Made by a program: the position numbers and the translations under genes
Part shown: piece after piece, positions 1-64,000 of the stretch
Numbering within the stretch: position 1 is the first letter of the stretch
How the letters are laid out: each line of letters begins with the position of its first letter
Assembly: GCA_963692865.2 (NCBI GenBank)
Contig: OY843592.1
Coordinates: forward strand, 1,312,001 to 1,376,000
Length of the DNA stretch: 64,000 nucleotides
Source of the DNA: a bacterium
GTDB taxonomy: Bacteria > UBA8248
Direction of reading: 5' to 3'
The notes under the pieces: generated by a model
Told to the model about the DNA's origin: nothing
What the model saw: only the letters and a program-made list of their open reading frames with translations
The model's database searches: none

Positions 1-1
1 C

Positions 2-712
2 GTGCAAGAATCGGATACGAAAGCGGGCCGTGCGTTCGATTCCGTCATACTCGTCCTGATTATCTCCTCGATTATCACGGTGACTTTCGAGACGCTGCCC
101 GACCTATCGCCTGCTGCGAAGCGGGCGTTCTATATTTTCGAGGCGGTTAGTGTCGTTCTGTTCACCATCGAGTACGTTCTGCGCATCGTGACTGCGCCGA
201 AGGTCAGGAGTTACATCTGCAGCTTTCACGGCATCATCGACTTGATCGCCATTCTCCCGTTTTACCTTTCCGCTGGATTCGGTCTGCTTGCCGGAATCGA
301 TCTTCGCGCTGTCCGCGCATTTCGCTTGTTCCGAGTATTCCGTCTGTTCAAACTTGCGCGATTCGACGGCGCAATGGCGAGATTCGGCAAAGCGATTTCC
401 CACGCCAAAGAAGAAATAATGATCTTCCTGTTCGCCACGATGATACTTCTCTATCTTTCGGCGGTCGGCATCTACTATTTCGAACACGAGGCTCAACCCG
501 AGGATTTCGGTTCCATCATCCACAGCTTGTGGTGGGCCCTGATTACGCTCACGACGGTGGGCTACGGAGACGCCTATCCCGTAACAGTGGGAGGAAAGCT
601 GTTCACGTCCATCATTTTGATATGCGGCCTTGGCGTCGTAGCCATACCGGCGGGGATTGTCGCCTCGGCGTTATCGAAAGTCGTGAGAAATGAAGAACGG
701 CGAGCGGCATGA
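2..712 (+). CDS. Voltage-gated K+ channel / ion transporter (probably 5'-truncated by window edge)
   Basis: Selectivity filter TLTTVGYGD, S4 helix RAVRAFRLFRVFRLFK, six hydrophobic segments. Confidence 0.92.
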   Translation: MQESDTKAGRAFDSVILVLIISSIITVTFETLPDLSPAAKRAFYIFEAVSVVLFTIEYVLRIVTAPKVRSYICSFHGIIDLIAILPFYLSAGFGLLAGIDLRAVRAFRLFRVFRLFKLARFDGAMARFGKAISHAKEEIMIFLFATMILLYLSAVGIYYFEHEAQPEDFGSIIHSLWWALITLTTVGYGDAYPVTVGGKLFTSIILICGLGVVAIPAGIVASALSKVVRNEERRAA

Positions 713-810
713 CGTTGCTCCTGCGCTCATGCTGTTTCCTGTTTTCCGGTTCATTTCGCCCAAATGGGGGTTGTTGAAAAAGTCCCGATGCAAGAGCGTT
801 CGTGTCTTTT

Positions 811-934
811 GTAGGGGTGTCGAACTTCCCGAAGAGGGAAGTTCGAGCGTGTCCGCCCTTTGGGATCATCTGCCTCATCATCCCGTTATATGGCGGAGAC
901 ATAAAATCGGGCGGACACGCAGGTCCGCCCCTAC
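811..934. repeat. GTAG-type REP doublet (REPIN-like)
   Basis: GTAGGGG...GTGTCCGCCC (811-858) inverted against GGGCGGACACGCAGGTCCGCCCCTAC (909-934); the same REP recurs at 4944-4973. Confidence 0.8.
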
Positions 935-962
935 GGTCGCCATTCGATGGGGGATGTGTAGG

Positions 963-1178
963 GGTCGCCGTCGGGATTGACCCACCGCACGGTATAGGGT
1001 TTCGCAGAACGCTTGACGCCCTCATCCCGAGTAGGCGCCCCGAACCCTCATCCTGAGTAGGCGCATAAGCGCCGTATCGAAGGATGGGAGGGCATTTCTC
1101 CGGCGGGCGCGAAATTCGCCCTTCGATACGCCGCCTTCGGCGGCTACTCAGGGTGAGGCGGAGCGGCGGGCTGTGCAG
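963..1178. repeat. ~215-bp dispersed repeat module with paired CCTGAGTAG-hairpin-CGTATCGAAGG palindromes
   Basis: Collinear, highly similar copy at ~33500-33715. Confidence 0.85.
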
Positions 1179-1202
1179 GGATCGTCGGTCGGGATTGCGG
1201 TT

Positions 1203-1276
1203 GTAGGGACAACCCTCCGTGGTTGTCCTTTTGCAGGACGGCGACAATGAGGACAGGCACAGAGGCCTGTCCCTAC
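1203..1276. repeat. GTAG-type REP doublet
   Basis: GTAGGGACAACCCTCCGTGGTTGTCC and GGACAGGCACAGAGGCCTGTCCCTAC. Confidence 0.8.
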
Positions 1277-1515
1277 CCCCCCGTGCGTCGTTTCCTCCCC
1301 CCTGTCGGCTGCATACGCCGAATCACGGGGAATCAGGACTTTTTCAACACCCCCCTCAAGGGGGGAGTGGTTCCCTTCCATTCTGGCTTATTCAACAGCC
1401 TCAAAGGAAGGGCATTCCCCAATCGCGCTTTTCCTGATCGTCGCAATGCCGTATTCTTGGGCCTTTACGATTCCCATTTTCCAGAAATGTAACCTCATGT
1501 TCGACGGAGAAATTC

Positions 1516-2544
1516 ATGAAAGCGGCTTTGCTTGAAAAAACGCGCGTGATGAGCGTGGGCGAGCAGCCGGACCCCGGCCTGCCCGCCGACCACGCGCTGG
1601 TGCGGGTGGCGACTTCGGCCATCTGCGGCACCGACGTATCCATCTGGGCGGGGAAGATGCCCGCGAGGATTCCCTTGATTCCGGGCCATGAGTGCACGGG
1701 CACGGTGGAGCAGGTCGGCGAGAGCGTGACGCGTCTGAAAGTCGGCGACCGGGTGGTGCTGAACCCCCTTTCGAGTTGCGGAACGTGCTTTTACTGCGTG
1801 CGCGGGCTGACGAACATCTGCCTGCACGGGGGACTCAGGGGCCGCGAGGTGCCCGGCACCTTCGCCGAGTACATCGCCGTTCGCGAGACCGAAGCCTTCG
1901 CATTTCCCGATCATGTGAGTTTCGCGGCGGCGACGAATTTCGTGGGCCTCTACACGGTCGTCTACAGCCAGAGAAAAGCGCCCTACGTCGCGGGCGCGCG
2001 CGTGGCCGTCCTAGGGCAGGGGAGCAGCGGCCTGCTCCACACGCAGCTGGCGAAAGTCTCGGGCGCAGCGTCCGTCATCGCCGTCACGAGGAGCAAGTGG
2101 AAGCTCGAGGTGGCGAAAGAGATGGGTGCGGATGAAATCGTTCCCGCCGGCGAGGTGGATCCCGTCGAGGCCGTGCGCGAGCTCACCGACGGCCTGGGGG
2201 CGGACATCGTCATCGAGACGGCGGGCGCCGCCGAGACCATGGTGCAGGCCTACGACATGGCGCGGCCCGGCGGCGCGATTCTCCAGTTCGGCATCGGGCC
2301 GGCGCAGGTCGCCGGGGTGCCGGGCCAGGCATATTACTTCAAGGATCTCACCGTCATCGGCTCGCGCGCGGGCCTGCCGGAGGATTTCGAGAGCGCCATC
2401 CGCCTGGTGGCGACCGGGCAAATCGACCTGGAGCCCCTCGTGACCCACCACTTCGCGCTCGACGACATCCAGACGGGCTTCGAGTTCGTCGACTCAGGGG
2501 GAGACGGCGGCACGCTCCGGGCGGTGATCGATATCGCGAACTGA
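1516..2544 (+). CDS. Zinc-dependent medium-chain dehydrogenase (TDH/SDH-like)
   Basis: ICGTD, GHE, structural Zn CGTCFYC..C, GQGSSG; GGAG RBS. Confidence 0.92.
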   Translation: MKAALLEKTRVMSVGEQPDPGLPADHALVRVATSAICGTDVSIWAGKMPARIPLIPGHECTGTVEQVGESVTRLKVGDRVVLNPLSSCGTCFYCVRGLTNICLHGGLRGREVPGTFAEYIAVRETEAFAFPDHVSFAAATNFVGLYTVVYSQRKAPYVAGARVAVLGQGSSGLLHTQLAKVSGAASVIAVTRSKWKLEVAKEMGADEIVPAGEVDPVEAVRELTDGLGADIVIETAGAAETMVQAYDMARPGGAILQFGIGPAQVAGVPGQAYYFKDLTVIGSRAGLPEDFESAIRLVATGQIDLEPLVTHHFALDDIQTGFEFVDSGGDGGTLRAVIDIAN

Positions 2545-2626
2545 TTCGCGCCGAAGCGCGCGGGCGGGGTTGTTGTCGCAGGGGACGTCGCCTTTACCCC
2601 TGTGGCAAGGGGGCCGGGTTGGTTTG

Positions 2627-2736
2627 GTAGGCCAGACTTATATGTCTGACATATCATGCGGCCCGTTCGGAGGCGGCGTGAAAAATCCGGGTCGCATGTA
2701 TGTGTGGGGCGATCCCGAGGAGGGAGCGCCACCTAC
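2627..2736. repeat. GTAG-type REP doublet with inserted hairpin
   Basis: GTAGGCCAGACTTATATGTCTGAC ... GGGTCGCATGTATG..CCTAC; relatives at 45328-45412 and 50935-51006. Confidence 0.7.
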
Positions 2737-2793
2737 AAGCCCCCTCCTCATTCAACGGCCCCCGCTTCGCTCCTGCAAACAAAGGAGGTCGTC

Positions 2794-3666
2794 ATGGCTT
2801 TTGAACATCCCTACATTCGAATCGCCAATGTGACGCCCGAGAAACTCGACGAGAAAGAGGGCTGGAACGTCTCCGATTTCCGGGTCGTCGTCAGCGGTAA
2901 GGAGGGCTCCTCCTCCATCATGTACCACGCCGCGCTGGCCCCCGGCGATCGCATCCACAGGCACCGCTACGAGAACTGCCAGATGCAGTATTACGTCGTG
3001 AGCGGCCACGGCCTGGCCGGAGCGGGGGAGGATCGCGCCGAGGTGCACGCGGGCCACTTCCACCTGATTCCCAAGGGCGTGGAGCACTGGCTCGTGAACC
3101 TGGGCCGGCACGATCCCCTGGTCATCATCGGGTTCTACGACCGCGTTCCCTATCTGAAGGACACGGGCCGCGTCCATCTCGGCGATATCACCGAGGCCGA
3201 CATCACCGCCCCGCGCACGCTGAGCGCCGCCGCTCTCAAGCATCCCCTCGTGCACAACGACGAGGTTCCCCACGTCAAGGTGTCGAAGGAAGAAGGCTGG
3301 ACGCAGGATTACTTCAACGAACCGCTCAACCGCAGCGTCGGCGCGGGTTCGTGCTGGATGCAGGGCTACTTCGGTCCCCACACCGTTCACATGAAGCACC
3401 GCCACAACAACTGCGAGGAGATTTGCTACATCCTGAAGGGCCGCGGTCTGGCGGGCATCGGGAACGATCGCGGGGAGGTGTTCGCAGGCGACGTCAACTA
3501 CATCCCCGCCGGAGCGGAGCACTGGCTCGCGAACATCGACGACACCGAAGACCTCTCCGCACCCGGCTGGTACATCGGCGTCGGCGGTCTGGATGAGAGC
3601 GGCTTCGAGTACCTGGGGCCGGTGACCGATGAGGACCTGAAACAGCGAACGGGCGTGGTCGAATAG
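2794..3666 (+). CDS. Bicupin protein
   Basis: Two cupin repeats; C-terminal HMKHRHNNCEEICYILKG...EHW; AAGGAGG RBS before ATG 2794. Confidence 0.88.
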   Translation: MAFEHPYIRIANVTPEKLDEKEGWNVSDFRVVVSGKEGSSSIMYHAALAPGDRIHRHRYENCQMQYYVVSGHGLAGAGEDRAEVHAGHFHLIPKGVEHWLVNLGRHDPLVIIGFYDRVPYLKDTGRVHLGDITEADITAPRTLSAAALKHPLVHNDEVPHVKVSKEEGWTQDYFNEPLNRSVGAGSCWMQGYFGPHTVHMKHRHNNCEEICYILKGRGLAGIGNDRGEVFAGDVNYIPAGAEHWLANIDDTEDLSAPGWYIGVGGLDESGFEYLGPVTDEDLKQRTGVVE

Positions 3667-3719
3667 GCCCCATGATCATCTTATTTTGACAAGAGCAACC
3701 ATTTTGTGAGGGATATTTT

Positions 3720-4577
3720 ATGCCGCTTCAATACCCCCTGGTGCATGTCGACGACGTAACGCCCGAGAAGATGGAGGAGAAGGAAGGCTGGGCGATCTCC
3801 GAGTTCCGGCTGCCCATCACGGGCGCGCACGGAAGCTCGACGACGGCCTTTCACTCCATCTTCCGGCCCGGCTCCACGCACGCGAAGCACTCACATTCCG
3901 AGTGCGAGGAAATCGCGGTCTACTTGAAGGGCCACGGCGTGGTCGGACAGGGCGAGGAGCGCGCCGAGGTGCGCGAGGGCCACTGCCGCCTCATGCCGAA
4001 AGGCTCGACGCATTTCTTCTATAACGAGACGAAAGACGAGGAGGCGATGGTGGTCGGCTTCTACCTCGGCGCGCCGAGCGTGGCGGGCACGGGCTATGAA
4101 TTTTGCGGCGACGTAACGCAAGCCGATCTCGACATGCCGCGCGAGGGCATTACCGACGGCATCCTGGTGCATCTGGACGACGTAAGACCCGAGAACATGA
4201 ACGAGGGGGAGGGCTGGTCGATCACCGACTTCAGGCTCCCCATCGGGCGGCGCAACGGTAGCGACACGACGCTGTTCCGCGCGCGCTTTTTTCCGAGCGC
4301 GGTGCACAAGAAGCACAGGCACGACAACTGCGAGGAAATCTACTACATCATCAGCGGCCACGGCCTGGCGGGGGCGGGTCCGGACCGCGTCGAGGTGCGC
4401 GGCGGGCACTTCCACTACATCCCCAGGGGGGTGGAGCACTGGCTCCACAACCTGAGCGATACCGATCCCATCGAGGCGGTGGGGATTTATATCGGAAGCG
4501 GGAGCGTGGAGGAGACCGGCTACGTCTACATGGGCGACGTGACCGAAGAGGACATCAAGGCGCGCACGCCGCTCTAG
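3720..4577 (+). CDS. Bicupin protein (paralogue of upstream gene)
   Basis: Two cupin repeats HAKHSHSECEE..TH and HKKHRHDNCEE..EHW. Confidence 0.88.
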   Translation: MPLQYPLVHVDDVTPEKMEEKEGWAISEFRLPITGAHGSSTTAFHSIFRPGSTHAKHSHSECEEIAVYLKGHGVVGQGEERAEVREGHCRLMPKGSTHFFYNETKDEEAMVVGFYLGAPSVAGTGYEFCGDVTQADLDMPREGITDGILVHLDDVRPENMNEGEGWSITDFRLPIGRRNGSDTTLFRARFFPSAVHKKHRHDNCEEIYYIISGHGLAGAGPDRVEVRGGHFHYIPRGVEHWLHNLSDTDPIEAVGIYIGSGSVEETGYVYMGDVTEEDIKARTPL

Positions 4578-5090
4578 GGATGTGGAAAAAGACCCCCGAG
4601 GAGGGACATGTAGGGGTTGCCCAAAAAGCTCCCCTGACGAGGGCCTGTTGAAAAAGCCCCGCTCTCGTGATTCGGCGCATGTTGGCCGACCGAGGAGGGT
4701 GGAAACAATCATTCCCCCCTTGAGGGTCGGGCTTCCCGAGGGGAAAGCCCGACGAAGAGGCCGAGCCCTTAGGCGAAGGCCGATTCGGTGGGGGGACATG
4801 CCACAGAAAAAAACTCCCTCACCTCACCGTCGGTCTTCCCCGAGAGAGACCGGCCCTCAAGGGGGAGTGATTTCTCTCTCGTCGGTCGTGCAAACCTCGT
4901 TCATCGGACTTTTTCAACAGCCCCGGCAAGGGGCGGGGGTTTTGTAAGGGCGGACACGCAGGTCCGCCCCTACGGGATCATCGTGGATCGCGTCGATACC
5001 TCATTGGCCGGGACTTCTTCAACGCCCTCATATGCGCCCCTGCAAAACCAACCTCCCCGCCCCTTCCCCGGAAGGGATTTTTCGACAACC
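4577..5090. mobile_element. Nested MITE-like repeat cluster B
   Basis: Best pair GGGCCTGTTGAAAAAG (4641-4656) / CTTTTTCAACAGCCCC (4909-4924); degenerate outer left ends at ~4577 and ~4613 and right ends at ~5013 and ~5077. Confidence 0.65.
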
Positions 5091-5231
5091 CAACGGCGCT
5101 GCCTGCGGGTCCAATACGCGAAGCGGGCGGCCGCGCGCATATTCCGTTTGCCTTTCGGGCGCGCCGTGATATGCTTGCGGGGCGTATGGGAGTTGTGGTC
5201 GTACCGACATTAAAAATAACGGAGCGAAACC

Positions 5232-5780
5232 ATGAAGATAAACGAGGCGGCGGCGGATAAAGTCAAGGAAATCATGGAGCAAAACGGCGGCGGTTTCGCC
5301 GGAATCCTGATCAGCTTCGAGGGCGGCTACAAGCTCGACCTGGTGCGGGACGAGGATGCGGACCAGTACATCCGCGTGGAGAATCCCCTGCTGGGTGTCT
5401 TCGCCTCGCCCGAGCACGTCGATAGAGCAGAAAAGGCCCAGATCGAGTTCGTCACCGAAGGCCCCACGAGCGGCTTCAAGGTGACGCGCGAGATGACCGA
5501 CGGCGATATGTCTCTCCTGGAGCAGATTCAGGAGATCATCGACACGGAGATCAACCCGGCCGTCGCGTCCCACGGCGGCGTCATCAACCTGCTGGACGTG
5601 GAGGAGAAGCGCGTTTTCGTGCAGATGGGCGGCGGCTGCGCGGGCTGCGGCATGGCGGACGTGACGCTCAAGTCAGGCGTCGAGGCCAGGCTTCAGCAAC
5701 TAGACCCCGAGATTCAGGTGGTCGATACCACCGACCACGCGGCGGGCACGAACCCCTACTACGCGCCGACGAAGAAATAG
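5232..5780 (+). CDS. nfuA: NfuA/NifU-family Fe-S cluster carrier
   Basis: INPAVASHGG, GGGCAGC, DTTDHAAGTNPYY C-terminus; degenerate A-type N-domain. Confidence 0.85.
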   Translation: MKINEAAADKVKEIMEQNGGGFAGILISFEGGYKLDLVRDEDADQYIRVENPLLGVFASPEHVDRAEKAQIEFVTEGPTSGFKVTREMTDGDMSLLEQIQEIIDTEINPAVASHGGVINLLDVEEKRVFVQMGGGCAGCGMADVTLKSGVEARLQQLDPEIQVVDTTDHAAGTNPYYAPTKK

Positions 5781-5799
5781 TTTTTCTCGCTCGATCATG

Positions 5800-5827
5800 A
5801 AGGGCCGGCCGAAAGGCCGGCCTTTTT
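5800..5827 (+). terminator. Rho-independent terminator between convergent genes
   Basis: GGCCGGCC-GAAA-GGCCGGCC followed by TTTTT. Confidence 0.85.
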
Positions 5828-5833
5828 GTTTGG

Positions 5834-7087
5834 CTATTCCCCGATATCGAACCCGAGTTTCGCGTGTGCTGTGCGCAGGGCGGACTCCACCTCTTCGGGC
5901 CGCTCCCCCTTGGCGAAGATGAAACCCAGGTATCTCTCTCCTTCCGGCAGCGGAACGACGCGGCCTCCGATGTGGATGGATATGTCGACCTCCACGATTC
6001 CGGGCACGGCCATGGCCTCCTCTTTGCCCTCGACCCCCTTCAGAACTCCCGCGCCGGGGATGGGAATCATCATGACGCCGGAAGCCTTTTTCTCGCGCTC
6101 CAATGATGGGGGCGCGACGCCCAGGGCTTGGGAGAGGATGAGGCATTCGAGCGACGCGCCGCCGCCGAACTCGAGCGCGCCTGAGCATTTCCCGCCGATG
6201 GCGCGGCTCGCCACGTCGATCACATGGATTTCGCCCGCGTCGTTGATTCTCAGTTCCGCGTGTAGGGGCCCCTCGCGCAGGCGGATGGCGTGGGCGGCGC
6301 GTATGGTTTCTTCACGGATTTTCTCTTGCATATCATCAGGAAGCCTGGAGGGCGTGACGTAGATGGTCTCCTCGAAAAAGGGGCCTTCCAAAGGATCCGG
6401 CTTGTCGAAGATGGCGAGAATGTGCGCCTCGCCGCGCACGACGAGGCCCTCCACCGCCACCTCGACGCCTTCGAGATAATCTTCCACCAGGATCATCTGC
6501 GCTTCCGCCCCGCCGCGCGCGATGGCCTCGGGGTCTTCCAATATCGCGCCGATACGGCGGTAGGCCTCAGAGAATTCAGCCGGGTCGTTCGCGCGAATCA
6601 CGCCCCGGCTCGCGGCGAGAAAGGTGGGTTTCAGCACACAGGGGTAGCTGATGCTTCCGGCGATTTCCTCCGGTTCCTCCTGTGCTGAGACCAGACGGAA
6701 CGAGGGCGAGGGCAGGCCTTCTTCCGAGAGCACCTTTCTCAGTTCGTATTTGCTCCGCGTCGTGCGGGAGGCCTCCACGGGGTGGTAAGGCAGCCCCAGC
6801 GCTTCGGCGGCCATCGCGCCCAGGATGAGCGTGTCGTCGTCCACCGGAGCGACCGCGTCGATGGGAAACTCCCTTGCGAACGATTGTATCGAGGCCGCGC
6901 CCGCTTCGGGTTCGTTGTAATCGAGCGTGATGGAGCCGCCCGGGTTCAGTTCGGCCAGCAGGTCGGGCCGGTCGGTTCCCACCGTGACGCGGACGCCCAT
7001 CTCCTGAGCCGCCGCCATGTAGGCGGAGGCGCGGTAGGTGGCCGTCGTCATGAGCAGGAGAACGCGCCTCCCGTCTTCAGGTGGCAT
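5834..7087 (-). CDS. ATP-grasp domain ligase
   Basis: YPCVLKP..ASRGV, VEDYLEG.EVAVEG, GPLHAELR; ATG 7087 overlaps the stop of the upstream SDR. Confidence 0.87.
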   Translation of the reverse strand: MPPEDGRRVLLLMTTATYRASAYMAAAQEMGVRVTVGTDRPDLLAELNPGGSITLDYNEPEAGAASIQSFAREFPIDAVAPVDDDTLILGAMAAEALGLPYHPVEASRTTRSKYELRKVLSEEGLPSPSFRLVSAQEEPEEIAGSISYPCVLKPTFLAASRGVIRANDPAEFSEAYRRIGAILEDPEAIARGGAEAQMILVEDYLEGVEVAVEGLVVRGEAHILAIFDKPDPLEGPFFEETIYVTPSRLPDDMQEKIREETIRAAHAIRLREGPLHAELRINDAGEIHVIDVASRAIGGKCSGALEFGGGASLECLILSQALGVAPPSLEREKKASGVMMIPIPGAGVLKGVEGKEEAMAVPGIVEVDISIHIGGRVVPLPEGERYLGFIFAKGERPEEVESALRTAHAKLGFDIGE

Positions 7088-7856
7088 ACCATCCGCCGTC
7101 GACAAGGAGCGACGTGCCCGTGACGAGGCTGCTCGCCTCGGAAGCGAGGAAGATGGCCGGCCCCACCAGTTCGCTCATCTGCCCGAAGCGGCCCATGGGC
7201 GTTCTCTCGCAGATGGCGTCGTAGATGAGTTCGTCCTCCTGCAGGGAGGCGGTGAGTTCCGTTTCGATGAAGGTGGGGCAGATGGCGTTCACCTGGATGT
7301 TGTCCGTCGCGTACTCGCGGGCGAAAACGCGCGTCAGGCCGATGAGACCGCTCTTCGAGGACGTATAAGGCCCGTAGCATTGCTGACGGGGGTTTCTGAA
7401 AACGGACCATCCCATCAGGGAGGAGATGTTGATCACCTTGCCGCCGCCCGCTTTTTTCATCTCCTCGCCCGCGCGCCGCGTGATGAAGAAGATGCTCTTG
7501 AGATTGAGGTCGAGGATCCTGTCCCAGTCCGCCTCGCTGATGTCCCAGAGCGTTTTCCGCACGTTCGTGCCCGCGTTGTTCACCAGGATGGTGAGGCCGC
7601 CGAGTGCGGCGGCGGCTTCCACCACCATGCGCTCGGCGGATTCCATGTCGGTCACGTCGGCCTGGATGAGCGCGCACTTGCGGCCCATGTTCTCGATGGC
7701 TTCTTTCGCTTCGCCGGCGGGTTCGATGTCGATGTCCGCGATGACGACGTCCGCGCCCGCTGCTGCGAAGCCCTCGGCCAGCGTGCGCCCGATGCCGCGC
7801 GCGGCGCCCGTTACGAGCGCCTTTGCGCCGCTCAGATCGAAAAGGGATTGGCTCAT
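7077..7856 (-). CDS. SDR-family oxidoreductase
   Basis: TGAARGIG, NNAG, YTSSK, VDGG. Confidence 0.93.
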   Translation of the reverse strand: MSQSLFDLSGAKALVTGAARGIGRTLAEGFAAAGADVVIADIDIEPAGEAKEAIENMGRKCALIQADVTDMESAERMVVEAAAALGGLTILVNNAGTNVRKTLWDISEADWDRILDLNLKSIFFITRRAGEEMKKAGGGKVINISSLMGWSVFRNPRQQCYGPYTSSKSGLIGLTRVFAREYATDNIQVNAICPTFIETELTASLQEDELIYDAICERTPMGRFGQMSELVGPAIFLASEASSLVTGTSLLVDGGWYAT

Positions 7857-8042
7857 GGGTGGTTCTCCTTTTGAGGGGTGTCGGGTTTTTCCCGATTCTC
7901 TCCACCGGGGCGTTCCGGGTCAATGGGCGCGGGGCCTTCTCGTTGGCCTCTGGGGGAGAGTGTGATAATCAGTAGAGAGACTTTCTCGAATTTTTTTCGT
8001 GCTCGCATGAGAGTGGTTTTTTCGCTTTCACAGGAGTGGACG

Positions 8043-9692
8043 ATGGCTAAGCCCAAGGATAACGGCGCGAAAAAAGAGCGCCCCGTCCGCGAGGCGGCCT
8101 ACAACTCGGGCAAGCCCGTGCCCGTGGTCTATGGGCCCGATGCGCCGGATGCCGCGTACCGGGAAAAGATAGGCTTACCGGGAGAATACCCCTACACGCG
8201 GGGCATCTACCCCACGATGTACCGGGGCTCGCTTTGGACGATGCGCCAGTACGCGGGTTTTTCCACCTCGGCGGACACCAACGCGCGGTTCCACTTTCTG
8301 CTCGGAAACGGCCAGACGGGCCTCTCGATGGCCTACGATCTCCCCACGCAGCTCGGTCTGGATTCTGACGACGAAGCCGCGCAGGACGACGTGGGCCGTT
8401 TGGGCGTCGCCGTGGACACAGCCGAGGACATGGCGGACGTTTTTGACGGTATACCGCTCGACAGGGTGAGCGTCTCGCACACCATCAACTCGACCGCCGC
8501 CATCATCCAGGCGTTCTGGCTCATCGCCGCCGAGCGGCAGGGGGTCGCGCTGGAGAAGCTGCGCGGCACCTTTCAGAACGACATGCTCAAGGAATACATC
8601 GGCCGGGGCACGTGGATATTCCCCCCGAGACCCTCCATGCGCCTCGTGGCGGACATCATCGAGTACAACGCGAAGCGCTGCCCGCGCGTGAACGCCGTCA
8701 GCGTATCAGCCACCCACATCGCCGAAACGGGCGCCACTCTCGCGCAGGACGTCGCCTTCCCGATCCTGAACGCGCTGGCCTACATCCGGGAACTCACCGG
8801 GCGCGGCCTCCACGTGGACGACTTCGTGCCCACGATGTCGTTTCACCTCTCGGTCGGCGGCGGCGTAGGGCCGTTCAACCTGCTCGAATCGGTCGGCAAG
8901 CTGCGCGCGGCGCGGCGCATCTGGGCGCGCACGATGAAGGATGAATACGGCGCGAAAAACCCCAGGACCATGCAGCTCAAATTCTCGACCGGCAACTGCG
9001 GCAGCCGCATGGCGGCGCGCGAACCGCTCAACAACATCGTGCGCCAGACGCTCTACACCCTGGCCGCCGTGCTGGGCGGCACGCGCTCGGTCAACATGGC
9101 GTGTTTCGACGAGGCCTTCGAGATTCCCTCGGACGAGTCCATCCGCACGGCGCTCAGAATCCAGCAGGTCATCGCGCACGAGAGCGGCGTGGCCGACACC
9201 GTGGATCCGCTGGCTGGCGGCTATGCGCTGGAGGCCGTGACGGATCAGGTGGAAGAGGAGATTCAGGCCATCGTGGACGATTACGAATCGCGCGGCGGAA
9301 TCGTCCCCTTCATCGAGAGCGGGGAGATTCAAAGGCTTCTCGCTAGGCAGGCCTACGAGCACCAGCGCAAGATCGCCTCGGGCGAGCAGGTGTGGGTGGG
9401 GGTGAACAGGTTCACCTCAGAAGATGAAGACCGCATGAGCGCGGGCGAGGGCCTCTACGAGGCGGACGATTCCGTGCTCGAAAAACAAATGGAGCGCCTC
9501 GCGCGGGTGAAGGCCGCCCGCGATGCGGGCGAGGTGGCTGATCAACTGGAAAAGCTGGCGAGTGCGTGCGAGTCGAAGGAGAACCTCGTGCCTTATCTCA
9601 TGGACGCCGCCCGCGCGCGCCTCACGGTGGGGGAGATGACCGGGGTGATGCGCGGCGCGTTCGGCGCCTACGTGGAGCCGTCGGTCGTTTGA
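8043..9692 (+). CDS. B12-dependent acyl-CoA mutase, large (substrate-binding) subunit
   Basis: PGEYPYTRG, WTMRQYAGF, QNDMLKE, DPLAG; AGGAG RBS. Confidence 0.93.
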   Translation: MAKPKDNGAKKERPVREAAYNSGKPVPVVYGPDAPDAAYREKIGLPGEYPYTRGIYPTMYRGSLWTMRQYAGFSTSADTNARFHFLLGNGQTGLSMAYDLPTQLGLDSDDEAAQDDVGRLGVAVDTAEDMADVFDGIPLDRVSVSHTINSTAAIIQAFWLIAAERQGVALEKLRGTFQNDMLKEYIGRGTWIFPPRPSMRLVADIIEYNAKRCPRVNAVSVSATHIAETGATLAQDVAFPILNALAYIRELTGRGLHVDDFVPTMSFHLSVGGGVGPFNLLESVGKLRAARRIWARTMKDEYGAKNPRTMQLKFSTGNCGSRMAAREPLNNIVRQTLYTLAAVLGGTRSVNMACFDEAFEIPSDESIRTALRIQQVIAHESGVADTVDPLAGGYALEAVTDQVEEEIQAIVDDYESRGGIVPFIESGEIQRLLARQAYEHQRKIASGEQVWVGVNRFTSEDEDRMSAGEGLYEADDSVLEKQMERLARVKAARDAGEVADQLEKLASACESKENLVPYLMDAARARLTVGEMTGVMRGAFGAYVEPSVV

Positions 9693-10105
9693 TGGCGAAC
9701 GGGACCAAGCGCATACGGGTGCTGATGGCGAAGCCGGGCCTCGACGGGCACGACCGCGGGGTCAAGGTCATCATCCACGCGCTGAGAGACGCAGGCATGG
9801 AGGTGATCTACTCAGGCCTCAGGCAGACGGTCGAGCAGATCGTCTCCGTCGCGATTCAGGAGAACGTGGACGTGATCGGCCTGAGCATCCTCTCGGGTTC
9901 CTACATGGGGATCGCGCGCAGGCTCATGGCGAGAATCAGGGAAGAGGAACTCGATGATTGCCTCGTCATTCTGGGCGGGAACATCCTGGAGCGCGACGTG
10001 GCGGGGCTGAAATCCTTAGGAATAGCCGAAGTGTTCAACCACCATGCGGAGATGGCCGAAGTCGTCTCCTACATCAGGAACAACGCGGCAGCCGGCGCGG
10101 CCTGA
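9692..10105 (+). CDS. Acyl-CoA mutase cobalamin-binding small subunit
   Basis: KPGLDGHDRG (DxHxxG), GLSILSG, GG; TGATG coupling. Confidence 0.93.
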   Translation: MANGTKRIRVLMAKPGLDGHDRGVKVIIHALRDAGMEVIYSGLRQTVEQIVSVAIQENVDVIGLSILSGSYMGIARRLMARIREEELDDCLVILGGNILERDVAGLKSLGIAEVFNHHAEMAEVVSYIRNNAAAGAA

Positions 10106-10121
10106 CGGCGGCGCATCTATC

Positions 10122-11330
10122 GTGGGGGAGTCAGTTTTGGAAAAGCCGCTGGAGGGCGTGCGCATACTCGATCTTTCCGCCCTGCTCGCAGGCCCTTACG
10201 GCAGCATGGTGCTGGCCGATCTGGGCGCGGACGTCATCAAGATAGAGGCGCCGGGCAGGGGCGACCTCGTCCGCACCATGCCCCCGCACTACGTCGGCGA
10301 GACGAGCGCCTACTTCATCGCGCTCAACAGGAACAAGCGGGGTATTTTCCTGAACTTGAAGGACGAGGAGGGCTACCGCGTCTTCTGCGAGATGGTGAAG
10401 CGCTCCGACGTCGTTTACGACAACTACCGCCCCGGCGTCCTGGAGCGGCTCGGCGCGGACTACGAAACGCTTAAAGTAGTGAACCCGCGCATCATCAGCG
10501 CCTCCGTCACCGGCTACGGCCTCACAGGCCCCCAGAAGGACAAGCCCGCGCTCGACCTCATCATCCAGGGGCGCGGCGGCATCATGAGCTTCACCGGCGA
10601 GCCGGGCAGGCCGCCCGTGCGCCTGGGCGTTCCCATGGGGGACATGGGAGGCGGCCTGTTCGCCGCTCACGGCATTCTGGCGGCGCTCTACAAGCGCGAG
10701 CGGACGGGCGTCGGCCAGAAGGTGGACGTTTCGCTCCTCGACAGCCAGTTGTACCTCGCGAGCTACCGCGCGCAGTACTACCTGACGGCGGGCGACGTGG
10801 CGGAGCCGATGGGCACGGGCCACGCCTCCGCCGTTCCCATCGGCGCGTACCAGTGCGGCGACGGCAAGTGGCTCGTGCTCGACGCCATACTGGATCATTT
10901 CTTCGAGAGCCTCTGCGACGCGCTGGGCCATCCCGAGTGGAGGGACGACCCGAGGATGAAGGATCGCCCCACCCGCCTCGATAACCGCGAATACGTGGAC
11001 GCCAAACTCTCGGAAGTCTACAAGACGAACACCGCCGCGCACTGGATAGAGCGAATCGATGCGCACGGCGTGCCCTGCGGGCCGATTCAGACCATCGACG
11101 AGGCGCTGAACGACCCCCAGACGCGCTCGCGCGAGATGGTCGTGGAGATGACGCACCCCGAACTCGGCGATATGAACACGTTCAACACGCCCATCAAGAT
11201 GGAGGGCACGTGGGGCTCCACTCCCGCGCCGCCTCCCCTGATGGGTGAGCACACCGAAGAGGTGCTCAGGGAAGTGCTCGATCTGGGCGATGCGGAAATC
11301 GAAAGGTTAAAAGCGCGCAAGGCGATTTGA
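10122..11330 (+). CDS. Family III CoA-transferase (CaiB/BaiF)
   Basis: LADLGADVIKIE, NRNKR, NYRPG, catalytic Asp in MGDMGGG; start uncertain. Confidence 0.92.
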   Translation: MGESVLEKPLEGVRILDLSALLAGPYGSMVLADLGADVIKIEAPGRGDLVRTMPPHYVGETSAYFIALNRNKRGIFLNLKDEEGYRVFCEMVKRSDVVYDNYRPGVLERLGADYETLKVVNPRIISASVTGYGLTGPQKDKPALDLIIQGRGGIMSFTGEPGRPPVRLGVPMGDMGGGLFAAHGILAALYKRERTGVGQKVDVSLLDSQLYLASYRAQYYLTAGDVAEPMGTGHASAVPIGAYQCGDGKWLVLDAILDHFFESLCDALGHPEWRDDPRMKDRPTRLDNREYVDAKLSEVYKTNTAAHWIERIDAHGVPCGPIQTIDEALNDPQTRSREMVVEMTHPELGDMNTFNTPIKMEGTWGSTPAPPPLMGEHTEEVLREVLDLGDAEIERLKARKAI

Positions 11331-11341
11331 GGGGGCTTGTC

Positions 11342-12130
11342 ATGTTCCATGACAAGAAGGCTTTCGTGTTCGACCTGGAAGGGGTTTTCTTCGCGGGAGA
11401 CGAGGTGATGCCCGGCGGATCGGAGTTGATGCGGGCCGTCAAGGCGAGGAACCTCCCCCATCGCTTCATCACGAACATCAGCCGCAGTACGGCGGCGGAG
11501 ATTCGCGCCCACATGGCGGGTATCGGCCTGGACCCGGGGGAGAACCTCATCGTGGCCGCGCTGGACCGGGTCGGCTCGTTTTTGAGGAAGAACTTCGGAT
11601 CGGGCAGAGCGTACGTGCTGGGGACGGATTCGCTGAAACGCGCGGTCGCGTCGGGCGGTTTCCAGATTTTGGGGCATGACGAGGAAGATAGGGCCGACGT
11701 CGTGCTCGTCGGGCTGGATGAAGCACTTACCTACGAGACGCTGAGCGCGGCAGCGCGTGCGGTGAGCCGGGGCGCGCGTTTCGTCGCCATGAACCCCGAC
11801 GTGCGCCTGCCGAGGGAGGACGGTTCGTTTTCACTCGGCGGGGGCGCCATCATGGCGTCCGTGCGGGCGGCGGCGGGCCGGGAGCCGGTGTTTTTCGGAA
11901 AGCCCGAGCCTTTCCTGTTCGAAGAAGCGCTGGAGGAGCTGGGCGTGGAGGCGCGCCACGCCGTCATGGTGGGGGACAACCTGAGGACGGACATCGCGGG
12001 CGGCCAGAGGGTGGGAATGGCCACCGTGTGGGTGAACCGCTGGGGCGTGATTGCCGGGGACCCGGATGTGACGGCGGACCTGGAAGTCAAGACGCTCGAT
12101 GAACTGATGCCGCATCTTCCGGGCGGCTAG
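11342..12130 (+). CDS. HAD-IIA (NagD-like) hydrolase
   Basis: FDLEGV, TN, GKP, MVGDNLRTDI. Confidence 0.9.
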   Translation: MFHDKKAFVFDLEGVFFAGDEVMPGGSELMRAVKARNLPHRFITNISRSTAAEIRAHMAGIGLDPGENLIVAALDRVGSFLRKNFGSGRAYVLGTDSLKRAVASGGFQILGHDEEDRADVVLVGLDEALTYETLSAAARAVSRGARFVAMNPDVRLPREDGSFSLGGGAIMASVRAAAGREPVFFGKPEPFLFEEALEELGVEARHAVMVGDNLRTDIAGGQRVGMATVWVNRWGVIAGDPDVTADLEVKTLDELMPHLPGG

Positions 12131-12153
12131 GATTTTGAGATAGAGAGGACGAC

Positions 12154-12909
12154 ATGGCGCTGGTGGAATACGAGGTGAGGGACAAGCTGGCCTGCATCAC
12201 GCTGAACAGGCCGGAGAAGATGAACGCCATCAACCACGAGATGAGCGAGCGCATCTTCGCGCTGTTCGACGAGATGGAGCGCGACCCCGGCGTGTGGGGC
12301 TGCCTGATCACGGGGAACGGAAAGGCCTTTTCGAGCGGGCACGACCTCACCGAACCGCCGCCCGAAGATAGGGAAGTCAAACCCGTCTCGGACCTCTATC
12401 AGGTCATCATGGAGTTGTACAAGCCCTGCTTCGCGGCGATCAACGGGTTCTGCCTGGCGGGCGGGGCGGGCATCGCGCTTTCCTGCGACGTGCGCGTGAT
12501 GGCCGAGGAAACGCAACTCGGCTGGCCCCAGGTCGTGCGCGGCATCTCCTCCGTCAGCGGGCCGATTCTCCTGGCGAAGCTGCTGCCCTTCAATCTCGCG
12601 CACTATCACCTGTTCACCGGCGAGCCCATCGACGCGGAGACCGCGCTGAGGCTCGGCCTCGTGAACAAGGTGGTTCCCAGGGAGAACGTCTTAGAGGAGA
12701 CCGAGAAGATCGCGCGACGGGTGCTGGCGAATGCGCCTTTGGCGGTGCGCGCCATCAAGGAGATCACCGTCCGCGCGCGCGACATGACGATGGAAGACGC
12801 CCTGCGCTTCGGCGACGTGATCCTGAAACGCCTCCTCGAGACCGAGGACGCCGAAGAGGGCGTACGGGCCTTCAAGGAGAAGCGGCCACCGAATTTCAAG
12901 GGAAGGTAA
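12154..12909 (+). CDS. Crotonase/enoyl-CoA hydratase family protein with non-canonical active site
   Basis: ITLNRPEKMNA, FSSGHDL, AAINGFCLAGG, AFKEKRPPNFKGR. Confidence 0.92.
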   Translation: MALVEYEVRDKLACITLNRPEKMNAINHEMSERIFALFDEMERDPGVWGCLITGNGKAFSSGHDLTEPPPEDREVKPVSDLYQVIMELYKPCFAAINGFCLAGGAGIALSCDVRVMAEETQLGWPQVVRGISSVSGPILLAKLLPFNLAHYHLFTGEPIDAETALRLGLVNKVVPRENVLEETEKIARRVLANAPLAVRAIKEITVRARDMTMEDALRFGDVILKRLLETEDAEEGVRAFKEKRPPNFKGR

Positions 12910-12942
12910 GGTATGGGGGGCCATGTCGTCCATACATATTCC

Positions 12943-13018
12943 GTAGGGACAGGCCCCCGCGCCTGTCCTCATGAGAAACAACCACAGGGGCAGGACAACC
13001 CAAAAGGGTTGTCCCTAC
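12943..13018. repeat. GTAG-type REP doublet
   Basis: GTAGGGACAGGCCCCCGCGCCTGTCC / GGACAACCCAAAAGGGTTGTCCCTAC; inverted relative at 25737-25813. Confidence 0.8.
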
Positions 13019-13129
13019 ATTCCTTCGGGGTCACCCTGTTTGTCCCGCACCCGCCTTGCGCGCTTGAGCGAGTCGTTGCATAACGAATTCTCCTGATTCT
13101 TCGCTCCTTGCACATGAAAGGAGGCCGCG

Positions 13130-14290
13130 GTGGATTTCGACCTCACCGACTCTCAGCGCGATATCCGGCAAAAGGCCCGTGAAATCGCCACGAACCAGAT
13201 AGCGCATAAGGCGGCGCATTGGGACGAGACCGAGGAATACCCCTGGGAGAACGCGCGAATCCTGGCCGAGGCCGGCTTCATGGGCATGAACATCCCGGAG
13301 GAATTCGGCGGACCCGAGCGCCCGCTCATCGAGGCCGTCCTGGTGGTCGAGGAGATGGCGAAGGTATGCGGCATCACGGGGCGCATCGTGGTGGACAGCA
13401 ACATGGGCGTGGTGGGGGCGATCATCAAATACGGAACCGAGGCGCAGAAGAAAAAATATCTGCCCATGGTGTTGAACGGCGATAAGCCCGCCATCGTCAT
13501 CACAGAGCCCGAGGCGGGGAGCGCCGCCACCGACATGACGACGCGGGCCGTGCTCGACGGCGATGAATATATCCTGAACGGCAAGAAGAAATGGATTACC
13601 GGCGCGGGCGTCTCCCACATCAACCTCGTGTTCGCCCGCGTGGTGCACGGCGGGGACGAGCAGGGAATCGGCGCGCTGATCGTGGAGTTGGGGGCGGAGG
13701 GTTTCCGCATCGGAGAGCGCAACTACATGATGGGCTTGCGGGGAATCCCCGAGAGCGAGGAGATTTTCGAGAACTGCCGCGTGCCGCAGGAAAACCTGGT
13801 GGCGGTGGGCTTCGGCCGCCTGATGGCCGCCTACAACGCGCAGCGCGTGGGAGCCGGCACGGTGGCCTTGGGACTCGCCGAGGGCGCCTTTGCGCAGGCG
13901 GTGGAATACGCAAAAAAACGCCACCAGTTCGGCCGCCCGATATCCGAATTCCAGGGGCTTCAGTGGATTCTGGCGGATGCGCGCATACAGCTCGACGCCG
14001 CGCGGCTCCTGCTCCACCGGGCGGCGGTGCAGGAAGACCCGAAGACGGGCTTTCCCGACATGCACCTCGCGGCGGTCGCCAAGACGTTTTCGGCGGAAGC
14101 CTCGATCAGGGTGACGAACGACGCGCTCCAGATTTTCGGAGCCGCGGGCTATTCGCGCGATCTGCCTATCGAGCGCATGGCGCGCGACGTGCGGATGTTC
14201 ACCATCGGCGGCGGCACCACCCAGGCGCAGCGAAACGTGATCGCCTCGGGTATTTTCGGGAGAAAATTCTCGCAGCGGCGGGGAGAGTGA
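13130..14290 (+). CDS. Acyl-CoA dehydrogenase-fold protein, 3-sulfinopropionyl-CoA desulfinase-like
   Basis: GRIVVDSN, GDKPAI.I.EP.AGSAA, MGLRGIPE, YNAQRVGAG, RMFTIGGGT; no catalytic Glu; these motifs match my recollection of Advenella AcdDPN7. Confidence 0.8.
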   Translation: MDFDLTDSQRDIRQKAREIATNQIAHKAAHWDETEEYPWENARILAEAGFMGMNIPEEFGGPERPLIEAVLVVEEMAKVCGITGRIVVDSNMGVVGAIIKYGTEAQKKKYLPMVLNGDKPAIVITEPEAGSAATDMTTRAVLDGDEYILNGKKKWITGAGVSHINLVFARVVHGGDEQGIGALIVELGAEGFRIGERNYMMGLRGIPESEEIFENCRVPQENLVAVGFGRLMAAYNAQRVGAGTVALGLAEGAFAQAVEYAKKRHQFGRPISEFQGLQWILADARIQLDAARLLLHRAAVQEDPKTGFPDMHLAAVAKTFSAEASIRVTNDALQIFGAAGYSRDLPIERMARDVRMFTIGGGTTQAQRNVIASGIFGRKFSQRRGE

Positions 14291-14403
14291 GGATATCCAG
14301 ATAGTGAGCGTATAGCGGATTTGCCCCGCGTCCGCTTGGCTTTTGGGGCTGGAACCTCCCTTGGGGAGTAGATAAACGCTGGCCGTATTGCAAAGGAAAG
14401 GTG

Positions 14404-14745
14404 ATGGCTATCTTTACGTTGCAGGAAGCCCGCGATCTTCTGCCGCGGGTCAAGGAAGTGACGCAGCACTACCACGACGTCGTCGAGGAGTTGCGCGAAG
14501 AGTTGGAAAGCCCTGAAGGGTCGGACGATATCAAGCGCATCGAGGGACTCATGAACGACGCGGTCGGCGAGTGGGTGAAGGCCGTCAGAAACTTGGGCGT
14601 GGAAGTCAAAGGCTTGTGGCTGGCGGATTTCGATTCAGGAGACGGCTATTACTACTGCTGGAAACTCGGCGAGGACGACATCGAACATTTCCACGGCTAC
14701 GAAGCGGGGTTCGCAGGCCGCCGTCCCATTTCGTTGCTGGAGTAA
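14404..14745 (+). CDS. DUF2203-family protein
   Basis: FTLQEARDLLP start, LADF, YCWKLGE, FH..E.GFAGRRP. Confidence 0.8.
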   Translation: MAIFTLQEARDLLPRVKEVTQHYHDVVEELREELESPEGSDDIKRIEGLMNDAVGEWVKAVRNLGVEVKGLWLADFDSGDGYYYCWKLGEDDIEHFHGYEAGFAGRRPISLLE

Positions 14746-14792
14746 GACAAGATATTTCTGACCGACGGAACCGCTCCCGCAGATGATTCCCC

Positions 14793-16016
14793 CTAGCCGT
14801 ATTGCAGGATCATGCCCGTCAGGCCCAGTTCGATGCAGCCGGCCACCTCGATGCAGCGAGAGTTCGCAGGCGGCATGACCACGCCGGTGATGCCCTCCCG
14901 GTAGAACCGCTCGAAAGGATAGCGCCGCGCGATGGAGCGGCCCCCCACGAGCCGCATCGCGTGCTGCACCACCTTGGCGCAGACCTCACACGAGACGTAT
15001 TTCGACTGCATGACGGTCTTCACCGTGTCCTGGTTCGCCATGCCGTCTCCCTGTTCCTTTACGTGACTCGCCTCGTAAAGCAGCATCCGCGCGGCCCTGA
15101 GTTCCGAGCTCAACTCGCCGATGTTGCTCTGGTACATCTCGTTGTGGCTCAAGGGTTCGGGGTTGGGCGGGTACTGCGTCGTCCGCACGTACTCCGCCAG
15201 ATGATTGTAGGCGCCTTCCGCGATGCCTAGATAGGCGGCGGAGAAGCCCAGGTGGAACATGGTGATGTCGATTTTCCCCAGCGCGCCGATGAAGTTCTCG
15301 CCCCCGAGGATGTCCTCGTTCGGCACGAAGGTGTCCTCGAAGATGATGTCGTCGCTCGCCGTTCCCCGCATCGACATGGTGTCCCACACCACCTTCACGG
15401 ATGAACCCGCGTAATCCTTGTGGAGCACGGCGGTCATGATGGCCTCGGCGGCGGTCTTTTTCCCCTCCAGGAACCCGGTCGTGAAGTAATAGTCGGCGTG
15501 CTCGCCTATCGAGGCGGAAATCTTCCTGCCGCTCAGCCGGTAGCCGCCCTCGACGGGAGAGAAGATGGTCTTGAGCGTCACGAGGTGCCGGAAGCTCATG
15601 CCGCGCTCCGCCGTGACGGAGGAGAACAGCTTGCCGTTCTCCACGATGTCTGGGAGCACGCGCTTTTTCTGCTCCTCGTTCGCGAGGGCGAAGAACAGGC
15701 TCACGCAGGTCTGGTGCATGTTCCAGGTCAGCGCGGTGGAAGCGCACGCCTTGCCCAGTTCGGCGAGCGCCATGTTGTAGGTGAGGGAATTGGCGCCCGA
15801 ACCGCCCCATTCCTCGGGGATGCACAGGGCGTTCAGGCCCGCGTCGACGAGCAGCTTGTAGTTCTCGGTGGGGAAGCGGCCCTCGCGGTCTATCTCGGCC
15901 GCAAGTTCTTCCATCTGGGGCGCGAGGGCTTTGATTTTGTCGATGATTTCCTTGTCGTATTTCAGATCCATGAGTGTTTCATAAGACTCACTCGCCGCGG
16001 TTGTGGGACCCATCAT
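14793..16016 (-). CDS. Acyl-CoA dehydrogenase-superfamily flavoprotein (possibly monooxygenase type)
   Basis: STALTWNMH, LSGRK, WDTMSMRGTAS, FERFYRE..VMPP; AGGAGG RBS. Confidence 0.87.
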   Translation of the reverse strand: MMGPTTAASESYETLMDLKYDKEIIDKIKALAPQMEELAAEIDREGRFPTENYKLLVDAGLNALCIPEEWGGSGANSLTYNMALAELGKACASTALTWNMHQTCVSLFFALANEEQKKRVLPDIVENGKLFSSVTAERGMSFRHLVTLKTIFSPVEGGYRLSGRKISASIGEHADYYFTTGFLEGKKTAAEAIMTAVLHKDYAGSSVKVVWDTMSMRGTASDDIIFEDTFVPNEDILGGENFIGALGKIDITMFHLGFSAAYLGIAEGAYNHLAEYVRTTQYPPNPEPLSHNEMYQSNIGELSSELRAARMLLYEASHVKEQGDGMANQDTVKTVMQSKYVSCEVCAKVVQHAMRLVGGRSIARRYPFERFYREGITGVVMPPANSRCIEVAGCIELGLTGMILQYG

Positions 16017-16260
16017 CTTTCCTCCTGTTCATCGAGGCGAATAGCGTCGGCCTCGACATCAGACGGCAATTCGAATCAGGGGTCGAGCGGGAGGACATGC
16101 CCGACGCATCTCGTGTTCAACTCATCGCAATCTCCATCCATTGACGTTCCTGACCGTCCTGCTCCACCGGCTCGATTTTGAGAGGCGAACGCGCCGTATG
16201 GCGAAAGGCGCACCACTCCACTAGGGGCAGACGGCCATCATACCAGATACCTCTCCGAGT

Positions 16261-16290
16261 TTGACATCGCTTCTTCGAGGCATGTAATCT
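16261..16290 (+). promoter_or_regulatory. Sigma70-like promoter
   Basis: Perfect TTGACA at 16261-16266, then TGTAAT/TAATCT at 16-18 bp spacing, upstream of the 16387 gene. Confidence 0.5.
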
Positions 16291-16386
16291 CCGCTGGGTT
16301 TTCATACTTTAACCCATTGAGATAATTCTTGCACCAGCCGTGAATTGGTTTTGGTTTCGTTGCTCGTGTTTTTCGGGAGATTTTCC

Positions 16387-17388
16387 ATGCCTCCCCGCAT
16401 ACTCGTCTCCACCACGCCGTTCGGTGAGATCGACCCCAAGCCCGTCGAGATGCTTGAAAGCGCAGGGGTGGAGTACGTGCGCAACACGCTGGGCAAACGC
16501 CCGAACGAGGATGAATTCGCCGAAATGATTCGCGATGGTTTCGACGCCGTCATCGCGGGTCTGGAGCCCTTCACGCCGAGAATACTGGATTTGGCTGCCG
16601 GGCTGCGGTTCATATCGCGCGCCACGGTGGGTCTCGAGACGGTGGATTTGAACGCCGCGCGCGAGAGAAACATTCTCGTGGCGAACACGCCCGGGGCCAA
16701 CTCGGAAGCCGTGGCGGAACTGACGCTCAGCCACCTGCTCACGCTCCTGCGCGGCGTGCATCGCTCGCACAACGCGCTCCTGCGCGGCGAGTGGCTCCAG
16801 TTCATGGGCCGCACGCTCGATGAGATTACCCTGGGCGTCATCGGCGTGGGCCGCATCGGCAAGCGGGTGATCCGCCACGTATCGGGCTTCGGCGCCAGGA
16901 TCATCGCGAACGATCTCGCGCCCGATCTGGAATTCGGCGAGCGCTACGGCGTGGAATGGACCGAAAAGGAAGAAATCTACCGGCGCGCCGACGCCGTCTC
17001 CCTCCACGTTCCCGCCACGCCGAAGACGATTCACATGGTGGGTGAAGACGAGATCGCGATGATGAAAAAAGGCGCGTTCCTCATCAACACGGCGCGCGGC
17101 GTCGTCGTGGACGATGAGGCGCTGGCGCGCGCGCTTCGCTCGGGCCGGCTGGGGGGCGCAGGCATAGACGTTTTTCCCGAAGAACCCTACCGGGGCGTCC
17201 TGACGGAAGCGCCCAACTGCATTCTCACCGCGCACCTGGGCGCGCGGGCGCGCTCCTCTCGACTGCAGATGGAACTGGACGCGACGGAAAACGTCCTGTG
17301 CTTTCTGGCGGGCGAGCCGGTTCCGGGCCTCGTGCCGGATGAGGAATATGAGATGCAGCGCATCATCACCGCCGACGCGAACGCCTGA
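16387..17388 (+). CDS. D-2-hydroxyacid / phosphoglycerate dehydrogenase-like
   Basis: NTPGAN, GVIGVGRIG, SLHVP, INTARG, DVFPEEP, HLG. Confidence 0.92.
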   Translation: MPPRILVSTTPFGEIDPKPVEMLESAGVEYVRNTLGKRPNEDEFAEMIRDGFDAVIAGLEPFTPRILDLAAGLRFISRATVGLETVDLNAARERNILVANTPGANSEAVAELTLSHLLTLLRGVHRSHNALLRGEWLQFMGRTLDEITLGVIGVGRIGKRVIRHVSGFGARIIANDLAPDLEFGERYGVEWTEKEEIYRRADAVSLHVPATPKTIHMVGEDEIAMMKKGAFLINTARGVVVDDEALARALRSGRLGGAGIDVFPEEPYRGVLTEAPNCILTAHLGARARSSRLQMELDATENVLCFLAGEPVPGLVPDEEYEMQRIITADANA

Positions 17389-17426
17389 ACCGGGAATTAT
17401 ATCCTCCCAAACTTTGGAGTCATTCG

Positions 17427-18191
17427 ATGCCCAAGACACCTGATTATTTCGCGGGAAAAACCCTCATCGTCACCGGCGCGGCCAGCGGCATCGGCAAGGA
17501 GACCTCGCTCATTTTCGGGCGCGAAGGGGCCAACGTCTTCTGCGCGGACCTGGACGAGGAAGGCGCCGCCGAGGTCGCCGAGCGCGTTACGGAAAACGGC
17601 GGCCGGGGCGTTCACATGAAGGCGGACGTCACCTCGCGCGAGGAGGCGTTCGCCATGACGAGGCGCGCAAAGGAGCGTTTCGGCCGCGTCGATTTTTCGC
17701 TCAACTCCGCGGGGGCGGCTCTCAGGCGTTCAGATTTCTTAGGCATCGAAGACGACCTTTGGGAGCGGACGTTCGATTTGAACGTCAAGGGCGTTTTCTA
17801 CTGCATGCAGGCCGCGATTCCCGAAATGCTCGAAAACGGCGGAGGCGTCATCGTCAACATCGGGAGCATGGCGCACAAGCGCGGAGGCCCCGGCCACTCG
17901 GTGCACTACGCGGCGGCGAAGGGTGCGGTGGTGACGATGAGCATGGGTGTGGGCCGCGAGTTCGCGGACAGGGGCATCCGGTGCATGTCCATATCGCCGG
18001 GGCCCATCGACACGCCGTTTCACGACGTCTCCTCGGAGGCGCTCAAGGAGTCGATGCGCGCTCAGATACCGATGGGCCGCTTCGGCACGCCGGAGGAGAT
18101 CGGCGAGCTGGTGCTGTTCATGTGCTCGGATGCGTGCGCGTTCATGACGGCGGACACCGTGTACGTGAACGGCGGCGGGGGCTGGAAGTAG
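17427..18191 (+). CDS. SDR-family oxidoreductase
   Basis: TGAASGIG, NSAG, YAAAK, PGPIDT. Confidence 0.92.
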   Translation: MPKTPDYFAGKTLIVTGAASGIGKETSLIFGREGANVFCADLDEEGAAEVAERVTENGGRGVHMKADVTSREEAFAMTRRAKERFGRVDFSLNSAGAALRRSDFLGIEDDLWERTFDLNVKGVFYCMQAAIPEMLENGGGVIVNIGSMAHKRGGPGHSVHYAAAKGAVVTMSMGVGREFADRGIRCMSISPGPIDTPFHDVSSEALKESMRAQIPMGRFGTPEEIGELVLFMCSDACAFMTADTVYVNGGGGWK

Positions 18192-18202
18192 GGCGCGCTA
18201 GG

Positions 18203-18427
18203 TCATCTTCTCGAAAACAGGTTCAAGAGCAGCGTCAGCACGATGCTGATGACGATGCAGGTCACCACCGGGAAGGAAAAACTCCAGTTCTTGCCGCGCA
18301 GGTGAATGTCGCCCGGCAGTTTTCCCAGAAACGGAATCTTGGGCGCAACCAGAAATATCACTCCCAAGACCATCAGGACCGCGCCGAGCAGAATCAGCGT
18401 TTTCCCGAAACCGCCGAAAGGCTCCAT
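18203..18427 (-). CDS. DUF2905 small membrane protein
   Basis: LGKLPGDI..F.FP..TCI.ISI.LT; typical position after ruvB. Confidence 0.85.
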   Translation of the reverse strand: MEPFGGFGKTLILLGAVLMVLGVIFLVAPKIPFLGKLPGDIHLRGKNWSFSFPVVTCIVISIVLTLLLNLFSRR

Positions 18428-18442
18428 CTGCGTTCTTTCCTT

Positions 18443-19507
18443 TTAAGGGGATGTCTCGGTTTCTTCATCCTTCGCGGCGCCCTCCCAAAGCTCCCGCTGG
18501 GCCCCTTTTGGCAGCGCGGCGCCAAGGTGTGAATACGCCGCCGAGGGCGCACGCCTGCCGCCGCGCGTCCTCTGCACGAAGCCCGCCCGCAGCAGGAACG
18601 GCTCCACCATGTCCACGAGGGTGTCCGTCTCCTCGTTCATGGTGGCGGCGATGGCCTCCACCCCCACCGGACCGCCGCCGTACTGGTCGATGATCGTCCT
18701 CAGATACTTCCTGTCCAGCCCGTCGAGACCCAGTTCGTCCACGCCCTCCATGGCGAGCGCCTCGCGCGTCTTGGAGAGGCTGATGGCGCCGTCGCCGCGC
18801 GCCTGGCAGTAATCGCGCGTCCAGAGCAGGAGCCGGTTCGCCGTGCGCGGCGTGCCCCGGCTTCTCCGGGCGAGTTCGCTCGCAGCTTCTTCTTCGATAG
18901 GGGCTTCGAGGCGAGCCGCGCTCCTCAGGAGTATCTGCACGAGCTCGTCTTCTGAATAAAAATCCACGTGGTAGACGAGATAGAAGCGCTCCCTCAAGGC
19001 GGCGGTCAGGGCGCCGGGGCGCGTCGTGGCGCCCACGGCCGTGAATATCTTGAGCGGGAAGTTGATGGTGCGGGCCATGGGGCCTCGGTCGACGACGAAG
19101 TCCACGCGGTAGTCCTCCATCGCGGGGTAGAGGAATTCCTCGACCGCGCTGGGCATCCGGTGGATCTCGTCGATGAAGAGCACGTCGCCCTGCGTGAGGC
19201 CCGTGAGGATTCCCATGAGGTCCGCGGGCCTCGATAGAGAGGGGCCGGAGGTCTTGACGAGGCGCGTTCCCATCTCTTCGGAGATGATGTGTGAAAGCGT
19301 GGTTTTCCCCAGACCCGGCGGCCCGTGGAAGAGAATGTGGCCCAGGGGTTCGTTCCTCTTGCGCGAGGCTTCGAGCGCAATCCGCAGCTTGGCCACGAGA
19401 TCGGTCTGGCCCACGTATTCTTCGAGCCTCGAGGGTCTGAGCGAGGTGAAGGTTTGCTCCTCCGCCGGACTCGCCGCCTTGGCGCTCACGCGCCGCTCGA
19501 TGACCAT
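18443..19507 (-). CDS. ruvB: Holliday junction branch migration helicase RuvB
   Basis: LRP..EYVGQ, GPPGLGKTT, FIDEIHR, LYPAMED, SRGTPR, GGPVG. Confidence 0.97.
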   Translation of the reverse strand: MVIERRVSAKAASPAEEQTFTSLRPSRLEEYVGQTDLVAKLRIALEASRKRNEPLGHILFHGPPGLGKTTLSHIISEEMGTRLVKTSGPSLSRPADLMGILTGLTQGDVLFIDEIHRMPSAVEEFLYPAMEDYRVDFVVDRGPMARTINFPLKIFTAVGATTRPGALTAALRERFYLVYHVDFYSEDELVQILLRSAARLEAPIEEEAASELARRSRGTPRTANRLLLWTRDYCQARGDGAISLSKTREALAMEGVDELGLDGLDRKYLRTIIDQYGGGPVGVEAIAATMNEETDTLVDMVEPFLLRAGFVQRTRGGRRAPSAAYSHLGAALPKGAQRELWEGAAKDEETETSP

Positions 19508-19517
19508 GGTTTTCTCC

Positions 19518-20153
19518 CTACCGGCTCAGCCGGAACACTTCCTGCAGGATGGCCTCGGCCTCCGCCTCCGCGCCCAGGGCGGCGACGGCGCGCTCCACGA
19601 GGTTCTCCGCCTCGGGCGTCCGGTAGCCCAACTGCCCCACCAGCACGGCCATGACGTCCCCGTGCAGGGGCGCGGCGTCTTGACGCTCGGCGGGCGGCGG
19701 CGCGAGGTCTCCCGTGAGGTGAAGCTCCGCAATCTCCTCTCTGAGGGTGGAGATCACCTGCTCGGCCTTCTTCCTGCCGATGCCGGGCAGTTTCGTGAGG
19801 AGCGTGGCGTTCGCCGCCGCGATGGCTTCCGCAATCTGGAGGGGAGGCAGGCCCATCGCCCGCACCCCGCTTTTGGGGCTGATGCCGGGCACCTTGATGA
19901 AAGAGAGGAAAAACGCCCTCTCTTCCGCCGAGAGGAACCCCACCAGCCGGGGCAGGAGCTGGCCCGTGGCCACGTTTCCCTCCAGGTAATGATGGGTGTG
20001 GAGTTCCACCGCCTCGCGCGCGCCCATGAGGGCTTGCAACTCATGCACCGCGTATCCGCCCACCTGGATTTCGTAGGCGAGCCCGGTCGGCGTCTTCAGG
20101 ATGACGCATTCGTCCTGGACGTCGATGATCTCGCCCGATATCCGGCGGATCAT
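19518..20153 (-). CDS. ruvA: Holliday junction binding protein RuvA
   Basis: MIRRISG start, HhH motifs VPGISPK and LPGIGRKKA; between ruvC and ruvB. Confidence 0.92.
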   Translation of the reverse strand: MIRRISGEIIDVQDECVILKTPTGLAYEIQVGGYAVHELQALMGAREAVELHTHHYLEGNVATGQLLPRLVGFLSAEERAFFLSFIKVPGISPKSGVRAMGLPPLQIAEAIAAANATLLTKLPGIGRKKAEQVISTLREEIAELHLTGDLAPPPAERQDAAPLHGDVMAVLVGQLGYRTPEAENLVERAVAALGAEAEAEAILQEVFRLSR

Positions 20154-20683
20154 GCGCCGCTCCCGACCGCCTGCTCTCGCCTCAAGTGGCTGCGGTCGAT
20201 GTGGCAATACGCGGCGGCGATGGCGTCGGCCACGTCGGCGGGTTCGGGCAAATCGTGCAGTCTGAGTCGTTGCCGGACCATGTGCTGCACCTGCGCCTTC
20301 GTGGCGCGTCCGGCGCCGACGAGCGATTTCTTGATCTCCGTGGCCGCGTAGCTGGCCACGGGCACGCGCGCCTGCGACGCGGCGAGGAAGATTACGCCCC
20401 GCGCGTGCCCCATGATGATGGAGGTGCGGGGGTGCTTGTAGTGGCTGTAGAGGTTCTCCACCGCCATGACGTGGGGTTCGTTCGTCTCGATGATGTGGGC
20501 GAGGTCCTTGTGCAACTCGTAGAGTCGCTTCTCGATGGGCGCGCTCGAATCGTTTTTGAGTATGCCGCCGTCCACCAGGCGCGGTTCGTATTCGCCTTCA
20601 TCGAGGCGCAGGACGGCGTAGCCCGTCACGCCAAGGCCGGGGTCCACGCCCAGAACGCGGAATGTGCCTGCGGATTGCGTCAA
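20150..20683 (-). CDS. ruvC: Crossover junction endodeoxyribonuclease RuvC
   Basis: LGVDPG..TGY, AVE, GHARG, G.A.K.QV, DVADA. Confidence 0.95.
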   Translation of the reverse strand: MTQSAGTFRVLGVDPGLGVTGYAVLRLDEGEYEPRLVDGGILKNDSSAPIEKRLYELHKDLAHIIETNEPHVMAVENLYSHYKHPRTSIIMGHARGVIFLAASQARVPVASYAATEIKKSLVGAGRATKAQVQHMVRQRLRLHDLPEPADVADAIAAAYCHIDRSHLRREQAVGSGA

Positions 20684-20714
20684 AAGAAAACCCCACGGGC
20701 GGTGGGTCGTTCGT

Positions 20715-21464
20715 TTATACGGATGCCTCCGCCATCTGTTCTTCTGAAATGTCGAAGTTCGCGTAGACGTTCTGCACGTCGTCGTTGTCCTCGAGCGCCT
20801 CCATGAGGCGAAGCATCTGTTCCGCCTGTTTTCCCTCGAGTTTCACCGTCGATTTGGGCAGCATGGCGAGCTCTGCCGATTCCGTCGGTATCCCGCTGTT
20901 CTCGATCGCCTCGCGCACGGACTCGAACGCATCGGGCGGGGTGTGTATCTCGAAGAAATCATCGGTGGATTCGAAGTCCTCCGCTCCCGTTTCGAGCGCG
21001 AGTTCCATGAGCGTATCCTCGTCCACGCTCTCCCGGGAGACGAGGAACAGGCCCTTTTTCTCGAAGTTCCACGCCACGGCGTTCGGCTCCGCCATGGTGC
21101 CGTTGTTCTTCGTCAGGATGTGGCGGATTTCCGCACCCGTGCGGTTGCGGTTGTCGGTGAGCACCGCGATGAGAATCGCCACCCCGTTGGGGCCGTAGCC
21201 CTCGTAGGCGCATTCCTCGTAGTTCACGCCTTCGAGCTCGCCCGTTCCCTTGGCGATGGCGCGCGTGATGTTCTCCTGGGGCATGTTGGCCCCTTTCGCC
21301 GTCTGGATGGCCGTGCGCAAGCGGGGGTTGCCGTCGGGGTCTCCCCCGCCGAGCCGGGCCGCGATGGTGATTTCCTTGATGAGTTTGGTGAAAATCTTGC
21401 CGCGCTTGGCGTCGAGCGCGCCTTTTTTCCGCTTGATGGTGCTCCATTTGGAATGACCGGACAT
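20715..21464 (-). CDS. yebC: YebC/PmpR-family protein
   Basis: [31 protein letters not shown]. Confidence 0.97.
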
Positions 21465-21705
21465 GACGGGTACTCCTGCGATTCACCTGCGGTGGATTCT
21501 ATCCCTCTCCATCCGAAGGACATTCGTCTTCACGAGGCATTCTGACTATAATTTCTAGCATGGGGGGCGGTGGGAGTAAAGACTCGGGCCTGCCGGGCGC
21601 GGTCTCGAAAAGCCCCGCGTGGACACCTCGGCGACGGGGTGATATTTTTCCGCCGGACGTTTCCGGGGAGGATGGGTTCTGAGTTCTCGAAAAACAGTGT
21701 CTTCC

Positions 21706-22668
21706 ATGAATCCTGTCGAGAGAGGCGCGCGGACGCTTCGGATCGAAGCCGAGGCGCTCGCGGGGCTCATCGAACGGCTGGATGAAGGGTTCATCCGGGC
21801 GGTCGAAATCGTCTTGGGGTGCAAGGGAAAGGTCGCGGTGACCGGCATGGGCAAGAGCGGGCTGATCGGGCAGAAGATTTCCGCCACGCTTGCGAGCACG
21901 GGCGCGCCGTCTTATTTCCTTCACCCCGCCGAGGGCGTTCACGGCGATCTGGGCATGGTGACGAAAGACGACGCCGTCGTCGCGCTCTCCTACAGCGGCG
22001 AGACGGACGAGGTGGTGCGCATCCTGCCCGTCTTCGCCCGTCTGGGGGCGCCGCTCATCGCCATCACCGGGGCCGAGAATTCCACCCTCTGGCGCGCGGC
22101 GCAGGCCGTGCTGAACATTCACGTAAAAGAAGAAGCCTGCCCGATTCAACTCGCTCCCACGGCGAGCAGCACCGCCGCCTTGGCGATGGGCGATGCGCTG
22201 GCGATGGCCGTTCTGGAGGCGCGGGGGTTTCAGCCCGAGGATTTCGCGCGCTTCCATCCCGGCGGGGTTCTGGGGAAGAAGCTCATTCGCGTGAAAGAGT
22301 TGATGGTTACGGGCGGCGACGTCCCGCGCGTGGACGAGGCGGCTTCCCTGGCTCAGGTCGTGCGCGAGATGAGCGCCAAGAGGCTGGGGATGACGTGCGT
22401 GGCGGGTCCGGGTCAGGAGTTGCGCGGCGTCATCACGGACGGGGACTTGAGGCGCGCGATGGAGAAGATTGGTGAGTTGCCCGGGCTTACGGCGAAAGAA
22501 CTAATGACGGCCGCTCCAAAGACCATCGACGAAGACGAAATGGCCGCCGCCGCGGTTCAGATGATGGAGGCGAGCGCCATTACGTGCCTGGCGGTCACCG
22601 AAGGCCCGGATGGACGCCTGGCGGGCGTGTTGCACTTACACCACCTGCTGCGCGCGGGCGTGGTGTAG
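21706..22668 (+). CDS. kdsD: KpsF/GutQ arabinose-5-phosphate isomerase (SIS + CBS)
   Basis: TGMGKSG, HPAEG.HGDLG, APTAS, FHPGG.LG, CBS pair. Confidence 0.93.
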   Translation: MNPVERGARTLRIEAEALAGLIERLDEGFIRAVEIVLGCKGKVAVTGMGKSGLIGQKISATLASTGAPSYFLHPAEGVHGDLGMVTKDDAVVALSYSGETDEVVRILPVFARLGAPLIAITGAENSTLWRAAQAVLNIHVKEEACPIQLAPTASSTAALAMGDALAMAVLEARGFQPEDFARFHPGGVLGKKLIRVKELMVTGGDVPRVDEAASLAQVVREMSAKRLGMTCVAGPGQELRGVITDGDLRRAMEKIGELPGLTAKELMTAAPKTIDEDEMAAAAVQMMEASAITCLAVTEGPDGRLAGVLHLHHLLRAGVV

Positions 22669-22725
22669 ATTTTCCCCTTAGACTGATTCCTCCGAACCGC
22701 CCAGGCGCAGCGTCGGCTCTTCGAC

Positions 22726-23469
22726 TCATTTCCACCCCGAAGGCCCGAAAATCAGCAAAGCGAGCGCTGCGGCTATCATCAGCAACAGGCCGACCGTGAA
22801 GCCCAGAGCGGGCGGGATGCGCCCGCGCAACAATCTTCCCAGCAGGAATCCGGCGACGGCGGGCAGAATCGATACGGCGGAGCGCGCCGACTCGAAGGCC
22901 CCCAGCGCGCCCGAGCCGCTCAGCACCGCTATCTGAACGCTCGCGAACACCAGTGCGCCGGTGTAGGTGAGCCGCATCATCCGGGCGCGGCCCGCGCCCG
23001 TACTGTCGAGATACATGATGCTGACGGGATTGCCCGCGTAGGAAAAGCCGCTCAGGCCGCCTGCGAAGAATCCGGCCAGATAGGTGAAGAAAGTCTCGTC
23101 GCGCATGTCGAGCTGGATTCTCTGGCGCGAGATGCTGTAGACGGCGAACAGCAGCACCAGGACGCCCACCGACCACTTGAGGAACGTGGGGGGGCTGGAT
23201 ATGAGCACCAGCACGCCCACGGCGGCGCCCGCCGCGCCCGCGCCCAGGAAGGGCATGAGGCGTTTGAGCGAAGGGGCGGGAACGCCGCCTCCGATTGCGC
23301 GAATCGCCACCAGGATGAGGTTCGGAATCGAAAGGGTGAGCACGGAATCACGCACCCCGATGAGCGCGCCCAGCGCGGGCGTGGCCAGGAGGCCGAAGTC
23401 TATCCCCGCGGCGCCCTCCAGAAACGCCGCGGCGAAGACGAGAAGCGTGATATCCCAGGTAGGCCACAT
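22726..23469 (-). CDS. TauE/SafE (sulfite exporter-like) membrane protein
   Basis: ~8 TM, G.AG..FGL..TP motif; follows the amidohydrolase on the same strand. Confidence 0.75.
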   Translation of the reverse strand: MWPTWDITLLVFAAAFLEGAAGIDFGLLATPALGALIGVRDSVLTLSIPNLILVAIRAIGGGVPAPSLKRLMPFLGAGAAGAAVGVLVLISSPPTFLKWSVGVLVLLFAVYSISRQRIQLDMRDETFFTYLAGFFAGGLSGFSYAGNPVSIMYLDSTGAGRARMMRLTYTGALVFASVQIAVLSGSGALGAFESARSAVSILPAVAGFLLGRLLRGRIPPALGFTVGLLLMIAAALALLIFGPSGWK

Positions 23470-23487
23470 CGGCTCGGGCGTATCCGG

Positions 23488-24486
23488 CTAGAGGTTCAGC
23501 AGGCGCTGGATGTTCTTGTGCGATACGTTTTCGTATTCTTCCCGGCTCAGTCCCGCTCGCCCGAGCGTTTCGACCGCTTCGGTGTCCGTCATGTCGTAGG
23601 GCAGGTCCGTGCCCAGCACGACCCGGTCTCCCCCCATGACGTCCACCAGAAATCGCACGACGGGCGGGTGGAACACCAGCATGTCCAGATAGAAGTTCGA
23701 GCGAAGATATTCCAGCGGCGGGCGCGATATGTTCTTGCACTCGGGCCGCACCTTCCAGCCGTGGGCGAAGCGCCCGACCAGATAGGGCGCGGTTCCCCCG
23801 CCGTGCAGGAAGATGAAGGTGAGGTTCGGCAGCCTGTCGAATATGCCGGAGAAGATGAGCCGGCCGATGCTGTTCGCGCTCTCCGTCGGGAATCCGACCA
23901 GGTTGAACAGGTGATATTCCTTCATCTGCGCTGCGCCCGCCGGGTTGGCCGGATGAACGATGATGGGGGCGTTCATGCCCGCCGCCGCCTCGTAGATGGG
24001 ATAGAAACGCTCATCGTCGAGGTAGCGCCCGTTCACGTTCGTGCTCAGAAATCCGCCCTTGAGCCCCAGTTTGTTGACACAGCGTTCGAGCTCCTTCACC
24101 GAGAGGTCGGCGTTCTGCGCGGGGAGCGACGCCAGGCCGTGGAATTTCGTGGGGTGTTTCTCGATGATGGCGGCGTAGGCGTCGTTTGCCGCCTGGCAGA
24201 GTTCATCGGCAAGGCCGTCGTCGGCCCAGTAGACGCCCGGGTTCGATGAGAAGGAGAGGATGTTCATGTCCAGGTTCATCTCGGCCATGGTCTTGAGCCT
24301 CAAGTCCACGTTGGTGAAAGGCTCGATGGGCGGGTGCATCATGCCCTTGATGTCAACGATGCGCTCGCCTTCCGCGTTCGTGGTGAGGCGGACGCCGTAG
24401 CGCGGACCCTCTTTCTCCAGGATTTCAAAGTATTCGTCCGGGTATATGTGGCAATGAGCGTCGATGTGCATTCTTATCGTCTCCAT
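23488..24486 (-). CDS. Amidohydrolase-2 family (ACMSD-like) protein
   Basis: IDAHCH, VHP, HGGG, GTDLPY. Confidence 0.9.
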   Translation of the reverse strand: METIRMHIDAHCHIYPDEYFEILEKEGPRYGVRLTTNAEGERIVDIKGMMHPPIEPFTNVDLRLKTMAEMNLDMNILSFSSNPGVYWADDGLADELCQAANDAYAAIIEKHPTKFHGLASLPAQNADLSVKELERCVNKLGLKGGFLSTNVNGRYLDDERFYPIYEAAAGMNAPIIVHPANPAGAAQMKEYHLFNLVGFPTESANSIGRLIFSGIFDRLPNLTFIFLHGGGTAPYLVGRFAHGWKVRPECKNISRPPLEYLRSNFYLDMLVFHPPVVRFLVDVMGGDRVVLGTDLPYDMTDTEAVETLGRAGLSREEYENVSHKNIQRLLNL

Positions 24487-24567
24487 GAAGGGAAAAGCCG
24501 AACCGGATTGTTAGCACCCGCGAACGAGGGGTGTCAATGATGAGGCTTAATCAAACCGATGAAGCAA

Positions 24568-24720
24568 GGGGTTGTTGAAATACCCGGCACTTGAACAAAC
24601 GCGTTCTGCTCGTTTTGCATACCGCTGTGTCTACCTCACCCTGAGTAGCCGCCGAAGGCGGCGTATCGAAGGGTCGCTCCCTCGATACGGCGCGTGAGCG
24701 CGCCTACTCGGGATGAGGGT
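24568..24720. repeat. MITE-like left end plus CCTGAGTAG palindrome pair
   Basis: GGGGTTGTTGAAATAC at 24568; CCTCACCCTGAGTAGCCGCCGAAGGCGGCGTATCGAAGG and its inverted partner; no right end found. Confidence 0.7.
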
Positions 24721-24850
24721 GGGATTACGGGAATGGGCGACGAACGAGTTGCAAGCAATTTTCCCTTAAAGGGGCATTTAAAAAAAACCGGCAAGGGTGG
24801 GATTTGCGCGGTGGGCTCTGAAGATTTCTACATCGTCAATGGCTGAAAAT

Positions 24851-25627
24851 TCAAGGTTTGCCGGCCCGGATGGTCGCGCTCGCCAGTTCAGGCGTGACGT
24901 AGGGTTTTCGGCCGATGATCTCCACTTGGGCGAAACCGGCCTCGCGCAGGCCGGCGACGTAAGCATCCTCGCCGATGGCGCCCGCGATGCACGCGCACCA
25001 ATCCGCGATGGAGGCATCTCCGGGCGACTCGGTGGTTTCGTCTCCCGCCGCGATGCCCGCCCGGATGACGTCCGACACCACGAAGCGCCCGCCCGGGCGC
25101 AGCACGCGAAACGATTCGTGGAACACGGCCGGTTTGTCCGGCGAGAGGTTGATGACGCAGTTGCTGATGACGATGTCGACCGAGGCGTCTTCAATCGGCA
25201 TGTTCTCCATCTCGCCCTTTCTGAACGAGACGTTCGCGGCGCCCATGGTTTGTCTGTTCCGCTCCGCCTTCTCCAGCATGGCGTCCGTCATGTCGAGGCC
25301 GATGACGCTCCCCTCCGGCCCCACCTCCTTCGCGGCGAGAAAACAATCCAGCCCCGCGCCCGAGCCCAGATCCAGCACCGTTTCGCCCGGTTGGGGATGC
25401 GCGTCCAGGATCGGGTTTCCGCAACCCGCGTTCGCGCTCAGGACGTCCGGAGGAAGCTCCCCCACGGCATCTTCCGCATAGCCGATGCTCTCGACGTTCT
25501 CCACCCCCATGGGCATCTCGGCGTCCGCCTCTCCGCAGCAGGAAACCTCGCCTGCGGCGACTTTCGCATAGAGTTCCCGAACGGCGTTTTTGATGCTTCC
25601 CGCATCGTCGCAGCATTCAGCGGACAT
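24851..25627 (-). CDS. arsM: Arsenite S-adenosylmethionine methyltransferase
   Basis: SCC, GCGNP, VLDLGSGAG.D, ISNCVINLSPDK, WCACIAGA. Confidence 0.88.
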   Translation of the reverse strand: MSAECCDDAGSIKNAVRELYAKVAAGEVSCCGEADAEMPMGVENVESIGYAEDAVGELPPDVLSANAGCGNPILDAHPQPGETVLDLGSGAGLDCFLAAKEVGPEGSVIGLDMTDAMLEKAERNRQTMGAANVSFRKGEMENMPIEDASVDIVISNCVINLSPDKPAVFHESFRVLRPGGRFVVSDVIRAGIAAGDETTESPGDASIADWCACIAGAIGEDAYVAGLREAGFAQVEIIGRKPYVTPELASATIRAGKP

Positions 25628-25736
25628 GGGTGGAATCTCCTCGTCGGTGGTACTGGGGTTTTGCAGATAAATGTCCCGAACGCGTACAGGATAGCAAGGC
25701 CGGGGGAGTGAAGGGAAGGGGGGCGACATGGAGATT

Positions 25737-26001
25737 GTAGGGACAACCCTTTCGGGTTGTCCTGCCTCTTGTGGTTATCCCTAGTCAGGACAGGCGCGGG
25801 GGTCAGCCCTGACTGAGTGGGGGGGTGTGGGACTTCATTGGTTTTGCTTCGTCGCTTTTGTTCGTCATTCCGGCGCATGCCGGAATCCAGGGTTTCGCCT
25901 TTCGTTTTTTGTCTTCATTGCCCGATCCACCAAAGAGGGGATGAAATGCCGCAATGTGTCCACCCCCATCTGTTCTGGATTCCGGCATGCGCCGGAATGA
26001 C
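25737..26001. repeat. REP doublet plus GTCATTCC...GGAATC palindrome pair
   Basis: GTAGGGACAACCCTTTCGGGTTGTCC; GTCATTCCGGCGCATGCCGGAATCC (25864) and inverted copy ending 26001. Confidence 0.8.
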
Positions 26002-26174
26002 GAACCAAGAGCGCGCGCCAGTATTGACCGGCTGCAGGGAAACGCACTGGCCGTTCCATGCGAAACCAAAATCACGGCCAGAGAGTCACGGTTCACCGCT
26101 GCGGGTTGCGGGAAAATCGCTTCCGTGCAACTTTGGAGCCGAGCCGCCCCTAATCCTCTTTCATGCGTCGAGTG

Positions 26175-28907
26175 ATGAGCGAAGAGAAGAAACGAATCTA
26201 TCTCATCGACGGCTCGGGCTACATGTTCCGGGCCTATTACGGCACGATGCGCCAGCGTCTTTCGAACTCGAAGGGCGTGCCCACGGGCGGCACGCTGGCC
26301 TTCGCCCGAATGCTCCTGAAAGTGATTCGCGAGCGCGCGCCGGAATACGTCGCCATCGCCTTCGACCGCCCCGAACCCACGTTCCGCCACGAACTCTACC
26401 CAGCCTACAAGGGAAACCGCGACGCGGCGCCCGAGGACCTGGTCGAGCAAATCCCCTACATGCACCGCGTGGTCGAGGTGCTGCGCATTCCGCTACTCGT
26501 GCAGGTCGGGGCCGAGGCGGACGACATCATCGGCACGCTGGCCGCGCGCGCCGAGGCGGAGGATTTCGAGGTCGTTCTGGTCACGGCGGACAAGGATTTC
26601 GCCCAGCTTGTCTCGGAAAACGTGCGCATCTGGGACCCGATGAAGGACGCGGAGATGGGTCCTGCGGAGATCGAGGCGAAATGGGGCGTGCCGCCGGAGA
26701 AATTCGTGGATATACAAGCGCTCATGGGCGATTCGACGGACAACATCCCCGGCGTGCCGGGCATCGGGGAGAAAACCGCCGTCGCCCTCATCCAGCAGTT
26801 CGGCGGACTCGACCAAGTGCTCGCATCCACCGATCAGATAAAACGCCCCAAGCAGCGGGAGAACATCGAGGAAAACGTCGATATGGCGCGCCTCTCGCGA
26901 GAGCTTTGCACCATCAAGCGCGACCTCGTTCTCGAGGGAGACCTGGAATCCTGCCGTCTGGGAGACGCCGACGTCGAGGCGGGCAGAAAACTCTTCGTCG
27001 AGGAACTGGAATTCAAGAACATCATGGAGCAGCTTCCCGGATACAGCGCGGAAGACGCCGAAGAAACCGCGCCCGAAGAAGCGGCCCCATCAGCCGAAGA
27101 GGAGGAGCGTGACTATCACATTATCCGCACTGCCGAAGAACTCGCGTCGATGATCGCGGAACTGGAATCTGCGGGGTGCTTCGCGTTCGATCTGGAGACC
27201 ACCTCGCTCGATCCCATGAAGGCGCGCATCGTAGGCTTCAGCTTCTCCGCCGCTGCGGGCCGCGCGTTCTATGTCCCGGTGGGGCATGAGACGATGGATT
27301 CGGGCCCCCAGCTTCCGCTCGAAGACGTGCTCGCTGAAGCCTCACCGCTCCTGAGATCACCCGAGGTCGAGAAAATCGGCCAGAACATCAAGTACGACAT
27401 CGCCGTGCTCAAAGAGGCCGGTCTCGACGTTCGCGGCCCCTTGTTCGACACCATGCTCGCCTCCTACCTCCTGCTTTCGAGCCGCAGGAGCCACGGGATG
27501 GACCATCTGGCGCAGGAGTATTTCGGGGTGACGACCATCAAATACGCCGATCTGTGCGGCAAGGGCGCCAAGGAGATCCCCTTCTCCCACGTGCCCATCG
27601 AGGCGGCGGCCCCCTACGCCTGCCAGGACGCCGACATCACGTACCGCCTGGCCGCCGAGATGGCCCCGCAACTCGAAAACGACGGCCTCATAAAGCTATT
27701 CGAGGAACTCGAAGTCCCTCTCCTGCGCGTCCTGCTCAATATGGAGCGCGCGGGCATCCGGCTGGACAGGGAGTTCCTGCGCAACATGGGCAAGGAACTC
27801 GAAGCGCGCCTCGATAAGATGACGAGCGATATCCACGGGTTGGCCGGCGGGGAGTTCAACATCAACTCCACCCAGCAGTTGCGCGTCATCCTGTTCGAAA
27901 AGCTGAACCTGCCCGTCATCAAGCGAACGAAAACGGGGCCATCCACGGACATCGACACGCTGGAGAGGCTTGCGCCTCAGCACCCCCTGCCCCAGGAGAT
28001 TCTGAACTTCAGGCAGCTCTCGAAGCTCAAGAGCACCTACGTGGACACCCTGCCCGAACTGGTGAACACGCAGACGGGCCGCATCCACGCCCGCTTCAAC
28101 CAGACGGTCGCCGCCACGGGCCGCCTGAGCGGTTCGGACCCCAATCTTCAGAACATCCCCATCCGCACGGATCTGGGCCGCCAGATACGCCGGGCCTTCC
28201 TGCCCGAGGAGGGGTGGAAGCTCCTCTCGGCGGACTACAGCCAGATTGAACTGAGGGTGCTGGCCCATTTCACGAACGACCCGGCTCTCGTCGACGCCTT
28301 CGCCAAGGGGGAGGACATCCACGCCACGACCGCCTCGGCCGTCTACGGCGTGCCGCTCGAAGGTGTCGACTCCGAGATGCGCCGCGTCGCCAAGGCGGTG
28401 AACTTCGGGATCATCTACGGGCAGGGGGCCTTCGGCCTCTCCCAGACCATCGGCATCCCGCAGTCCGAGGCGCGTTCTTTCATCGACACCTATTTCGAGC
28501 GCTTCGCCGCCGTGCCCGCCTTCGTGGATGAGACCATCGAGAACGGCAGATCGAGCGGCTACGTCTCCACCATCATGGGCCGGCGCAGGTATCTGCCCGA
28601 TCTGAACAGCCGGAACCGCAACGCGAAAAACGCCGCCGAGCGGACGGCGGTGAACTCCGTCATCCAGGGAAGCGCCGCCGACATCATCAAGCTCGCGATG
28701 ATTGCCATCGCAGACCGCCTGAAGAGAGAAGAGAGAGAAGCGCGCATGCTCGTGCAGGTGCACGATGAGCTCCTGTTCGAGATACCGCCCGCGGAAATCG
28801 AAGCCGTGGCCGCCCTCGTCGCCGGGGAGATGCGCGGCGCGATGCCCCTGCACGTTCCGCTCGACGTGGACGTGAGCACGGGCGAGAACTGGGGCGAGCT
28901 CAAGTAG
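26175..28907 (+). CDS. polA: DNA polymerase I
   Basis: LIDGS 5'-exonuclease, FDLET 3'-exonuclease, TGRLS, SADYSQIELR, KAVNFGIIYG, QVHDEL. Confidence 0.98.
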   Translation: MSEEKKRIYLIDGSGYMFRAYYGTMRQRLSNSKGVPTGGTLAFARMLLKVIRERAPEYVAIAFDRPEPTFRHELYPAYKGNRDAAPEDLVEQIPYMHRVVEVLRIPLLVQVGAEADDIIGTLAARAEAEDFEVVLVTADKDFAQLVSENVRIWDPMKDAEMGPAEIEAKWGVPPEKFVDIQALMGDSTDNIPGVPGIGEKTAVALIQQFGGLDQVLASTDQIKRPKQRENIEENVDMARLSRELCTIKRDLVLEGDLESCRLGDADVEAGRKLFVEELEFKNIMEQLPGYSAEDAEETAPEEAAPSAEEEERDYHIIRTAEELASMIAELESAGCFAFDLETTSLDPMKARIVGFSFSAAAGRAFYVPVGHETMDSGPQLPLEDVLAEASPLLRSPEVEKIGQNIKYDIAVLKEAGLDVRGPLFDTMLASYLLLSSRRSHGMDHLAQEYFGVTTIKYADLCGKGAKEIPFSHVPIEAAAPYACQDADITYRLAAEMAPQLENDGLIKLFEELEVPLLRVLLNMERAGIRLDREFLRNMGKELEARLDKMTSDIHGLAGGEFNINSTQQLRVILFEKLNLPVIKRTKTGPSTDIDTLERLAPQHPLPQEILNFRQLSKLKSTYVDTLPELVNTQTGRIHARFNQTVAATGRLSGSDPNLQNIPIRTDLGRQIRRAFLPEEGWKLLSADYSQIELRVLAHFTNDPALVDAFAKGEDIHATTASAVYGVPLEGVDSEMRRVAKAVNFGIIYGQGAFGLSQTIGIPQSEARSFIDTYFERFAAVPAFVDETIENGRSSGYVSTIMGRRRYLPDLNSRNRNAKNAAERTAVNSVIQGSAADIIKLAMIAIADRLKREEREARMLVQVHDELLFEIPPAEIEAVAALVAGEMRGAMPLHVPLDVDVSTGENWGELK

Positions 28908-28925
28908 CGGAGGCGCGCGTTCGGC

Positions 28926-29588
28926 ATGTCCAACCTCTACGCGGTCGGCGATATCCACGGCCAGATCCACATGCTCGAAGCACTGGTGGAGCGCGCGCCC
29001 TTCCAGGAGGACGATGAGATCGTCTTTCTCGGCGATTACATCGACCGGGGGCGGGATTCCAGGGCCGTGGTCGATTTGCTCATCCGCTTCAAGCGCGAGT
29101 ATCCCAATACCGTGTTCCTGCGCGGCAACCACGAGGACATGCTCCTCGATTACCTCGCAGGCGGCGGGAGCTATCATCCGGGCGTCTACGTGATGAACGG
29201 CGGCGACGCGACGCTGGAAAACTACCGCGATTCGAGCGGCGACGTTCGGCTGCCGCCCGAGCATCTGAAGTTTTTCGACTCGCTCGAGTGGATTCATGTG
29301 AGCCGCGGGTTCATCTTCGTGCATGCGGGCCTGAAGCCGGGCGTTCCCATCGACCGCCAGGACCCGATGGATATGGTCTGGATACGCGAGGAGTTTCTCC
29401 ATGCGGCATACGATTTCGGCGGGCCCGTCGTTTTCGGACACACCCCGGGATGGGAGATGAAGAACGAACTCCCCTTTTACCTGGGTATCGACACGGCCGC
29501 CGTAATGGGCGGGCGCCTGACCTGCGTGCAACTCGCCGAGGGCGAGATCGTGAACTGCCACCAGGTTTCCTCGCAGGAAGTGGAATAA
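28926..29588 (+). CDS. Ser/Thr phosphatase-like metallophosphoesterase
   Basis: GDIHG, GDYIDRG, GNHE, FVHAG, FGHTP. Confidence 0.93.
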   Translation: MSNLYAVGDIHGQIHMLEALVERAPFQEDDEIVFLGDYIDRGRDSRAVVDLLIRFKREYPNTVFLRGNHEDMLLDYLAGGGSYHPGVYVMNGGDATLENYRDSSGDVRLPPEHLKFFDSLEWIHVSRGFIFVHAGLKPGVPIDRQDPMDMVWIREEFLHAAYDFGGPVVFGHTPGWEMKNELPFYLGIDTAAVMGGRLTCVQLAEGEIVNCHQVSSQEVE

Positions 29589-29600
29589 GCCGGCCCGCTC

Positions 29601-31886
29601 GTGAAGCGAAAACAAAACGTGATTCCAGACGAGGAGAAAATAATCGGCCTGATCGCGAAAGAGGACAGGCCGATGGCCGTGCGCGAACTCGTGCGCCTGC
29701 TCGAAGTGCGCGCAAACGCCCGGCCCGCGCTCAGGAAGCGCCTGCGCGCCATGGCGGAAGCGGGCGCGCTCGTCCGCGTTCGCGGGCGCTACTCGACGCC
29801 GGGTTCCCTCTCCATCCATCAGGGCGTTTTCCGGGGGCACGCGCAGGGCTACGGGTTCGTCGTCCCAAACCAAACTGGTGGTAAAGAAAAATCTCCCGAC
29901 ATCATGATCAAGAAAACCCGGACGCGCGGCGCGATGGACGGCGATACGGTCTCCGCCCGGGTGGAGAAGGTTCACCCCGACGGGAGGCGGGAGGGGAGCG
30001 TGATCGACGTGATCGAGCGCGCGCACCGCACCCTGGTGGGCAGGCTCTGCGTGGAGGGCCGGAGCGCGTGGGTGGAGCCCCAGGGAGAGCGCATCCCGCA
30101 CCTCGTGGTGCTGGGCGCGGGGAGTCGGGAAGGAGCCAGGCGCGGCGAATGGGTGGAAGTCGAAATCACCCGCTATCCGACCCAGAAAGAACCGGCCAAG
30201 GGGCGCGTTCTGCGTTCATTCGGCTATCCCGAAGACCCCGCCGCCGAGGGACGGATGGTGCTCGCCAAGCACGGGATACGCGAGGATTTCCCCCCAAAAG
30301 TTCTGGAGGAAGAGAAAAGCCTCTACCCGCCGGGGGAGGACGACCCCTTCCCGGAAGGGGTGGAGGATTTGAGGGAGCTTTGCGCGTTCACGGTCGATCC
30401 TTTCGACGCGAGGGACCGCGACGACGCCGTCTCGATAGAAAAACTTCGAAGTGGCTGCCGCCTCGGCGTGCACGTCGCCGACGTGGGCCATTACGTGAAA
30501 GGGGGCGGCGCCATAGACAAGGAGGCCCTCGCGCGCGGCGTGAGCGTCTACCTGCCGGACAGGGCGGCGCCCATGCTGCCGCCGCGCCTGACGGGCGAGG
30601 TGTGCTCCCTCAGCGAGAAAGCCGTCCGGCGGACCCTGAGCGTCTTCATCGACTTCGACCGTTACGGGAACCGGACGGGGGTGCGGCTCACCTTCGCGCG
30701 GATTCGCTCGCGCGCGTCCTTGACCTATCGAGGCGCCGCGGCCGTTCTGGAGGGCGGGGAGATTCTCCAGGAGGGCGAGGCGGAAAGCGCACGCGCGCTC
30801 GAAGAACCGCTCCGGGAACTCTCGGCCCTTGCGGACAAGCTTCATGCGGAGCGCATGCGTCGGGGCGGCCTCGACTTCGATCTGCCCGAAGCGCGGGTGC
30901 TGCTCGATGGGGAGGGAATGCCCGTGAACATTGCGCGCGCCCCGAGAACCTCCGCCCACCGGCTCATCGAGGAGTGCATGCTGGCGGCGAACCGGGCGGT
31001 GGCGGAATACCTCGCCGAGGCGGGCGGGGCTTCCGTCTTCCGCGTCCATGAGGCGCCGGCGGAGGAGAACCTGGAAGGCTTGCGGGCGATTCTCTCCAGA
31101 CTGGGCGTGAAGGCGCCGCGTATTGAGGCGCTCAAGCGCCCCGGCGGGCTTCAGGAGGTATTCGACGCCGTGAGCGGTTCGGACGTGGAGCGCTACGTGA
31201 ACCTCGCCGCGCTCAGAAGCATGAAACTCGCGCGCTATGAGGCCGCGCCCGCCCTCCACTTCGGCCTGGGCTTCGAGCGCTACACGCACTTCACCTCGCC
31301 CATCCGCCGCTATGCGGACCTTTGCGTCCACAGAAGGCTCGCGCGGCTCATGCGCGGCGACGCCGGAAAGCCGCAGGCGAAACCGCTCGCCGCCCTTTGC
31401 CGCGATATTTCAGAGAGAGACCGGACGGCGGAGGCCGCCTCGCGCGAGATGGTCGATTTCATGAAGGCGCTCTTCATGCGCGATAAAGTCGGAGAGCGCT
31501 TTCGGGGCCACGTCTCGGGCGTCGCGAACTTCGGGATATTCGTCGAGCTGGAAGATATATACGTTGAGGGCATGGTCCCCCTCGAATTCATGACGGACGA
31601 TTACTACGCCTTCATTCCCGAGGAGCACGCGGTTCTGGGCCGCAGGACGGGCCGGAGGTTCCGTTTGGGCGACCCCGTCACCGTGCGGGTGGAGGGCGTG
31701 GATCTGGCGTCGCGGCGCGTTACGCTCCAGCTGATGGCGGGCGGCACGAGAGAGTTGGTCGGCGATGCGGCGCAGTCGCGCCGCGCGAGTCTCACCGACC
31801 GCCGACGCCCTGAGAGAAAGAAACTCTCAAGTCCACGGCGCAGGAAGAGGGGGAAGGCGGGGCCCCGGCGGGGCAGACGCCGCTGA
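29601..31886 (+). CDS. rnr: Ribonuclease R
   Basis: DP.DARDRDDA, HVADV, YTHFTSPIRRYADL, S1 domain, basic tail. Confidence 0.95.
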   Translation: MKRKQNVIPDEEKIIGLIAKEDRPMAVRELVRLLEVRANARPALRKRLRAMAEAGALVRVRGRYSTPGSLSIHQGVFRGHAQGYGFVVPNQTGGKEKSPDIMIKKTRTRGAMDGDTVSARVEKVHPDGRREGSVIDVIERAHRTLVGRLCVEGRSAWVEPQGERIPHLVVLGAGSREGARRGEWVEVEITRYPTQKEPAKGRVLRSFGYPEDPAAEGRMVLAKHGIREDFPPKVLEEEKSLYPPGEDDPFPEGVEDLRELCAFTVDPFDARDRDDAVSIEKLRSGCRLGVHVADVGHYVKGGGAIDKEALARGVSVYLPDRAAPMLPPRLTGEVCSLSEKAVRRTLSVFIDFDRYGNRTGVRLTFARIRSRASLTYRGAAAVLEGGEILQEGEAESARALEEPLRELSALADKLHAERMRRGGLDFDLPEARVLLDGEGMPVNIARAPRTSAHRLIEECMLAANRAVAEYLAEAGGASVFRVHEAPAEENLEGLRAILSRLGVKAPRIEALKRPGGLQEVFDAVSGSDVERYVNLAALRSMKLARYEAAPALHFGLGFERYTHFTSPIRRYADLCVHRRLARLMRGDAGKPQAKPLAALCRDISERDRTAEAASREMVDFMKALFMRDKVGERFRGHVSGVANFGIFVELEDIYVEGMVPLEFMTDDYYAFIPEEHAVLGRRTGRRFRLGDPVTVRVEGVDLASRRVTLQLMAGGTRELVGDAAQSRRASLTDRRRPERKKLSSPRRRKRGKAGPRRGRRR

Positions 31887-31897
31887 GGCTCTGATGC

Positions 31898-32141
31898 GGG
31901 GTTGTTGAATAAACCCCGGAAAGGGGTTGTTGCCCCCCAATCGAGAGTGTTCACCGTCATTCCGGCGAAAGCCGGAATCCATTTTTACGCTTTTTGCCTT
32001 TCGTCAGGGTTCCCGCGCATCGGCGGAGAATGAAACGCCGCCGTTCATTCACCCGCATCCGCAAATGGATTCCGGCTTTCGCCGGAATGACGAACAAAAT
32101 CGCACCGCTTTTTGTAGGGACAGGTCGCGACCTGTCCCTAC
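31898..32141. repeat. MITE-like left end, GTCATTCC palindrome pair and perfect 28-bp REP
   Basis: GGGGTTGTTGAATAAAC (31898); 31944-32091 closely similar to 50700-50830; GTAGGGACAGGTCGCGACCTGTCCCTAC (32114-32141). Confidence 0.8.
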
Positions 32142-32292
32142 GGACTTCTGGGGCACCTGAGCTTCCGTTCCCCTATAAAATTTCCCTGGTGGCGAAAAAT
32201 CCCGTGAGGGGCTATATTGTTTCTTGATGATAAGGGAGACGCGGGGAGCGATGCGCTCCTTTTTCTTTTTCTTGAGATTTGCGAGGTGCGTG

Positions 32293-32754
32293 ATGGCGGG
32301 CGGCATGAAAATCGTTGCCGAGAACAGGCGCGCCCGCGCCGATTATGCGATTGACGAGACCTACGAGGCGGGCCTCGTCCTCACGGGCACGGAGGTGAAG
32401 GCGCTCCGCGAGGGCCGCGCGAACCTGAAGGAGAGCTACGGCGACATCATCGGCGGCGAGGCCTGGCTGGTGGATTGCCACATCAGCCCCTACGGGCACG
32501 GCAACATCCACAACCACGAGCCCACGCGCAGGCGGAAGCTCCTGCTCCACAAGCGCGAGATAGGGCGCCTCATCGGCCGCGTGAACGAACGGGGGATGAC
32601 GCTCGTGCCGATGAAGATGTATTTCGCCCGGGGCCGCGCGAAGGTGGAGATCGGCGTCGGCAAGGGCAAGAAGCTCCACGACCGCCGCGAGGAGCTCAAA
32701 AAGCGCGCCGCGAACCGCGAGATCGAGCGCGCGCTCAGGGAGAGGAACAGGTGA
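32293..32754 (+). CDS. smpB: SsrA-binding protein
   Basis: [35 protein letters not shown]. Confidence 0.97.
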
Positions 32755-32963
32755 TGCGGGATCTTTTCAGGGACTACACGATGCGCTGGTGGCAGGTGAG
32801 TCTGCTCAAACTCTCGATGGCCGCGTTCGGCCTGGCGGTCGGGGCCACCTGGCCGGGAGCGTTCGAGGGCCGGCTGCTCTGGATATGGCTGACGTTCCTG
32901 CTCCCCGCCGCGTATCTGAGCTGCGTCTTCTATCCCGAGATGTGGAGGAGAAGGCGGAAATAG
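32754..32963 (+). CDS. Small 2-TM membrane protein of unknown function
   Basis: ATG overlaps the smpB stop (TGATG); hydrophobic, basic C-terminus. Confidence 0.6.
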   Translation: MRDLFRDYTMRWWQVSLLKLSMAAFGLAVGATWPGAFEGRLLWIWLTFLLPAAYLSCVFYPEMWRRRRK

Positions 32964-33023
32964 CGTATACGAGACGGGCCCGGAATGATGATCGCCGCTC
33001 CGGGTCTGCCGTTCATCTCTTAT

Positions 33024-33384
33024 GGGGGCGATCCGGTTTCGACGGGAGGATTTGAAGTCTGAGCTGCGCGCCGGGGACGCCACTTGGCCCCGTTATCAAT
33101 GTGGCAAAATCACACCAGCCGACAACGAGCTGGCTCTCGCTGCCTAGACGCTAGCGAGCGTTCCCCCTCGCCTCGTCCGCGGGCGGGGTGCGGAACGTCA
33201 TGATGCGGACTAGCCGACCCAGGTTTCGGTCCGGAGCCTGACAGGCGAAATCGAATCGGACTAGTCCGGAGGATGGCCCGCCGGTGGGCTTGGTCCCGGG
33301 CGAAACCCTCACCACCGGCTACGCGCGTAGACGCTCACGACGGAAGCCTTTCGGACGCGGGTTCGATTCCCGCCGCCTCCACCA
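33024..33384 (+). ncRNA. ssrA: tmRNA (one-piece), tag (A)ADNELALAA
   Basis: 5' GGGGGCG..GGTTTCGAC; 3' GCGGGTTCGATTCCCGC-CGCCTCC-ACCA with G3.U pair; tag frame 33118-33147; near smpB. Confidence 0.96.
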
Positions 33385-33413
33385 GATTTGATGGGAATGC
33401 GGCTCGATTTTTA

Positions 33414-33759
33414 GGAGCTGTTGCAAAAGCCCGATGAAGAAGGGTTTGACACGAGCAAGGATCGAGCGATTGTGTTTTGGTAGCGCGACCTGTCCCTACG
33501 GTCGCCGGTCGGGATTGATCCACCGCGTGGCATCGGACTTTGCAGAACGCTCGACGCCCTCATCCCGAGCAAACGCCCCAAACCCTCATCCTGAGTAGGC
33601 GCGTAAGCGCCGTATCGAAGGATGGGGGCGCATTTCTCCGGCGGGCGCTCACTTCGCCCTTCGATACGCGGCTTCGCCGCTACTCAGGGTGAGGCGGAGC
33701 GGCGGGTTGCGCAGGATGAGGAGGGGGATTGCGCCGCATCGGGCTTTTTCAACGACCTC
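33414..33759. mobile_element. MITE-like element with 5-bp target duplication
   Basis: GGAGCTGTTGCAAAAGCCCGATG / CATCGGGCTTTTTCAACGACCTC, flanked by TTTTA at 33409-33413 and 33760-33764. Confidence 0.8.
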
Positions 33760-33859
33760 TTTTAAGTAGAGTGTGGTTACTCGGGTGTTCCCCAGCATTG
33801 GTTTGCTCCGTCATTCCTCGCTATATTTTTTGAAGTCTATTCTCAACGAATAGAGAGTG

Positions 33860-34087
33860 ATGAGAAAACCGGGCGAAGTAGTTTTCGAGGTTACCGAAGC
33901 CGTAGAAGGCGGCTATGACGCCCGGGCCTTGGGCTACGGCATATTCACCCAGGGAGAGGACTGGGACGACCTGAAAACGATGGTCAGAGAAGCTGTGCTT
34001 TGTCACTTCGGTGAAGAGGACGCGCCTGGAATGGTCAGGCTGCATCTCGTCAGGGACGAAGTTATCGCGCTCTCCCGACCTTCCTGA
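33860..34087 (+). CDS. HicB-like small protein (orphan antitoxin-like)
   Basis: F.V.E..EGGY.A.A.G..IFTQG..WD.L...V.EAV.CHF pattern; no HicA downstream. Confidence 0.7.
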   Translation: MRKPGEVVFEVTEAVEGGYDARALGYGIFTQGEDWDDLKTMVREAVLCHFGEEDAPGMVRLHLVRDEVIALSRPS

Positions 34088-34265
34088 AACACCAGACCCT
34101 CTTCCTTTTCACGCTCCATTGCATTCCCCGTTTCGCGCGGATTAAAATACCGTCCGTCATCGAGGCGTCGCCGCCGAGTTTTTTCGGTTTTTCGAACCAT
34201 CTGCCCGGGTTCGCGGCGCCCCGAGTCGGGATGTCCCGCGAGGCACCCTTACGAGGACGCAGAGC

Positions 34266-36422
34266 ATGTCGCGCCTGGCCGAAGACGAATCCGCCGTCGC
34301 CGCCGAGCCGATCCTCGATCCGCGCCTTCGCTATCTGAACCGCGAACTTTCCTGGCTCGCCTTCAACCGGCGGGTGCTCGCCGAGGCGAGCAACCTCCGC
34401 CACCCACTGCTGGAGCGCCTGCGCTTCCTCTCGATATCGGCGAGCAACCTCGATGAGTTCTTCATGGTGCGCCTGGCGGGCCTCAAGGGACAGGTGGCGA
34501 ACGGCGTCACCCAGAAGAGCCTCGACGGTCGAACGCCCGCCGAGCAGTTGGCCGAAGTCGCCCGGGAGAGCGCGCGGCTGATTTGCGAGCAGGAGTCCGT
34601 CTGGCGGCGTCTGCGGCGGGAACTCGCCGGGGCCGGCATCTCCGTGGTGACCGAGGAGGACCTGAGCGCGAAGGATATGGACTGGCTGGGCGATTACTTC
34701 CTGAAACAGGTTTTCCCCGTGCTGACGCCTCTCGCCATCGACCCGGCGCACCCGTTCCCCTTCATCGCCAATCGCGGCTTCTGTCTGGCGCTCGAACTCG
34801 AAGCCGCCGATGGCGCGCGGAAAATGCGGGCCCTGGTTCCGCTGCCCGATCAGGTGCGCCGCTTCACCCGCCTGCCGGGAGAGGATGTCCGATTCATCGC
34901 GCTGGAGAACCTGGTGCGCCTGTTCATCGATCAGTTGTTCCCGGGCTACCGGATCGCCGGCAGCGGCGTGTTCCGCCTCATCCGCGACAGCGACATCGAA
35001 TACGAGGAGGAGGCCGAAGACCTCGTCCTGTTGTTCGAGACCATGCTGCGCCGCAGGCGGCTCGGCGGCGTGGTGCGCCTGAACCTGAGCGCCGACATGC
35101 CGGTCTCGCTGCGCGAGCTGGTGATAGACGAGTTCGACGCCCAGCCCGAGGACATCGTGGAACTGACCGGCACCATCGGCATGGCGCAACTCGGCGAATT
35201 GATCGATTGCGGGCGATCGGATCTGGTTTTCCCCGCCTACCGGGCGCGCTTTCCCGAGCGCATCCGCGAGTACGACAACGATTGCTTCGCGGCGATCCGT
35301 CACAAGGACATCGTCGTCCATCACCCCTACGAGAGCTTCGACGTGGTGGTGCAGTTCCTCGAACAGGCCGCCGCCGACCCGAACGTGCTGGCGATCAAGC
35401 AGACGCTCTACCGCACGACCGACGAGTCGCCCATCGTCAAGGCGCTCATCGCGGCGGCGGAATCGGGCAAATCGGTCACGGCGCTCGTCGAACTCAAGGC
35501 GCGCTTCGACGAGGAGACCAACCTCAAGCTCTCCCAGTCGCTGGAGCGCGCGGGCGTCCACGTGGTCTACGGCTTCATGAAGCTCAAGACCCACGCCAAG
35601 GTCACCTGCGTCGTGCGGCGCGAGGGGGAAGATCTGCGGAGCTACGTGCATTTCGGCACGGGCAATTACCACCCGATCACCGCGCGCGTCTATACCGACC
35701 TCTCGTTCTTCACCTGCGACGAGCGTCTCGCGCATGACGCCGCCCAGGTGTTCAACCTGACCACGGGCTACGCGCTGCCGCGCAGTTTCGAATGCGTCGC
35801 CGTGGCGCCGTCGGGGCTTCGAAAATCCGTGCTGGCAATGATTGACGAGGAGATCGCCAACGCCGAGGCGGGCCGGCCGGCCGCGGTCTGGGCGAAGATG
35901 AACTCGCTGGTCGACGGGACGGTCATCGACAAGCTCTACCAGGCGAGCGCCGCGGGCGTTCAGGTCGACCTGGTGGTGCGCGGCATCTGCTGCCTGCGTC
36001 CGGGCGTGCCGGGTCTGTCGGAGAACATCCGGGTGAAGAGCATCATCGGGCGTTTTCTCGAACACTCTCGCATCGTGTGTTTCGCCAACGGCCACCCGCT
36101 GCCCTCGCCGCACGCGAAGGTGTTCATGACCTCGGCCGACTGGATGCCGCGCAACTTCGACCGCCGCTGCGAGGTGCTGGTGCCGATAGAGAACGAAACC
36201 GTGCATCAGCAGGTGCTCGATCAGATCATGGTGGCGAATTTCAAGGACGACGCCCAAAGCTGGCACATGGCAGGCGACGGCGGCTACGAGCGCGCGCCGC
36301 TCGGGGAAGAAGATTTCACGGCGCACACCTATTTCATGACGAATCCGAGTCTGTCCGGCCGCGGAAGCGCGCTGAGACGGGCCGGCGGCCCGGCGAGGTT
36401 GCGTATTGCGGAAGACGGCTGA
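34266..36422 (+). CDS. ppk1: Polyphosphate kinase 1
   Basis: [50 protein letters not shown]. Confidence 0.97.
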
Positions 36423-37932
36423 ACGACCAGGCCTCGTCGAAGAGGCGACCGACTCTCACGAACGTTACGGCGTAATCGACATCGGCTCCAACTCGATCCG
36501 CCTGGTCGTGTTCGAGGGCTTGCGGCGCGCGCCGCTGCCCTTGCTCAACGAAAGGGTCATGTGCGGCCTGGGCCGAAGCCTGCACGATACCGGCAGGCTC
36601 GACCCCGATGGCGTCGAACAGGCGCTGTTGAACATCGAGCGCTTCGGCGTCCTGCTGCGCGCGATGGGGGTGACGCGCTTCGACGCCGTCGCCACCGCGG
36701 CGGTGCGCGATGCGGAGGACGGGGCCGGGTTCGTCGCCGAGGTGGAGCGGCGGTGCGGTTTTCACGTGCGCGTGCTCTCGGGCGCGGAAGAGGCGGAGAT
36801 GGCGGCGCTCGGCGTGTTGAGCGGCGCGCCCGGAGCGGACGGCGTGGTGGGCGACCTGGGCGGCGGCAGCCTCGAACTGGTCCACCTGGCCGCCGGCGCC
36901 ACCGCCGAGCACGCGACGCTGCCCCTGGGGCCGCTCAACCTCCAGGCCGCCTCGGGCGGCAAGCGCAAGCGCGCGAGAAAGATTATCGACGACGCCCTGG
37001 CGGAACTGCCCTGGCTCCCCGAGATGCGCGGGCGCGCCTTCTACGCCGTCGGCGGCAACTGGCGGGCGCTGGCGCACGCCCACATGGCGCATTCGGGCTA
37101 TCCGCTCAACATCATTCACCATTACAGGCTTCGCCGGGGCGACCTCGCGAAAATCGCCGACCTGGTATCGCGCCAGAGCCGGGATTCGCTCGCGGGCATT
37201 CCTGGCGTTTCGAGCAGGCGGCTCGACTTGCTGCCGCTCGCGGCGCTGGTGATGGTTCGTCTGCTGGCGGCCGCGGAGCCGCGCGACGTCGTCTTCTCCG
37301 CGCACGGCCTGCGCGAGGGGTTCGCCTTCGCGCGCCTGGGGGACCGCCGCCGGGACGAGGACCCCCTCCTGAGCGCAGCGGACGACATCTACGAGCGCAC
37401 CGCCCGGTATCCCGGCCGCGCCGCAGAACTCTACGAGTGGACGGAAAGCCTCTTTCCCGAAGAGAGCGCCTCCGAGCGCCGCCTGCGCCGCGCCGCCTGC
37501 CTGCTGAGCGACGTCGGCTGGCGGGTGCACCCCGACTACCGGGCCGCCCAGGCCGGCGCCGAGGTGCTCCACGCGCGCGCCCTGCACGCCGGCCACGAGG
37601 AGCGGGCGTTTCTCGCCCTGGCCGTCTTCGGGCGCTATACGAGCCGCGCGACCCACGGGGCGCTGCGCACCGTCGAGCGGCTGCTGGACGCGGAAACCGT
37701 CCGCCGCGCGCGAATCACGGGCTCCGCCGTGCGGCTGGGGGAGACCCTTTGCGGCGGCGTGCCGGGGGTGCTGGGGCGCTTTTCGCTCAAGCCCTCGATG
37801 GGCCGGGGTTTGCTCAAGCTCAAGTGCCGCCGCAGTGACCAAAACATGCTGGGCGAGGTCGTCTTGCGCCGCTTCGAGGCCCTGGCCGCTTTGATGGGAC
37901 TGGCGCCCGAGGTGCGCTTTATCGGGGATTGA
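36406..37932 (+). CDS. ppx: Ppx/GppA exopolyphosphatase
   Basis: [34 protein letters not shown]; TTG start uncertain. Confidence 0.93.
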
Positions 37933-38714
37933 TGATGGCGTGGATTCGATTTGCGGCGTGTGGCCTCGTGTTGTTGTCGGGCCTGGGTTTTCCGCCAAAG
38001 TCACAGGCCTCGGAAACGGCTCCGGCTCCCACCGTCGTCCTGGCGGATTCACTTGAGCCCGCCGAGGTCTCCGAGTCCGCCGTTCTGGCTCTCCGCATCC
38101 TTGCGAGAGAAACCGACGATTTGCTCCTTGACGCGAAGCGGCGGCGCGGTCTCGCCCGCGAGATCGAAGGCGTGCTCAAGCGGCTGAGATACGCTCATCC
38201 CGAGATGGCGAAAGTCTCCGCCCGAACGGCCCATCTGCCCGGCGTGCTTCTCCTGGGCGTGAGGCCCGGTTTGTTCAAGGCGGTCGCCGGCCTCCTTGAG
38301 GGGACAAGCGGGCCCGTGGCGTTGCGCACCGGGAACCGGGCGTTCGACGCCTTGAACGCGAGGCTCGAACTTCGGGCCGTGCGGCCATACCGCCACATGG
38401 GCGTCCTCCTCATGCGCCTGAGCAGGCGCGCCAACGTCGGGGCGGCGCAGAGAGCGTACATGGCGATCGAAGGAGTCGAGTACGCGGAGCCCGATGCGCA
38501 CCTGGGCGACGGCCCCGACATCGAGGCGGCGAAATCGGGCGGCGTCTGGCATGTCGTCGTCCGCAGGGCGTGGGGGGATTGCCCCGCCGGTTGTATTTAC
38601 AAAAAGCTGTCTTTCTTCACCGTGGCGGGTGGGGAAGTCGAGCGAATCGAACCCTCGAATGCGATGAAGATGTCCGGGTTCCGGAAAATCCTCACAATCC
38701 GAAACTGGCGTTGA
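37932..38714 (+). CDS. Exported hypothetical protein with WGDCPAGC motif
   Basis: Signal peptide-like N-terminus; overlaps the ppx stop. Confidence 0.65.
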   Translation: MMAWIRFAACGLVLLSGLGFPPKSQASETAPAPTVVLADSLEPAEVSESAVLALRILARETDDLLLDAKRRRGLAREIEGVLKRLRYAHPEMAKVSARTAHLPGVLLLGVRPGLFKAVAGLLEGTSGPVALRTGNRAFDALNARLELRAVRPYRHMGVLLMRLSRRANVGAAQRAYMAIEGVEYAEPDAHLGDGPDIEAAKSGGVWHVVVRRAWGDCPAGCIYKKLSFFTVAGGEVERIEPSNAMKMSGFRKILTIRNWR

Positions 38715-38841
38715 CGCCGTGCGCGCGGGATGAGAGGCTCACCCCGCTTCCAGATGACAGATAAATTCTGCCTGATGTGAACAGGGGCGGCAGGGCCATT
38801 ATCCACCAGTCGAGAGACGTAACCGAGGAGATACCTGAACG

Positions 38842-39219
38842 ATGAACATCGCATACGTTTTCGCCACCGACATGTCGGCCACCTACAAGCTGGGCACCAT
38901 GATCCTGCCGCAACTCGAAGCCGGCAACCACGGAGTGAACGTCGTCGGCATGTTCTTTTTCGACGACAACCTGTACTGCCTGCGCGAGGGCGACGAGGTG
39001 GGCGAGCGCCTGGCGAAGGTCGCCGCGGAGCAGAACATCCTCCTCATGGTATGCGACCAGTGCGCCGTGCGCCGCAACCTCGCCGAGGGCACGTTCGAGC
39101 AGTGCGGGTCCGGCGACGTGAAGGCGAAGGGCCTGGTGGCCGGCGTGGGCGCAGGCTGCTTCCCGCAGCTCTACGCCGCGCTCGCTCCCGCCGCGCCCGA
39201 CCTCGTCATCACGCTGTAG
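38842..39219 (+). CDS. DsrE-fold (SaoD-like) sulfur-relay protein
   Basis: MILPQLE, GMFFFDDN, CDQC, GCFP.LY, VITL end; GAGGAG RBS. Confidence 0.75.
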   Translation: MNIAYVFATDMSATYKLGTMILPQLEAGNHGVNVVGMFFFDDNLYCLREGDEVGERLAKVAAEQNILLMVCDQCAVRRNLAEGTFEQCGSGDVKAKGLVAGVGAGCFPQLYAALAPAAPDLVITL

Positions 39220-39225
39220 GGGTCT

Positions 39226-39710
39226 GGGGCTGTTGAATAAGCCCCGTATGCGACCCCTGCAAACCGCAACGCCTCTTTCCTTACCCTGAGTAGCCGCCGG
39301 AGGCGGCGTATCGAAGGGCGAGGGGAATCGAACGCCTCGCGCCGGGGCGAGAGGGCGTCCCCTTCGACAGGCTCGGGAATGCAGTTTCTCCTTCCTCAGT
39401 CGGAACTGACCTTCGATACGCGGCTTCGCCGCTATTCAGGATGAGGCGGTCGGGGAGGCCCTGCGCACCGAATCACGAAATCAGGGCCTTTTCAACAACC
39501 CCGACAAGGGGGGGGTTGATTCTTTTGAAGTCGCGCAGCCCTTCCTCCCTCAGTCGGGGCTGACCCCCCACCAACTCGCTTGCGGGCTACGCCCTTATCT
39601 CGTTGACTCCCCCTCAAGGGGGGAGTGGTTCGACCCGACCCGCAAGGGCTTTTTCAACAGCCCCCGCAGGGGCGGTTCGCGAACCGTGGGGCGACCCCGA
39701 GGAGGGGTTC
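39226..39710. mobile_element. MITE-like composite repeat cluster
   Basis: Left end GGGGCTGTTGAATAAG (39226); right ends at 39487-39502 and 39649-39664; CCTGAGTAG pair and CCCCCTCAAGGGGGG hairpin inside. Confidence 0.7.
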
Positions 39711-39808
39711 GCTCCTGCGGGTCAATCCCTCGCTCCACGGTGAATCAAGGGAAGAATTGAACTCGAAGCCCGCGCCTTTTCGAAGCGCCGCCGGGGCGGA
39801 GGTGAAGC

Positions 39809-40651
39809 TCAGGACGCCTTGAGGACGCAGTAGGAATAGAGTTTCAACAGGTCGGTCGTCACGTCCATGAACTCTTTCATTTCCGCTGCGGATTCCGGCG
39901 CGCGGCGCTCGCCGACTTCCATGAGGCTTTCGGATTCCAGCACCTCGAAGCCGTGTTTTTCCGTGAGGACGGAGAGGTCGTCGAAGCCCGTCACCCATTT
40001 CACCCCGAAGTTGCTTTCGAAAAGGTCCGTGAATTCGCTGATTCTCTCATCGCCGGACGTGCGGTTGATTACTTTTTCAGAGAGATAATCGAAAGCGATG
40101 GTCATATCGGGCGCCTGCGCGCGCATCCGGTCGAGAAAATCGTGGATCAGCCCGACCGGCAGATACATGGTGTTGCCTTCCCATATGAACAGGATGGGCG
40201 CTTCGAGGTCGAAGCCCGCTTTGGCGAGTTCCCGGGGCAGGTCAACTTCGAGGTAATTGCACTCGATTCCGGCGCAGGGTGTGACGTCTCTGGCTTCGAG
40301 AACCTTTTTCTTGAACTGCAGCACCGCCGGCTGGTCGACGTCGCAGAACCGGACGTCTTCGGTTTTATAAATGTGAAAGCGCATGTCGAAGCCCGCGCCG
40401 AGCGAGACGATCTGCTTTACGCCGGCCTCAATGCCGCGCTCGACGGCCTCGCTCATGACGCAAACCCGGAAACGAACCAGTTCCAGCGCCGGCGGAAACA
40501 CTTCTATCTGCTCTTGCACTTTCTTCTCTATCGCCTCGTTCACGAACCACGCCGCGCAGGGGTCGTCGAACAGCTTGTGTTCCTGCTTCTCCTCCATTGC
40601 GCGAATGGAAGATACGAAGAACGCGGTCGCGCCGATTTCGTTGATGTCCAT
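39809..40651 (-). CDS. LCM-family SAM-dependent methyltransferase (copy 2)
   Basis: IRA.E, LFDDP, QIVSLGAGFDMR, DVDQP, WEGNTMYL. Confidence 0.9.
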   Translation of the reverse strand: MDINEIGATAFFVSSIRAMEEKQEHKLFDDPCAAWFVNEAIEKKVQEQIEVFPPALELVRFRVCVMSEAVERGIEAGVKQIVSLGAGFDMRFHIYKTEDVRFCDVDQPAVLQFKKKVLEARDVTPCAGIECNYLEVDLPRELAKAGFDLEAPILFIWEGNTMYLPVGLIHDFLDRMRAQAPDMTIAFDYLSEKVINRTSGDERISEFTDLFESNFGVKWVTGFDDLSVLTEKHGFEVLESESLMEVGERRAPESAAEMKEFMDVTTDLLKLYSYCVLKAS

Positions 40652-40656
40652 GGAAC

Positions 40657-41508
40657 TCAGGACGCCTTGAGCACGCAGTAGGAATAGAGTTTCAACAGTT
40701 CGCCCGACACGTCCATGAACTCTTTCATCTCCGCAGCGGACTCCGGCGCGCGGCGTTCGCCGAACTCCATCAGGCTTTCGGATTCGATGACTTCGAGTTC
40801 GTGTTTTTCCGTGAGGACGGAGAGGTCGTCGAAGCCGGTCAGCCATTTCACCCCGAAGTTGTTTTCAAACATATCCGTGATTTCGGTGATTCTCTCGTCA
40901 CCCGACGAGCGGTTGATCACCTTTTCGGAGAAATAATCGAAGGCGATGGTCATGTGCGGAATCTGCGCGCGCATTCGATCGAGAAAATCATGTATCAGGT
41001 CGAGCGGCAGATACATGGTGTTGCCTTCCCATATGAAGAGGGTGGGCGCTTCGAGGTCGAAGCCCGCTCGGCTGAGTTCTTGGGACAGGTCGACTTCCAG
41101 GTAATTGCACTCGATTCCGGGGCAGGGCGTGACGCCGCCTGCTTCGAGAACCTTGTTCTTGAATTGCAGCACCGCCGGTTGGTCGACGTCGCAGAACCTG
41201 ACGCCTTCGGTCGCATAGATGTGAGCGCGCATGTCGAAGCCCGCGCCGAGTGAGACGATCTGCTTCGCACCGTCTTTGATGCCGCGCTCCACGATCTCGC
41301 TCATGACGCAGACCCGGTAGCGAACCAACTCCCTCGATGGCGGGAAAACCCTGATTTGCTCCTGAACCTTCTCCTCTACCGCCTCGTTGACGAACAAGGC
41401 CGCGTAGGGGTCGTCGAACAGCTTGTGTTCCTGGTCTTTCTCCATCGCGCGGATACAGGAGATGACGAACGCAGTTGCGCCGATTTCGTTGATGATGTCC
41501 ACCGCCAT
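40657..41508 (-). CDS. LCM-family SAM-dependent methyltransferase (copy 1)
   Basis: Same motifs; GAGGAG RBS; tandem duplicate. Confidence 0.9.
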   Translation of the reverse strand: MAVDIINEIGATAFVISCIRAMEKDQEHKLFDDPYAALFVNEAVEEKVQEQIRVFPPSRELVRYRVCVMSEIVERGIKDGAKQIVSLGAGFDMRAHIYATEGVRFCDVDQPAVLQFKNKVLEAGGVTPCPGIECNYLEVDLSQELSRAGFDLEAPTLFIWEGNTMYLPLDLIHDFLDRMRAQIPHMTIAFDYFSEKVINRSSGDERITEITDMFENNFGVKWLTGFDDLSVLTEKHELEVIESESLMEFGERRAPESAAEMKEFMDVSGELLKLYSYCVLKAS

Positions 41509-41690
41509 GACTCCTCTCGGTTGGTTACGCCGCTCCATTCCCCGGAGAAAAGGGGAGGCGCGCCTCGTCTGGTTATCGCAGGTACTGGATCGCCAAGACG
41601 GGATGATAGCGAAATCCGGCGGGTAGGGGCAATGAAAAAATGGCGATCATATGAGCCCACCACATCCCCGGAGAATATCTAAAGTCTCCT

Positions 41691-42116
41691 TCAGTCCACG
41701 ACCGCGATCGCGTTGACCTCCACCAGGCATCTGGGGTCGGTGGCGAGGCGCACGACCTGGAGCGTGGTGGAGGCGGGCCGGTGGTCGCCGAAATACTCCT
41801 TTCGGATGGCCCCCGCCTCCTCGGTGCCCTCCATCGTCGTCGAGAAGAACTGGAAGAAGACGATGTCCTGAAACGCGCCGCCCACGGCTTCCAGGCTTTT
41901 CTTGAGGTTCTCCAGAGCCATGCGCGTCTGGGTGGGCAGATCGCCGGGGAGGGTGTCGAACTCCTCGGGCCGGTGGGGATGATGGTGATAGGGCGGGGCG
42001 GCGGTGACCCCCGCGAAATAGACGGTCGTCCCGCCGCTCGCCTTTATGGCCATCGAGTAGGGCGTCCAGACGTCCAGCCTGTCGGGCCAGTCCACGGGTT
42101 CGATCCGCTTCGGCAT
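41691..42116 (-). CDS. RidA/YjgF family protein
   Basis: PYS.A, QT..ALENL, RPAST, LVEVNAIA. Confidence 0.88.
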   Translation of the reverse strand: MPKRIEPVDWPDRLDVWTPYSMAIKASGGTTVYFAGVTAAPPYHHHPHRPEEFDTLPGDLPTQTRMALENLKKSLEAVGGAFQDIVFFQFFSTTMEGTEEAGAIRKEYFGDHRPASTTLQVVRLATDPRCLVEVNAIAVVD

Positions 42117-42204
42117 TCTCGGTCTCCTTTATGGAATGTGAAATCGGAGGTTCAGTTCATGCGCCGCAATCAGGGCCGGGGGAGGCGAGCCGCTCAGCGC
42201 CCCG

Positions 42205-43398
42205 CTATTCCGCCGGCAGGCCTGTGATGCGCGAGCTGATCTTGATGCGGTAGATGTGGTTGTTCCCGGCGCCGTGGAGAAAGGAGATCACGTCGCGCAG
42301 ATATTTCTCGACCGGGCAGTCGCGCATGTAGCCCAGCCCGCCGTGCACCTCAAGCGAGAGGCGGCAGACCTCATACGCGGCTTCGGAGCAGACCACCTTG
42401 GTGAGCCACGACATTTTGGGGTCGTATTCATCGGCGTAATCCACCGCCCACGAGGTGCGCCAGAGAACCGAGCGCGCCGTCTCCAGCCTCGTGTACATCT
42501 CGCCTATCATCTGGGCGACGGCCTGGTGCCCGCCGATGGGCTTTCCGCCCTGCACCCTCTCCTGGGAGTAGCGCACGGCTTCCTCGAAGGCGGCCCGGCC
42601 CGCGCCCAGCACGGTCGCCCCGTAGCCGCCCCTGCCCCGCGCGAGGCGGCTGGTGCGAAGCGCCTCGGCCTCGCCTTCCTTATCCCCCAGCCGGTTGACG
42701 GCGGGGACCTCGGCGTTCTCGAAGACGAGCGTGGCGTTGCTCAGGAGGCGGCGGCCCATCTTGTCGTGGATCCGGCCGACGGATAGCCCCGGCGTGTCAT
42801 CGGGAACGAGAAAGGGCGTCATGCCCCTGAGGCCGCCCTGCGCCTTGTCGGTGCGGGTGTAGACGATGTAGAGCCTGGCCGTTCCGCCGTTGCTGATGAA
42901 GCTCTTGACGCCGTTCAGGTGATAGACGTCGCCTTTGCGCTCCGCGCTCATCTGCACGCCCGCTCCGGGAGCGTCGTAGGGCAGCACGTGGTCCGTGCCC
43001 GAGCCGGGCTCGGTCATGCACGTCGCCAGATGGTAGTGGTGGTCCGATACGAACGCCGGGAGGAAACGCTCCTTCTGCTCGTCGTTCGTCCAGTGCTCCA
43101 GGATGGGCGTGAACTTCCAGGTCTGATCGAAAGTGGCGGCCACGCCGAGGTCGCCGGCGCCGAGTTCCTCGCCGACGATGGAGAGGGTGAGCATGTCGGC
43201 CCCGCCGCCGCGTTCTTCACTCAGCGCCAGGGTGCGGAGGCCTATCTTCGAGCCTTCCTCGACGACCCCGGTGGGGATGCAGTCGAGCGGATCCGGGTTC
43301 CGGTCGTATTCGGCGGCGACGGGGCGCACGTGGCGCTCGACGTAATCGCGCGCGAGTTTCTGGAGCTCCTTCTGTTCGTCGCTCAGGGAAAAATCCAT
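42205..43398 (-). CDS. Acyl-CoA dehydrogenase-fold protein
   Basis: MTEPGSGTD, LNGVKSFISNG, RVQGGKPI, HGGLGY, EKYLRD..FLHGAG. Confidence 0.9.
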   Translation of the reverse strand: MDFSLSDEQKELQKLARDYVERHVRPVAAEYDRNPDPLDCIPTGVVEEGSKIGLRTLALSEERGGGADMLTLSIVGEELGAGDLGVAATFDQTWKFTPILEHWTNDEQKERFLPAFVSDHHYHLATCMTEPGSGTDHVLPYDAPGAGVQMSAERKGDVYHLNGVKSFISNGGTARLYIVYTRTDKAQGGLRGMTPFLVPDDTPGLSVGRIHDKMGRRLLSNATLVFENAEVPAVNRLGDKEGEAEALRTSRLARGRGGYGATVLGAGRAAFEEAVRYSQERVQGGKPIGGHQAVAQMIGEMYTRLETARSVLWRTSWAVDYADEYDPKMSWLTKVVCSEAAYEVCRLSLEVHGGLGYMRDCPVEKYLRDVISFLHGAGNNHIYRIKISSRITGLPAE

Positions 43399-43407
43399 CG
43401 GAGCTCC

Positions 43408-44181
43408 TCAATCGTTTCCGGCGATGAAGCCTTCGCGCACCTTGGGCATGGTGACCGCGAGGTCCAGAATCGGCAGCCCGTGGGAGGGCGCGACCACGGC
43501 GACGTCGAGTTCTTCGATCAGCGCTTCGAGGCGATCCGAATAGATGTTCATGTCGGCGAAGCGCGTCCAGAACAGCGCGCGCTCGGCGAACACCCCCAGC
43601 ACGTCCGCCAGATCGAGCGAGTCGGCCTCCTCGGCGACTTTTCCGCAGTGGCCGTCCCAGTGGTAGTGGCTGTAGGCGAAGCCGTCTCCCGGGAACAGGG
43701 CGCGCGCGCCGGTGTCGAACCCCCAGAGCGAGGTTCTCAGGTCGCGGATGACCGGTTCGACGGCGATGAAGCGCCTGTCGCCCAGGTCGATCTCGTCGCC
43801 GATCTCCATCTGCCGCATCCTGTGCGCGTGCTCGGGGTAGGAGAGGTGGTAGTCGCTCACGTCGCAGTGGACCGTCATCTCGGGGTATGCTTCGAGCAGC
43901 CTTCCCAGCCCGCCCGCGTGGGGCGTTTCCTGGTGCGAGAGGAACAGGTACCTCAACTCGGAGCCGCGCTCGGCGAGTATCCCGCTCACCTGGCGGGAGA
44001 CGACGGGGAAATCCCCCTGGTGGCCCGTTTCGATGAGCATCGCGCCCGCCGATCCGATGAGGAGAAAGGCCGCGTTGTAGCTGTGGTAGATCTTCCCCTT
44101 GTGGTGCTGCTCGTGGCAGATGCCGAGCCAGAAGATGCCGGGAGCGATTTCGCGCGGGAGGGGATTGTCGTGCGGGTTCAT
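43408..44181 (-). CDS. Metallo-beta-lactamase-fold (FprA/ODP-like) protein
   Basis: LIETG, SHQETPH, LFPGDGF, APSHG. Confidence 0.82.
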   Translation of the reverse strand: MNPHDNPLPREIAPGIFWLGICHEQHHKGKIYHSYNAAFLLIGSAGAMLIETGHQGDFPVVSRQVSGILAERGSELRYLFLSHQETPHAGGLGRLLEAYPEMTVHCDVSDYHLSYPEHAHRMRQMEIGDEIDLGDRRFIAVEPVIRDLRTSLWGFDTGARALFPGDGFAYSHYHWDGHCGKVAEEADSLDLADVLGVFAERALFWTRFADMNIYSDRLEALIEELDVAVVAPSHGLPILDLAVTMPKVREGFIAGND

Positions 44182-44183
44182 GA

Positions 44184-45074
44184 TTACCTTTCCAAGTCGC
44201 GGGGAACGTAGCGCGGCGCGACGACGGCGCGGTCCAGGCCGCGCAGCACCTCGTCGAGCACCGAGAACTGGCGTTCGACCTGTTCGCGCCCCAGGAGGAC
44301 GGCCCCGTAGCCGGGGGCGATGTTCTCGATGTCGTAGCGGCGATATACGTCGGCGACCCCCTCGCGGACGCGCCCGGTATCCACGCCCTCAAGCCACCAG
44401 TAGCGCGTGTTCAGCAGGAACGAGCGCACGAAGGCGGGAGTCGTCACCGCCTCTTCCTCCACCGCCCACGGGCCTTCGGGGTCGTTCCCCCAGACGTGGC
44501 TGAACATGTCCGAGGAGAAGAGGGTGCGGGTGGCCTCGTCGTATATCCACATGGTGGTGATGAGGCGGATGGGCGCGTTGATGCCGTGGACGACGCGGGC
44601 CTCGTTCCCGCCTACGTGGCAGGTAAGCTCGTCTCCGAGCACGGTCGTCGGGAATATCTGCTCCTCCTCGCTCTTGGGGCCGAATTCCTCCACGTCGAAA
44701 TCGAGCCAGAAATCCATGTCGGGCCGCCGGGCGAAGCACTCCACCACGTTGAACTCCCCGGCGAGCGCGGCCGCGTTCCCCACGGACATGAACTCGTTGA
44801 GCCTGAGCGGGTAGATCGAAAGCGGCGTGTCGGGCGTGATTAGCGAGCCGATCTGTTCGAACAGGGTGCGCCTGTGCCCGTTGTAGCCCGTGTCGAGGAG
44901 AATTGCGCCGTCCTCTTCGCAAAGAAGGTAGCAGTTCGAGGGAGCGAAGCCCCTGGCGCTTCTGGGATAGGCGCTGATCCGCCCGTCGAGCTCGAATACG
45001 TTGTGCAGGGCGTAGGCCTTGCCGCCGCCCAAGTCGGTGACGCCGCTGTAGGACAACACGCTGCTGTCGGCCAT
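44184..45074 (-). CDS. Degenerate MBL-fold protein lacking most metal ligands
   Basis: SNCYLL, LLDTG, LFSSDMF, IAPGYG; GGAGG RBS. Confidence 0.75.
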   Translation of the reverse strand: MADSSVLSYSGVTDLGGGKAYALHNVFELDGRISAYPRSARGFAPSNCYLLCEEDGAILLDTGYNGHRRTLFEQIGSLITPDTPLSIYPLRLNEFMSVGNAAALAGEFNVVECFARRPDMDFWLDFDVEEFGPKSEEEQIFPTTVLGDELTCHVGGNEARVVHGINAPIRLITTMWIYDEATRTLFSSDMFSHVWGNDPEGPWAVEEEAVTTPAFVRSFLLNTRYWWLEGVDTGRVREGVADVYRRYDIENIAPGYGAVLLGREQVERQFSVLDEVLRGLDRAVVAPRYVPRDLER

Positions 45075-45266
45075 GAATGGATTCCTCCGGTTATCCTGAG
45101 ACGAAGCGCCGCAATCTCTTTCGCTCCGAATCTGGTCGACCGCCGTTTCTCCGGCGAGTATCCCCCTGCGCGTCGGAGTTTTGAAGATGCCGCCATTAGA
45201 CAGGATTCGAAGGGCTTTTGCACCCCGCGCGGGGGAAATGCTTTCGAGGAATGTAATCCTCCAGAT

Positions 45267-45545
45267 GGGGTGGTTGAAAAACCCCTCCTCACTCGGATTG
45301 ACCACCGCCTTCATTGTCGTTTCGATTGTAGGGGTCGCATAGTATGCGACCCGTATTGTGAAGGCGGAAAGGCCGGGCCGCATGATATGTCAGACATATA
45401 TGTCTGACCTACAAAAACCGTTCCTCCTCGGTCGCGTAAAACACTCGTTCATCAGGACTTTTTCAACAACCCCGTTAAGGGGGGGTAGGGGGGGTGGTTT
45501 TATGGGCAGGGGAATGACGAGCGGGGCGGGTTTTTCAAAAACCCC
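45267..45545. mobile_element. MITE-like composite repeat cluster left of the serine hydrolase gene
   Basis: Left end 45267-45282; right ends 45458-45473 and 45530-45545; REP doublet 45328-45412. Confidence 0.72.
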
Positions 45546-45659
45546 CTCCGGTTGCCGGTGAAAAATCGTCTCCGTTTGTTTTTTGGGATGAATTCATAAT
45601 AGTCTTGAGCGGCGTATCCAGACCATAAACATTGAAATTCACATAGGGGCGGAGAAAAT

Positions 45660-46838
45660 ATGAGCGTTGCCGACATTCCGGTGGAAGGGGGTTGCCACAG
45701 CGATTTCTCTTTGGTGGAAGAGACGTTTCGGGAGAATTTCGCGAGCCGGGGCGAGATCGGCGCAGCCGTCTGCGTCTACAGGGACGGCGAGAAAGTCGTG
45801 GATCTCTGGGGAGGCCACCGGGACGAAGCCCGCACGCAGCGATGGAGCGAAGACACCATCACGCTCATGAGCTCCATCGCCAAGAGCGTCACCGCGCTCG
45901 CCGTCCACATGCTCGTGGATCGGGGCCAGGTTTCGCTGGAGGAGCCTGTGGCGCGGTACTGGCCGGAATTCGCCCGGAGCGGCAAGGAAAACATCCTCAT
46001 CCGGCACACCATCTCTCATCAATGCGGCGTCATCTTCTGCGACGCGGCGAAGCCCGGCGACTTTTTCGATTACCCGGCCCAGGTGGCCGCCATCGCCGCG
46101 CAGGAACCCGCCTGGCCCGCGGGTTCGAAGGGCGCATACAATTCCATCAACTTCGGGTTCATCCACGGGGAGATCGTCCGCCGGGTGAGCGGCAAGCGAA
46201 TCCGCGACTTCATCCGGGAGGAGATTACGGGTCCGCTCGGGGCCGATTACAACGTCGGACTCAACGAGGAAGAACTCGCGCGCGTCGCGCCCGTGCACCG
46301 CAATCCCGAGAACAAGTTCTGGGAGTTGGGCGAGAAGCCCGGCACGCTGCTCAACAGGGCGTGGGGGAGCCGGCCGGTGGGCGTCGATCTGGTGAATTGC
46401 CGCGAGAACCGCGTGGGCGAGAACCCTTCCTCGGGCGGCCACGGGAACGCGCGCGGCATCGCCCGCGTGTACGCGATGCTGGCGGGCGGCGGCGAAATCG
46501 ACGGCGTCCGCCTCCTTCGGCCCGAAACGGTGGAGCGGCTCTCCGAGGTCCAGTGGGAGGGTGTCTGCGCGATGACGGGCTCGCCCCGGCGGATGGGCCT
46601 CGGCTTCATGCACAACTGCCCGCCCAATTCGCCGATGGGAAGCAACATGAAGGCCTTCGGCCACGGCGGCTCCGGCGGGGCGTTCACGTTCTGCGACAGG
46701 AAGCGGAATATGGCGTTCGGCTACTGCACCAACTTCCAGCCCGAGGGAAATCCCCCCGGAATCCGCGCCCGCTCCCTGGTCGCGGCCGCATGTGGAACGG
46801 CGCCGGACTGGAAGCCGGAGGCGGCGGAAGCTATATAG
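45660..46838 (+). CDS. Serine hydrolase, beta-lactamase class C / family VIII esterase fold
   Basis: VVDLWGG, SIAK (SxxK), YWPEF, GAYN, FGHGGSGG. Confidence 0.92.
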   Translation: MSVADIPVEGGCHSDFSLVEETFRENFASRGEIGAAVCVYRDGEKVVDLWGGHRDEARTQRWSEDTITLMSSIAKSVTALAVHMLVDRGQVSLEEPVARYWPEFARSGKENILIRHTISHQCGVIFCDAAKPGDFFDYPAQVAAIAAQEPAWPAGSKGAYNSINFGFIHGEIVRRVSGKRIRDFIREEITGPLGADYNVGLNEEELARVAPVHRNPENKFWELGEKPGTLLNRAWGSRPVGVDLVNCRENRVGENPSSGGHGNARGIARVYAMLAGGGEIDGVRLLRPETVERLSEVQWEGVCAMTGSPRRMGLGFMHNCPPNSPMGSNMKAFGHGGSGGAFTFCDRKRNMAFGYCTNFQPEGNPPGIRARSLVAAACGTAPDWKPEAAEAI

Positions 46839-46880
46839 TTGAGTGATTCTTCACTCGTGGGTGTGAAACACTCCCCCTGG

Positions 46881-47301
46881 AGGGCTGTTGAAAAAGCCTC
46901 CTGACAGGGTAAAGGCACCCCCCCTACCCCCCTTGACGGGGTTGTTGAAAAAGACCTGATGAACGAGTGTTTTACGCGACCGGGGAGGAACGGTTTTTGT
47001 AGGGGCCGCATATCATGCGGCCCTGATTTTCGCCTCCACAAGGCGGGCCGCATGATATGCGGCCCCTACAAACAAATTGTCTCTCTCCGGCTTTTTCAAC
47101 AGCCCCTTGACAGGGGGGTATAAAAAGGCGACGCCGCTCCGAAGAGTACAGGGGCTTTGCTCTTGCCCGTTTGCCGGGGGGATTTTTTTCGTCTCCCGGG
47201 TAGAGGGGGTTTTGCTTTTTCTTACCCTCCTGTCAAGGGGGGGGCAGCCGTAAGGAGGCGTCCCCTTTACCCCATAAAAAGCAGGCTTTTTCAACAACCC
47301 C
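46881..47301. mobile_element. Outer MITE-like element containing a nested insertion
   Basis: AGGGCTGTTGAAAAAG (46881) / CTTTTTCAACAACCCC (47286-47301). Confidence 0.68.
46938..47106. mobile_element. Inner MITE with TTGAC target duplication, carrying a REP doublet
   Basis: GGGGTTGTTGAAAAAG / CTTTTTCAACAGCCCC; TTGAC at 46933-46937 and 47107-47111; REPs 46999-47023 and 47045-47069. Confidence 0.85.
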
Positions 47302-47415
47302 TTCTTAATCGGGATTGATGAACAGCACATCGCCATGCGTCTGCTACGGCGGCGATGCGCCCCGGCGCCTGCGAATCAGCCCCCAAAAACGCGCGGTTGT
47401 GATTTTATCCAGAAA

Positions 47416-47424
47416 TGGTATAAT
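47416..47424 (+). promoter_or_regulatory. Extended -10 promoter of the TTT operon
   Basis: TGGTATAAT (TGn-TATAAT) 75 bp upstream of the tctC-like start. Confidence 0.6.
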
Positions 47425-47498
47425 GAATCATACCTATCACCCACAGAAGTGGGGGTCCTACCTACCCCATCATACCCACCCCTCAGAGGAGGAAGACC

Positions 47499-48488
47499 AT
47501 GTCGCTCTTCAAACGCATCCTGGTTATCGCAGCCGTACTGGTTTTATGGAGCGCTCCGGCACTGGCCATGAAGTTCCCCTCGAAGCCGATGGAGCTGATT
47601 TGCACCACCTCGCCGGGTTCGAGCGTGGCGGTCTGGTGCCAGCTCCTCGCTCAGGAGTTTCCCAAGGTGCTCGGCGTGCCCATGCGGGTGACCTTCAAGA
47701 GCGGCGGCTCGCAGCACGAGCCGGTTCTCTACGTCTCGGGCAAGCCCGCCGACGGCCACATCATCATGCACATCAGCGCCAGCTTCTACGGGTATTTCCA
47801 CCTGCCGCACTACAGGAGGACGTACAACGACTTCCAGACGCTGGCCCAGGTCGAGAAGCACGTCTACGGCGTCGCGGTGAAGTGCAACAACAAATACGGC
47901 ATCAAGACGTTCGAGGATCTCGTCGCCTACGCCAAGAAGAACCCCGGCAAACTGTCGATGGGCTCCAACAAGAGGGGTTCGACTCATCACCGCCATCAGC
48001 TCGCCTTCCTGAAGGCCGCGGGCATCGGGGACAAAGTCCGCACGATCTTCTACCGGGGCGACGGCAACGTGGTGAAGGACGTACTCGGCGGCCATCTCCC
48101 CAGCGGGCAGGCCTCGCCGCGCACGTGGCGGCCGCATATCGAGGCGGGAACCATCTGCCCGCTCGTATCGCAGACCCACAAGCGCCTCTCGCACGACCCG
48201 ATCTGGAAGAACGTCCGGAGCGCGGTGGAAGTCGGCCTCAAATACGACCTCCCGCTCCACTGGCAGGGCCTCATGGTCAAGAGAGGCACGCCTCCGGCAG
48301 TCATGAAAATATTGGAGGACGCCGTGTACAAGGTGACCAGCTCGCCGGACTACAAGGACTATCTCGCCAAGGGGACGCACATCGTCCTGGACGTCAAGAC
48401 GGGTTCGGAGTGGCTCAACAAGGACATGGCGAAGAACCAGGCGGTCGTGAAACAATTCATGATCGACCACAAGATCATCAAGAAATAG
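47499..48488 (+). CDS. Tripartite tricarboxylate transporter substrate-binding protein (TctC/Bug)
   Basis: Signal peptide, FPSKP, PADG, YAKKNPGKL, YRGDG..V.DVLGGH. Confidence 0.9.
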   Translation: MSLFKRILVIAAVLVLWSAPALAMKFPSKPMELICTTSPGSSVAVWCQLLAQEFPKVLGVPMRVTFKSGGSQHEPVLYVSGKPADGHIIMHISASFYGYFHLPHYRRTYNDFQTLAQVEKHVYGVAVKCNNKYGIKTFEDLVAYAKKNPGKLSMGSNKRGSTHHRHQLAFLKAAGIGDKVRTIFYRGDGNVVKDVLGGHLPSGQASPRTWRPHIEAGTICPLVSQTHKRLSHDPIWKNVRSAVEVGLKYDLPLHWQGLMVKRGTPPAVMKILEDAVYKVTSSPDYKDYLAKGTHIVLDVKTGSEWLNKDMAKNQAVVKQFMIDHKIIKK

Positions 48489-48537
48489 ACGGAATCGAGC
48501 GGACGGCGGTAATTACTGCCGTCGGTAAGGCGCGAAC

Positions 48538-49086
48538 ATGACGGAAGAAAAAGAAAACAGCACGTCCCCTTCCTTCGAGTTGAAGGTTCCGATGAGGGCG
48601 GCGGTGCTCACCACCACCGCCCTCATCCTGGGGGGACTCGCGTTTCTCTACTATGAAACCTTTGCGATGCAGCCTCCCTATGAGCCGGGGTATCCGGGCG
48701 ACGCCTTTTTCCCCCGGCTGACTCTGGGTTTCTCGATTACCTGGGCGGTGATCATCCTGGGGCGCGGCTTTTTCCTGCCCCCGGAGGCGCAGGCCGCAGG
48801 CGGCGAAGAACCCTACCTCCAGGCGCATTGGGCGGAGTTCGTCTCCGTCGTCGCCTTCGTATACCTCTACGCGGTTCTGCTCGAGCCGATAGGGTTCGAG
48901 ATCATGACCATCTTGCTCATGATGTGCCTGCTGGTCCCGCGCATGCGGGTGGAATCGGCGCCGCGCGGCGCGCTTTTGCTGGGCTTTGCGCTCTCTCTGG
49001 TGACGATGCTCATCCTGTATCTGGGAATGGTGCCGATGCTGAACATCCCGTTGCCGCTCAAATTCTTGCCGATCTATATCCTCTAG
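48538..49086 (+). CDS. TctB-family small membrane subunit
   Basis: PG..FFP, 4 TM, position in tctCBA order. Confidence 0.82.
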   Translation: MTEEKENSTSPSFELKVPMRAAVLTTTALILGGLAFLYYETFAMQPPYEPGYPGDAFFPRLTLGFSITWAVIILGRGFFLPPEAQAAGGEEPYLQAHWAEFVSVVAFVYLYAVLLEPIGFEIMTILLMMCLLVPRMRVESAPRGALLLGFALSLVTMLILYLGMVPMLNIPLPLKFLPIYIL

Positions 49087-49115
49087 GGCCGTAATCGATG
49101 GAAGGGCAGTGATAG

Positions 49116-50645
49116 ATGGAAGGAACTCTCGGGCACATATTCGCAGCGACCGGCCAACTCGCCTCGCCCGCCATTCTCGCGATCATGCTGGGGGGAGTCG
49201 CCATCGGCGTCCTCATGGGCGCCATGCCGGGTTTCGGCAGTTCACAGGCCCTGGCTCTTCTTTTCCCGCTGACATTCAAAATGCCCGTGGAACACGCGAC
49301 CATGTTCTTCCTCGCTGTCTATTCCGGCGTCGAATACGGGAGCTCCATTCCGGCCATCCTGATCCGCACGCCGGGCACGGGGGCGTCCGCCGTAACCGTG
49401 CTCGACGGCTACACCATGACCCGCAACGGCCTCGCGCGAAAGGCGCTGCGCATCTCCCTCTATTCAGGGGTGATCGGCGGCGTCACGAGCACGCTGATCT
49501 TCATCATCGCAGGCACCTCGCTCGGCAACGTCGCCCTGATGTTCGGGCCGGGCGAGTTGTTCGCCGTCGGCGTGTTCGGTTTGTCGATCGTGGCGAGCTT
49601 TTTCGGAAAGGACGCCGCGCGCGGTTTCCTCGCCACGGGCATCGGATTGTTGCTGGGCACGGTCGGGAGTTCGGGTTTCGGTGGACTGCGGTTCACCTTC
49701 GACCAGGGATATCTGATGGACGGAATACCGCTCGTCGTCGTGATCATCGCCTTCCTGGCGGGGCCCGAGGCGTTCAACCTCCTGGTGGAGCACCGGCGCA
49801 CGATTGAAAGCAAAGAGACCGCCGCCCAGGGCGCCGCCGATGAGCGCAACCGGATTCGGCCGTGGGAAGTCAAAAGGCTCATCCCCACCTGGATTCGCGC
49901 GAGCCTGATCGGGACGGGGGTCGGCGCGGTTCCGGGAGCGGGCGGCTCCATCGCCGGCATGCTGGCCTACAGCGAGGAGCGGCGGTGGTCGAAGCGTTCG
50001 GATAAATTCGGCACCGGCATCATCGAGGGCGTCGCCGCGCCCGAGTGTTCGAACAACGCCCTCGTGGCGGGCACGCTCGTGCCCTCGCTCTCGCTCGGCA
50101 TCCCGGGTTCGGGCGGCGCGGCCATTCTCCTGGGCGTGCTGATCAGCAAAGGCCTGGTTCCCGGCCCGCTGCTCTTCCGGGACAACGGGACGTTCGTGAT
50201 GACGGTGTTCATCGGCTTGTTCGTGATCAACCTCATGCTCCTTTGCACGGGCCTCGTCGGCACCCGCGCCTTCAGCCTCGTCGCCAAGGTGCCCCGCCGC
50301 ATCCTGGGGCCGTTCGTCCTGATCCTCATCGTGGTCGGCAGCTACGTGTATGCGAACTACACGGCCCACGTCGTCATGGTGCTCATCCTGGGCGCGCTCG
50401 CCTACTTCTTCGAGAAGGTCAACATTCCCGTCGTGCCCATCGTGCTCGCGTTCATCATGGGGCCGATCATCGAGATCAACCTGAGCCGCGCGCTCACGAT
50501 CTCGGGCGGGGACATGTGGGCGCTCCTCTCCAGCCCCATCACGGCGACGATACTCGTGCTCTCCCTCATCACCGCGGTCTACAGCATGGCCGCGATGTTC
50601 CGCGCGGCGAGGCTCGGGATCACCGGAGGCGCCGACGCGGAATAG
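49116..50645 (+). CDS. TctA-family permease
   Basis: GAMPG, YG.SIPAIL.RTPG, GVAAPECSNNA, LSLGIPGS, PGPLLF. Confidence 0.93.
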   Translation: MEGTLGHIFAATGQLASPAILAIMLGGVAIGVLMGAMPGFGSSQALALLFPLTFKMPVEHATMFFLAVYSGVEYGSSIPAILIRTPGTGASAVTVLDGYTMTRNGLARKALRISLYSGVIGGVTSTLIFIIAGTSLGNVALMFGPGELFAVGVFGLSIVASFFGKDAARGFLATGIGLLLGTVGSSGFGGLRFTFDQGYLMDGIPLVVVIIAFLAGPEAFNLLVEHRRTIESKETAAQGAADERNRIRPWEVKRLIPTWIRASLIGTGVGAVPGAGGSIAGMLAYSEERRWSKRSDKFGTGIIEGVAAPECSNNALVAGTLVPSLSLGIPGSGGAAILLGVLISKGLVPGPLLFRDNGTFVMTVFIGLFVINLMLLCTGLVGTRAFSLVAKVPRRILGPFVLILIVVGSYVYANYTAHVVMVLILGALAYFFEKVNIPVVPIVLAFIMGPIIEINLSRALTISGGDMWALLSSPITATILVLSLITAVYSMAAMFRAARLGITGGADAE

Positions 50646-50699
50646 GCGGGAACGCGTTGTGTTTACTTGTGCGTTTTAGATGACGCCGTCCTCCTTCGG

Positions 50700-51108
50700 G
50701 AGTGTTCACCGTCATTCCGGCGAAAGCCGGAATCCATTTTGCGCCTTTTGCCTTTCGTCATGGTTCCCGCGCATCGGCGTGGAATCAAACGCCGCAGTTC
50801 TTTCCCCCGCACCCGCAAATGGATTCCGTCGAACCCTCATTCATCAATCGGGTTCGACCTCCCGCATTGGTCGGCTCCGACACCGGGATGACGGCGGTGG
50901 TGAATTGCGAGCGAGGAGGGGGATTGGAAGGGGTGTAGGTCGGACATATATGCGACCCGGCCTTTTTTCGCCGCCCGGTCATGGGCCGCATGTATGCGGC
51001 CCCTACAAAACCATCGCCTTTGGAAACCACTCCCCTCTTCTGTGGAAGTTTTGCAACAGCTCCCTCAAGGGGGAGCGACCTCGGACAGGCGCAAGCGCCT
51101 GTCCCTAC
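50700..51108. repeat. Mosaic intergenic repeat cluster
   Basis: GTCATTCC module, REP doublet 50935-51006, right end GTTTTGCAACAGCTCC (51048-51063), REP 51083-51108. Confidence 0.75.
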
Positions 51109-51160
51109 GTGTAGAACCTTCACCGGGGCGCGGGAAAACCGAAGGGGTTTCTCTCTCGCT

Positions 51161-52393
51161 CTAGATAACCCCGTCTTCCTTGAGCGTGTCGATCTCTTCT
51201 TTCGAGAGGCCGAGCAGGTCGCCGAGAATCTCTTCGTTGTGCCTGCCGCTCAAGGGGGCCGGGGTTTCATAACCACCGGGGGTTTTGCTGAACTTGAGCG
51301 GAAAGGCGGCCGTCTTGACTTCGCCGAGATTCCCGAGCGCGGGGTGGGGGAGATCTTCGATCATGTTCCGCGCCTTCAAATGCGGCCAGGCGAGGATGTC
51401 CCTGATGGTGTGGACGGGCCCGCAGATGACGTCATAGCGGCGCAACTCAAAAAGCGCTTCCTCCACGGTGTGTTTTTCCGTCCATTCGGTGATGACGGCG
51501 TCCACCTCGTCGTTGTTCGTGATGCGGCCGCTGAGATCCGCATAGCGCGGGTCGCCCACCAGTTCCTCGCGCCCCACGGCGCGCAGGATGTTGTTCCAGT
51601 GCTCATCGGTGCCCGATCCGACCACCAGCCAGCCGTCTTTGGCCTGATACGCGTTGAAAGGGGAGAGGCGCATGATGCGGTTCCCCAGCCTGTCCGGCAG
51701 GCCCAGCGCCTCGTAGCAGTCCATCGGCTCATCGAAGACCAGGGACAGGAGGCAGTCCACCATCGAGATGTCCAGCCACTGGCCCTCGCCGGTGCGCTCG
51801 CGATGCAGGAGCGCGGTGGTGATGGCGCCGAAGGCGAACGTGCCCCCGATGCTGTCCGCGATGGCGGAGCCCGCCTTGGTGGGGGGACCGTCGGGGAAGC
51901 CGGTGAGGTTCATGAGGCCCGAGACCGCCTGGGTGACGGCGTCGTAGCCCTTGAGCCGCGCGTCGGGGCCGCTCTGGCCGTAAGCAGTGATGGAGCAGTA
52001 GACGAGCCGGGGGTTACGCTTCGCCAGCGCCTCGAAGTCGATTTTGAGCCGCTCGGTCACGCCCACCGAGAAATTCTCGACGAGCACGTCGGCCTCGTCC
52101 ACCAGGCGGTAGAACAAGTCCAGCCCGCGCGGCTCCTTGAGATTGAGCGTCAGGGATTTCTTGTTGCGGGTTCGCTTCAGGTAGGCGATGCCCAGGTCGT
52201 CCTCGCTCCGGCGGTGGAAGGACACGCCCTCGGGGCCGGCGTAGGGAGGCCCCATGGCCACCACGTCGCCCGTGGCCGGATGGTTCACCTTGATGACTTC
52301 CGCCCCCAGGCCCGCGAGCAGGAGCGTCGTCCAGGGACCCGAGTAGAACTGGGTCAGGTCCAGCACCCGGAATCCTTCCAGCGGTTTCGGCAT
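51161..52393 (-). CDS. Family III CoA-transferase (CaiB/BaiF)
   Basis: PLEG.RVLDL, RNKKS, YGQSGP, IADSIGG. Confidence 0.93.
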   Translation of the reverse strand: MPKPLEGFRVLDLTQFYSGPWTTLLLAGLGAEVIKVNHPATGDVVAMGPPYAGPEGVSFHRRSEDDLGIAYLKRTRNKKSLTLNLKEPRGLDLFYRLVDEADVLVENFSVGVTERLKIDFEALAKRNPRLVYCSITAYGQSGPDARLKGYDAVTQAVSGLMNLTGFPDGPPTKAGSAIADSIGGTFAFGAITTALLHRERTGEGQWLDISMVDCLLSLVFDEPMDCYEALGLPDRLGNRIMRLSPFNAYQAKDGWLVVGSGTDEHWNNILRAVGREELVGDPRYADLSGRITNNDEVDAVITEWTEKHTVEEALFELRRYDVICGPVHTIRDILAWPHLKARNMIEDLPHPALGNLGEVKTAAFPLKFSKTPGGYETPAPLSGRHNEEILGDLLGLSKEEIDTLKEDGVI

Positions 52394-52730
52394 TATCGGC
52401 TCCAGATAAAAGAAAACGAGACGTGCTTATGAATAAGTGTGAAGGTAATTTGGGGAATTATATACGAAAATAACCCGCGCTCTATTTCGAGGAGTCGGGC
52501 GAGTGCTGGATTTTCACGTCCTGAACGATCGTTTCCGCAAAATTCTCCGGCGTAGTTTGGATGCGGACCTACTTCTCCATCGTGTCTTGCTTTTGGATTG
52601 AATGAAGGAAATTGTGAAATCGACACCGAGGATGGACTTGCTTCATTGTTTCATGCAATGGTGAGCAAGAAGAGCATTTTCAAGAAGTTGATTGCCTGAA
52701 TATGTATGATATATTCAAGAAGGATGAGCG

Positions 52731-52928
52731 ATGATCGATCCGAATGTGCATGACTTGGCAGTGAATATGGCCGCATTGGAGGAACGTATGAAAACCATGC
52801 AAGCTGAGTATAAGACGGATATTGCACGACTGGCCGAAGATAACGCCAAACGCGAAACCCGGCTGCTTATAAGCATTGCCGGGTTACTTGCCGTCGCCGT
52901 AGCGATCCTTGGCATGGTGTTTTCTTGA
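52731..52928 (+). CDS. Small coiled-coil protein with C-terminal TM (CCDC90/DUF1640-like)
   Basis: Heptad pattern followed by a hydrophobic helix; AAGGA RBS; AT-rich context. Confidence 0.6.
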   Translation: MIDPNVHDLAVNMAALEERMKTMQAEYKTDIARLAEDNAKRETRLLISIAGLLAVAVAILGMVFS

Positions 52929-53014
52929 TTCGTTAGACTGGTTAAAACAACAAACCCTCGTTGAATTATTCCTAAGGTTTCCCATAATTTGCGTTCCGTC
53001 ACGTTATCGAGTGG

Positions 53015-53863
53015 TCAGTCCCCGCCGTTCGACGTCGCCTTCTCCTTGACGCGCCTGGCCTCGTCCATAGGGCAGAGGGTGATGCAGGTCGCGCAGACGT
53101 GCGGCGCGTTGTCGGTGAAGGCCATCATTCGTCCGGCGAGCTGGAGTTCGGGGTGGCCGTAGCGCTTCCTGAAGACTTGGACGGCCTTCTCCGGCGAGAC
53201 TCTTTGGGGATACATCACCATGCACTTGTAGTGGTCCACCGCTCCGTCTCCGGGCAGCGCGCCCGCCGGGCAGGGCTTGATGCACTTGTAGCCGCACTCC
53301 ACGCAAAACTCGGGCACCACGCCGTACCGCTTGGGCGGGTCGGGTTCGAGCGCGGCCGTCGTGATGACCGCGCCGAGTCTCAGGCGCGAGCCGTATTCGG
53401 CGGTGATCAGGTTGTTGTTCACGCCGATCTCGCCCATCCCTGAGTTCACCGCCGCGAGCCTGAGGTCGAATGAGCCCTGCATGAAGACTTCCGGCTCCGG
53501 GCCTTCGCTGAGAACCCGCAGCGAGGGGATGTCTCTTCCCGCGGGCGTGGGCAGCGCCATGTGCCCGTTGTCTTCGAGCCACAGCGCCAGCCGGAATGAG
53601 AGCTTGTTGATCCAGGCCTCGTGCCCGTAATAGCCGAATTCCAGATAGCTCACGGTCGGCCGGGAGGCGGCGTTGCCGAACGGCATGCGGCGCGCGAAGA
53701 CGACGACGCTTTTGGCGTCCTTCACCAGGTCTTCGGGCTTGCAGCCGGGGAGCGCTTTCTCGAAACCCTCGCATGAGGAAATCCCCACGAGGTCCGCGCC
53801 GAACTCGCGGGCCTGCGCCTTGACGTCGGCCGATGAAATCGCGGCGCTCGATCCGTTTCGCAT
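53015..53863 (-). CDS. QueG/reductive-dehalogenase-like cobalamin Fe-S protein (paralogue 2)
   Basis: FGADLVGI, GEIG.NN.LIT.EYGSRLRL, CVECGYKCIKPCP, CATCITLCP. Confidence 0.85.
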   Translation of the reverse strand: MRNGSSAAISSADVKAQAREFGADLVGISSCEGFEKALPGCKPEDLVKDAKSVVVFARRMPFGNAASRPTVSYLEFGYYGHEAWINKLSFRLALWLEDNGHMALPTPAGRDIPSLRVLSEGPEPEVFMQGSFDLRLAAVNSGMGEIGVNNNLITAEYGSRLRLGAVITTAALEPDPPKRYGVVPEFCVECGYKCIKPCPAGALPGDGAVDHYKCMVMYPQRVSPEKAVQVFRKRYGHPELQLAGRMMAFTDNAPHVCATCITLCPMDEARRVKEKATSNGGD

Positions 53864-53864
53864 C

Positions 53865-54767
53865 CTAGGGGTTCTCCAGCAGGGCCGGGTCCAGCACTTT
53901 GCGCGCGTCTTCGTCCGTCCAGAATTCGCGGTGAAAGGGTTCGTTCACGAAACCGCGGCCCTGATCCATCGGGCAGAGCGCGATGCAGGTGGCGCATGGA
54001 TGCGGCGGGCTGTCGGTGTAGGAGAGTCCCTTGGCGGCCATGACGAGGGGTTTGTCCCGGAAGAGTCTTTTGAAATGGGCGAGGGCCTTCTCCGGCGCGA
54101 CCAGGTCCGGCCGCACCACCATGCAGCGGTAGTGGTCTACGGTACCATCGCCTGGGAGCGCGTTCGCGGGACAGGCCTCCACGCAGCGAAAGCCGCACTC
54201 GCGGCAGAAATCGGGCACGCCGCCGTATTGATTCGGCGGGTCGGGCGCCAGATTCGCCTCGGTGAGCACCGCGCCCAGCCGGACGCGGGAGCCGTATTCG
54301 GGCGTGATGAGGCAGTTGTTGGCGCCTATCTCTCCGAGTCCGGCCTTGACCGCCGCCAGCCGCAAGTCGAAGGAGCCTCGCAGGAATACCCTGGGCTCGG
54401 GGCCTTCTTCTTCCACGCGGAAGTTCGTGATGTCGCGCCCGCACGGCGTGGCGCCGGAGAGCCAGCCTTCGTCTTCGAGATGAAGCGCGAGTCGGTAGCA
54501 GGCTTCGTTCAGGAAATTCTCAGGAATGTATTCGCCGAATTCCATCGCGCCGATGCTGGGATACGGCGTGGCCGCGGCGAAGGGGATGCGCTTGGCCAAC
54601 ACGATCACGCTGTTCGCCATATTGAAAACGTCTCTGGGGCGGCAGCCGGCCGAGGCTTCCGCGAAATCCTCCGCAGACGCGACGCCCGCGAGGTCGGCGC
54701 CCAACTCGCGGGCCAGGCGCTTCACGTCCTGAACGTCGAGGGATTTTCGGGCGTCGGTTTCGTTCAT
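53865..54767 (-). CDS. QueG/reductive-dehalogenase-like cobalamin Fe-S protein (paralogue 1)
   Basis: LGADLAGV, AGLGEIG, EYGSRVRL, CRECGFRCVEACP, CATCIALCP. Confidence 0.85.
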   Translation of the reverse strand: MNETDARKSLDVQDVKRLARELGADLAGVASAEDFAEASAGCRPRDVFNMANSVIVLAKRIPFAAATPYPSIGAMEFGEYIPENFLNEACYRLALHLEDEGWLSGATPCGRDITNFRVEEEGPEPRVFLRGSFDLRLAAVKAGLGEIGANNCLITPEYGSRVRLGAVLTEANLAPDPPNQYGGVPDFCRECGFRCVEACPANALPGDGTVDHYRCMVVRPDLVAPEKALAHFKRLFRDKPLVMAAKGLSYTDSPPHPCATCIALCPMDQGRGFVNEPFHREFWTDEDARKVLDPALLENP

Positions 54768-55209
54768 GCGGGAAACCTCGGGTTTTCGCCGCCTGCGTCC
54801 GTGCGGCGACGTGGAACTGCTTATCCTCTCATGGAGTCTATTTTCGCCGGAGTGATGATTCGAGAGGATGGAATGAATCTATCACAGCGCCGCAAAGAGA
54901 CAAAATCGCATCGCGCGGGGCGTTATGCGCGCCTCCTCCGAACCCGCCAAAGGGCCTGCGTCGAACTTGCCGAGGGGGGGGAGCGCCCCCTTCGGCAGGC
55001 TCAGGGCAGGTTTTCGATACCCCGCCTTCTGGACTACTCAGGATGAGGGGAGAAGAGTTTGCAGCAACTGTTCAGTCCGAAGGGAGAAGGGTTTGCGGCG
55101 GTTATTCGGGGTAAGGTCGTTCCGACCGGCCAGGATAAGGGTGAGCGGCCAGTCGAGACGAGAGTGAGGCAACGCTCTCATCATCCTGATTCGACCGCCG
55201 AAAAAATGA

Positions 55210-55238
55210 TTGACTGCCTTCGAGGCCGTATCCATAAT
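55210..55238 (+). promoter_or_regulatory. Sigma70 promoter
   Basis: TTGACT-17 bp-CATAAT, then GGAGGAGG RBS. Confidence 0.7.
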
Positions 55239-55270
55239 GGCCGCACCGCCGGAGGGAGGAGGACGCGATC

Positions 55271-56410
55271 ATGGTTGAGTGGCTCGGCATCGGGCATCTT
55301 TTCGAGCTTTCCCGGACGGAGGCGATTGCGGGGTTTTTCACCCCGCTTGTGGTCTTCGCCGCCTTTTTCGCGGCGCAGCTCGTGCTGCCGGGAAGGTGGG
55401 TGCCCGGCTACGTCATCGACCCGGAGACCGGCGAGCCCCGCAAATACCGGCTGAACGGCCTTGCGGTGTTCGCCGTCGCGCAGATCGTTTGGGCTTTCGA
55501 ACTGACCGGGATGCCGCGCGACTGGTTCTACCGCTCCACGATCTACGCCGTGGCCGGCGGAACGGTCTTCACCGCCCTCTTCGCCCTCATCGCGGTGTAC
55601 AGCCGGCCCGTAGGCAGGATAAAGAATCCCCTCCTGGCGCTGTGGGACGGGCGGGCGCAGGAGTTTTCGTTCTTCGGCGACCGCTTCGACGTGAAGATGT
55701 ATCTGTACGTCGTCGGCGGGACGATGTTTTCGCTCAACGCCCTGTCCGGGGCCGCGTATCACTACGACCGCTTCGGCGCAGACTTCAACCCGGGCGTTTT
55801 CCTGTATGCGGCGTTCTTCACGTTCTACGTGTTCGACTACTTCATCTTCGAGCGCGTCCAGCTCTATACCTACGATCTGATCCACGAGAATATCGGCTTC
55901 AAGATGCTGTGGGGCGGCCTCATGGTCTACGGGTGGGTGTTCATCCTCCCGCTGTGGGGCATGGCCGCCTACCCCGACCCGGGATTCCCGCCGGGGTGGA
56001 AGAACTTCTGGCTCATCGGAACGGTCGCGGTTTTCCTGTTGGGGTGGGGCATCGGGCGCGGCGCCAACCTGCAGAAATACACGTTCAAGCGATGGCCCGA
56101 GCGCAAGTTTCTGGGCCTCATCCAGCCCGAGTACATCCAGGCCGGCGACCGCAAGATCCTGTGCAGCGGCCTGTGGGGCGTCGCCCGCCACTTCAACTAC
56201 ATGGGCGAGGGGTTTCTCGCGCTGTCCATCGCCCTGTCGTTCGGCCATTTCACGAATCCCTGGGCCTGGACCTACTTCGTATTCGTCGTCTCGTTCTTCA
56301 CCTGCCGCCAACGCTATGACGACGCCTACTGCGCCGAGAAATACGGCGCCGAAAAATGGGCGGAGTATCAGGAGCGGGTGAAGTACCGGATTTTTCCCGG
56401 TATTTATTGA
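55271..56410 (+). CDS. ERG4/ERG24-family (sterol reductase-like) membrane protein
   Basis: YRLNG, DLIHE..GF...WG, ANLQK..FK, SGLWGVARHFNYMGE, DD..C.EKYG..W.EY...V.YRIFPGIY. Confidence 0.88.
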   Translation: MVEWLGIGHLFELSRTEAIAGFFTPLVVFAAFFAAQLVLPGRWVPGYVIDPETGEPRKYRLNGLAVFAVAQIVWAFELTGMPRDWFYRSTIYAVAGGTVFTALFALIAVYSRPVGRIKNPLLALWDGRAQEFSFFGDRFDVKMYLYVVGGTMFSLNALSGAAYHYDRFGADFNPGVFLYAAFFTFYVFDYFIFERVQLYTYDLIHENIGFKMLWGGLMVYGWVFILPLWGMAAYPDPGFPPGWKNFWLIGTVAVFLLGWGIGRGANLQKYTFKRWPERKFLGLIQPEYIQAGDRKILCSGLWGVARHFNYMGEGFLALSIALSFGHFTNPWAWTYFVFVVSFFTCRQRYDDAYCAEKYGAEKWAEYQERVKYRIFPGIY

Positions 56411-56437
56411 GAGCGCGCCCCGCGCATGCGGGCCAAA

Positions 56438-56976
56438 CCCGATTGATGAACGAGAGCCGGTCCCGACCGGGGAGGGAGGACCGCCTTTTGCATTCGTAGG
56501 GACAGGCTTCCGCGCGTGTCCGAGGCTTCCGCGTGTCCCGCAGAGAACAACCACGGAAGGTCGAATTCGACCGGGGCGAGTCCTTTGTCGATTGGCGGAG
56601 GGCAGGACGACCACGGGGGTGGGACAACCCTGGAAGGCGGGACAACCCCTCTTCGGGGTTCCCCTACGGGCGCAGCGGCCTGCGGCCCCTCACCCCGAGC
56701 CGCCGCGCCGGCGCCCACCCTCACCCTGAGCAGGCGCGTCAGCGCCGTACCGAAGGGCGAGGGGAGTCGAAGCCTCTCGCCGGCGGCGGGAGGGCATCCC
56801 ATTCGACGGGTTCGGGAATGCAGTTCCTCCTTACTCAGTCGGAACTGACTCCTTACTCAGTCGGAACTGACTCCTTACTCAGTCGGAACTGACTCCTTAC
56901 TCAGTCGGAACTGACCTTCGATACGCGGCTTCGCCGCTACCCAGGATGAGGTGGAGAAGGGTTTTTCAACAGCCCC
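56438..56976. repeat. Mosaic intergenic repeat cluster ending in a MITE right end
   Basis: REP 56496-56521, CCTGAG..CGAAGG pair, GTTTTTCAACAGCCCC (56961-56976). Confidence 0.72.
56827..56914. repeat. Perfect tandem repeat, 4 x 22 bp
   Basis: CTCCTTACTCAGTCGGAACTGA x4; near-identical single unit at 39388-39409. Confidence 0.95.
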
Positions 56977-57320
56977 TTGGGGGTCGGGATCGACTTTCCT
57001 TCGGCGATAACGATCTGCACGCATTTCCCCGCAATTGCCGCCGCCGGGTTTTCGCGTCGACGGGGTATGGTGGAGAGGCCGCCCGCCGGCCTTCGTTTTT
57101 TCCGGCGGCGAAGGCGGCGCGGAGGGCGGGAACCGGGCCGCCGCTCGGGCGAGGCGCGGAAAGTGTAAAATGCAAATAATAATTCCTGAAAAATTGGATA
57201 AAATTGTATAAATTCAGGGGGGTTTTCGGTAGATTTCCGACAATTTTTTCCTGGGGAAATGACGCCGGGGAATCCGGGCGCAGGGGAATTCTGCCATGGC
57301 CCGCGCCTTGCGCGATAACG

Positions 57321-57360
57321 GGAAATGCGGGGAGTTGCGGGCAGTTGCGGGAGAGGCGGG
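57321..57360. repeat. 10-bp-phased direct repeats
   Basis: GGAAATGCGG/GGAGTTGCGG/GCAGTTGCGG/GAGAGGCGGG. Confidence 0.6.
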
Positions 57361-57468
57361 CGGAAATTTCACGGAGCGGTAATTCTATCGCAGAACCGGG
57401 GGCGGTTCGCGCGCCGCCGCGTTTTGACCTGATTATCGCAACGGATTGATTTTCAACGTATTATCAAT

Positions 57469-58710
57469 TCACTCGATCACGACGTGCTCGCGGAGTGGCT
57501 CTCCCAGGTGCGCCATCCCCGTCTCGGTGACGAGCACGGTATATTCCGCGTGCACGCCGCCCTCCCCGAACTTGCCCGACGGCAACTCCACCGAGAGCAC
57601 CGCGCCCGGGGGCAGGGAAATGTCTGAATTTGAAGGCAAAAACGGATCGTCGAGCTTCACGGGCTCGCTCAGCGTATAGGGCAACTCGCGCGCCTCGATG
57701 CCTATCGTGTGCCCGCAGAAGGCGCCGTTGTAGCGCGGCAGGCCCGATTTCTTCGCCGCCGCCACCGCCGCGCGAAAAATCTCGGAGGGCTTCACCCCCG
57801 CCCTTATCACGCCGAAGGCGGCCTCGAGCCCCGCCCGGATGGCGCTCCACTGCGCCTTGCGCTCCGCGTTCGGCTCGCCGAACGAGCCGCAACAGCCAAC
57901 GTCCGCGCAGTAGTGGTCCAGCCGCATCCCGGCGTCAAAGAAAAAGCCGTCGCCCGGCTCGAATTTTCGCTCTGATGGCGGGAAAATCGACGCCGAACGC
58001 CGCCCGCCCGCCAGATGGAACCAGCTCCATTTGCCGCCTCCGGCGGCCACGGTGCGGTAGTAGTGGCTCGCCACCTCGCGCTCGGTTCGTCCCACGGCCA
58101 TCTCCCGGTGGAACGCGGCGACGGCCTCTTCGTTCAAGAGCGCCGCGGCGCGCATTCGCTCAATCTCTTCATCGGTTTTTTGAAGGCGAATCAGTCGAAA
58201 CAGGTTTGATCCGTTCAGAAAAGACAAGCCCGGCAGAGCCTCCTCCAGAGCGCCGCGCGTGCCCGGGCGGATTCCCTCGCTGTCGAGCGCGACTTTTCCG
58301 CTCGACAGGCCCCGCTCTCTCAAAATTCTGAGCAGGGCATCCGCAGAATTCGCCTCGCGCGGGGCGTCTTCGGCGATGAGAGATATGTAATTTCTCTCCT
58401 CTTCGGTCGCTCCCGTCTCGCCGGGCGCCATATCGAGCGCCGAGCGTGGGCCATAACCCCTCACGTCCTTGATCCACGAACCGGTCGCCGCGTAGTAGGT
58501 TTCATCCTGCCGGGAGATTATCAGCCCGGGCGGGGAGGACTGATCGCGGAAGAACAGCGCGAATGTCTCCGTCGTGGCGTCGCCGTAGGTGTATTGCGCC
58601 CATCCCTGAACACCCGAAAGATACAGGACGTTGTGACGTGTCGTCGCTATTAGCGCGTCGAGGTCGAACCTCTCCATGAACTCGAGCGCGCGTTCTTTAT
58701 TGAAAAGCAT
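57469..58710 (-). CDS. M24 (Xaa-Pro peptidase/creatinase-like) metallohydrolase
   Basis: Creatinase-like N-domain, K..EEI, D..D (FDAG..YCAD), GHTIG, VELP, HAE. Confidence 0.9.
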   Translation of the reverse strand: MLFNKERALEFMERFDLDALIATTRHNVLYLSGVQGWAQYTYGDATTETFALFFRDQSSPPGLIISRQDETYYAATGSWIKDVRGYGPRSALDMAPGETGATEEERNYISLIAEDAPREANSADALLRILRERGLSSGKVALDSEGIRPGTRGALEEALPGLSFLNGSNLFRLIRLQKTDEEIERMRAAALLNEEAVAAFHREMAVGRTEREVASHYYRTVAAGGGKWSWFHLAGGRRSASIFPPSERKFEPGDGFFFDAGMRLDHYCADVGCCGSFGEPNAERKAQWSAIRAGLEAAFGVIRAGVKPSEIFRAAVAAAKKSGLPRYNGAFCGHTIGIEARELPYTLSEPVKLDDPFLPSNSDISLPPGAVLSVELPSGKFGEGGVHAEYTVLVTETGMAHLGEPLREHVVIE

Positions 58711-58735
58711 GGACATCCTCAAAATTAAACAAGAA

Positions 58736-61700
58736 TTATGTTTGGGTAACAGGTTTTCTGTAATCCTTGATTTGCCGGATGAGCGGAATCCCGCCGCAAA
58801 TCAGTCCCGCCGCAAGCATGACAAGGCTGAAGAAAATCACGAACAGGATGAACGCGATGAAGCAGGCGAACAAGAGTATCCGCTCGTATTTATAGAGCCT
58901 GTCGAAAAGCCAGCCTTGCGTTCCCGCCGAGAACGCGATGAATCCCAGAAGCGTAATGGATGCGGAAAGAGCAACGCGCAACGGATGCGCGAACGTAAGC
59001 AGGGCCGGGTCGAACATGAACAGAAAAGGAACGATAAAGCCCACGATGGCGAAGCGAAGAGACATCATGGACGTTTTGAAATAGGGGGCCCCCGCCAGTT
59101 TGGCCCCCACGAGCGAGGCAATCGCCACGGGAGGCGTAATGGCGGAGAGTATCGCGAAATAGAAGATGAACATATGGGCCGCTACCCGGTCTCCTTTTGC
59201 GGCCACGAACTCCTTGACCCATTCGGCTCCATAGATATGCGTGAGTTCCGGCCCCACGAGTTTCACCAGCACCGGCCCACCCAGAATGGCGAGCAGAACA
59301 TACGCCGCCGTCGTCGGCATGCCCATTCCCAAAATCGCGCAACAAACCGCCGTCAGCAGCAATGCGACGAAGAATCCATCGAGACCGATATAATACGCGC
59401 ATCCCCCGCCCGCAGCGGCGCCGAACAGGCAGATATCCTGGGCAAGCGCCTCGATCATGTAGGCGAACTTGTTGCCTACGCCCGTAATGGACAGAACCTG
59501 AACGACGACCTCGATGGTAGCCAGCGTTACGGCGAATTCGGCTCCCTGCCTGCCCCCTACCCGCAAGGCGTTGCGTATACTGAAAATCCAGTCGGAGGCG
59601 CTTTGCGCAGCCTGCACGGCCGGGCCCGTCTCATTCGTCTGCTTCGCCCTTTGCAGATAGGTAAACGGATTGCAGGATACGGCCAACACCTGTTTCAGAC
59701 TGGGAGTCGGAGCTTCGGCCTCGGATTCTTGCGAGCCGAATGAGAATATGACTCTCTGGACGATGACGGCCAACCCGAAAAAGATGAGGCCGTCATAAAT
59801 AAACCCGAAAGGCACGAACCATTCACCGAAATTCGCTATGGCGGGAGCAAGCGCATATATCCCTTTTTGCACATAATAAGCGCCCACCCAGATAATCACG
59901 AACAACCAAGGTATGGTCGTGGTGGGTTGCGCTCCTTTGCCCCTGGAAACGGACCATACGCACAACATGGCCAGCACGAGGGCGGCTCCCGCCACGCCGG
60001 AAGACCAGCCGAACGCCACCCACAAACCCAATAATGTGATCGGGAAGATGGCGAGCCAGTTGCTTTCCGTCTCGCGCCAGAATTCACCCACCCAGGAGAA
60101 CACGCGAGCGAAAACACTCGCCACAACAAATCCGACGACACCCATGGACAGAGCGGCTCTTATCACCCGGCCCCAAGTCGGTTCTCCATATATCCCCAAC
60201 GGCAATCCGAAACCCAACTCGAAAACCGTGAGAAGCGCGTACAAGAAAAATGCGAATACCCAAAACGTAACAGGCACAAAAACGAATACATCATCCGCGA
60301 TTGTCTTATCGCCTTTCCTCAAAGTGCCCAAAAATTCCGTCACGTTCCTGTAAAACCAAATGCCTACCATGATGAATACCGACATGACGCCTGCGAATAC
60401 GGGCGTTCTGCCTTGAAAGAGGAAGTAGACCAAGAACGCCAGGGGCACGAGATAGAACCATCCGTTTCTGAGTTCCGCCCTCCAACTCGGAATTTCGTTA
60501 GCTGGCAACGGCTGGATGTTTAGCGCACCGGCCGCAAAGTGGATGTTGATTCCCACGATGGTGAAATACAAAACGGCCGGTATGGTGGCATATCCTATAA
60601 TCTGGAAATACGGCACCTCGATGAGTTCGCTCATGATGAAAGCGCCCGCACCCATGACAGGCGGCATGATCTGCCCGCCACTGCTAGCGGCCGCTTCTGC
60701 CGCTCCAGCAATGTGCGGGCTCAGCCCGATTCGTTTCATAAGGGGAATCGTGAAAGTACCAGTGGTGACTACGTTCCCAGATGCGCTGCCAGAGACCGTC
60801 CCCATGAGCGCGCTCGAACCAACGGCGGCGAGACCGGCGCCCGCACGCATTTTGCCAAACAGGCCTAATGCAAAATTCACGAAAAATCGCCCGGCGCCCG
60901 ATTCATGTAGAAACGCCCCTAAAATCAAAAACATGATGATGAAGGTAGCCGAGATGACAACCAAAAATCCCAATACGCCACCGATGAAATCGGTCGAGAG
61001 TTTCGCCTGCAGTTCAATCCAGGTATGGCCGCCATGCCCAAAAGGAGGAGCAAACAAATTGCCCCATATTCCGTAGGCCAAGGAAATCATCGCCAATGTC
61101 GGAAGCGGGGGGCCGAAACAGCGTCTTGTTAATTCGAGGGCAACGACGATCATGACGAAACCGACGCGCGCATCGCCGATTGTTGGTGCGCCCGGGCGAT
61201 CGACCATTTCTTCATGGTAGTAGAACAGGTACAGGCAGGCGGTCGCCACAAAGAAAAGCATGCCTGCGTTCAAGCCAATCGTGAACCCGGCCGGAAAAGG
61301 ATGCGCGGGGTATTCTTCAAATACTTCTTTGATCCGTCTTTTCGCCCAAAAAAGAGGGAACGCGAGTACGACTGCCGGCCAGAGATAGAAAGCGCTTCTC
61401 ACCTCATCGCTTTGCCCGGCCCATAATCCTACCCGCCATCCGATTAGAACAAGCGCCACGAAAAATACAACAAGAAAAACTCCCGCTTTTTTCACCCCCT
61501 CGGAAGGCCTGAAGAAAACCGCGAACAAGGTCCACATCGTGGGAATGGCGGAACATGCAATCAAAAACCACCAGAATGTGGGCTCATGCGTGCTTTCCGG
61601 CAAAGAATCCCAATACCAGAACAGTATGGGCGCAGGAACCAAGCCCAAAAACCAGAGAAAAAGCGCAAGCCAGGATTTCTCGACAACCATCATCGCCATC

Positions 61701-62062
61701 CAGATGGCAAACGGCAGCGCATAAACCCACCAAACACTCCAATCAGACCAGCCTTCGCCCATCTCATAGACGAAATAAAAGAATATGACAGCGGGAATTA
61801 AAGACAACAGGTACAGAACGGGAAGAAAATTCAATTTGCGAATTTTATCCCCATATACCTGAGGCATTGCACCGGCGCCGCCGATGAGGAGGATGGTATA
61901 GGCCAAGAGCATGTGCATGTTGGGGTGCATCTCACCCGGCAGAGGCCGGAGATAGACCGCGGAAATGTGATACAAACCCGAGAGCACGCACAGCCAGGAA
62001 GTGATGAAAACCAGAGCCCTTACGAGAGGAGCCGACTGGGTGGGGTCTGATTCAGTACTCAT
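58736..62062 (-). CDS. TRAP fused permease (TAXI-type 4TM/12TM), unusually long
   Basis: SGSASGNVVTTG.FTIP, ASSGGQIMPPVMGA, LGMGMPTTAAY, AHMFIFYF, ITPPVA. Confidence 0.92.
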   Translation of the reverse strand: MSTESDPTQSAPLVRALVFITSWLCVLSGLYHISAVYLRPLPGEMHPNMHMLLAYTILLIGGAGAMPQVYGDKIRKLNFLPVLYLLSLIPAVIFFYFVYEMGEGWSDWSVWWVYALPFAIWMAMMVVEKSWLALFLWFLGLVPAPILFWYWDSLPESTHEPTFWWFLIACSAIPTMWTLFAVFFRPSEGVKKAGVFLVVFFVALVLIGWRVGLWAGQSDEVRSAFYLWPAVVLAFPLFWAKRRIKEVFEEYPAHPFPAGFTIGLNAGMLFFVATACLYLFYYHEEMVDRPGAPTIGDARVGFVMIVVALELTRRCFGPPLPTLAMISLAYGIWGNLFAPPFGHGGHTWIELQAKLSTDFIGGVLGFLVVISATFIIMFLILGAFLHESGAGRFFVNFALGLFGKMRAGAGLAAVGSSALMGTVSGSASGNVVTTGTFTIPLMKRIGLSPHIAGAAEAAASSGGQIMPPVMGAGAFIMSELIEVPYFQIIGYATIPAVLYFTIVGINIHFAAGALNIQPLPANEIPSWRAELRNGWFYLVPLAFLVYFLFQGRTPVFAGVMSVFIMVGIWFYRNVTEFLGTLRKGDKTIADDVFVFVPVTFWVFAFFLYALLTVFELGFGLPLGIYGEPTWGRVIRAALSMGVVGFVVASVFARVFSWVGEFWRETESNWLAIFPITLLGLWVAFGWSSGVAGAALVLAMLCVWSVSRGKGAQPTTTIPWLFVIIWVGAYYVQKGIYALAPAIANFGEWFVPFGFIYDGLIFFGLAVIVQRVIFSFGSQESEAEAPTPSLKQVLAVSCNPFTYLQRAKQTNETGPAVQAAQSASDWIFSIRNALRVGGRQGAEFAVTLATIEVVVQVLSITGVGNKFAYMIEALAQDICLFGAAAGGGCAYYIGLDGFFVALLLTAVCCAILGMGMPTTAAYVLLAILGGPVLVKLVGPELTHIYGAEWVKEFVAAKGDRVAAHMFIFYFAILSAITPPVAIASLVGAKLAGAPYFKTSMMSLRFAIVGFIVPFLFMFDPALLTFAHPLRVALSASITLLGFIAFSAGTQGWLFDRLYKYERILLFACFIAFILFVIFFSLVMLAAGLICGGIPLIRQIKDYRKPVTQT

Positions 62063-62194
62063 TTGTCTCCTTCTTTCTCCACCTTGGTGGATTCATCATG
62101 ATGAAACAAAATAATATCAGGAACTATTCTATTCTAACGGATAGCCTGATTCTTTCGCCAGCGACTCAGGAATTTACTCTTTCCATATCTCTAC

Positions 62195-62222
62195 TTGACC
62201 AAACCACATGGTTTTGCTTAAG
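62195..62222 (+). promoter_or_regulatory. -35 box with overlapping palindromic operator candidate
   Basis: TTGACC (62195-62200) immediately followed by AAACCA-CA-TGGTTT (62201-62214) in a divergent intergenic region. Confidence 0.5.
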
Positions 62223-62286
62223 TGAACTCACAATCTTCACACATGGCTTTTTCATGAGCTTCGACATTACAACAAAGGAGATGCAA

Positions 62287-63258
62287 ATGAGGATATCCAA
62301 ACTTCGGCTCATCACGTTGGCGGCAGGTCTTGCCTTGCTAATCGGCACGGCCCCGGCGGCGCACGCTGCCAAAATACTGCTGGGAACGTCCCAGCCCGGC
62401 GGCGCCACATTCGAGATTGGAACCGCAATGGGTAAAGTCATCACAGATAACTCGGGCGGAAAGATTGCGGTGGCTGCATCCATTACCGGCGGCTCGACCG
62501 CAAATGTCCGAACCCTGCAGAAAAAGGACAAGAACCAGGCGCTCCGCATCGGCATGGCCACGGCGCCGGCCGTCTCCTGGGGGCAAGTTGGCAGAAAACC
62601 ATTCAAGAAACCTCAAGACGTTCTGGCGCTCGGAGCCCTTTATCCGTTGACGACAATCTACACGACCTTTAAAACCTCCGGAATTAAAAAATGGTCCGAT
62701 CTCACCGGCAGAAGATTCGTCGTCGGCGGTCGGGGCGGTTCGATTTACATCGTTACGCAGCTTGCGCTCAAACACAGCGGAGTAAAAGCGAAAAAAGAAT
62801 TCTTCAACAATCCCCAGAATGCAGCCGCCATCAGAGACGAAAGGGTGGACGCGGGCTTCTTCTTCCTGAACGCGAATGTTCCCGCACCCGTGTATATGGA
62901 ACTCGCGCGTACGCTCTCCGGCAAACTGCATTTCTTCGGGCCGGATGAGGCCACCATCAAAAAGCTGGCCGAGAACGAAGCGGGCATCGTCCGCGATGTC
63001 GTGGCCGCAGGCTCCATTCCAGGTTACAAAAAAGACGTCGTAAGCTGGGGCCAGATGTGGACTTTGATGACCAACAGCAAAATGAGCAATGCCAATGCAT
63101 ATGGGATCGTGAAGGCCCTGTACGATAACCACAAGCAAATCACCAAGTACCATCCGACCGGGAAATTCGTCACGAAAAAGACTGGTCTTCGCGGAATGAA
63201 GAAACTTAAGATTCACCCCGGTGCGGCTCGCTACTGGAAAGAGTCGGGCATGATGTAA
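62287..63258 (+). CDS. TAXI-family TRAP solute-binding protein
   Basis: Signal peptide AHA, GT...GG, TGGS.AN, IHPGA.RYWKE. Confidence 0.92.
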   Translation: MRISKLRLITLAAGLALLIGTAPAAHAAKILLGTSQPGGATFEIGTAMGKVITDNSGGKIAVAASITGGSTANVRTLQKKDKNQALRIGMATAPAVSWGQVGRKPFKKPQDVLALGALYPLTTIYTTFKTSGIKKWSDLTGRRFVVGGRGGSIYIVTQLALKHSGVKAKKEFFNNPQNAAAIRDERVDAGFFFLNANVPAPVYMELARTLSGKLHFFGPDEATIKKLAENEAGIVRDVVAAGSIPGYKKDVVSWGQMWTLMTNSKMSNANAYGIVKALYDNHKQITKYHPTGKFVTKKTGLRGMKKLKIHPGAARYWKESGMM

Positions 63259-63274
63259 GCAACAACAAGTCCTC

Positions 63275-63305
63275 AAAAGCCCCCTGCTTCGGCGGGGGGT
63301 TTTTT
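63275..63305 (+). terminator. Rho-independent terminator
   Basis: CCCCCTGC-TTCG-GCGGGGGG followed by TTTTTT. Confidence 0.88.
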
Positions 63306-63393
63306 GTTGTCTCATCGTGCTCACCACGGAAAATGGATGTTATGATGGCTGAATCTTACATACTGACAGACAATTCATTCCGGGGAGAAGAAA

Positions 63394-64000
63394 ATGAACA
63401 AATCCGGTTTTGAAATCTTTCGTCTCGTAAAGCCTGATGAGGCCGATAGCGAAGTTTCGCAAATTTATGACGAAATATGCCGATTAAAAGACCCACGCTG
63501 GCTGGGGCCGTTGTTCGGTTTTTTCGCCCATGTCCCGGGTCTCTTGCGTGGATTCTGGGAACTCCAAAAACGTCTCGAAGTTCTGGACGGCCACATTTCA
63601 CGCGAGTTGACGAATCGCATCGCCATGGTTTGCGCGGTCGCTTCAGACTGCCCTCGTTGCGTGAATTTTCACAAAACCGACCTCATCCACCGCATGGAAC
63701 TCGACGAGTATGAAGTGGAAAAACTCCACGACTTTGAGAATGCAGATCTACCTGAGGCGGAAAAGGCGGTATTCCGCGTCGCCAGAAAGCTCACGCTCAA
63801 CGAGCAACTTGCTGACGAAGAGTTCCAGGCGTTGCGCGAGCATGGTTTTAACGAACCGGCAATCGTGGAGATCGTTTCGGTTGCCTTACTGGAAAGTGGT
63901 TTCGCTCGTCATGCGAGCGTCTTCGCGCGATTTGAAGACGGGATGAACTGGCCGGCACAACATACCCCATCCGCCGAATACCGAAGCGTGATCGACCGGT
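63394..64000 (+). CDS. AhpD/carboxymuconolactone decarboxylase-like protein (3'-truncated; absent from the ORF track)
   Basis: Open frame MNKSGFEIFRLVKPDEA...IAMVCAVASDCPRCVNFH... with CxxC-xx-xH motif; GGAG RBS. Confidence 0.75.
   Translation, partial: MNKSGFEIFRLVKPDEADSEVSQIYDEICRLKDPRWLGPLFGFFAHVPGLLRGFWELQKRLEVLDGHISRELTNRIAMVCAVASDCPRCVNFHKTDLIHRMELDEYEVEKLHDFENADLPEAEKAVFRVARKLTLNEQLADEEFQALREHGFNEPAIVEIVSVALLESGFARHASVFARFEDGMNWPAQHTPSAEYRSVIDR

Follow-up and report, generated by a model that had tools for sequence, protein, structure and literature searches.

A divergent B12-dependent acyl-CoA mutase and a family III CoA-transferase as a candidate module for a carboxylate-bearing acyl-CoA

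A split B12-dependent mutase encoded in a tight run with a CoA-transferase, a HAD hydrolase, a crotonase and an acyl-CoA dehydrogenase (ACAD) raises the question of which of these proteins work together, and on what kind of acyl-CoA. The locus was analyzed within a 64,000-nucleotide stretch of bacterial DNA, here called the window. On its plus strand, the mutase large subunit (mutL, 8043-9692), which carries the substrate-binding TIM barrel, overlaps the B12-binding small subunit (mutS, 9692-10105) by 1 nt (TGATG). A gap of 16 nt separates mutS from a gene for a family III (CaiB/BaiF) CoA-transferase (CoAT, 10122-11330), which in turn overlaps by 4 nt (TTGA) the gene for a HAD-IIA (NagD/YutF-like) hydrolase (11327-12130). 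A crotonase-fold protein (ECH, 12154-12909) is encoded 23 nt further on, and an ACAD-fold protein (13130-14290) after another 220 nt, all of these junctions having been read from the DNA. Divergent from the mutase operon, the minus strand carries an SDR oxidoreductase (7077-7856) and, downstream of it, an ATP-grasp protein of the L-amino-acid-ligase type (5834-7105; PF13535, PF18603). Gene content, spacing and all of the unusual motifs listed in an earlier note on this DNA were reproduced by our open reading frames, profiles, junctions and alignments.

Membership of the mutase in the acyl-CoA mutase superfamily was clear from profile searches. The large subunit scored 578 bits against PF01642 (cut-off 22.1) and 590.5 bits against TIGR00641 (cut-off 303.8), matching over its full length. 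The small subunit scored 78 bits against PF02310 and 126.9 bits against TIGR00640 (cut-off 57.45), and its translation has the B12-domain motifs DxHxxG (DGHDRG), SxL (LSILSGS) and GG (LGGN). The closest solved structure was that of 2-hydroxyisobutyryl-CoA mutase (HCM, HcmAB; 4r3u, 7e-135), which has the same split architecture of large and small subunits; human methylmalonyl-CoA mutase (MCM) matched at 1e-113. When the motifs were aligned residue by residue with HCM (4r3u) and human MCM, the Tyr of RQY and the Arg of KEYIGRG, which belong to the carboxylate site of MCM, were found to be retained together with the His of GYH, and the positions aligned with Tyr89, Gln197, Arg207 and His244 were all kept. 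By contrast, Thr replaced the Tyr before this His (SATH for SGYH), FSTGNCG stood at the H-x-Q-T-x-G site and NMACFDEA at the HTNxxDEA site, and five residues were inserted relative to both references. Every MCM, ICM-type or HCM-type row that was examined had the SGYH Tyr as well as both blocks, H-x-Q-T and H-T-N. Thus, the window mutase is like MCM (P. shermanii 1req, human 2xij) in fold, family, aligned Tyr, Arg, Gln and His and DxHxxG partner, and unlike it in the rebuilt blocks and the insertion. It also differs from HCM, which reads RQI, AQKE (Gln for Arg), SGYH, HCQT and HTNGYDEA, the first two sites being RQY and IGRG in the window protein. The Ile and Asp specific to HCM are missing from the latter, and a separate HCM-type paralogue (L083) is encoded in the same genome. 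Tyr and Arg were likewise present where isobutyryl-CoA mutases have Phe and Gln, and the IcmF model gave 266.6 bits against a cut-off of 1500.

These replacements are not due to chance, as S[AG]TH and FSTG were shared by all 120 of the best database homologues. We defined the STG clade by the motifs S[AG]TH, FSTG and NxxC[FY]DE. In a tree made by a quick method with no bootstraps, with solved structures and named ECM, PCM and IaaG references outside its rows, the 27 STG rows formed one clade (SH-aLRT 99), within which the window mutase belongs to subclade A (support 100). Outside this clade fell the rows with motifs of the canonical MCM, ICM or HCM type, classes recognised by motif and not by assay. 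The window mutase did not group with canonical MCMs, the reference rows for which were likewise recognised by motif alone; to this extent the earlier note is supported. No characterised member of the STG clade was found. As judged by alignment, the clade has kept the residues by which MCM holds the carboxylate and thioester (RQY Tyr, KE..R Arg, xxTH His, FQND Gln) and has small residues in place of the neighboring Tyr and of both blocks, H-x-Q-T and H-T-N. These two blocks may contact the adenosyl group and not the substrate, and their replacement may thus carry no information on substrate size. Within the rebuilt FSTG loop, subclade A has an Arg (GSRM) that the other STG subclades lack.

To establish which neighbors belong with the mutase, genes were counted at 22 close loci and 37 distant STG loci. 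MutS adjoined mutL at every close locus, and CoAT adjoined the mutase at 21 of the 22 close and 19 of the 37 distant loci. CoAT matched PF02515 with 441 bits across 366 of 366 positions. All seven NCBIfam models that matched it scored below their own cut-offs, the best being those for CoA:oxalate, succinate-glutarate and succinyl-CoA:mesaconate CoA-transferases, and its best solved relative was succinate-hydroxymethylglutarate CoA-transferase (9br7, 3.6e-85). These nearest characterised transferases use succinyl-CoA with dicarboxylates. For a succinyl-CoA-dependent transferase beside a succinyl-CoA-forming mutase, plain MCM activity would be an equally good explanation. The HAD gene was linked to the mutase at 19 of the 22 close loci, the SDR gene lay upstream of mutL at 18 (and was also found in genomes G029 and G044), and the ATP-grasp gene was present at 18. 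These three are fixed neighbors with no assigned link to mutase function. The HAD protein scored 144 bits against TIGR01460 (cut-off 100.15), with YutF (3pdw, 4e-37) as its best solved relative; a fumarate-reductase-type flavoprotein is inserted between CoAT and HAD at one locus (L022). An oddity additional to those listed earlier is that HAD motif I reads D-L-E-G and not D-x-D-G, with Glu at the +2 position, where the HAD-IIA phosphatases have an Asp serving as general acid/base, and with motifs II to IV present; D-[LI]-E-G was found in 19 of 19 orthologues.

The crotonase and ACAD genes behaved differently from the CoA-transferase. They adjoined the mutase at 13 and 12 of the 22 close loci, respectively, all of these with at least 85% mutase identity and within one genus. 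In the related complete genome G044 the locus runs from HAD directly to RuvB, and the window block at 12154-18191 is absent; the crotonase and ACAD genes therefore sit in an inserted block, which is an insertion relative to L018 and L020 as well. The seam between the two genes (12910-13129, no strand) carries one copy of a repeat that is dispersed through the genome, a 13-mer at 13006-13018 having 43 copies in the genome compared to 0 for the reversed control, and in relatives the distance between ECH and ACAD ranged from about 0.8 to about 2.5 kb. Also in the block are a DUF2203 protein that travels with the ACAD (14401-14745, plus strand; PF09969, 84.8 bits; cluster o114), a second ACAD-fold protein (14793-16016, minus strand) that weakly matches models of acryloyl-CoA reductase, SfnB and DszC, and a D-2-hydroxyacid dehydrogenase (16345-17388, plus strand) with 89% identity to its orthologue at L009, for which PF02826 and PF00389 were the matching families. 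A minus-strand open reading frame over the latter (16309-17439) had no family match and is probably spurious.

The ACAD also occurred independently of the mutase. It was missing from 7 of the 28 mutase-bearing genomes, its homologue in G044 lay far from the mutase, and in G029 it was kept, along with an intact HAD gene, where mutase, transferase and crotonase were remnants. The earlier note had placed mutase, transferase, HAD, crotonase and ACAD together in a candidate new CoA pathway, with the mutase rearranging an unusual acyl-CoA that possibly bears sulfur or another heteroatom; a sulfinate analogue of succinyl-CoA would be one example. The tight packing of the genes and the joint decay of mutase, transferase and crotonase in G029 agree with this, and the subclade A Arg could bind a second anionic group. 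The confinement to one genus, the insertion, the repeat at the seam and the ACADs without a linked mutase argue against it, and the known desulfinase requires no mutase (PMC6370202). We consider one shared pathway unlikely. Conservation of the genes together was confirmed for the mutase, its small subunit and the CoA-transferase and did not extend to the crotonase and ACAD, which turned out to be later additions and are probably not pathway partners of the mutase; a single conserved pathway of mutase, crotonase and ACAD was not supported.

What the inserted block does was suggested by the ACAD. By its sequence matches, this protein is closely related to 3-sulfinopropanoyl-CoA desulfinase (5af7/5ahs, 2.5e-125; next structure 5.7e-84), the substrate of which is a structural analogue of succinyl-CoA. 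Its score against NF042439 (551.7 bits) is below the equivalog cut-off of 600. Its GRIVVDSN segment lies opposite GRITVDSN of 5af7 and YNAQRVG is identical in the two proteins, so that the positions of Arg84 and Gln246, residues with a role in the desulfinase, are kept. At the acyl-CoA dehydrogenase YEG site it reads GGG (motif nomenclature of PMC8360864), as in the IaaF subclass, where the desulfinase has AGG; GGG and the aligned Arg and Gln were retained in 12 of 12 orthologues. The catalytic Glu is thus absent as had been noted, and its loss is not novel, being the usual state of the known desulfinase family. The guess of a sulfur-bearing acyl-CoA finds an echo in this ACAD, and nothing connects sulfur to the mutase. 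In the act-acdA cluster of Variovorax paradoxus TBEA6, and with AcdDPN7 of Advenella (5af7/5ahs), a family III transferase that depends on succinyl-CoA is described in one cluster with a 3SP-CoA desulfinase of the ACAD fold, crotonases and further ACADs (PMC6370202). The CoA-transferase, crotonase and ACAD types are common to both loci, whereas that cluster is without a mutase; no cysteine-dioxygenase-type Mdo was identified in our locus, where upstream bicupins matched only general cupin models. The inserted block probably serves organosulfur (3-sulfinopropionate-type) breakdown.

The crotonase scored 178 bits against PF00378 and reached no NCBIfam equivalog cut-off. Alignment to 3-hydroxypropionyl-CoA dehydratase (5zai) and to 1uiy placed Gly and Gln at the two catalytic Glu positions of the GGxxELA and xPEx motifs of enoyl-CoA hydratases, and both replacements held in 13 of 13 orthologues. 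In the E. coli sbm-ygfD-ygfG-ygfH operon a mutase, a crotonase-fold decarboxylase without Glu and a CoA-transferase of a family different from family III convert succinate to propionate. The window differs in that its crotonase scored 133.7 against the methylmalonyl-CoA decarboxylase model (cut-off 257) and in having no ArgK-type chaperone. A further comparison is with indoleacetate degradation in Aromatoleum aromaticum, where a family III CoA-transferase (IaaL), a B12 mutase whose substrate is a substituted succinyl-CoA (IaaGH) and a Glu-less GGG ACAD (IaaF) are described (PMC8360864). If the genus followed this scheme, CoAT would make a substituted succinyl-CoA, the mutase would convert it to a substituted malonyl-CoA, the GGG ACAD would oxidatively decarboxylate this to an enoyl-CoA, and the crotonase would act last. 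Compared by description only, the two systems agree in the kinds of enzyme and in the sequence in which these would act. We regard this scheme as very doubtful, in that the ACAD is far nearer to the desulfinase than to other solved ACADs, IaaF is placed by PMC8360864 on a branch of its own, away from the desulfinase, both hydratase Glu are missing from the crotonase and the linkage is confined to one genus. No gene for a hydantoinase, ligase or Mo-enzyme of the iaa type, nor any other iaa-type gene, was seen near the locus.

A more serious alternative is that the mutase is a second, divergent MCM isozyme. It would regenerate succinyl-CoA, the CoA donor of CoAT, from methylmalonyl-CoA formed out of propionyl-CoA, and 3-sulfinopropanoyl-CoA desulfination could supply that propionyl-CoA in this genus. 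Since none of the MCM residues that bind carboxylate or thioester has been lost, methylmalonyl-CoA is a fully possible substrate, and the succinyl-CoA dependence of the nearest transferases fits. So does the parallel of CoAT, ECH and ACAD with the crotonases and ACADs of the organosulfur cluster described in PMC6370202. Genes for a carboxyltransferase and for a protein like methylmalonyl-CoA epimerase accompany the mutase in subclades C and D; near subclade A, neither an epimerase nor a carboxylase gene was found. The mutases without the desulfinase-like ACAD and the replacement of blocks invariant in the other classes also weigh against this reading, as do paralogues. Four PF01642 genes are present in the window genome, including one with full canonical MCM motifs beside which the window mutase is an extra paralogue, and at E≤1e-100 exactly two mutases were found in the complete genome G044, one of subclade A and one with canonical motifs. 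A canonical-motif mutase was also found in four of five deltaproteobacterial genomes with STG members; in G005, a fully canonical paralogue was not seen among the rows extracted. In three of these genomes the canonical mutase has its own neighboring epimerase or carboxyltransferase and the STG mutase a second set, which indicates two parallel modules per genome. On balance we view the isozyme as possible, though rather improbable. The subclade D set (CoA-transferase, mutase, carboxyltransferase, epimerase) is exactly what propionate-to-succinate conversion needs, an observation that counts against the reading we prefer.

That reading, to which we give roughly an even chance, is of a mutase and CoA-transferase module acting on a carboxylate-bearing acyl-CoA, with the other neighbors outside a single pathway. 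The conserved unit consists of three genes, for the two subunits of the adenosylcobalamin mutase and for the family III CoA-transferase. CoAT would activate a free carboxylic acid as its CoA thioester, with succinyl-CoA as the donor, or would move CoA between the two carboxyls of one dicarboxylate; the mutase would then shift the thioester carbon by the radical 1,2-rearrangement usual for such enzymes. Precedents for a substituted-succinyl-CoA mutase with such a transferase are given by IaaGH/IaaL (PMC8360864), MatBQ/ActD (PMC5719088) and the Smithella ass-island (PMC13685792). MatB/MatQ, ActD and the ass-island mutase of Desulfatibacillum and Smithella are split mutases reported to have HCM as their nearest relative; they are proposed to be alkyl-substituted succinyl-CoA mutases for bulky substituted malonyl-/succinyl-CoAs, with epimerase, carboxyltransferase and MmgE/PrpD neighbors (PMC5719088, PMC13685792). 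Compared by description, with putative functions on both sides, STG relatives have similar surroundings (TctA/TctC transporters, MmgE/PrpD and PEP-mutase/ICL-family genes, which with the flavoprotein at L022 make up a di- and tricarboxylate context), whereas the ArgK chaperone of the ass-island was not seen in the window. As read from its motifs, the STG group is a large and uncharacterised clade of mutases with a rebuilt active site, and the substrate of its window member is probably a substituted succinyl-/malonyl-CoA pair of the C5-C6 di- or tricarboxylate type, and not methylmalonyl-CoA.

The acyl-CoA mutase large-subunit gene mutL (8043-9692, plus strand; PF01642, 578 bits) was found to be followed on the same strand by genes for the B12-binding small subunit, mutS (9692-10105, DGHDRG motif intact; the two subunits are a textbook pair), a family III CoA-transferase (10122-11330), a HAD-IIA hydrolase (11327-12130), a crotonase-fold protein (12154-12909) and an acyl-CoA-dehydrogenase-fold protein (ACAD; 13130-14290). 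Read in order from mutL/mutS to HAD/crotonase, the genes overlap by 1 nt, lie 16 nt apart, overlap by 4 nt and lie 23 nt apart, and the ACAD start was separated from the crotonase by 220 nt. Two genes are transcribed divergently from the mutase genes, one at 7077-7856 for an SDR protein and one at 5834-7105 for an ATP-grasp protein of the L-amino-acid-ligase type. RuvB and YebC are located past 18.4 kb of the window. The 15 kb of genome upstream encode a GntR regulator, an M24 peptidase, an HMGL-like protein and an esterase, with no gene evidently connected with the mutase cluster. No riboswitch or other RNA was detected at E<=0.1 in 1-20000, and promoter and terminator counts in 7000-18500 were not above those of shuffled sequence (3 vs 1.7 and 9 vs 8.9, respectively). 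A minus-strand ORF (16309-17439) had no family match, though it is longer than the plus-strand ORF it overlaps (16345-17388), a D-2-hydroxyacid dehydrogenase with 89% identity to an orthologue (in locus L009) that itself matches PF02826; the plus-strand ORF is likely the real gene. Two adjoining bicupin proteins (2656-3666 and 3720-4577) are conserved upstream in relatives, and one of the pair matched the cupin DMSP-lyase model below its threshold (E 2.7e-4, 21 bits vs a cut-off of 27).

The nearest solved chain to MutL was the large subunit of 2-hydroxyisobutyryl-CoA mutase (HCM; 4r3u, 7e-135), with human methylmalonyl-CoA mutase (MCM) at 1e-113. By alignment to both, MutL was found to retain RQY, FQND, KEYIGRG and the His, to read SATH, FSTGNCG and NMACFDEA where SGYH, H-x-Q-T-x-G and HTNxxDEA, respectively, are canonical, and to have a 5-residue insertion. 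Structural roles are presumed here for Tyr243, His328, Gln330 and Asn366, for Arg84 and Gln246 (ACAD, below), and for Ile90 and Asp117 of HCM. The crotonase has Gly and Gln at the positions of both catalytic Glu residues of 5zai, a state shared by 13/13 orthologues, and motif I of the HAD protein reads D-L-E-G, not D-x-D-G, in 19/19 orthologues down to 54% identity; Glu in place of the second Asp is unusual for a phosphatase of the HAD-IIA family. The earlier note had not remarked on this HAD motif. At the YEG site of ACADs (YEG/GGG naming as in PMC8360864), the window protein and 12/12 orthologues have GGG. The genes, spacing and odd motifs described in the earlier note were, thus, borne out by translation, by reading of the junctions, by alignment to 4r3u, human MCM and 5zai, and by conservation in orthologues.

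The altered mutase motifs define a clade, here termed STG (S[AG]TH / FSTG / NxxC[FY]DE), that includes thousands of metagenomic sequences. All 120 best database matches of MutL carried S[AG]TH and FSTG; among these, only ten 90%-identity clusters had at least 70% identity to the window protein and the remainder had at most 58%. STG motifs were present in 59 of 80 extracted genomic loci. Of these 59, 22 come from MAGs of Nitrospinota or 'Tectomicrobia' (69-97% identity), and the other 37 (51-58% identity) are mainly from MAGs of Syntrophaceae, Desulfobacteraceae and other deltaproteobacteria. The remaining 21 loci comprised canonical-motif rows and three more odd motif groups (AGAH/GVVCGG, SGPH/GGGGG and RLY/SGGDGT). 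Such further groups, at least three, were observed among loci L059-L080, L096 and L099-L113: AGAHF/GVVCGG/FT[AC]A[WY]DE, in most cases preceded directly by a crotonase; SGPH/GGGGG/LLAAYDEA; and RLY/SGGDGT, from actinobacterial MAGs in which a family III transferase lies close by. In a tree of 61 rows (quick IQ-TREE, SH-aLRT support only), the 27 STG rows formed a single clade (SH-aLRT 99) with a Nitrospinota subclade, A, that includes the window mutase (support 100), and the SGPH and AGAH groups were successive neighbours (98 and 91). Rows with canonical MCM-, isobutyryl-CoA mutase (ICM)-type and HCM-type motifs were placed outside the clade, their classes being set by motifs and PDB alignments rather than by assayed sequences in the tree; to this extent, the separateness of the mutase anticipated in the earlier note was recovered. 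The odd motifs were also considered as a signature of archaeal-type split MCMs, an explanation rejected because a Nitrososphaeria locus (L072) has canonical motifs. Among the 120 + 120 homologue matches listed, all were of MAG or metagenome origin, with no cultured organism, and were named only generically as 'methylmalonyl-CoA mutase (family)'. No STG member was detected on plasmids of cultured bacteria, the 426 matching records all being <60% identical (best 48%). The literature and database search, which extended neither to supplements, where mutase trees might stand, nor to several key papers, revealed no described or assayed STG member.

Of the four PF01642 proteins encoded in the genome of the window, the first carries all the canonical MCM motifs, the second carries those of HCM and the third is of the AGAH type; the fourth, the window protein, had the lowest Pfam score. 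Small subunits numbered three vs four large. The other large-subunit genes are at 1426200-1427732 (L081/L116), 3212332-3213864 (L082/L117) and 2483259-2484803 (L083) of contig C1. The canonical-motif large subunit stands alone between YmdB and AlaRS without an adjacent small subunit, and the AGAH-type paralogue is preceded by a crotonase and followed by an aldehyde:ferredoxin-oxidoreductase-like gene. G044, a complete genome, encodes two mutases and no more at E<=1e-100, one of subclade A and one with canonical motifs that is 72% identical to the canonical paralogue of the window's genome. Five deltaproteobacterial genomes with STG members had 3 to 11 Pfam matches each, a canonical-motif gene being present in 4/5 and adjoined in three of the five by its own epimerase-like or carboxyltransferase gene. 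The window mutase is an extra paralogue beside a canonical-motif MCM.

Gene neighborhoods were compared across the 22 close loci. The small subunit was next to the mutase in all 22, the CoA-transferase in 21 (the single miss being a contig end), the HAD gene in 19 (two misses at contig ends; not found in L013) and the SDR and ATP-grasp genes in 18. By contrast, the crotonase was found in 13 and the desulfinase-like ACAD in 12, all with mutase identity of at least 85%. Thus, of the linked cluster proposed in the earlier note, the mutase subunits and transferase held together and the crotonase and ACAD did so only among the closest relatives. Among the 37 distant STG loci, 19 likewise had an orthologous transferase (49-56% identity) as a flanking gene. 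Other recurrent neighbors at the distant loci included carboxyltransferase, a methylmalonyl-CoA-epimerase-like glyoxalase protein, an acetyl-CoA-hydrolase-type CoA-transferase, OAD-beta, Tct tricarboxylate transporters, MmgE/PrpD, a PEP-mutase/ICL-family protein, and 3-hydroxyisobutyrate-dehydrogenase-type and FAD-linked 2-hydroxyacid oxidase genes. The mutase and transferase form a conserved unit, and the clade in which it occurs is a distinct one, paralogous to canonical MCM. In one Nitrospinota lineage, an FAD_binding_2 flavoprotein (fumarate reductase/TcuA-type; L022, 10704-12275) lies between transferase and HAD. Upstream of subclade-B mutases are a PHP phosphoesterase and a protein in which DUF169 is fused to dephospho-CoA kinase (L027, 5047-7281; also L025 and L035); together with the subclade-A HAD, these genes hint at a recurrent phosphoesterase or CoA-maintenance neighbor.

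A subclade-A orthologue (at least 71% identity) was present in 28 of 51 genomes of the phylum, all within one family, and an ACAD homologue in 22; seven genomes had the mutase without the ACAD. In G044 the locus reads SDR, mutL-mutS-transferase-HAD, RuvB, with an ACAD homologue of 57% identity elsewhere on the chromosome. By this comparison, 12154-18191 was inserted in the genus to which the window belongs, with which loci L018 and L020 agree. The 99% complete genome G029, of the same genus, has a syntenic locus (L122, C10:2432001-2452000, about 7750-9730) with HAD and ACAD intact. Here MutL (residues about 17-49 and about 196-236) and the transferase (about 301-397) are reduced to short fragments and the crotonase is broken, so that nature has deleted the mutase/transferase unit. 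Crotonase-to-ACAD spacing differs between relatives. Within the spacer (12910-13129), a 13-mer at 13006-13018, also found at 1203-1215 and 25737-25749, has 43 genome copies (26 forward, 17 reverse) vs 0 for the reversed control and marks a dispersed REP/MITE-like repeat, one copy of which thus lies right at the crotonase/ACAD seam. The crotonase and Glu-less ACAD are a module apart from the mutase.

The ACAD scored 551.7 bits against the NCBIfam 3-sulfinopropanoyl-CoA desulfinase model, under the cut-off of 600, and matched the Advenella desulfinase (5af7/5ahs) at 2.5e-125, with the next structure far behind at 5.7e-84. The positions that align to Arg84 and Gln246 of 5af7 are unchanged in it. 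According to PMC8360864, the desulfinase family is without the catalytic Glu by design; in Variovorax paradoxus TBEA6 (PMC6370202), the desulfinase gene is clustered with crotonases, more ACADs and a family III transferase that depends on succinyl-CoA. Based on the desulfinase likeness and this parallel, the right-hand block looks like an organosulfur module, and probably serves organosulfur breakdown. The GGG motif is also the hallmark of IaaF benzylmalonyl-CoA dehydrogenases (PMC8360864). The single pathway with a possibly sulfur-bearing substrate put forward in the earlier note is, thus, supported only in part, by an ACAD of probable organosulfur type; the block is a separate insertion whose ACAD occurs without the mutase in G029, which corrects a reading that was attractive but went too far.

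For the mutase/transferase unit, the transferase would put a carboxylic acid on CoA at the cost of succinyl-CoA, or move CoA within a dicarboxylate; its nearest relatives act so, as IaaL and ThnP are reported to do (PMC8360864; PMC11659651). The mutase would then shift the thioester carbon within a carboxylate-bearing acyl-CoA. We consider the chances about even that the mutase substrate is a substituted succinyl- or malonyl-CoA. This prediction is favored because the STG clade coexists with complete canonical modules, lacks the Tyr that presumably packs beside the substrate in MCM, and has relatives that sit amid di- and tricarboxylate genes. Precedents also favor it: IaaGH (PMC8360864), MatBQ/ActD (PMC5719088) and the Smithella/AK-01 ass-island mutase (PMC13685792). 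A rival that remains strong, even if we hold it to be less likely, is that the enzyme is a plain MCM isozyme interconverting methylmalonyl-CoA and succinyl-CoA: all carboxylate and thioester ligands are retained, a succinyl-CoA-forming mutase adjoining a succinyl-CoA-consuming transferase would make a closed loop, and the subclade D set (transferase, mutase, carboxyltransferase and epimerase) fits the same logic. Extending the substituted succinyl-CoA proposal, STG could tentatively be viewed as a new functional class of B12 mutases, each with a dedicated family III CoA-transferase, though we think this unlikely; the substrates may be alkyl-, carboxyalkyl- or other anion-bearing succinyl-CoAs, and that of subclade A would be a distinct one recognized by an additional Arg in the FSTGxCGSRM loop. 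If true, the class would take in a never-isolated 'carbon-skeleton rearrangement' step.

To our knowledge, few acyl-CoA mutase specificities have been described (MCM, ICM, HCM, ECM and PCM), and each newly found one has led to a pathway or biotechnological route. The window mutase is a variant of this known kind, with prediction from sequence reaching to a substrate class. STG is a large and environmentally abundant clade in which the active-site shell is rebuilt throughout, the CoA-transferase partner is fixed and canonical MCMs occur in the same genomes. Assignment of its substrate could explain the parallel 'methylmalonyl-like' modules of syntrophs and sulfate reducers and could bring carbon-skeleton rearrangement into the metabolism of sponge-associated Nitrospinota.
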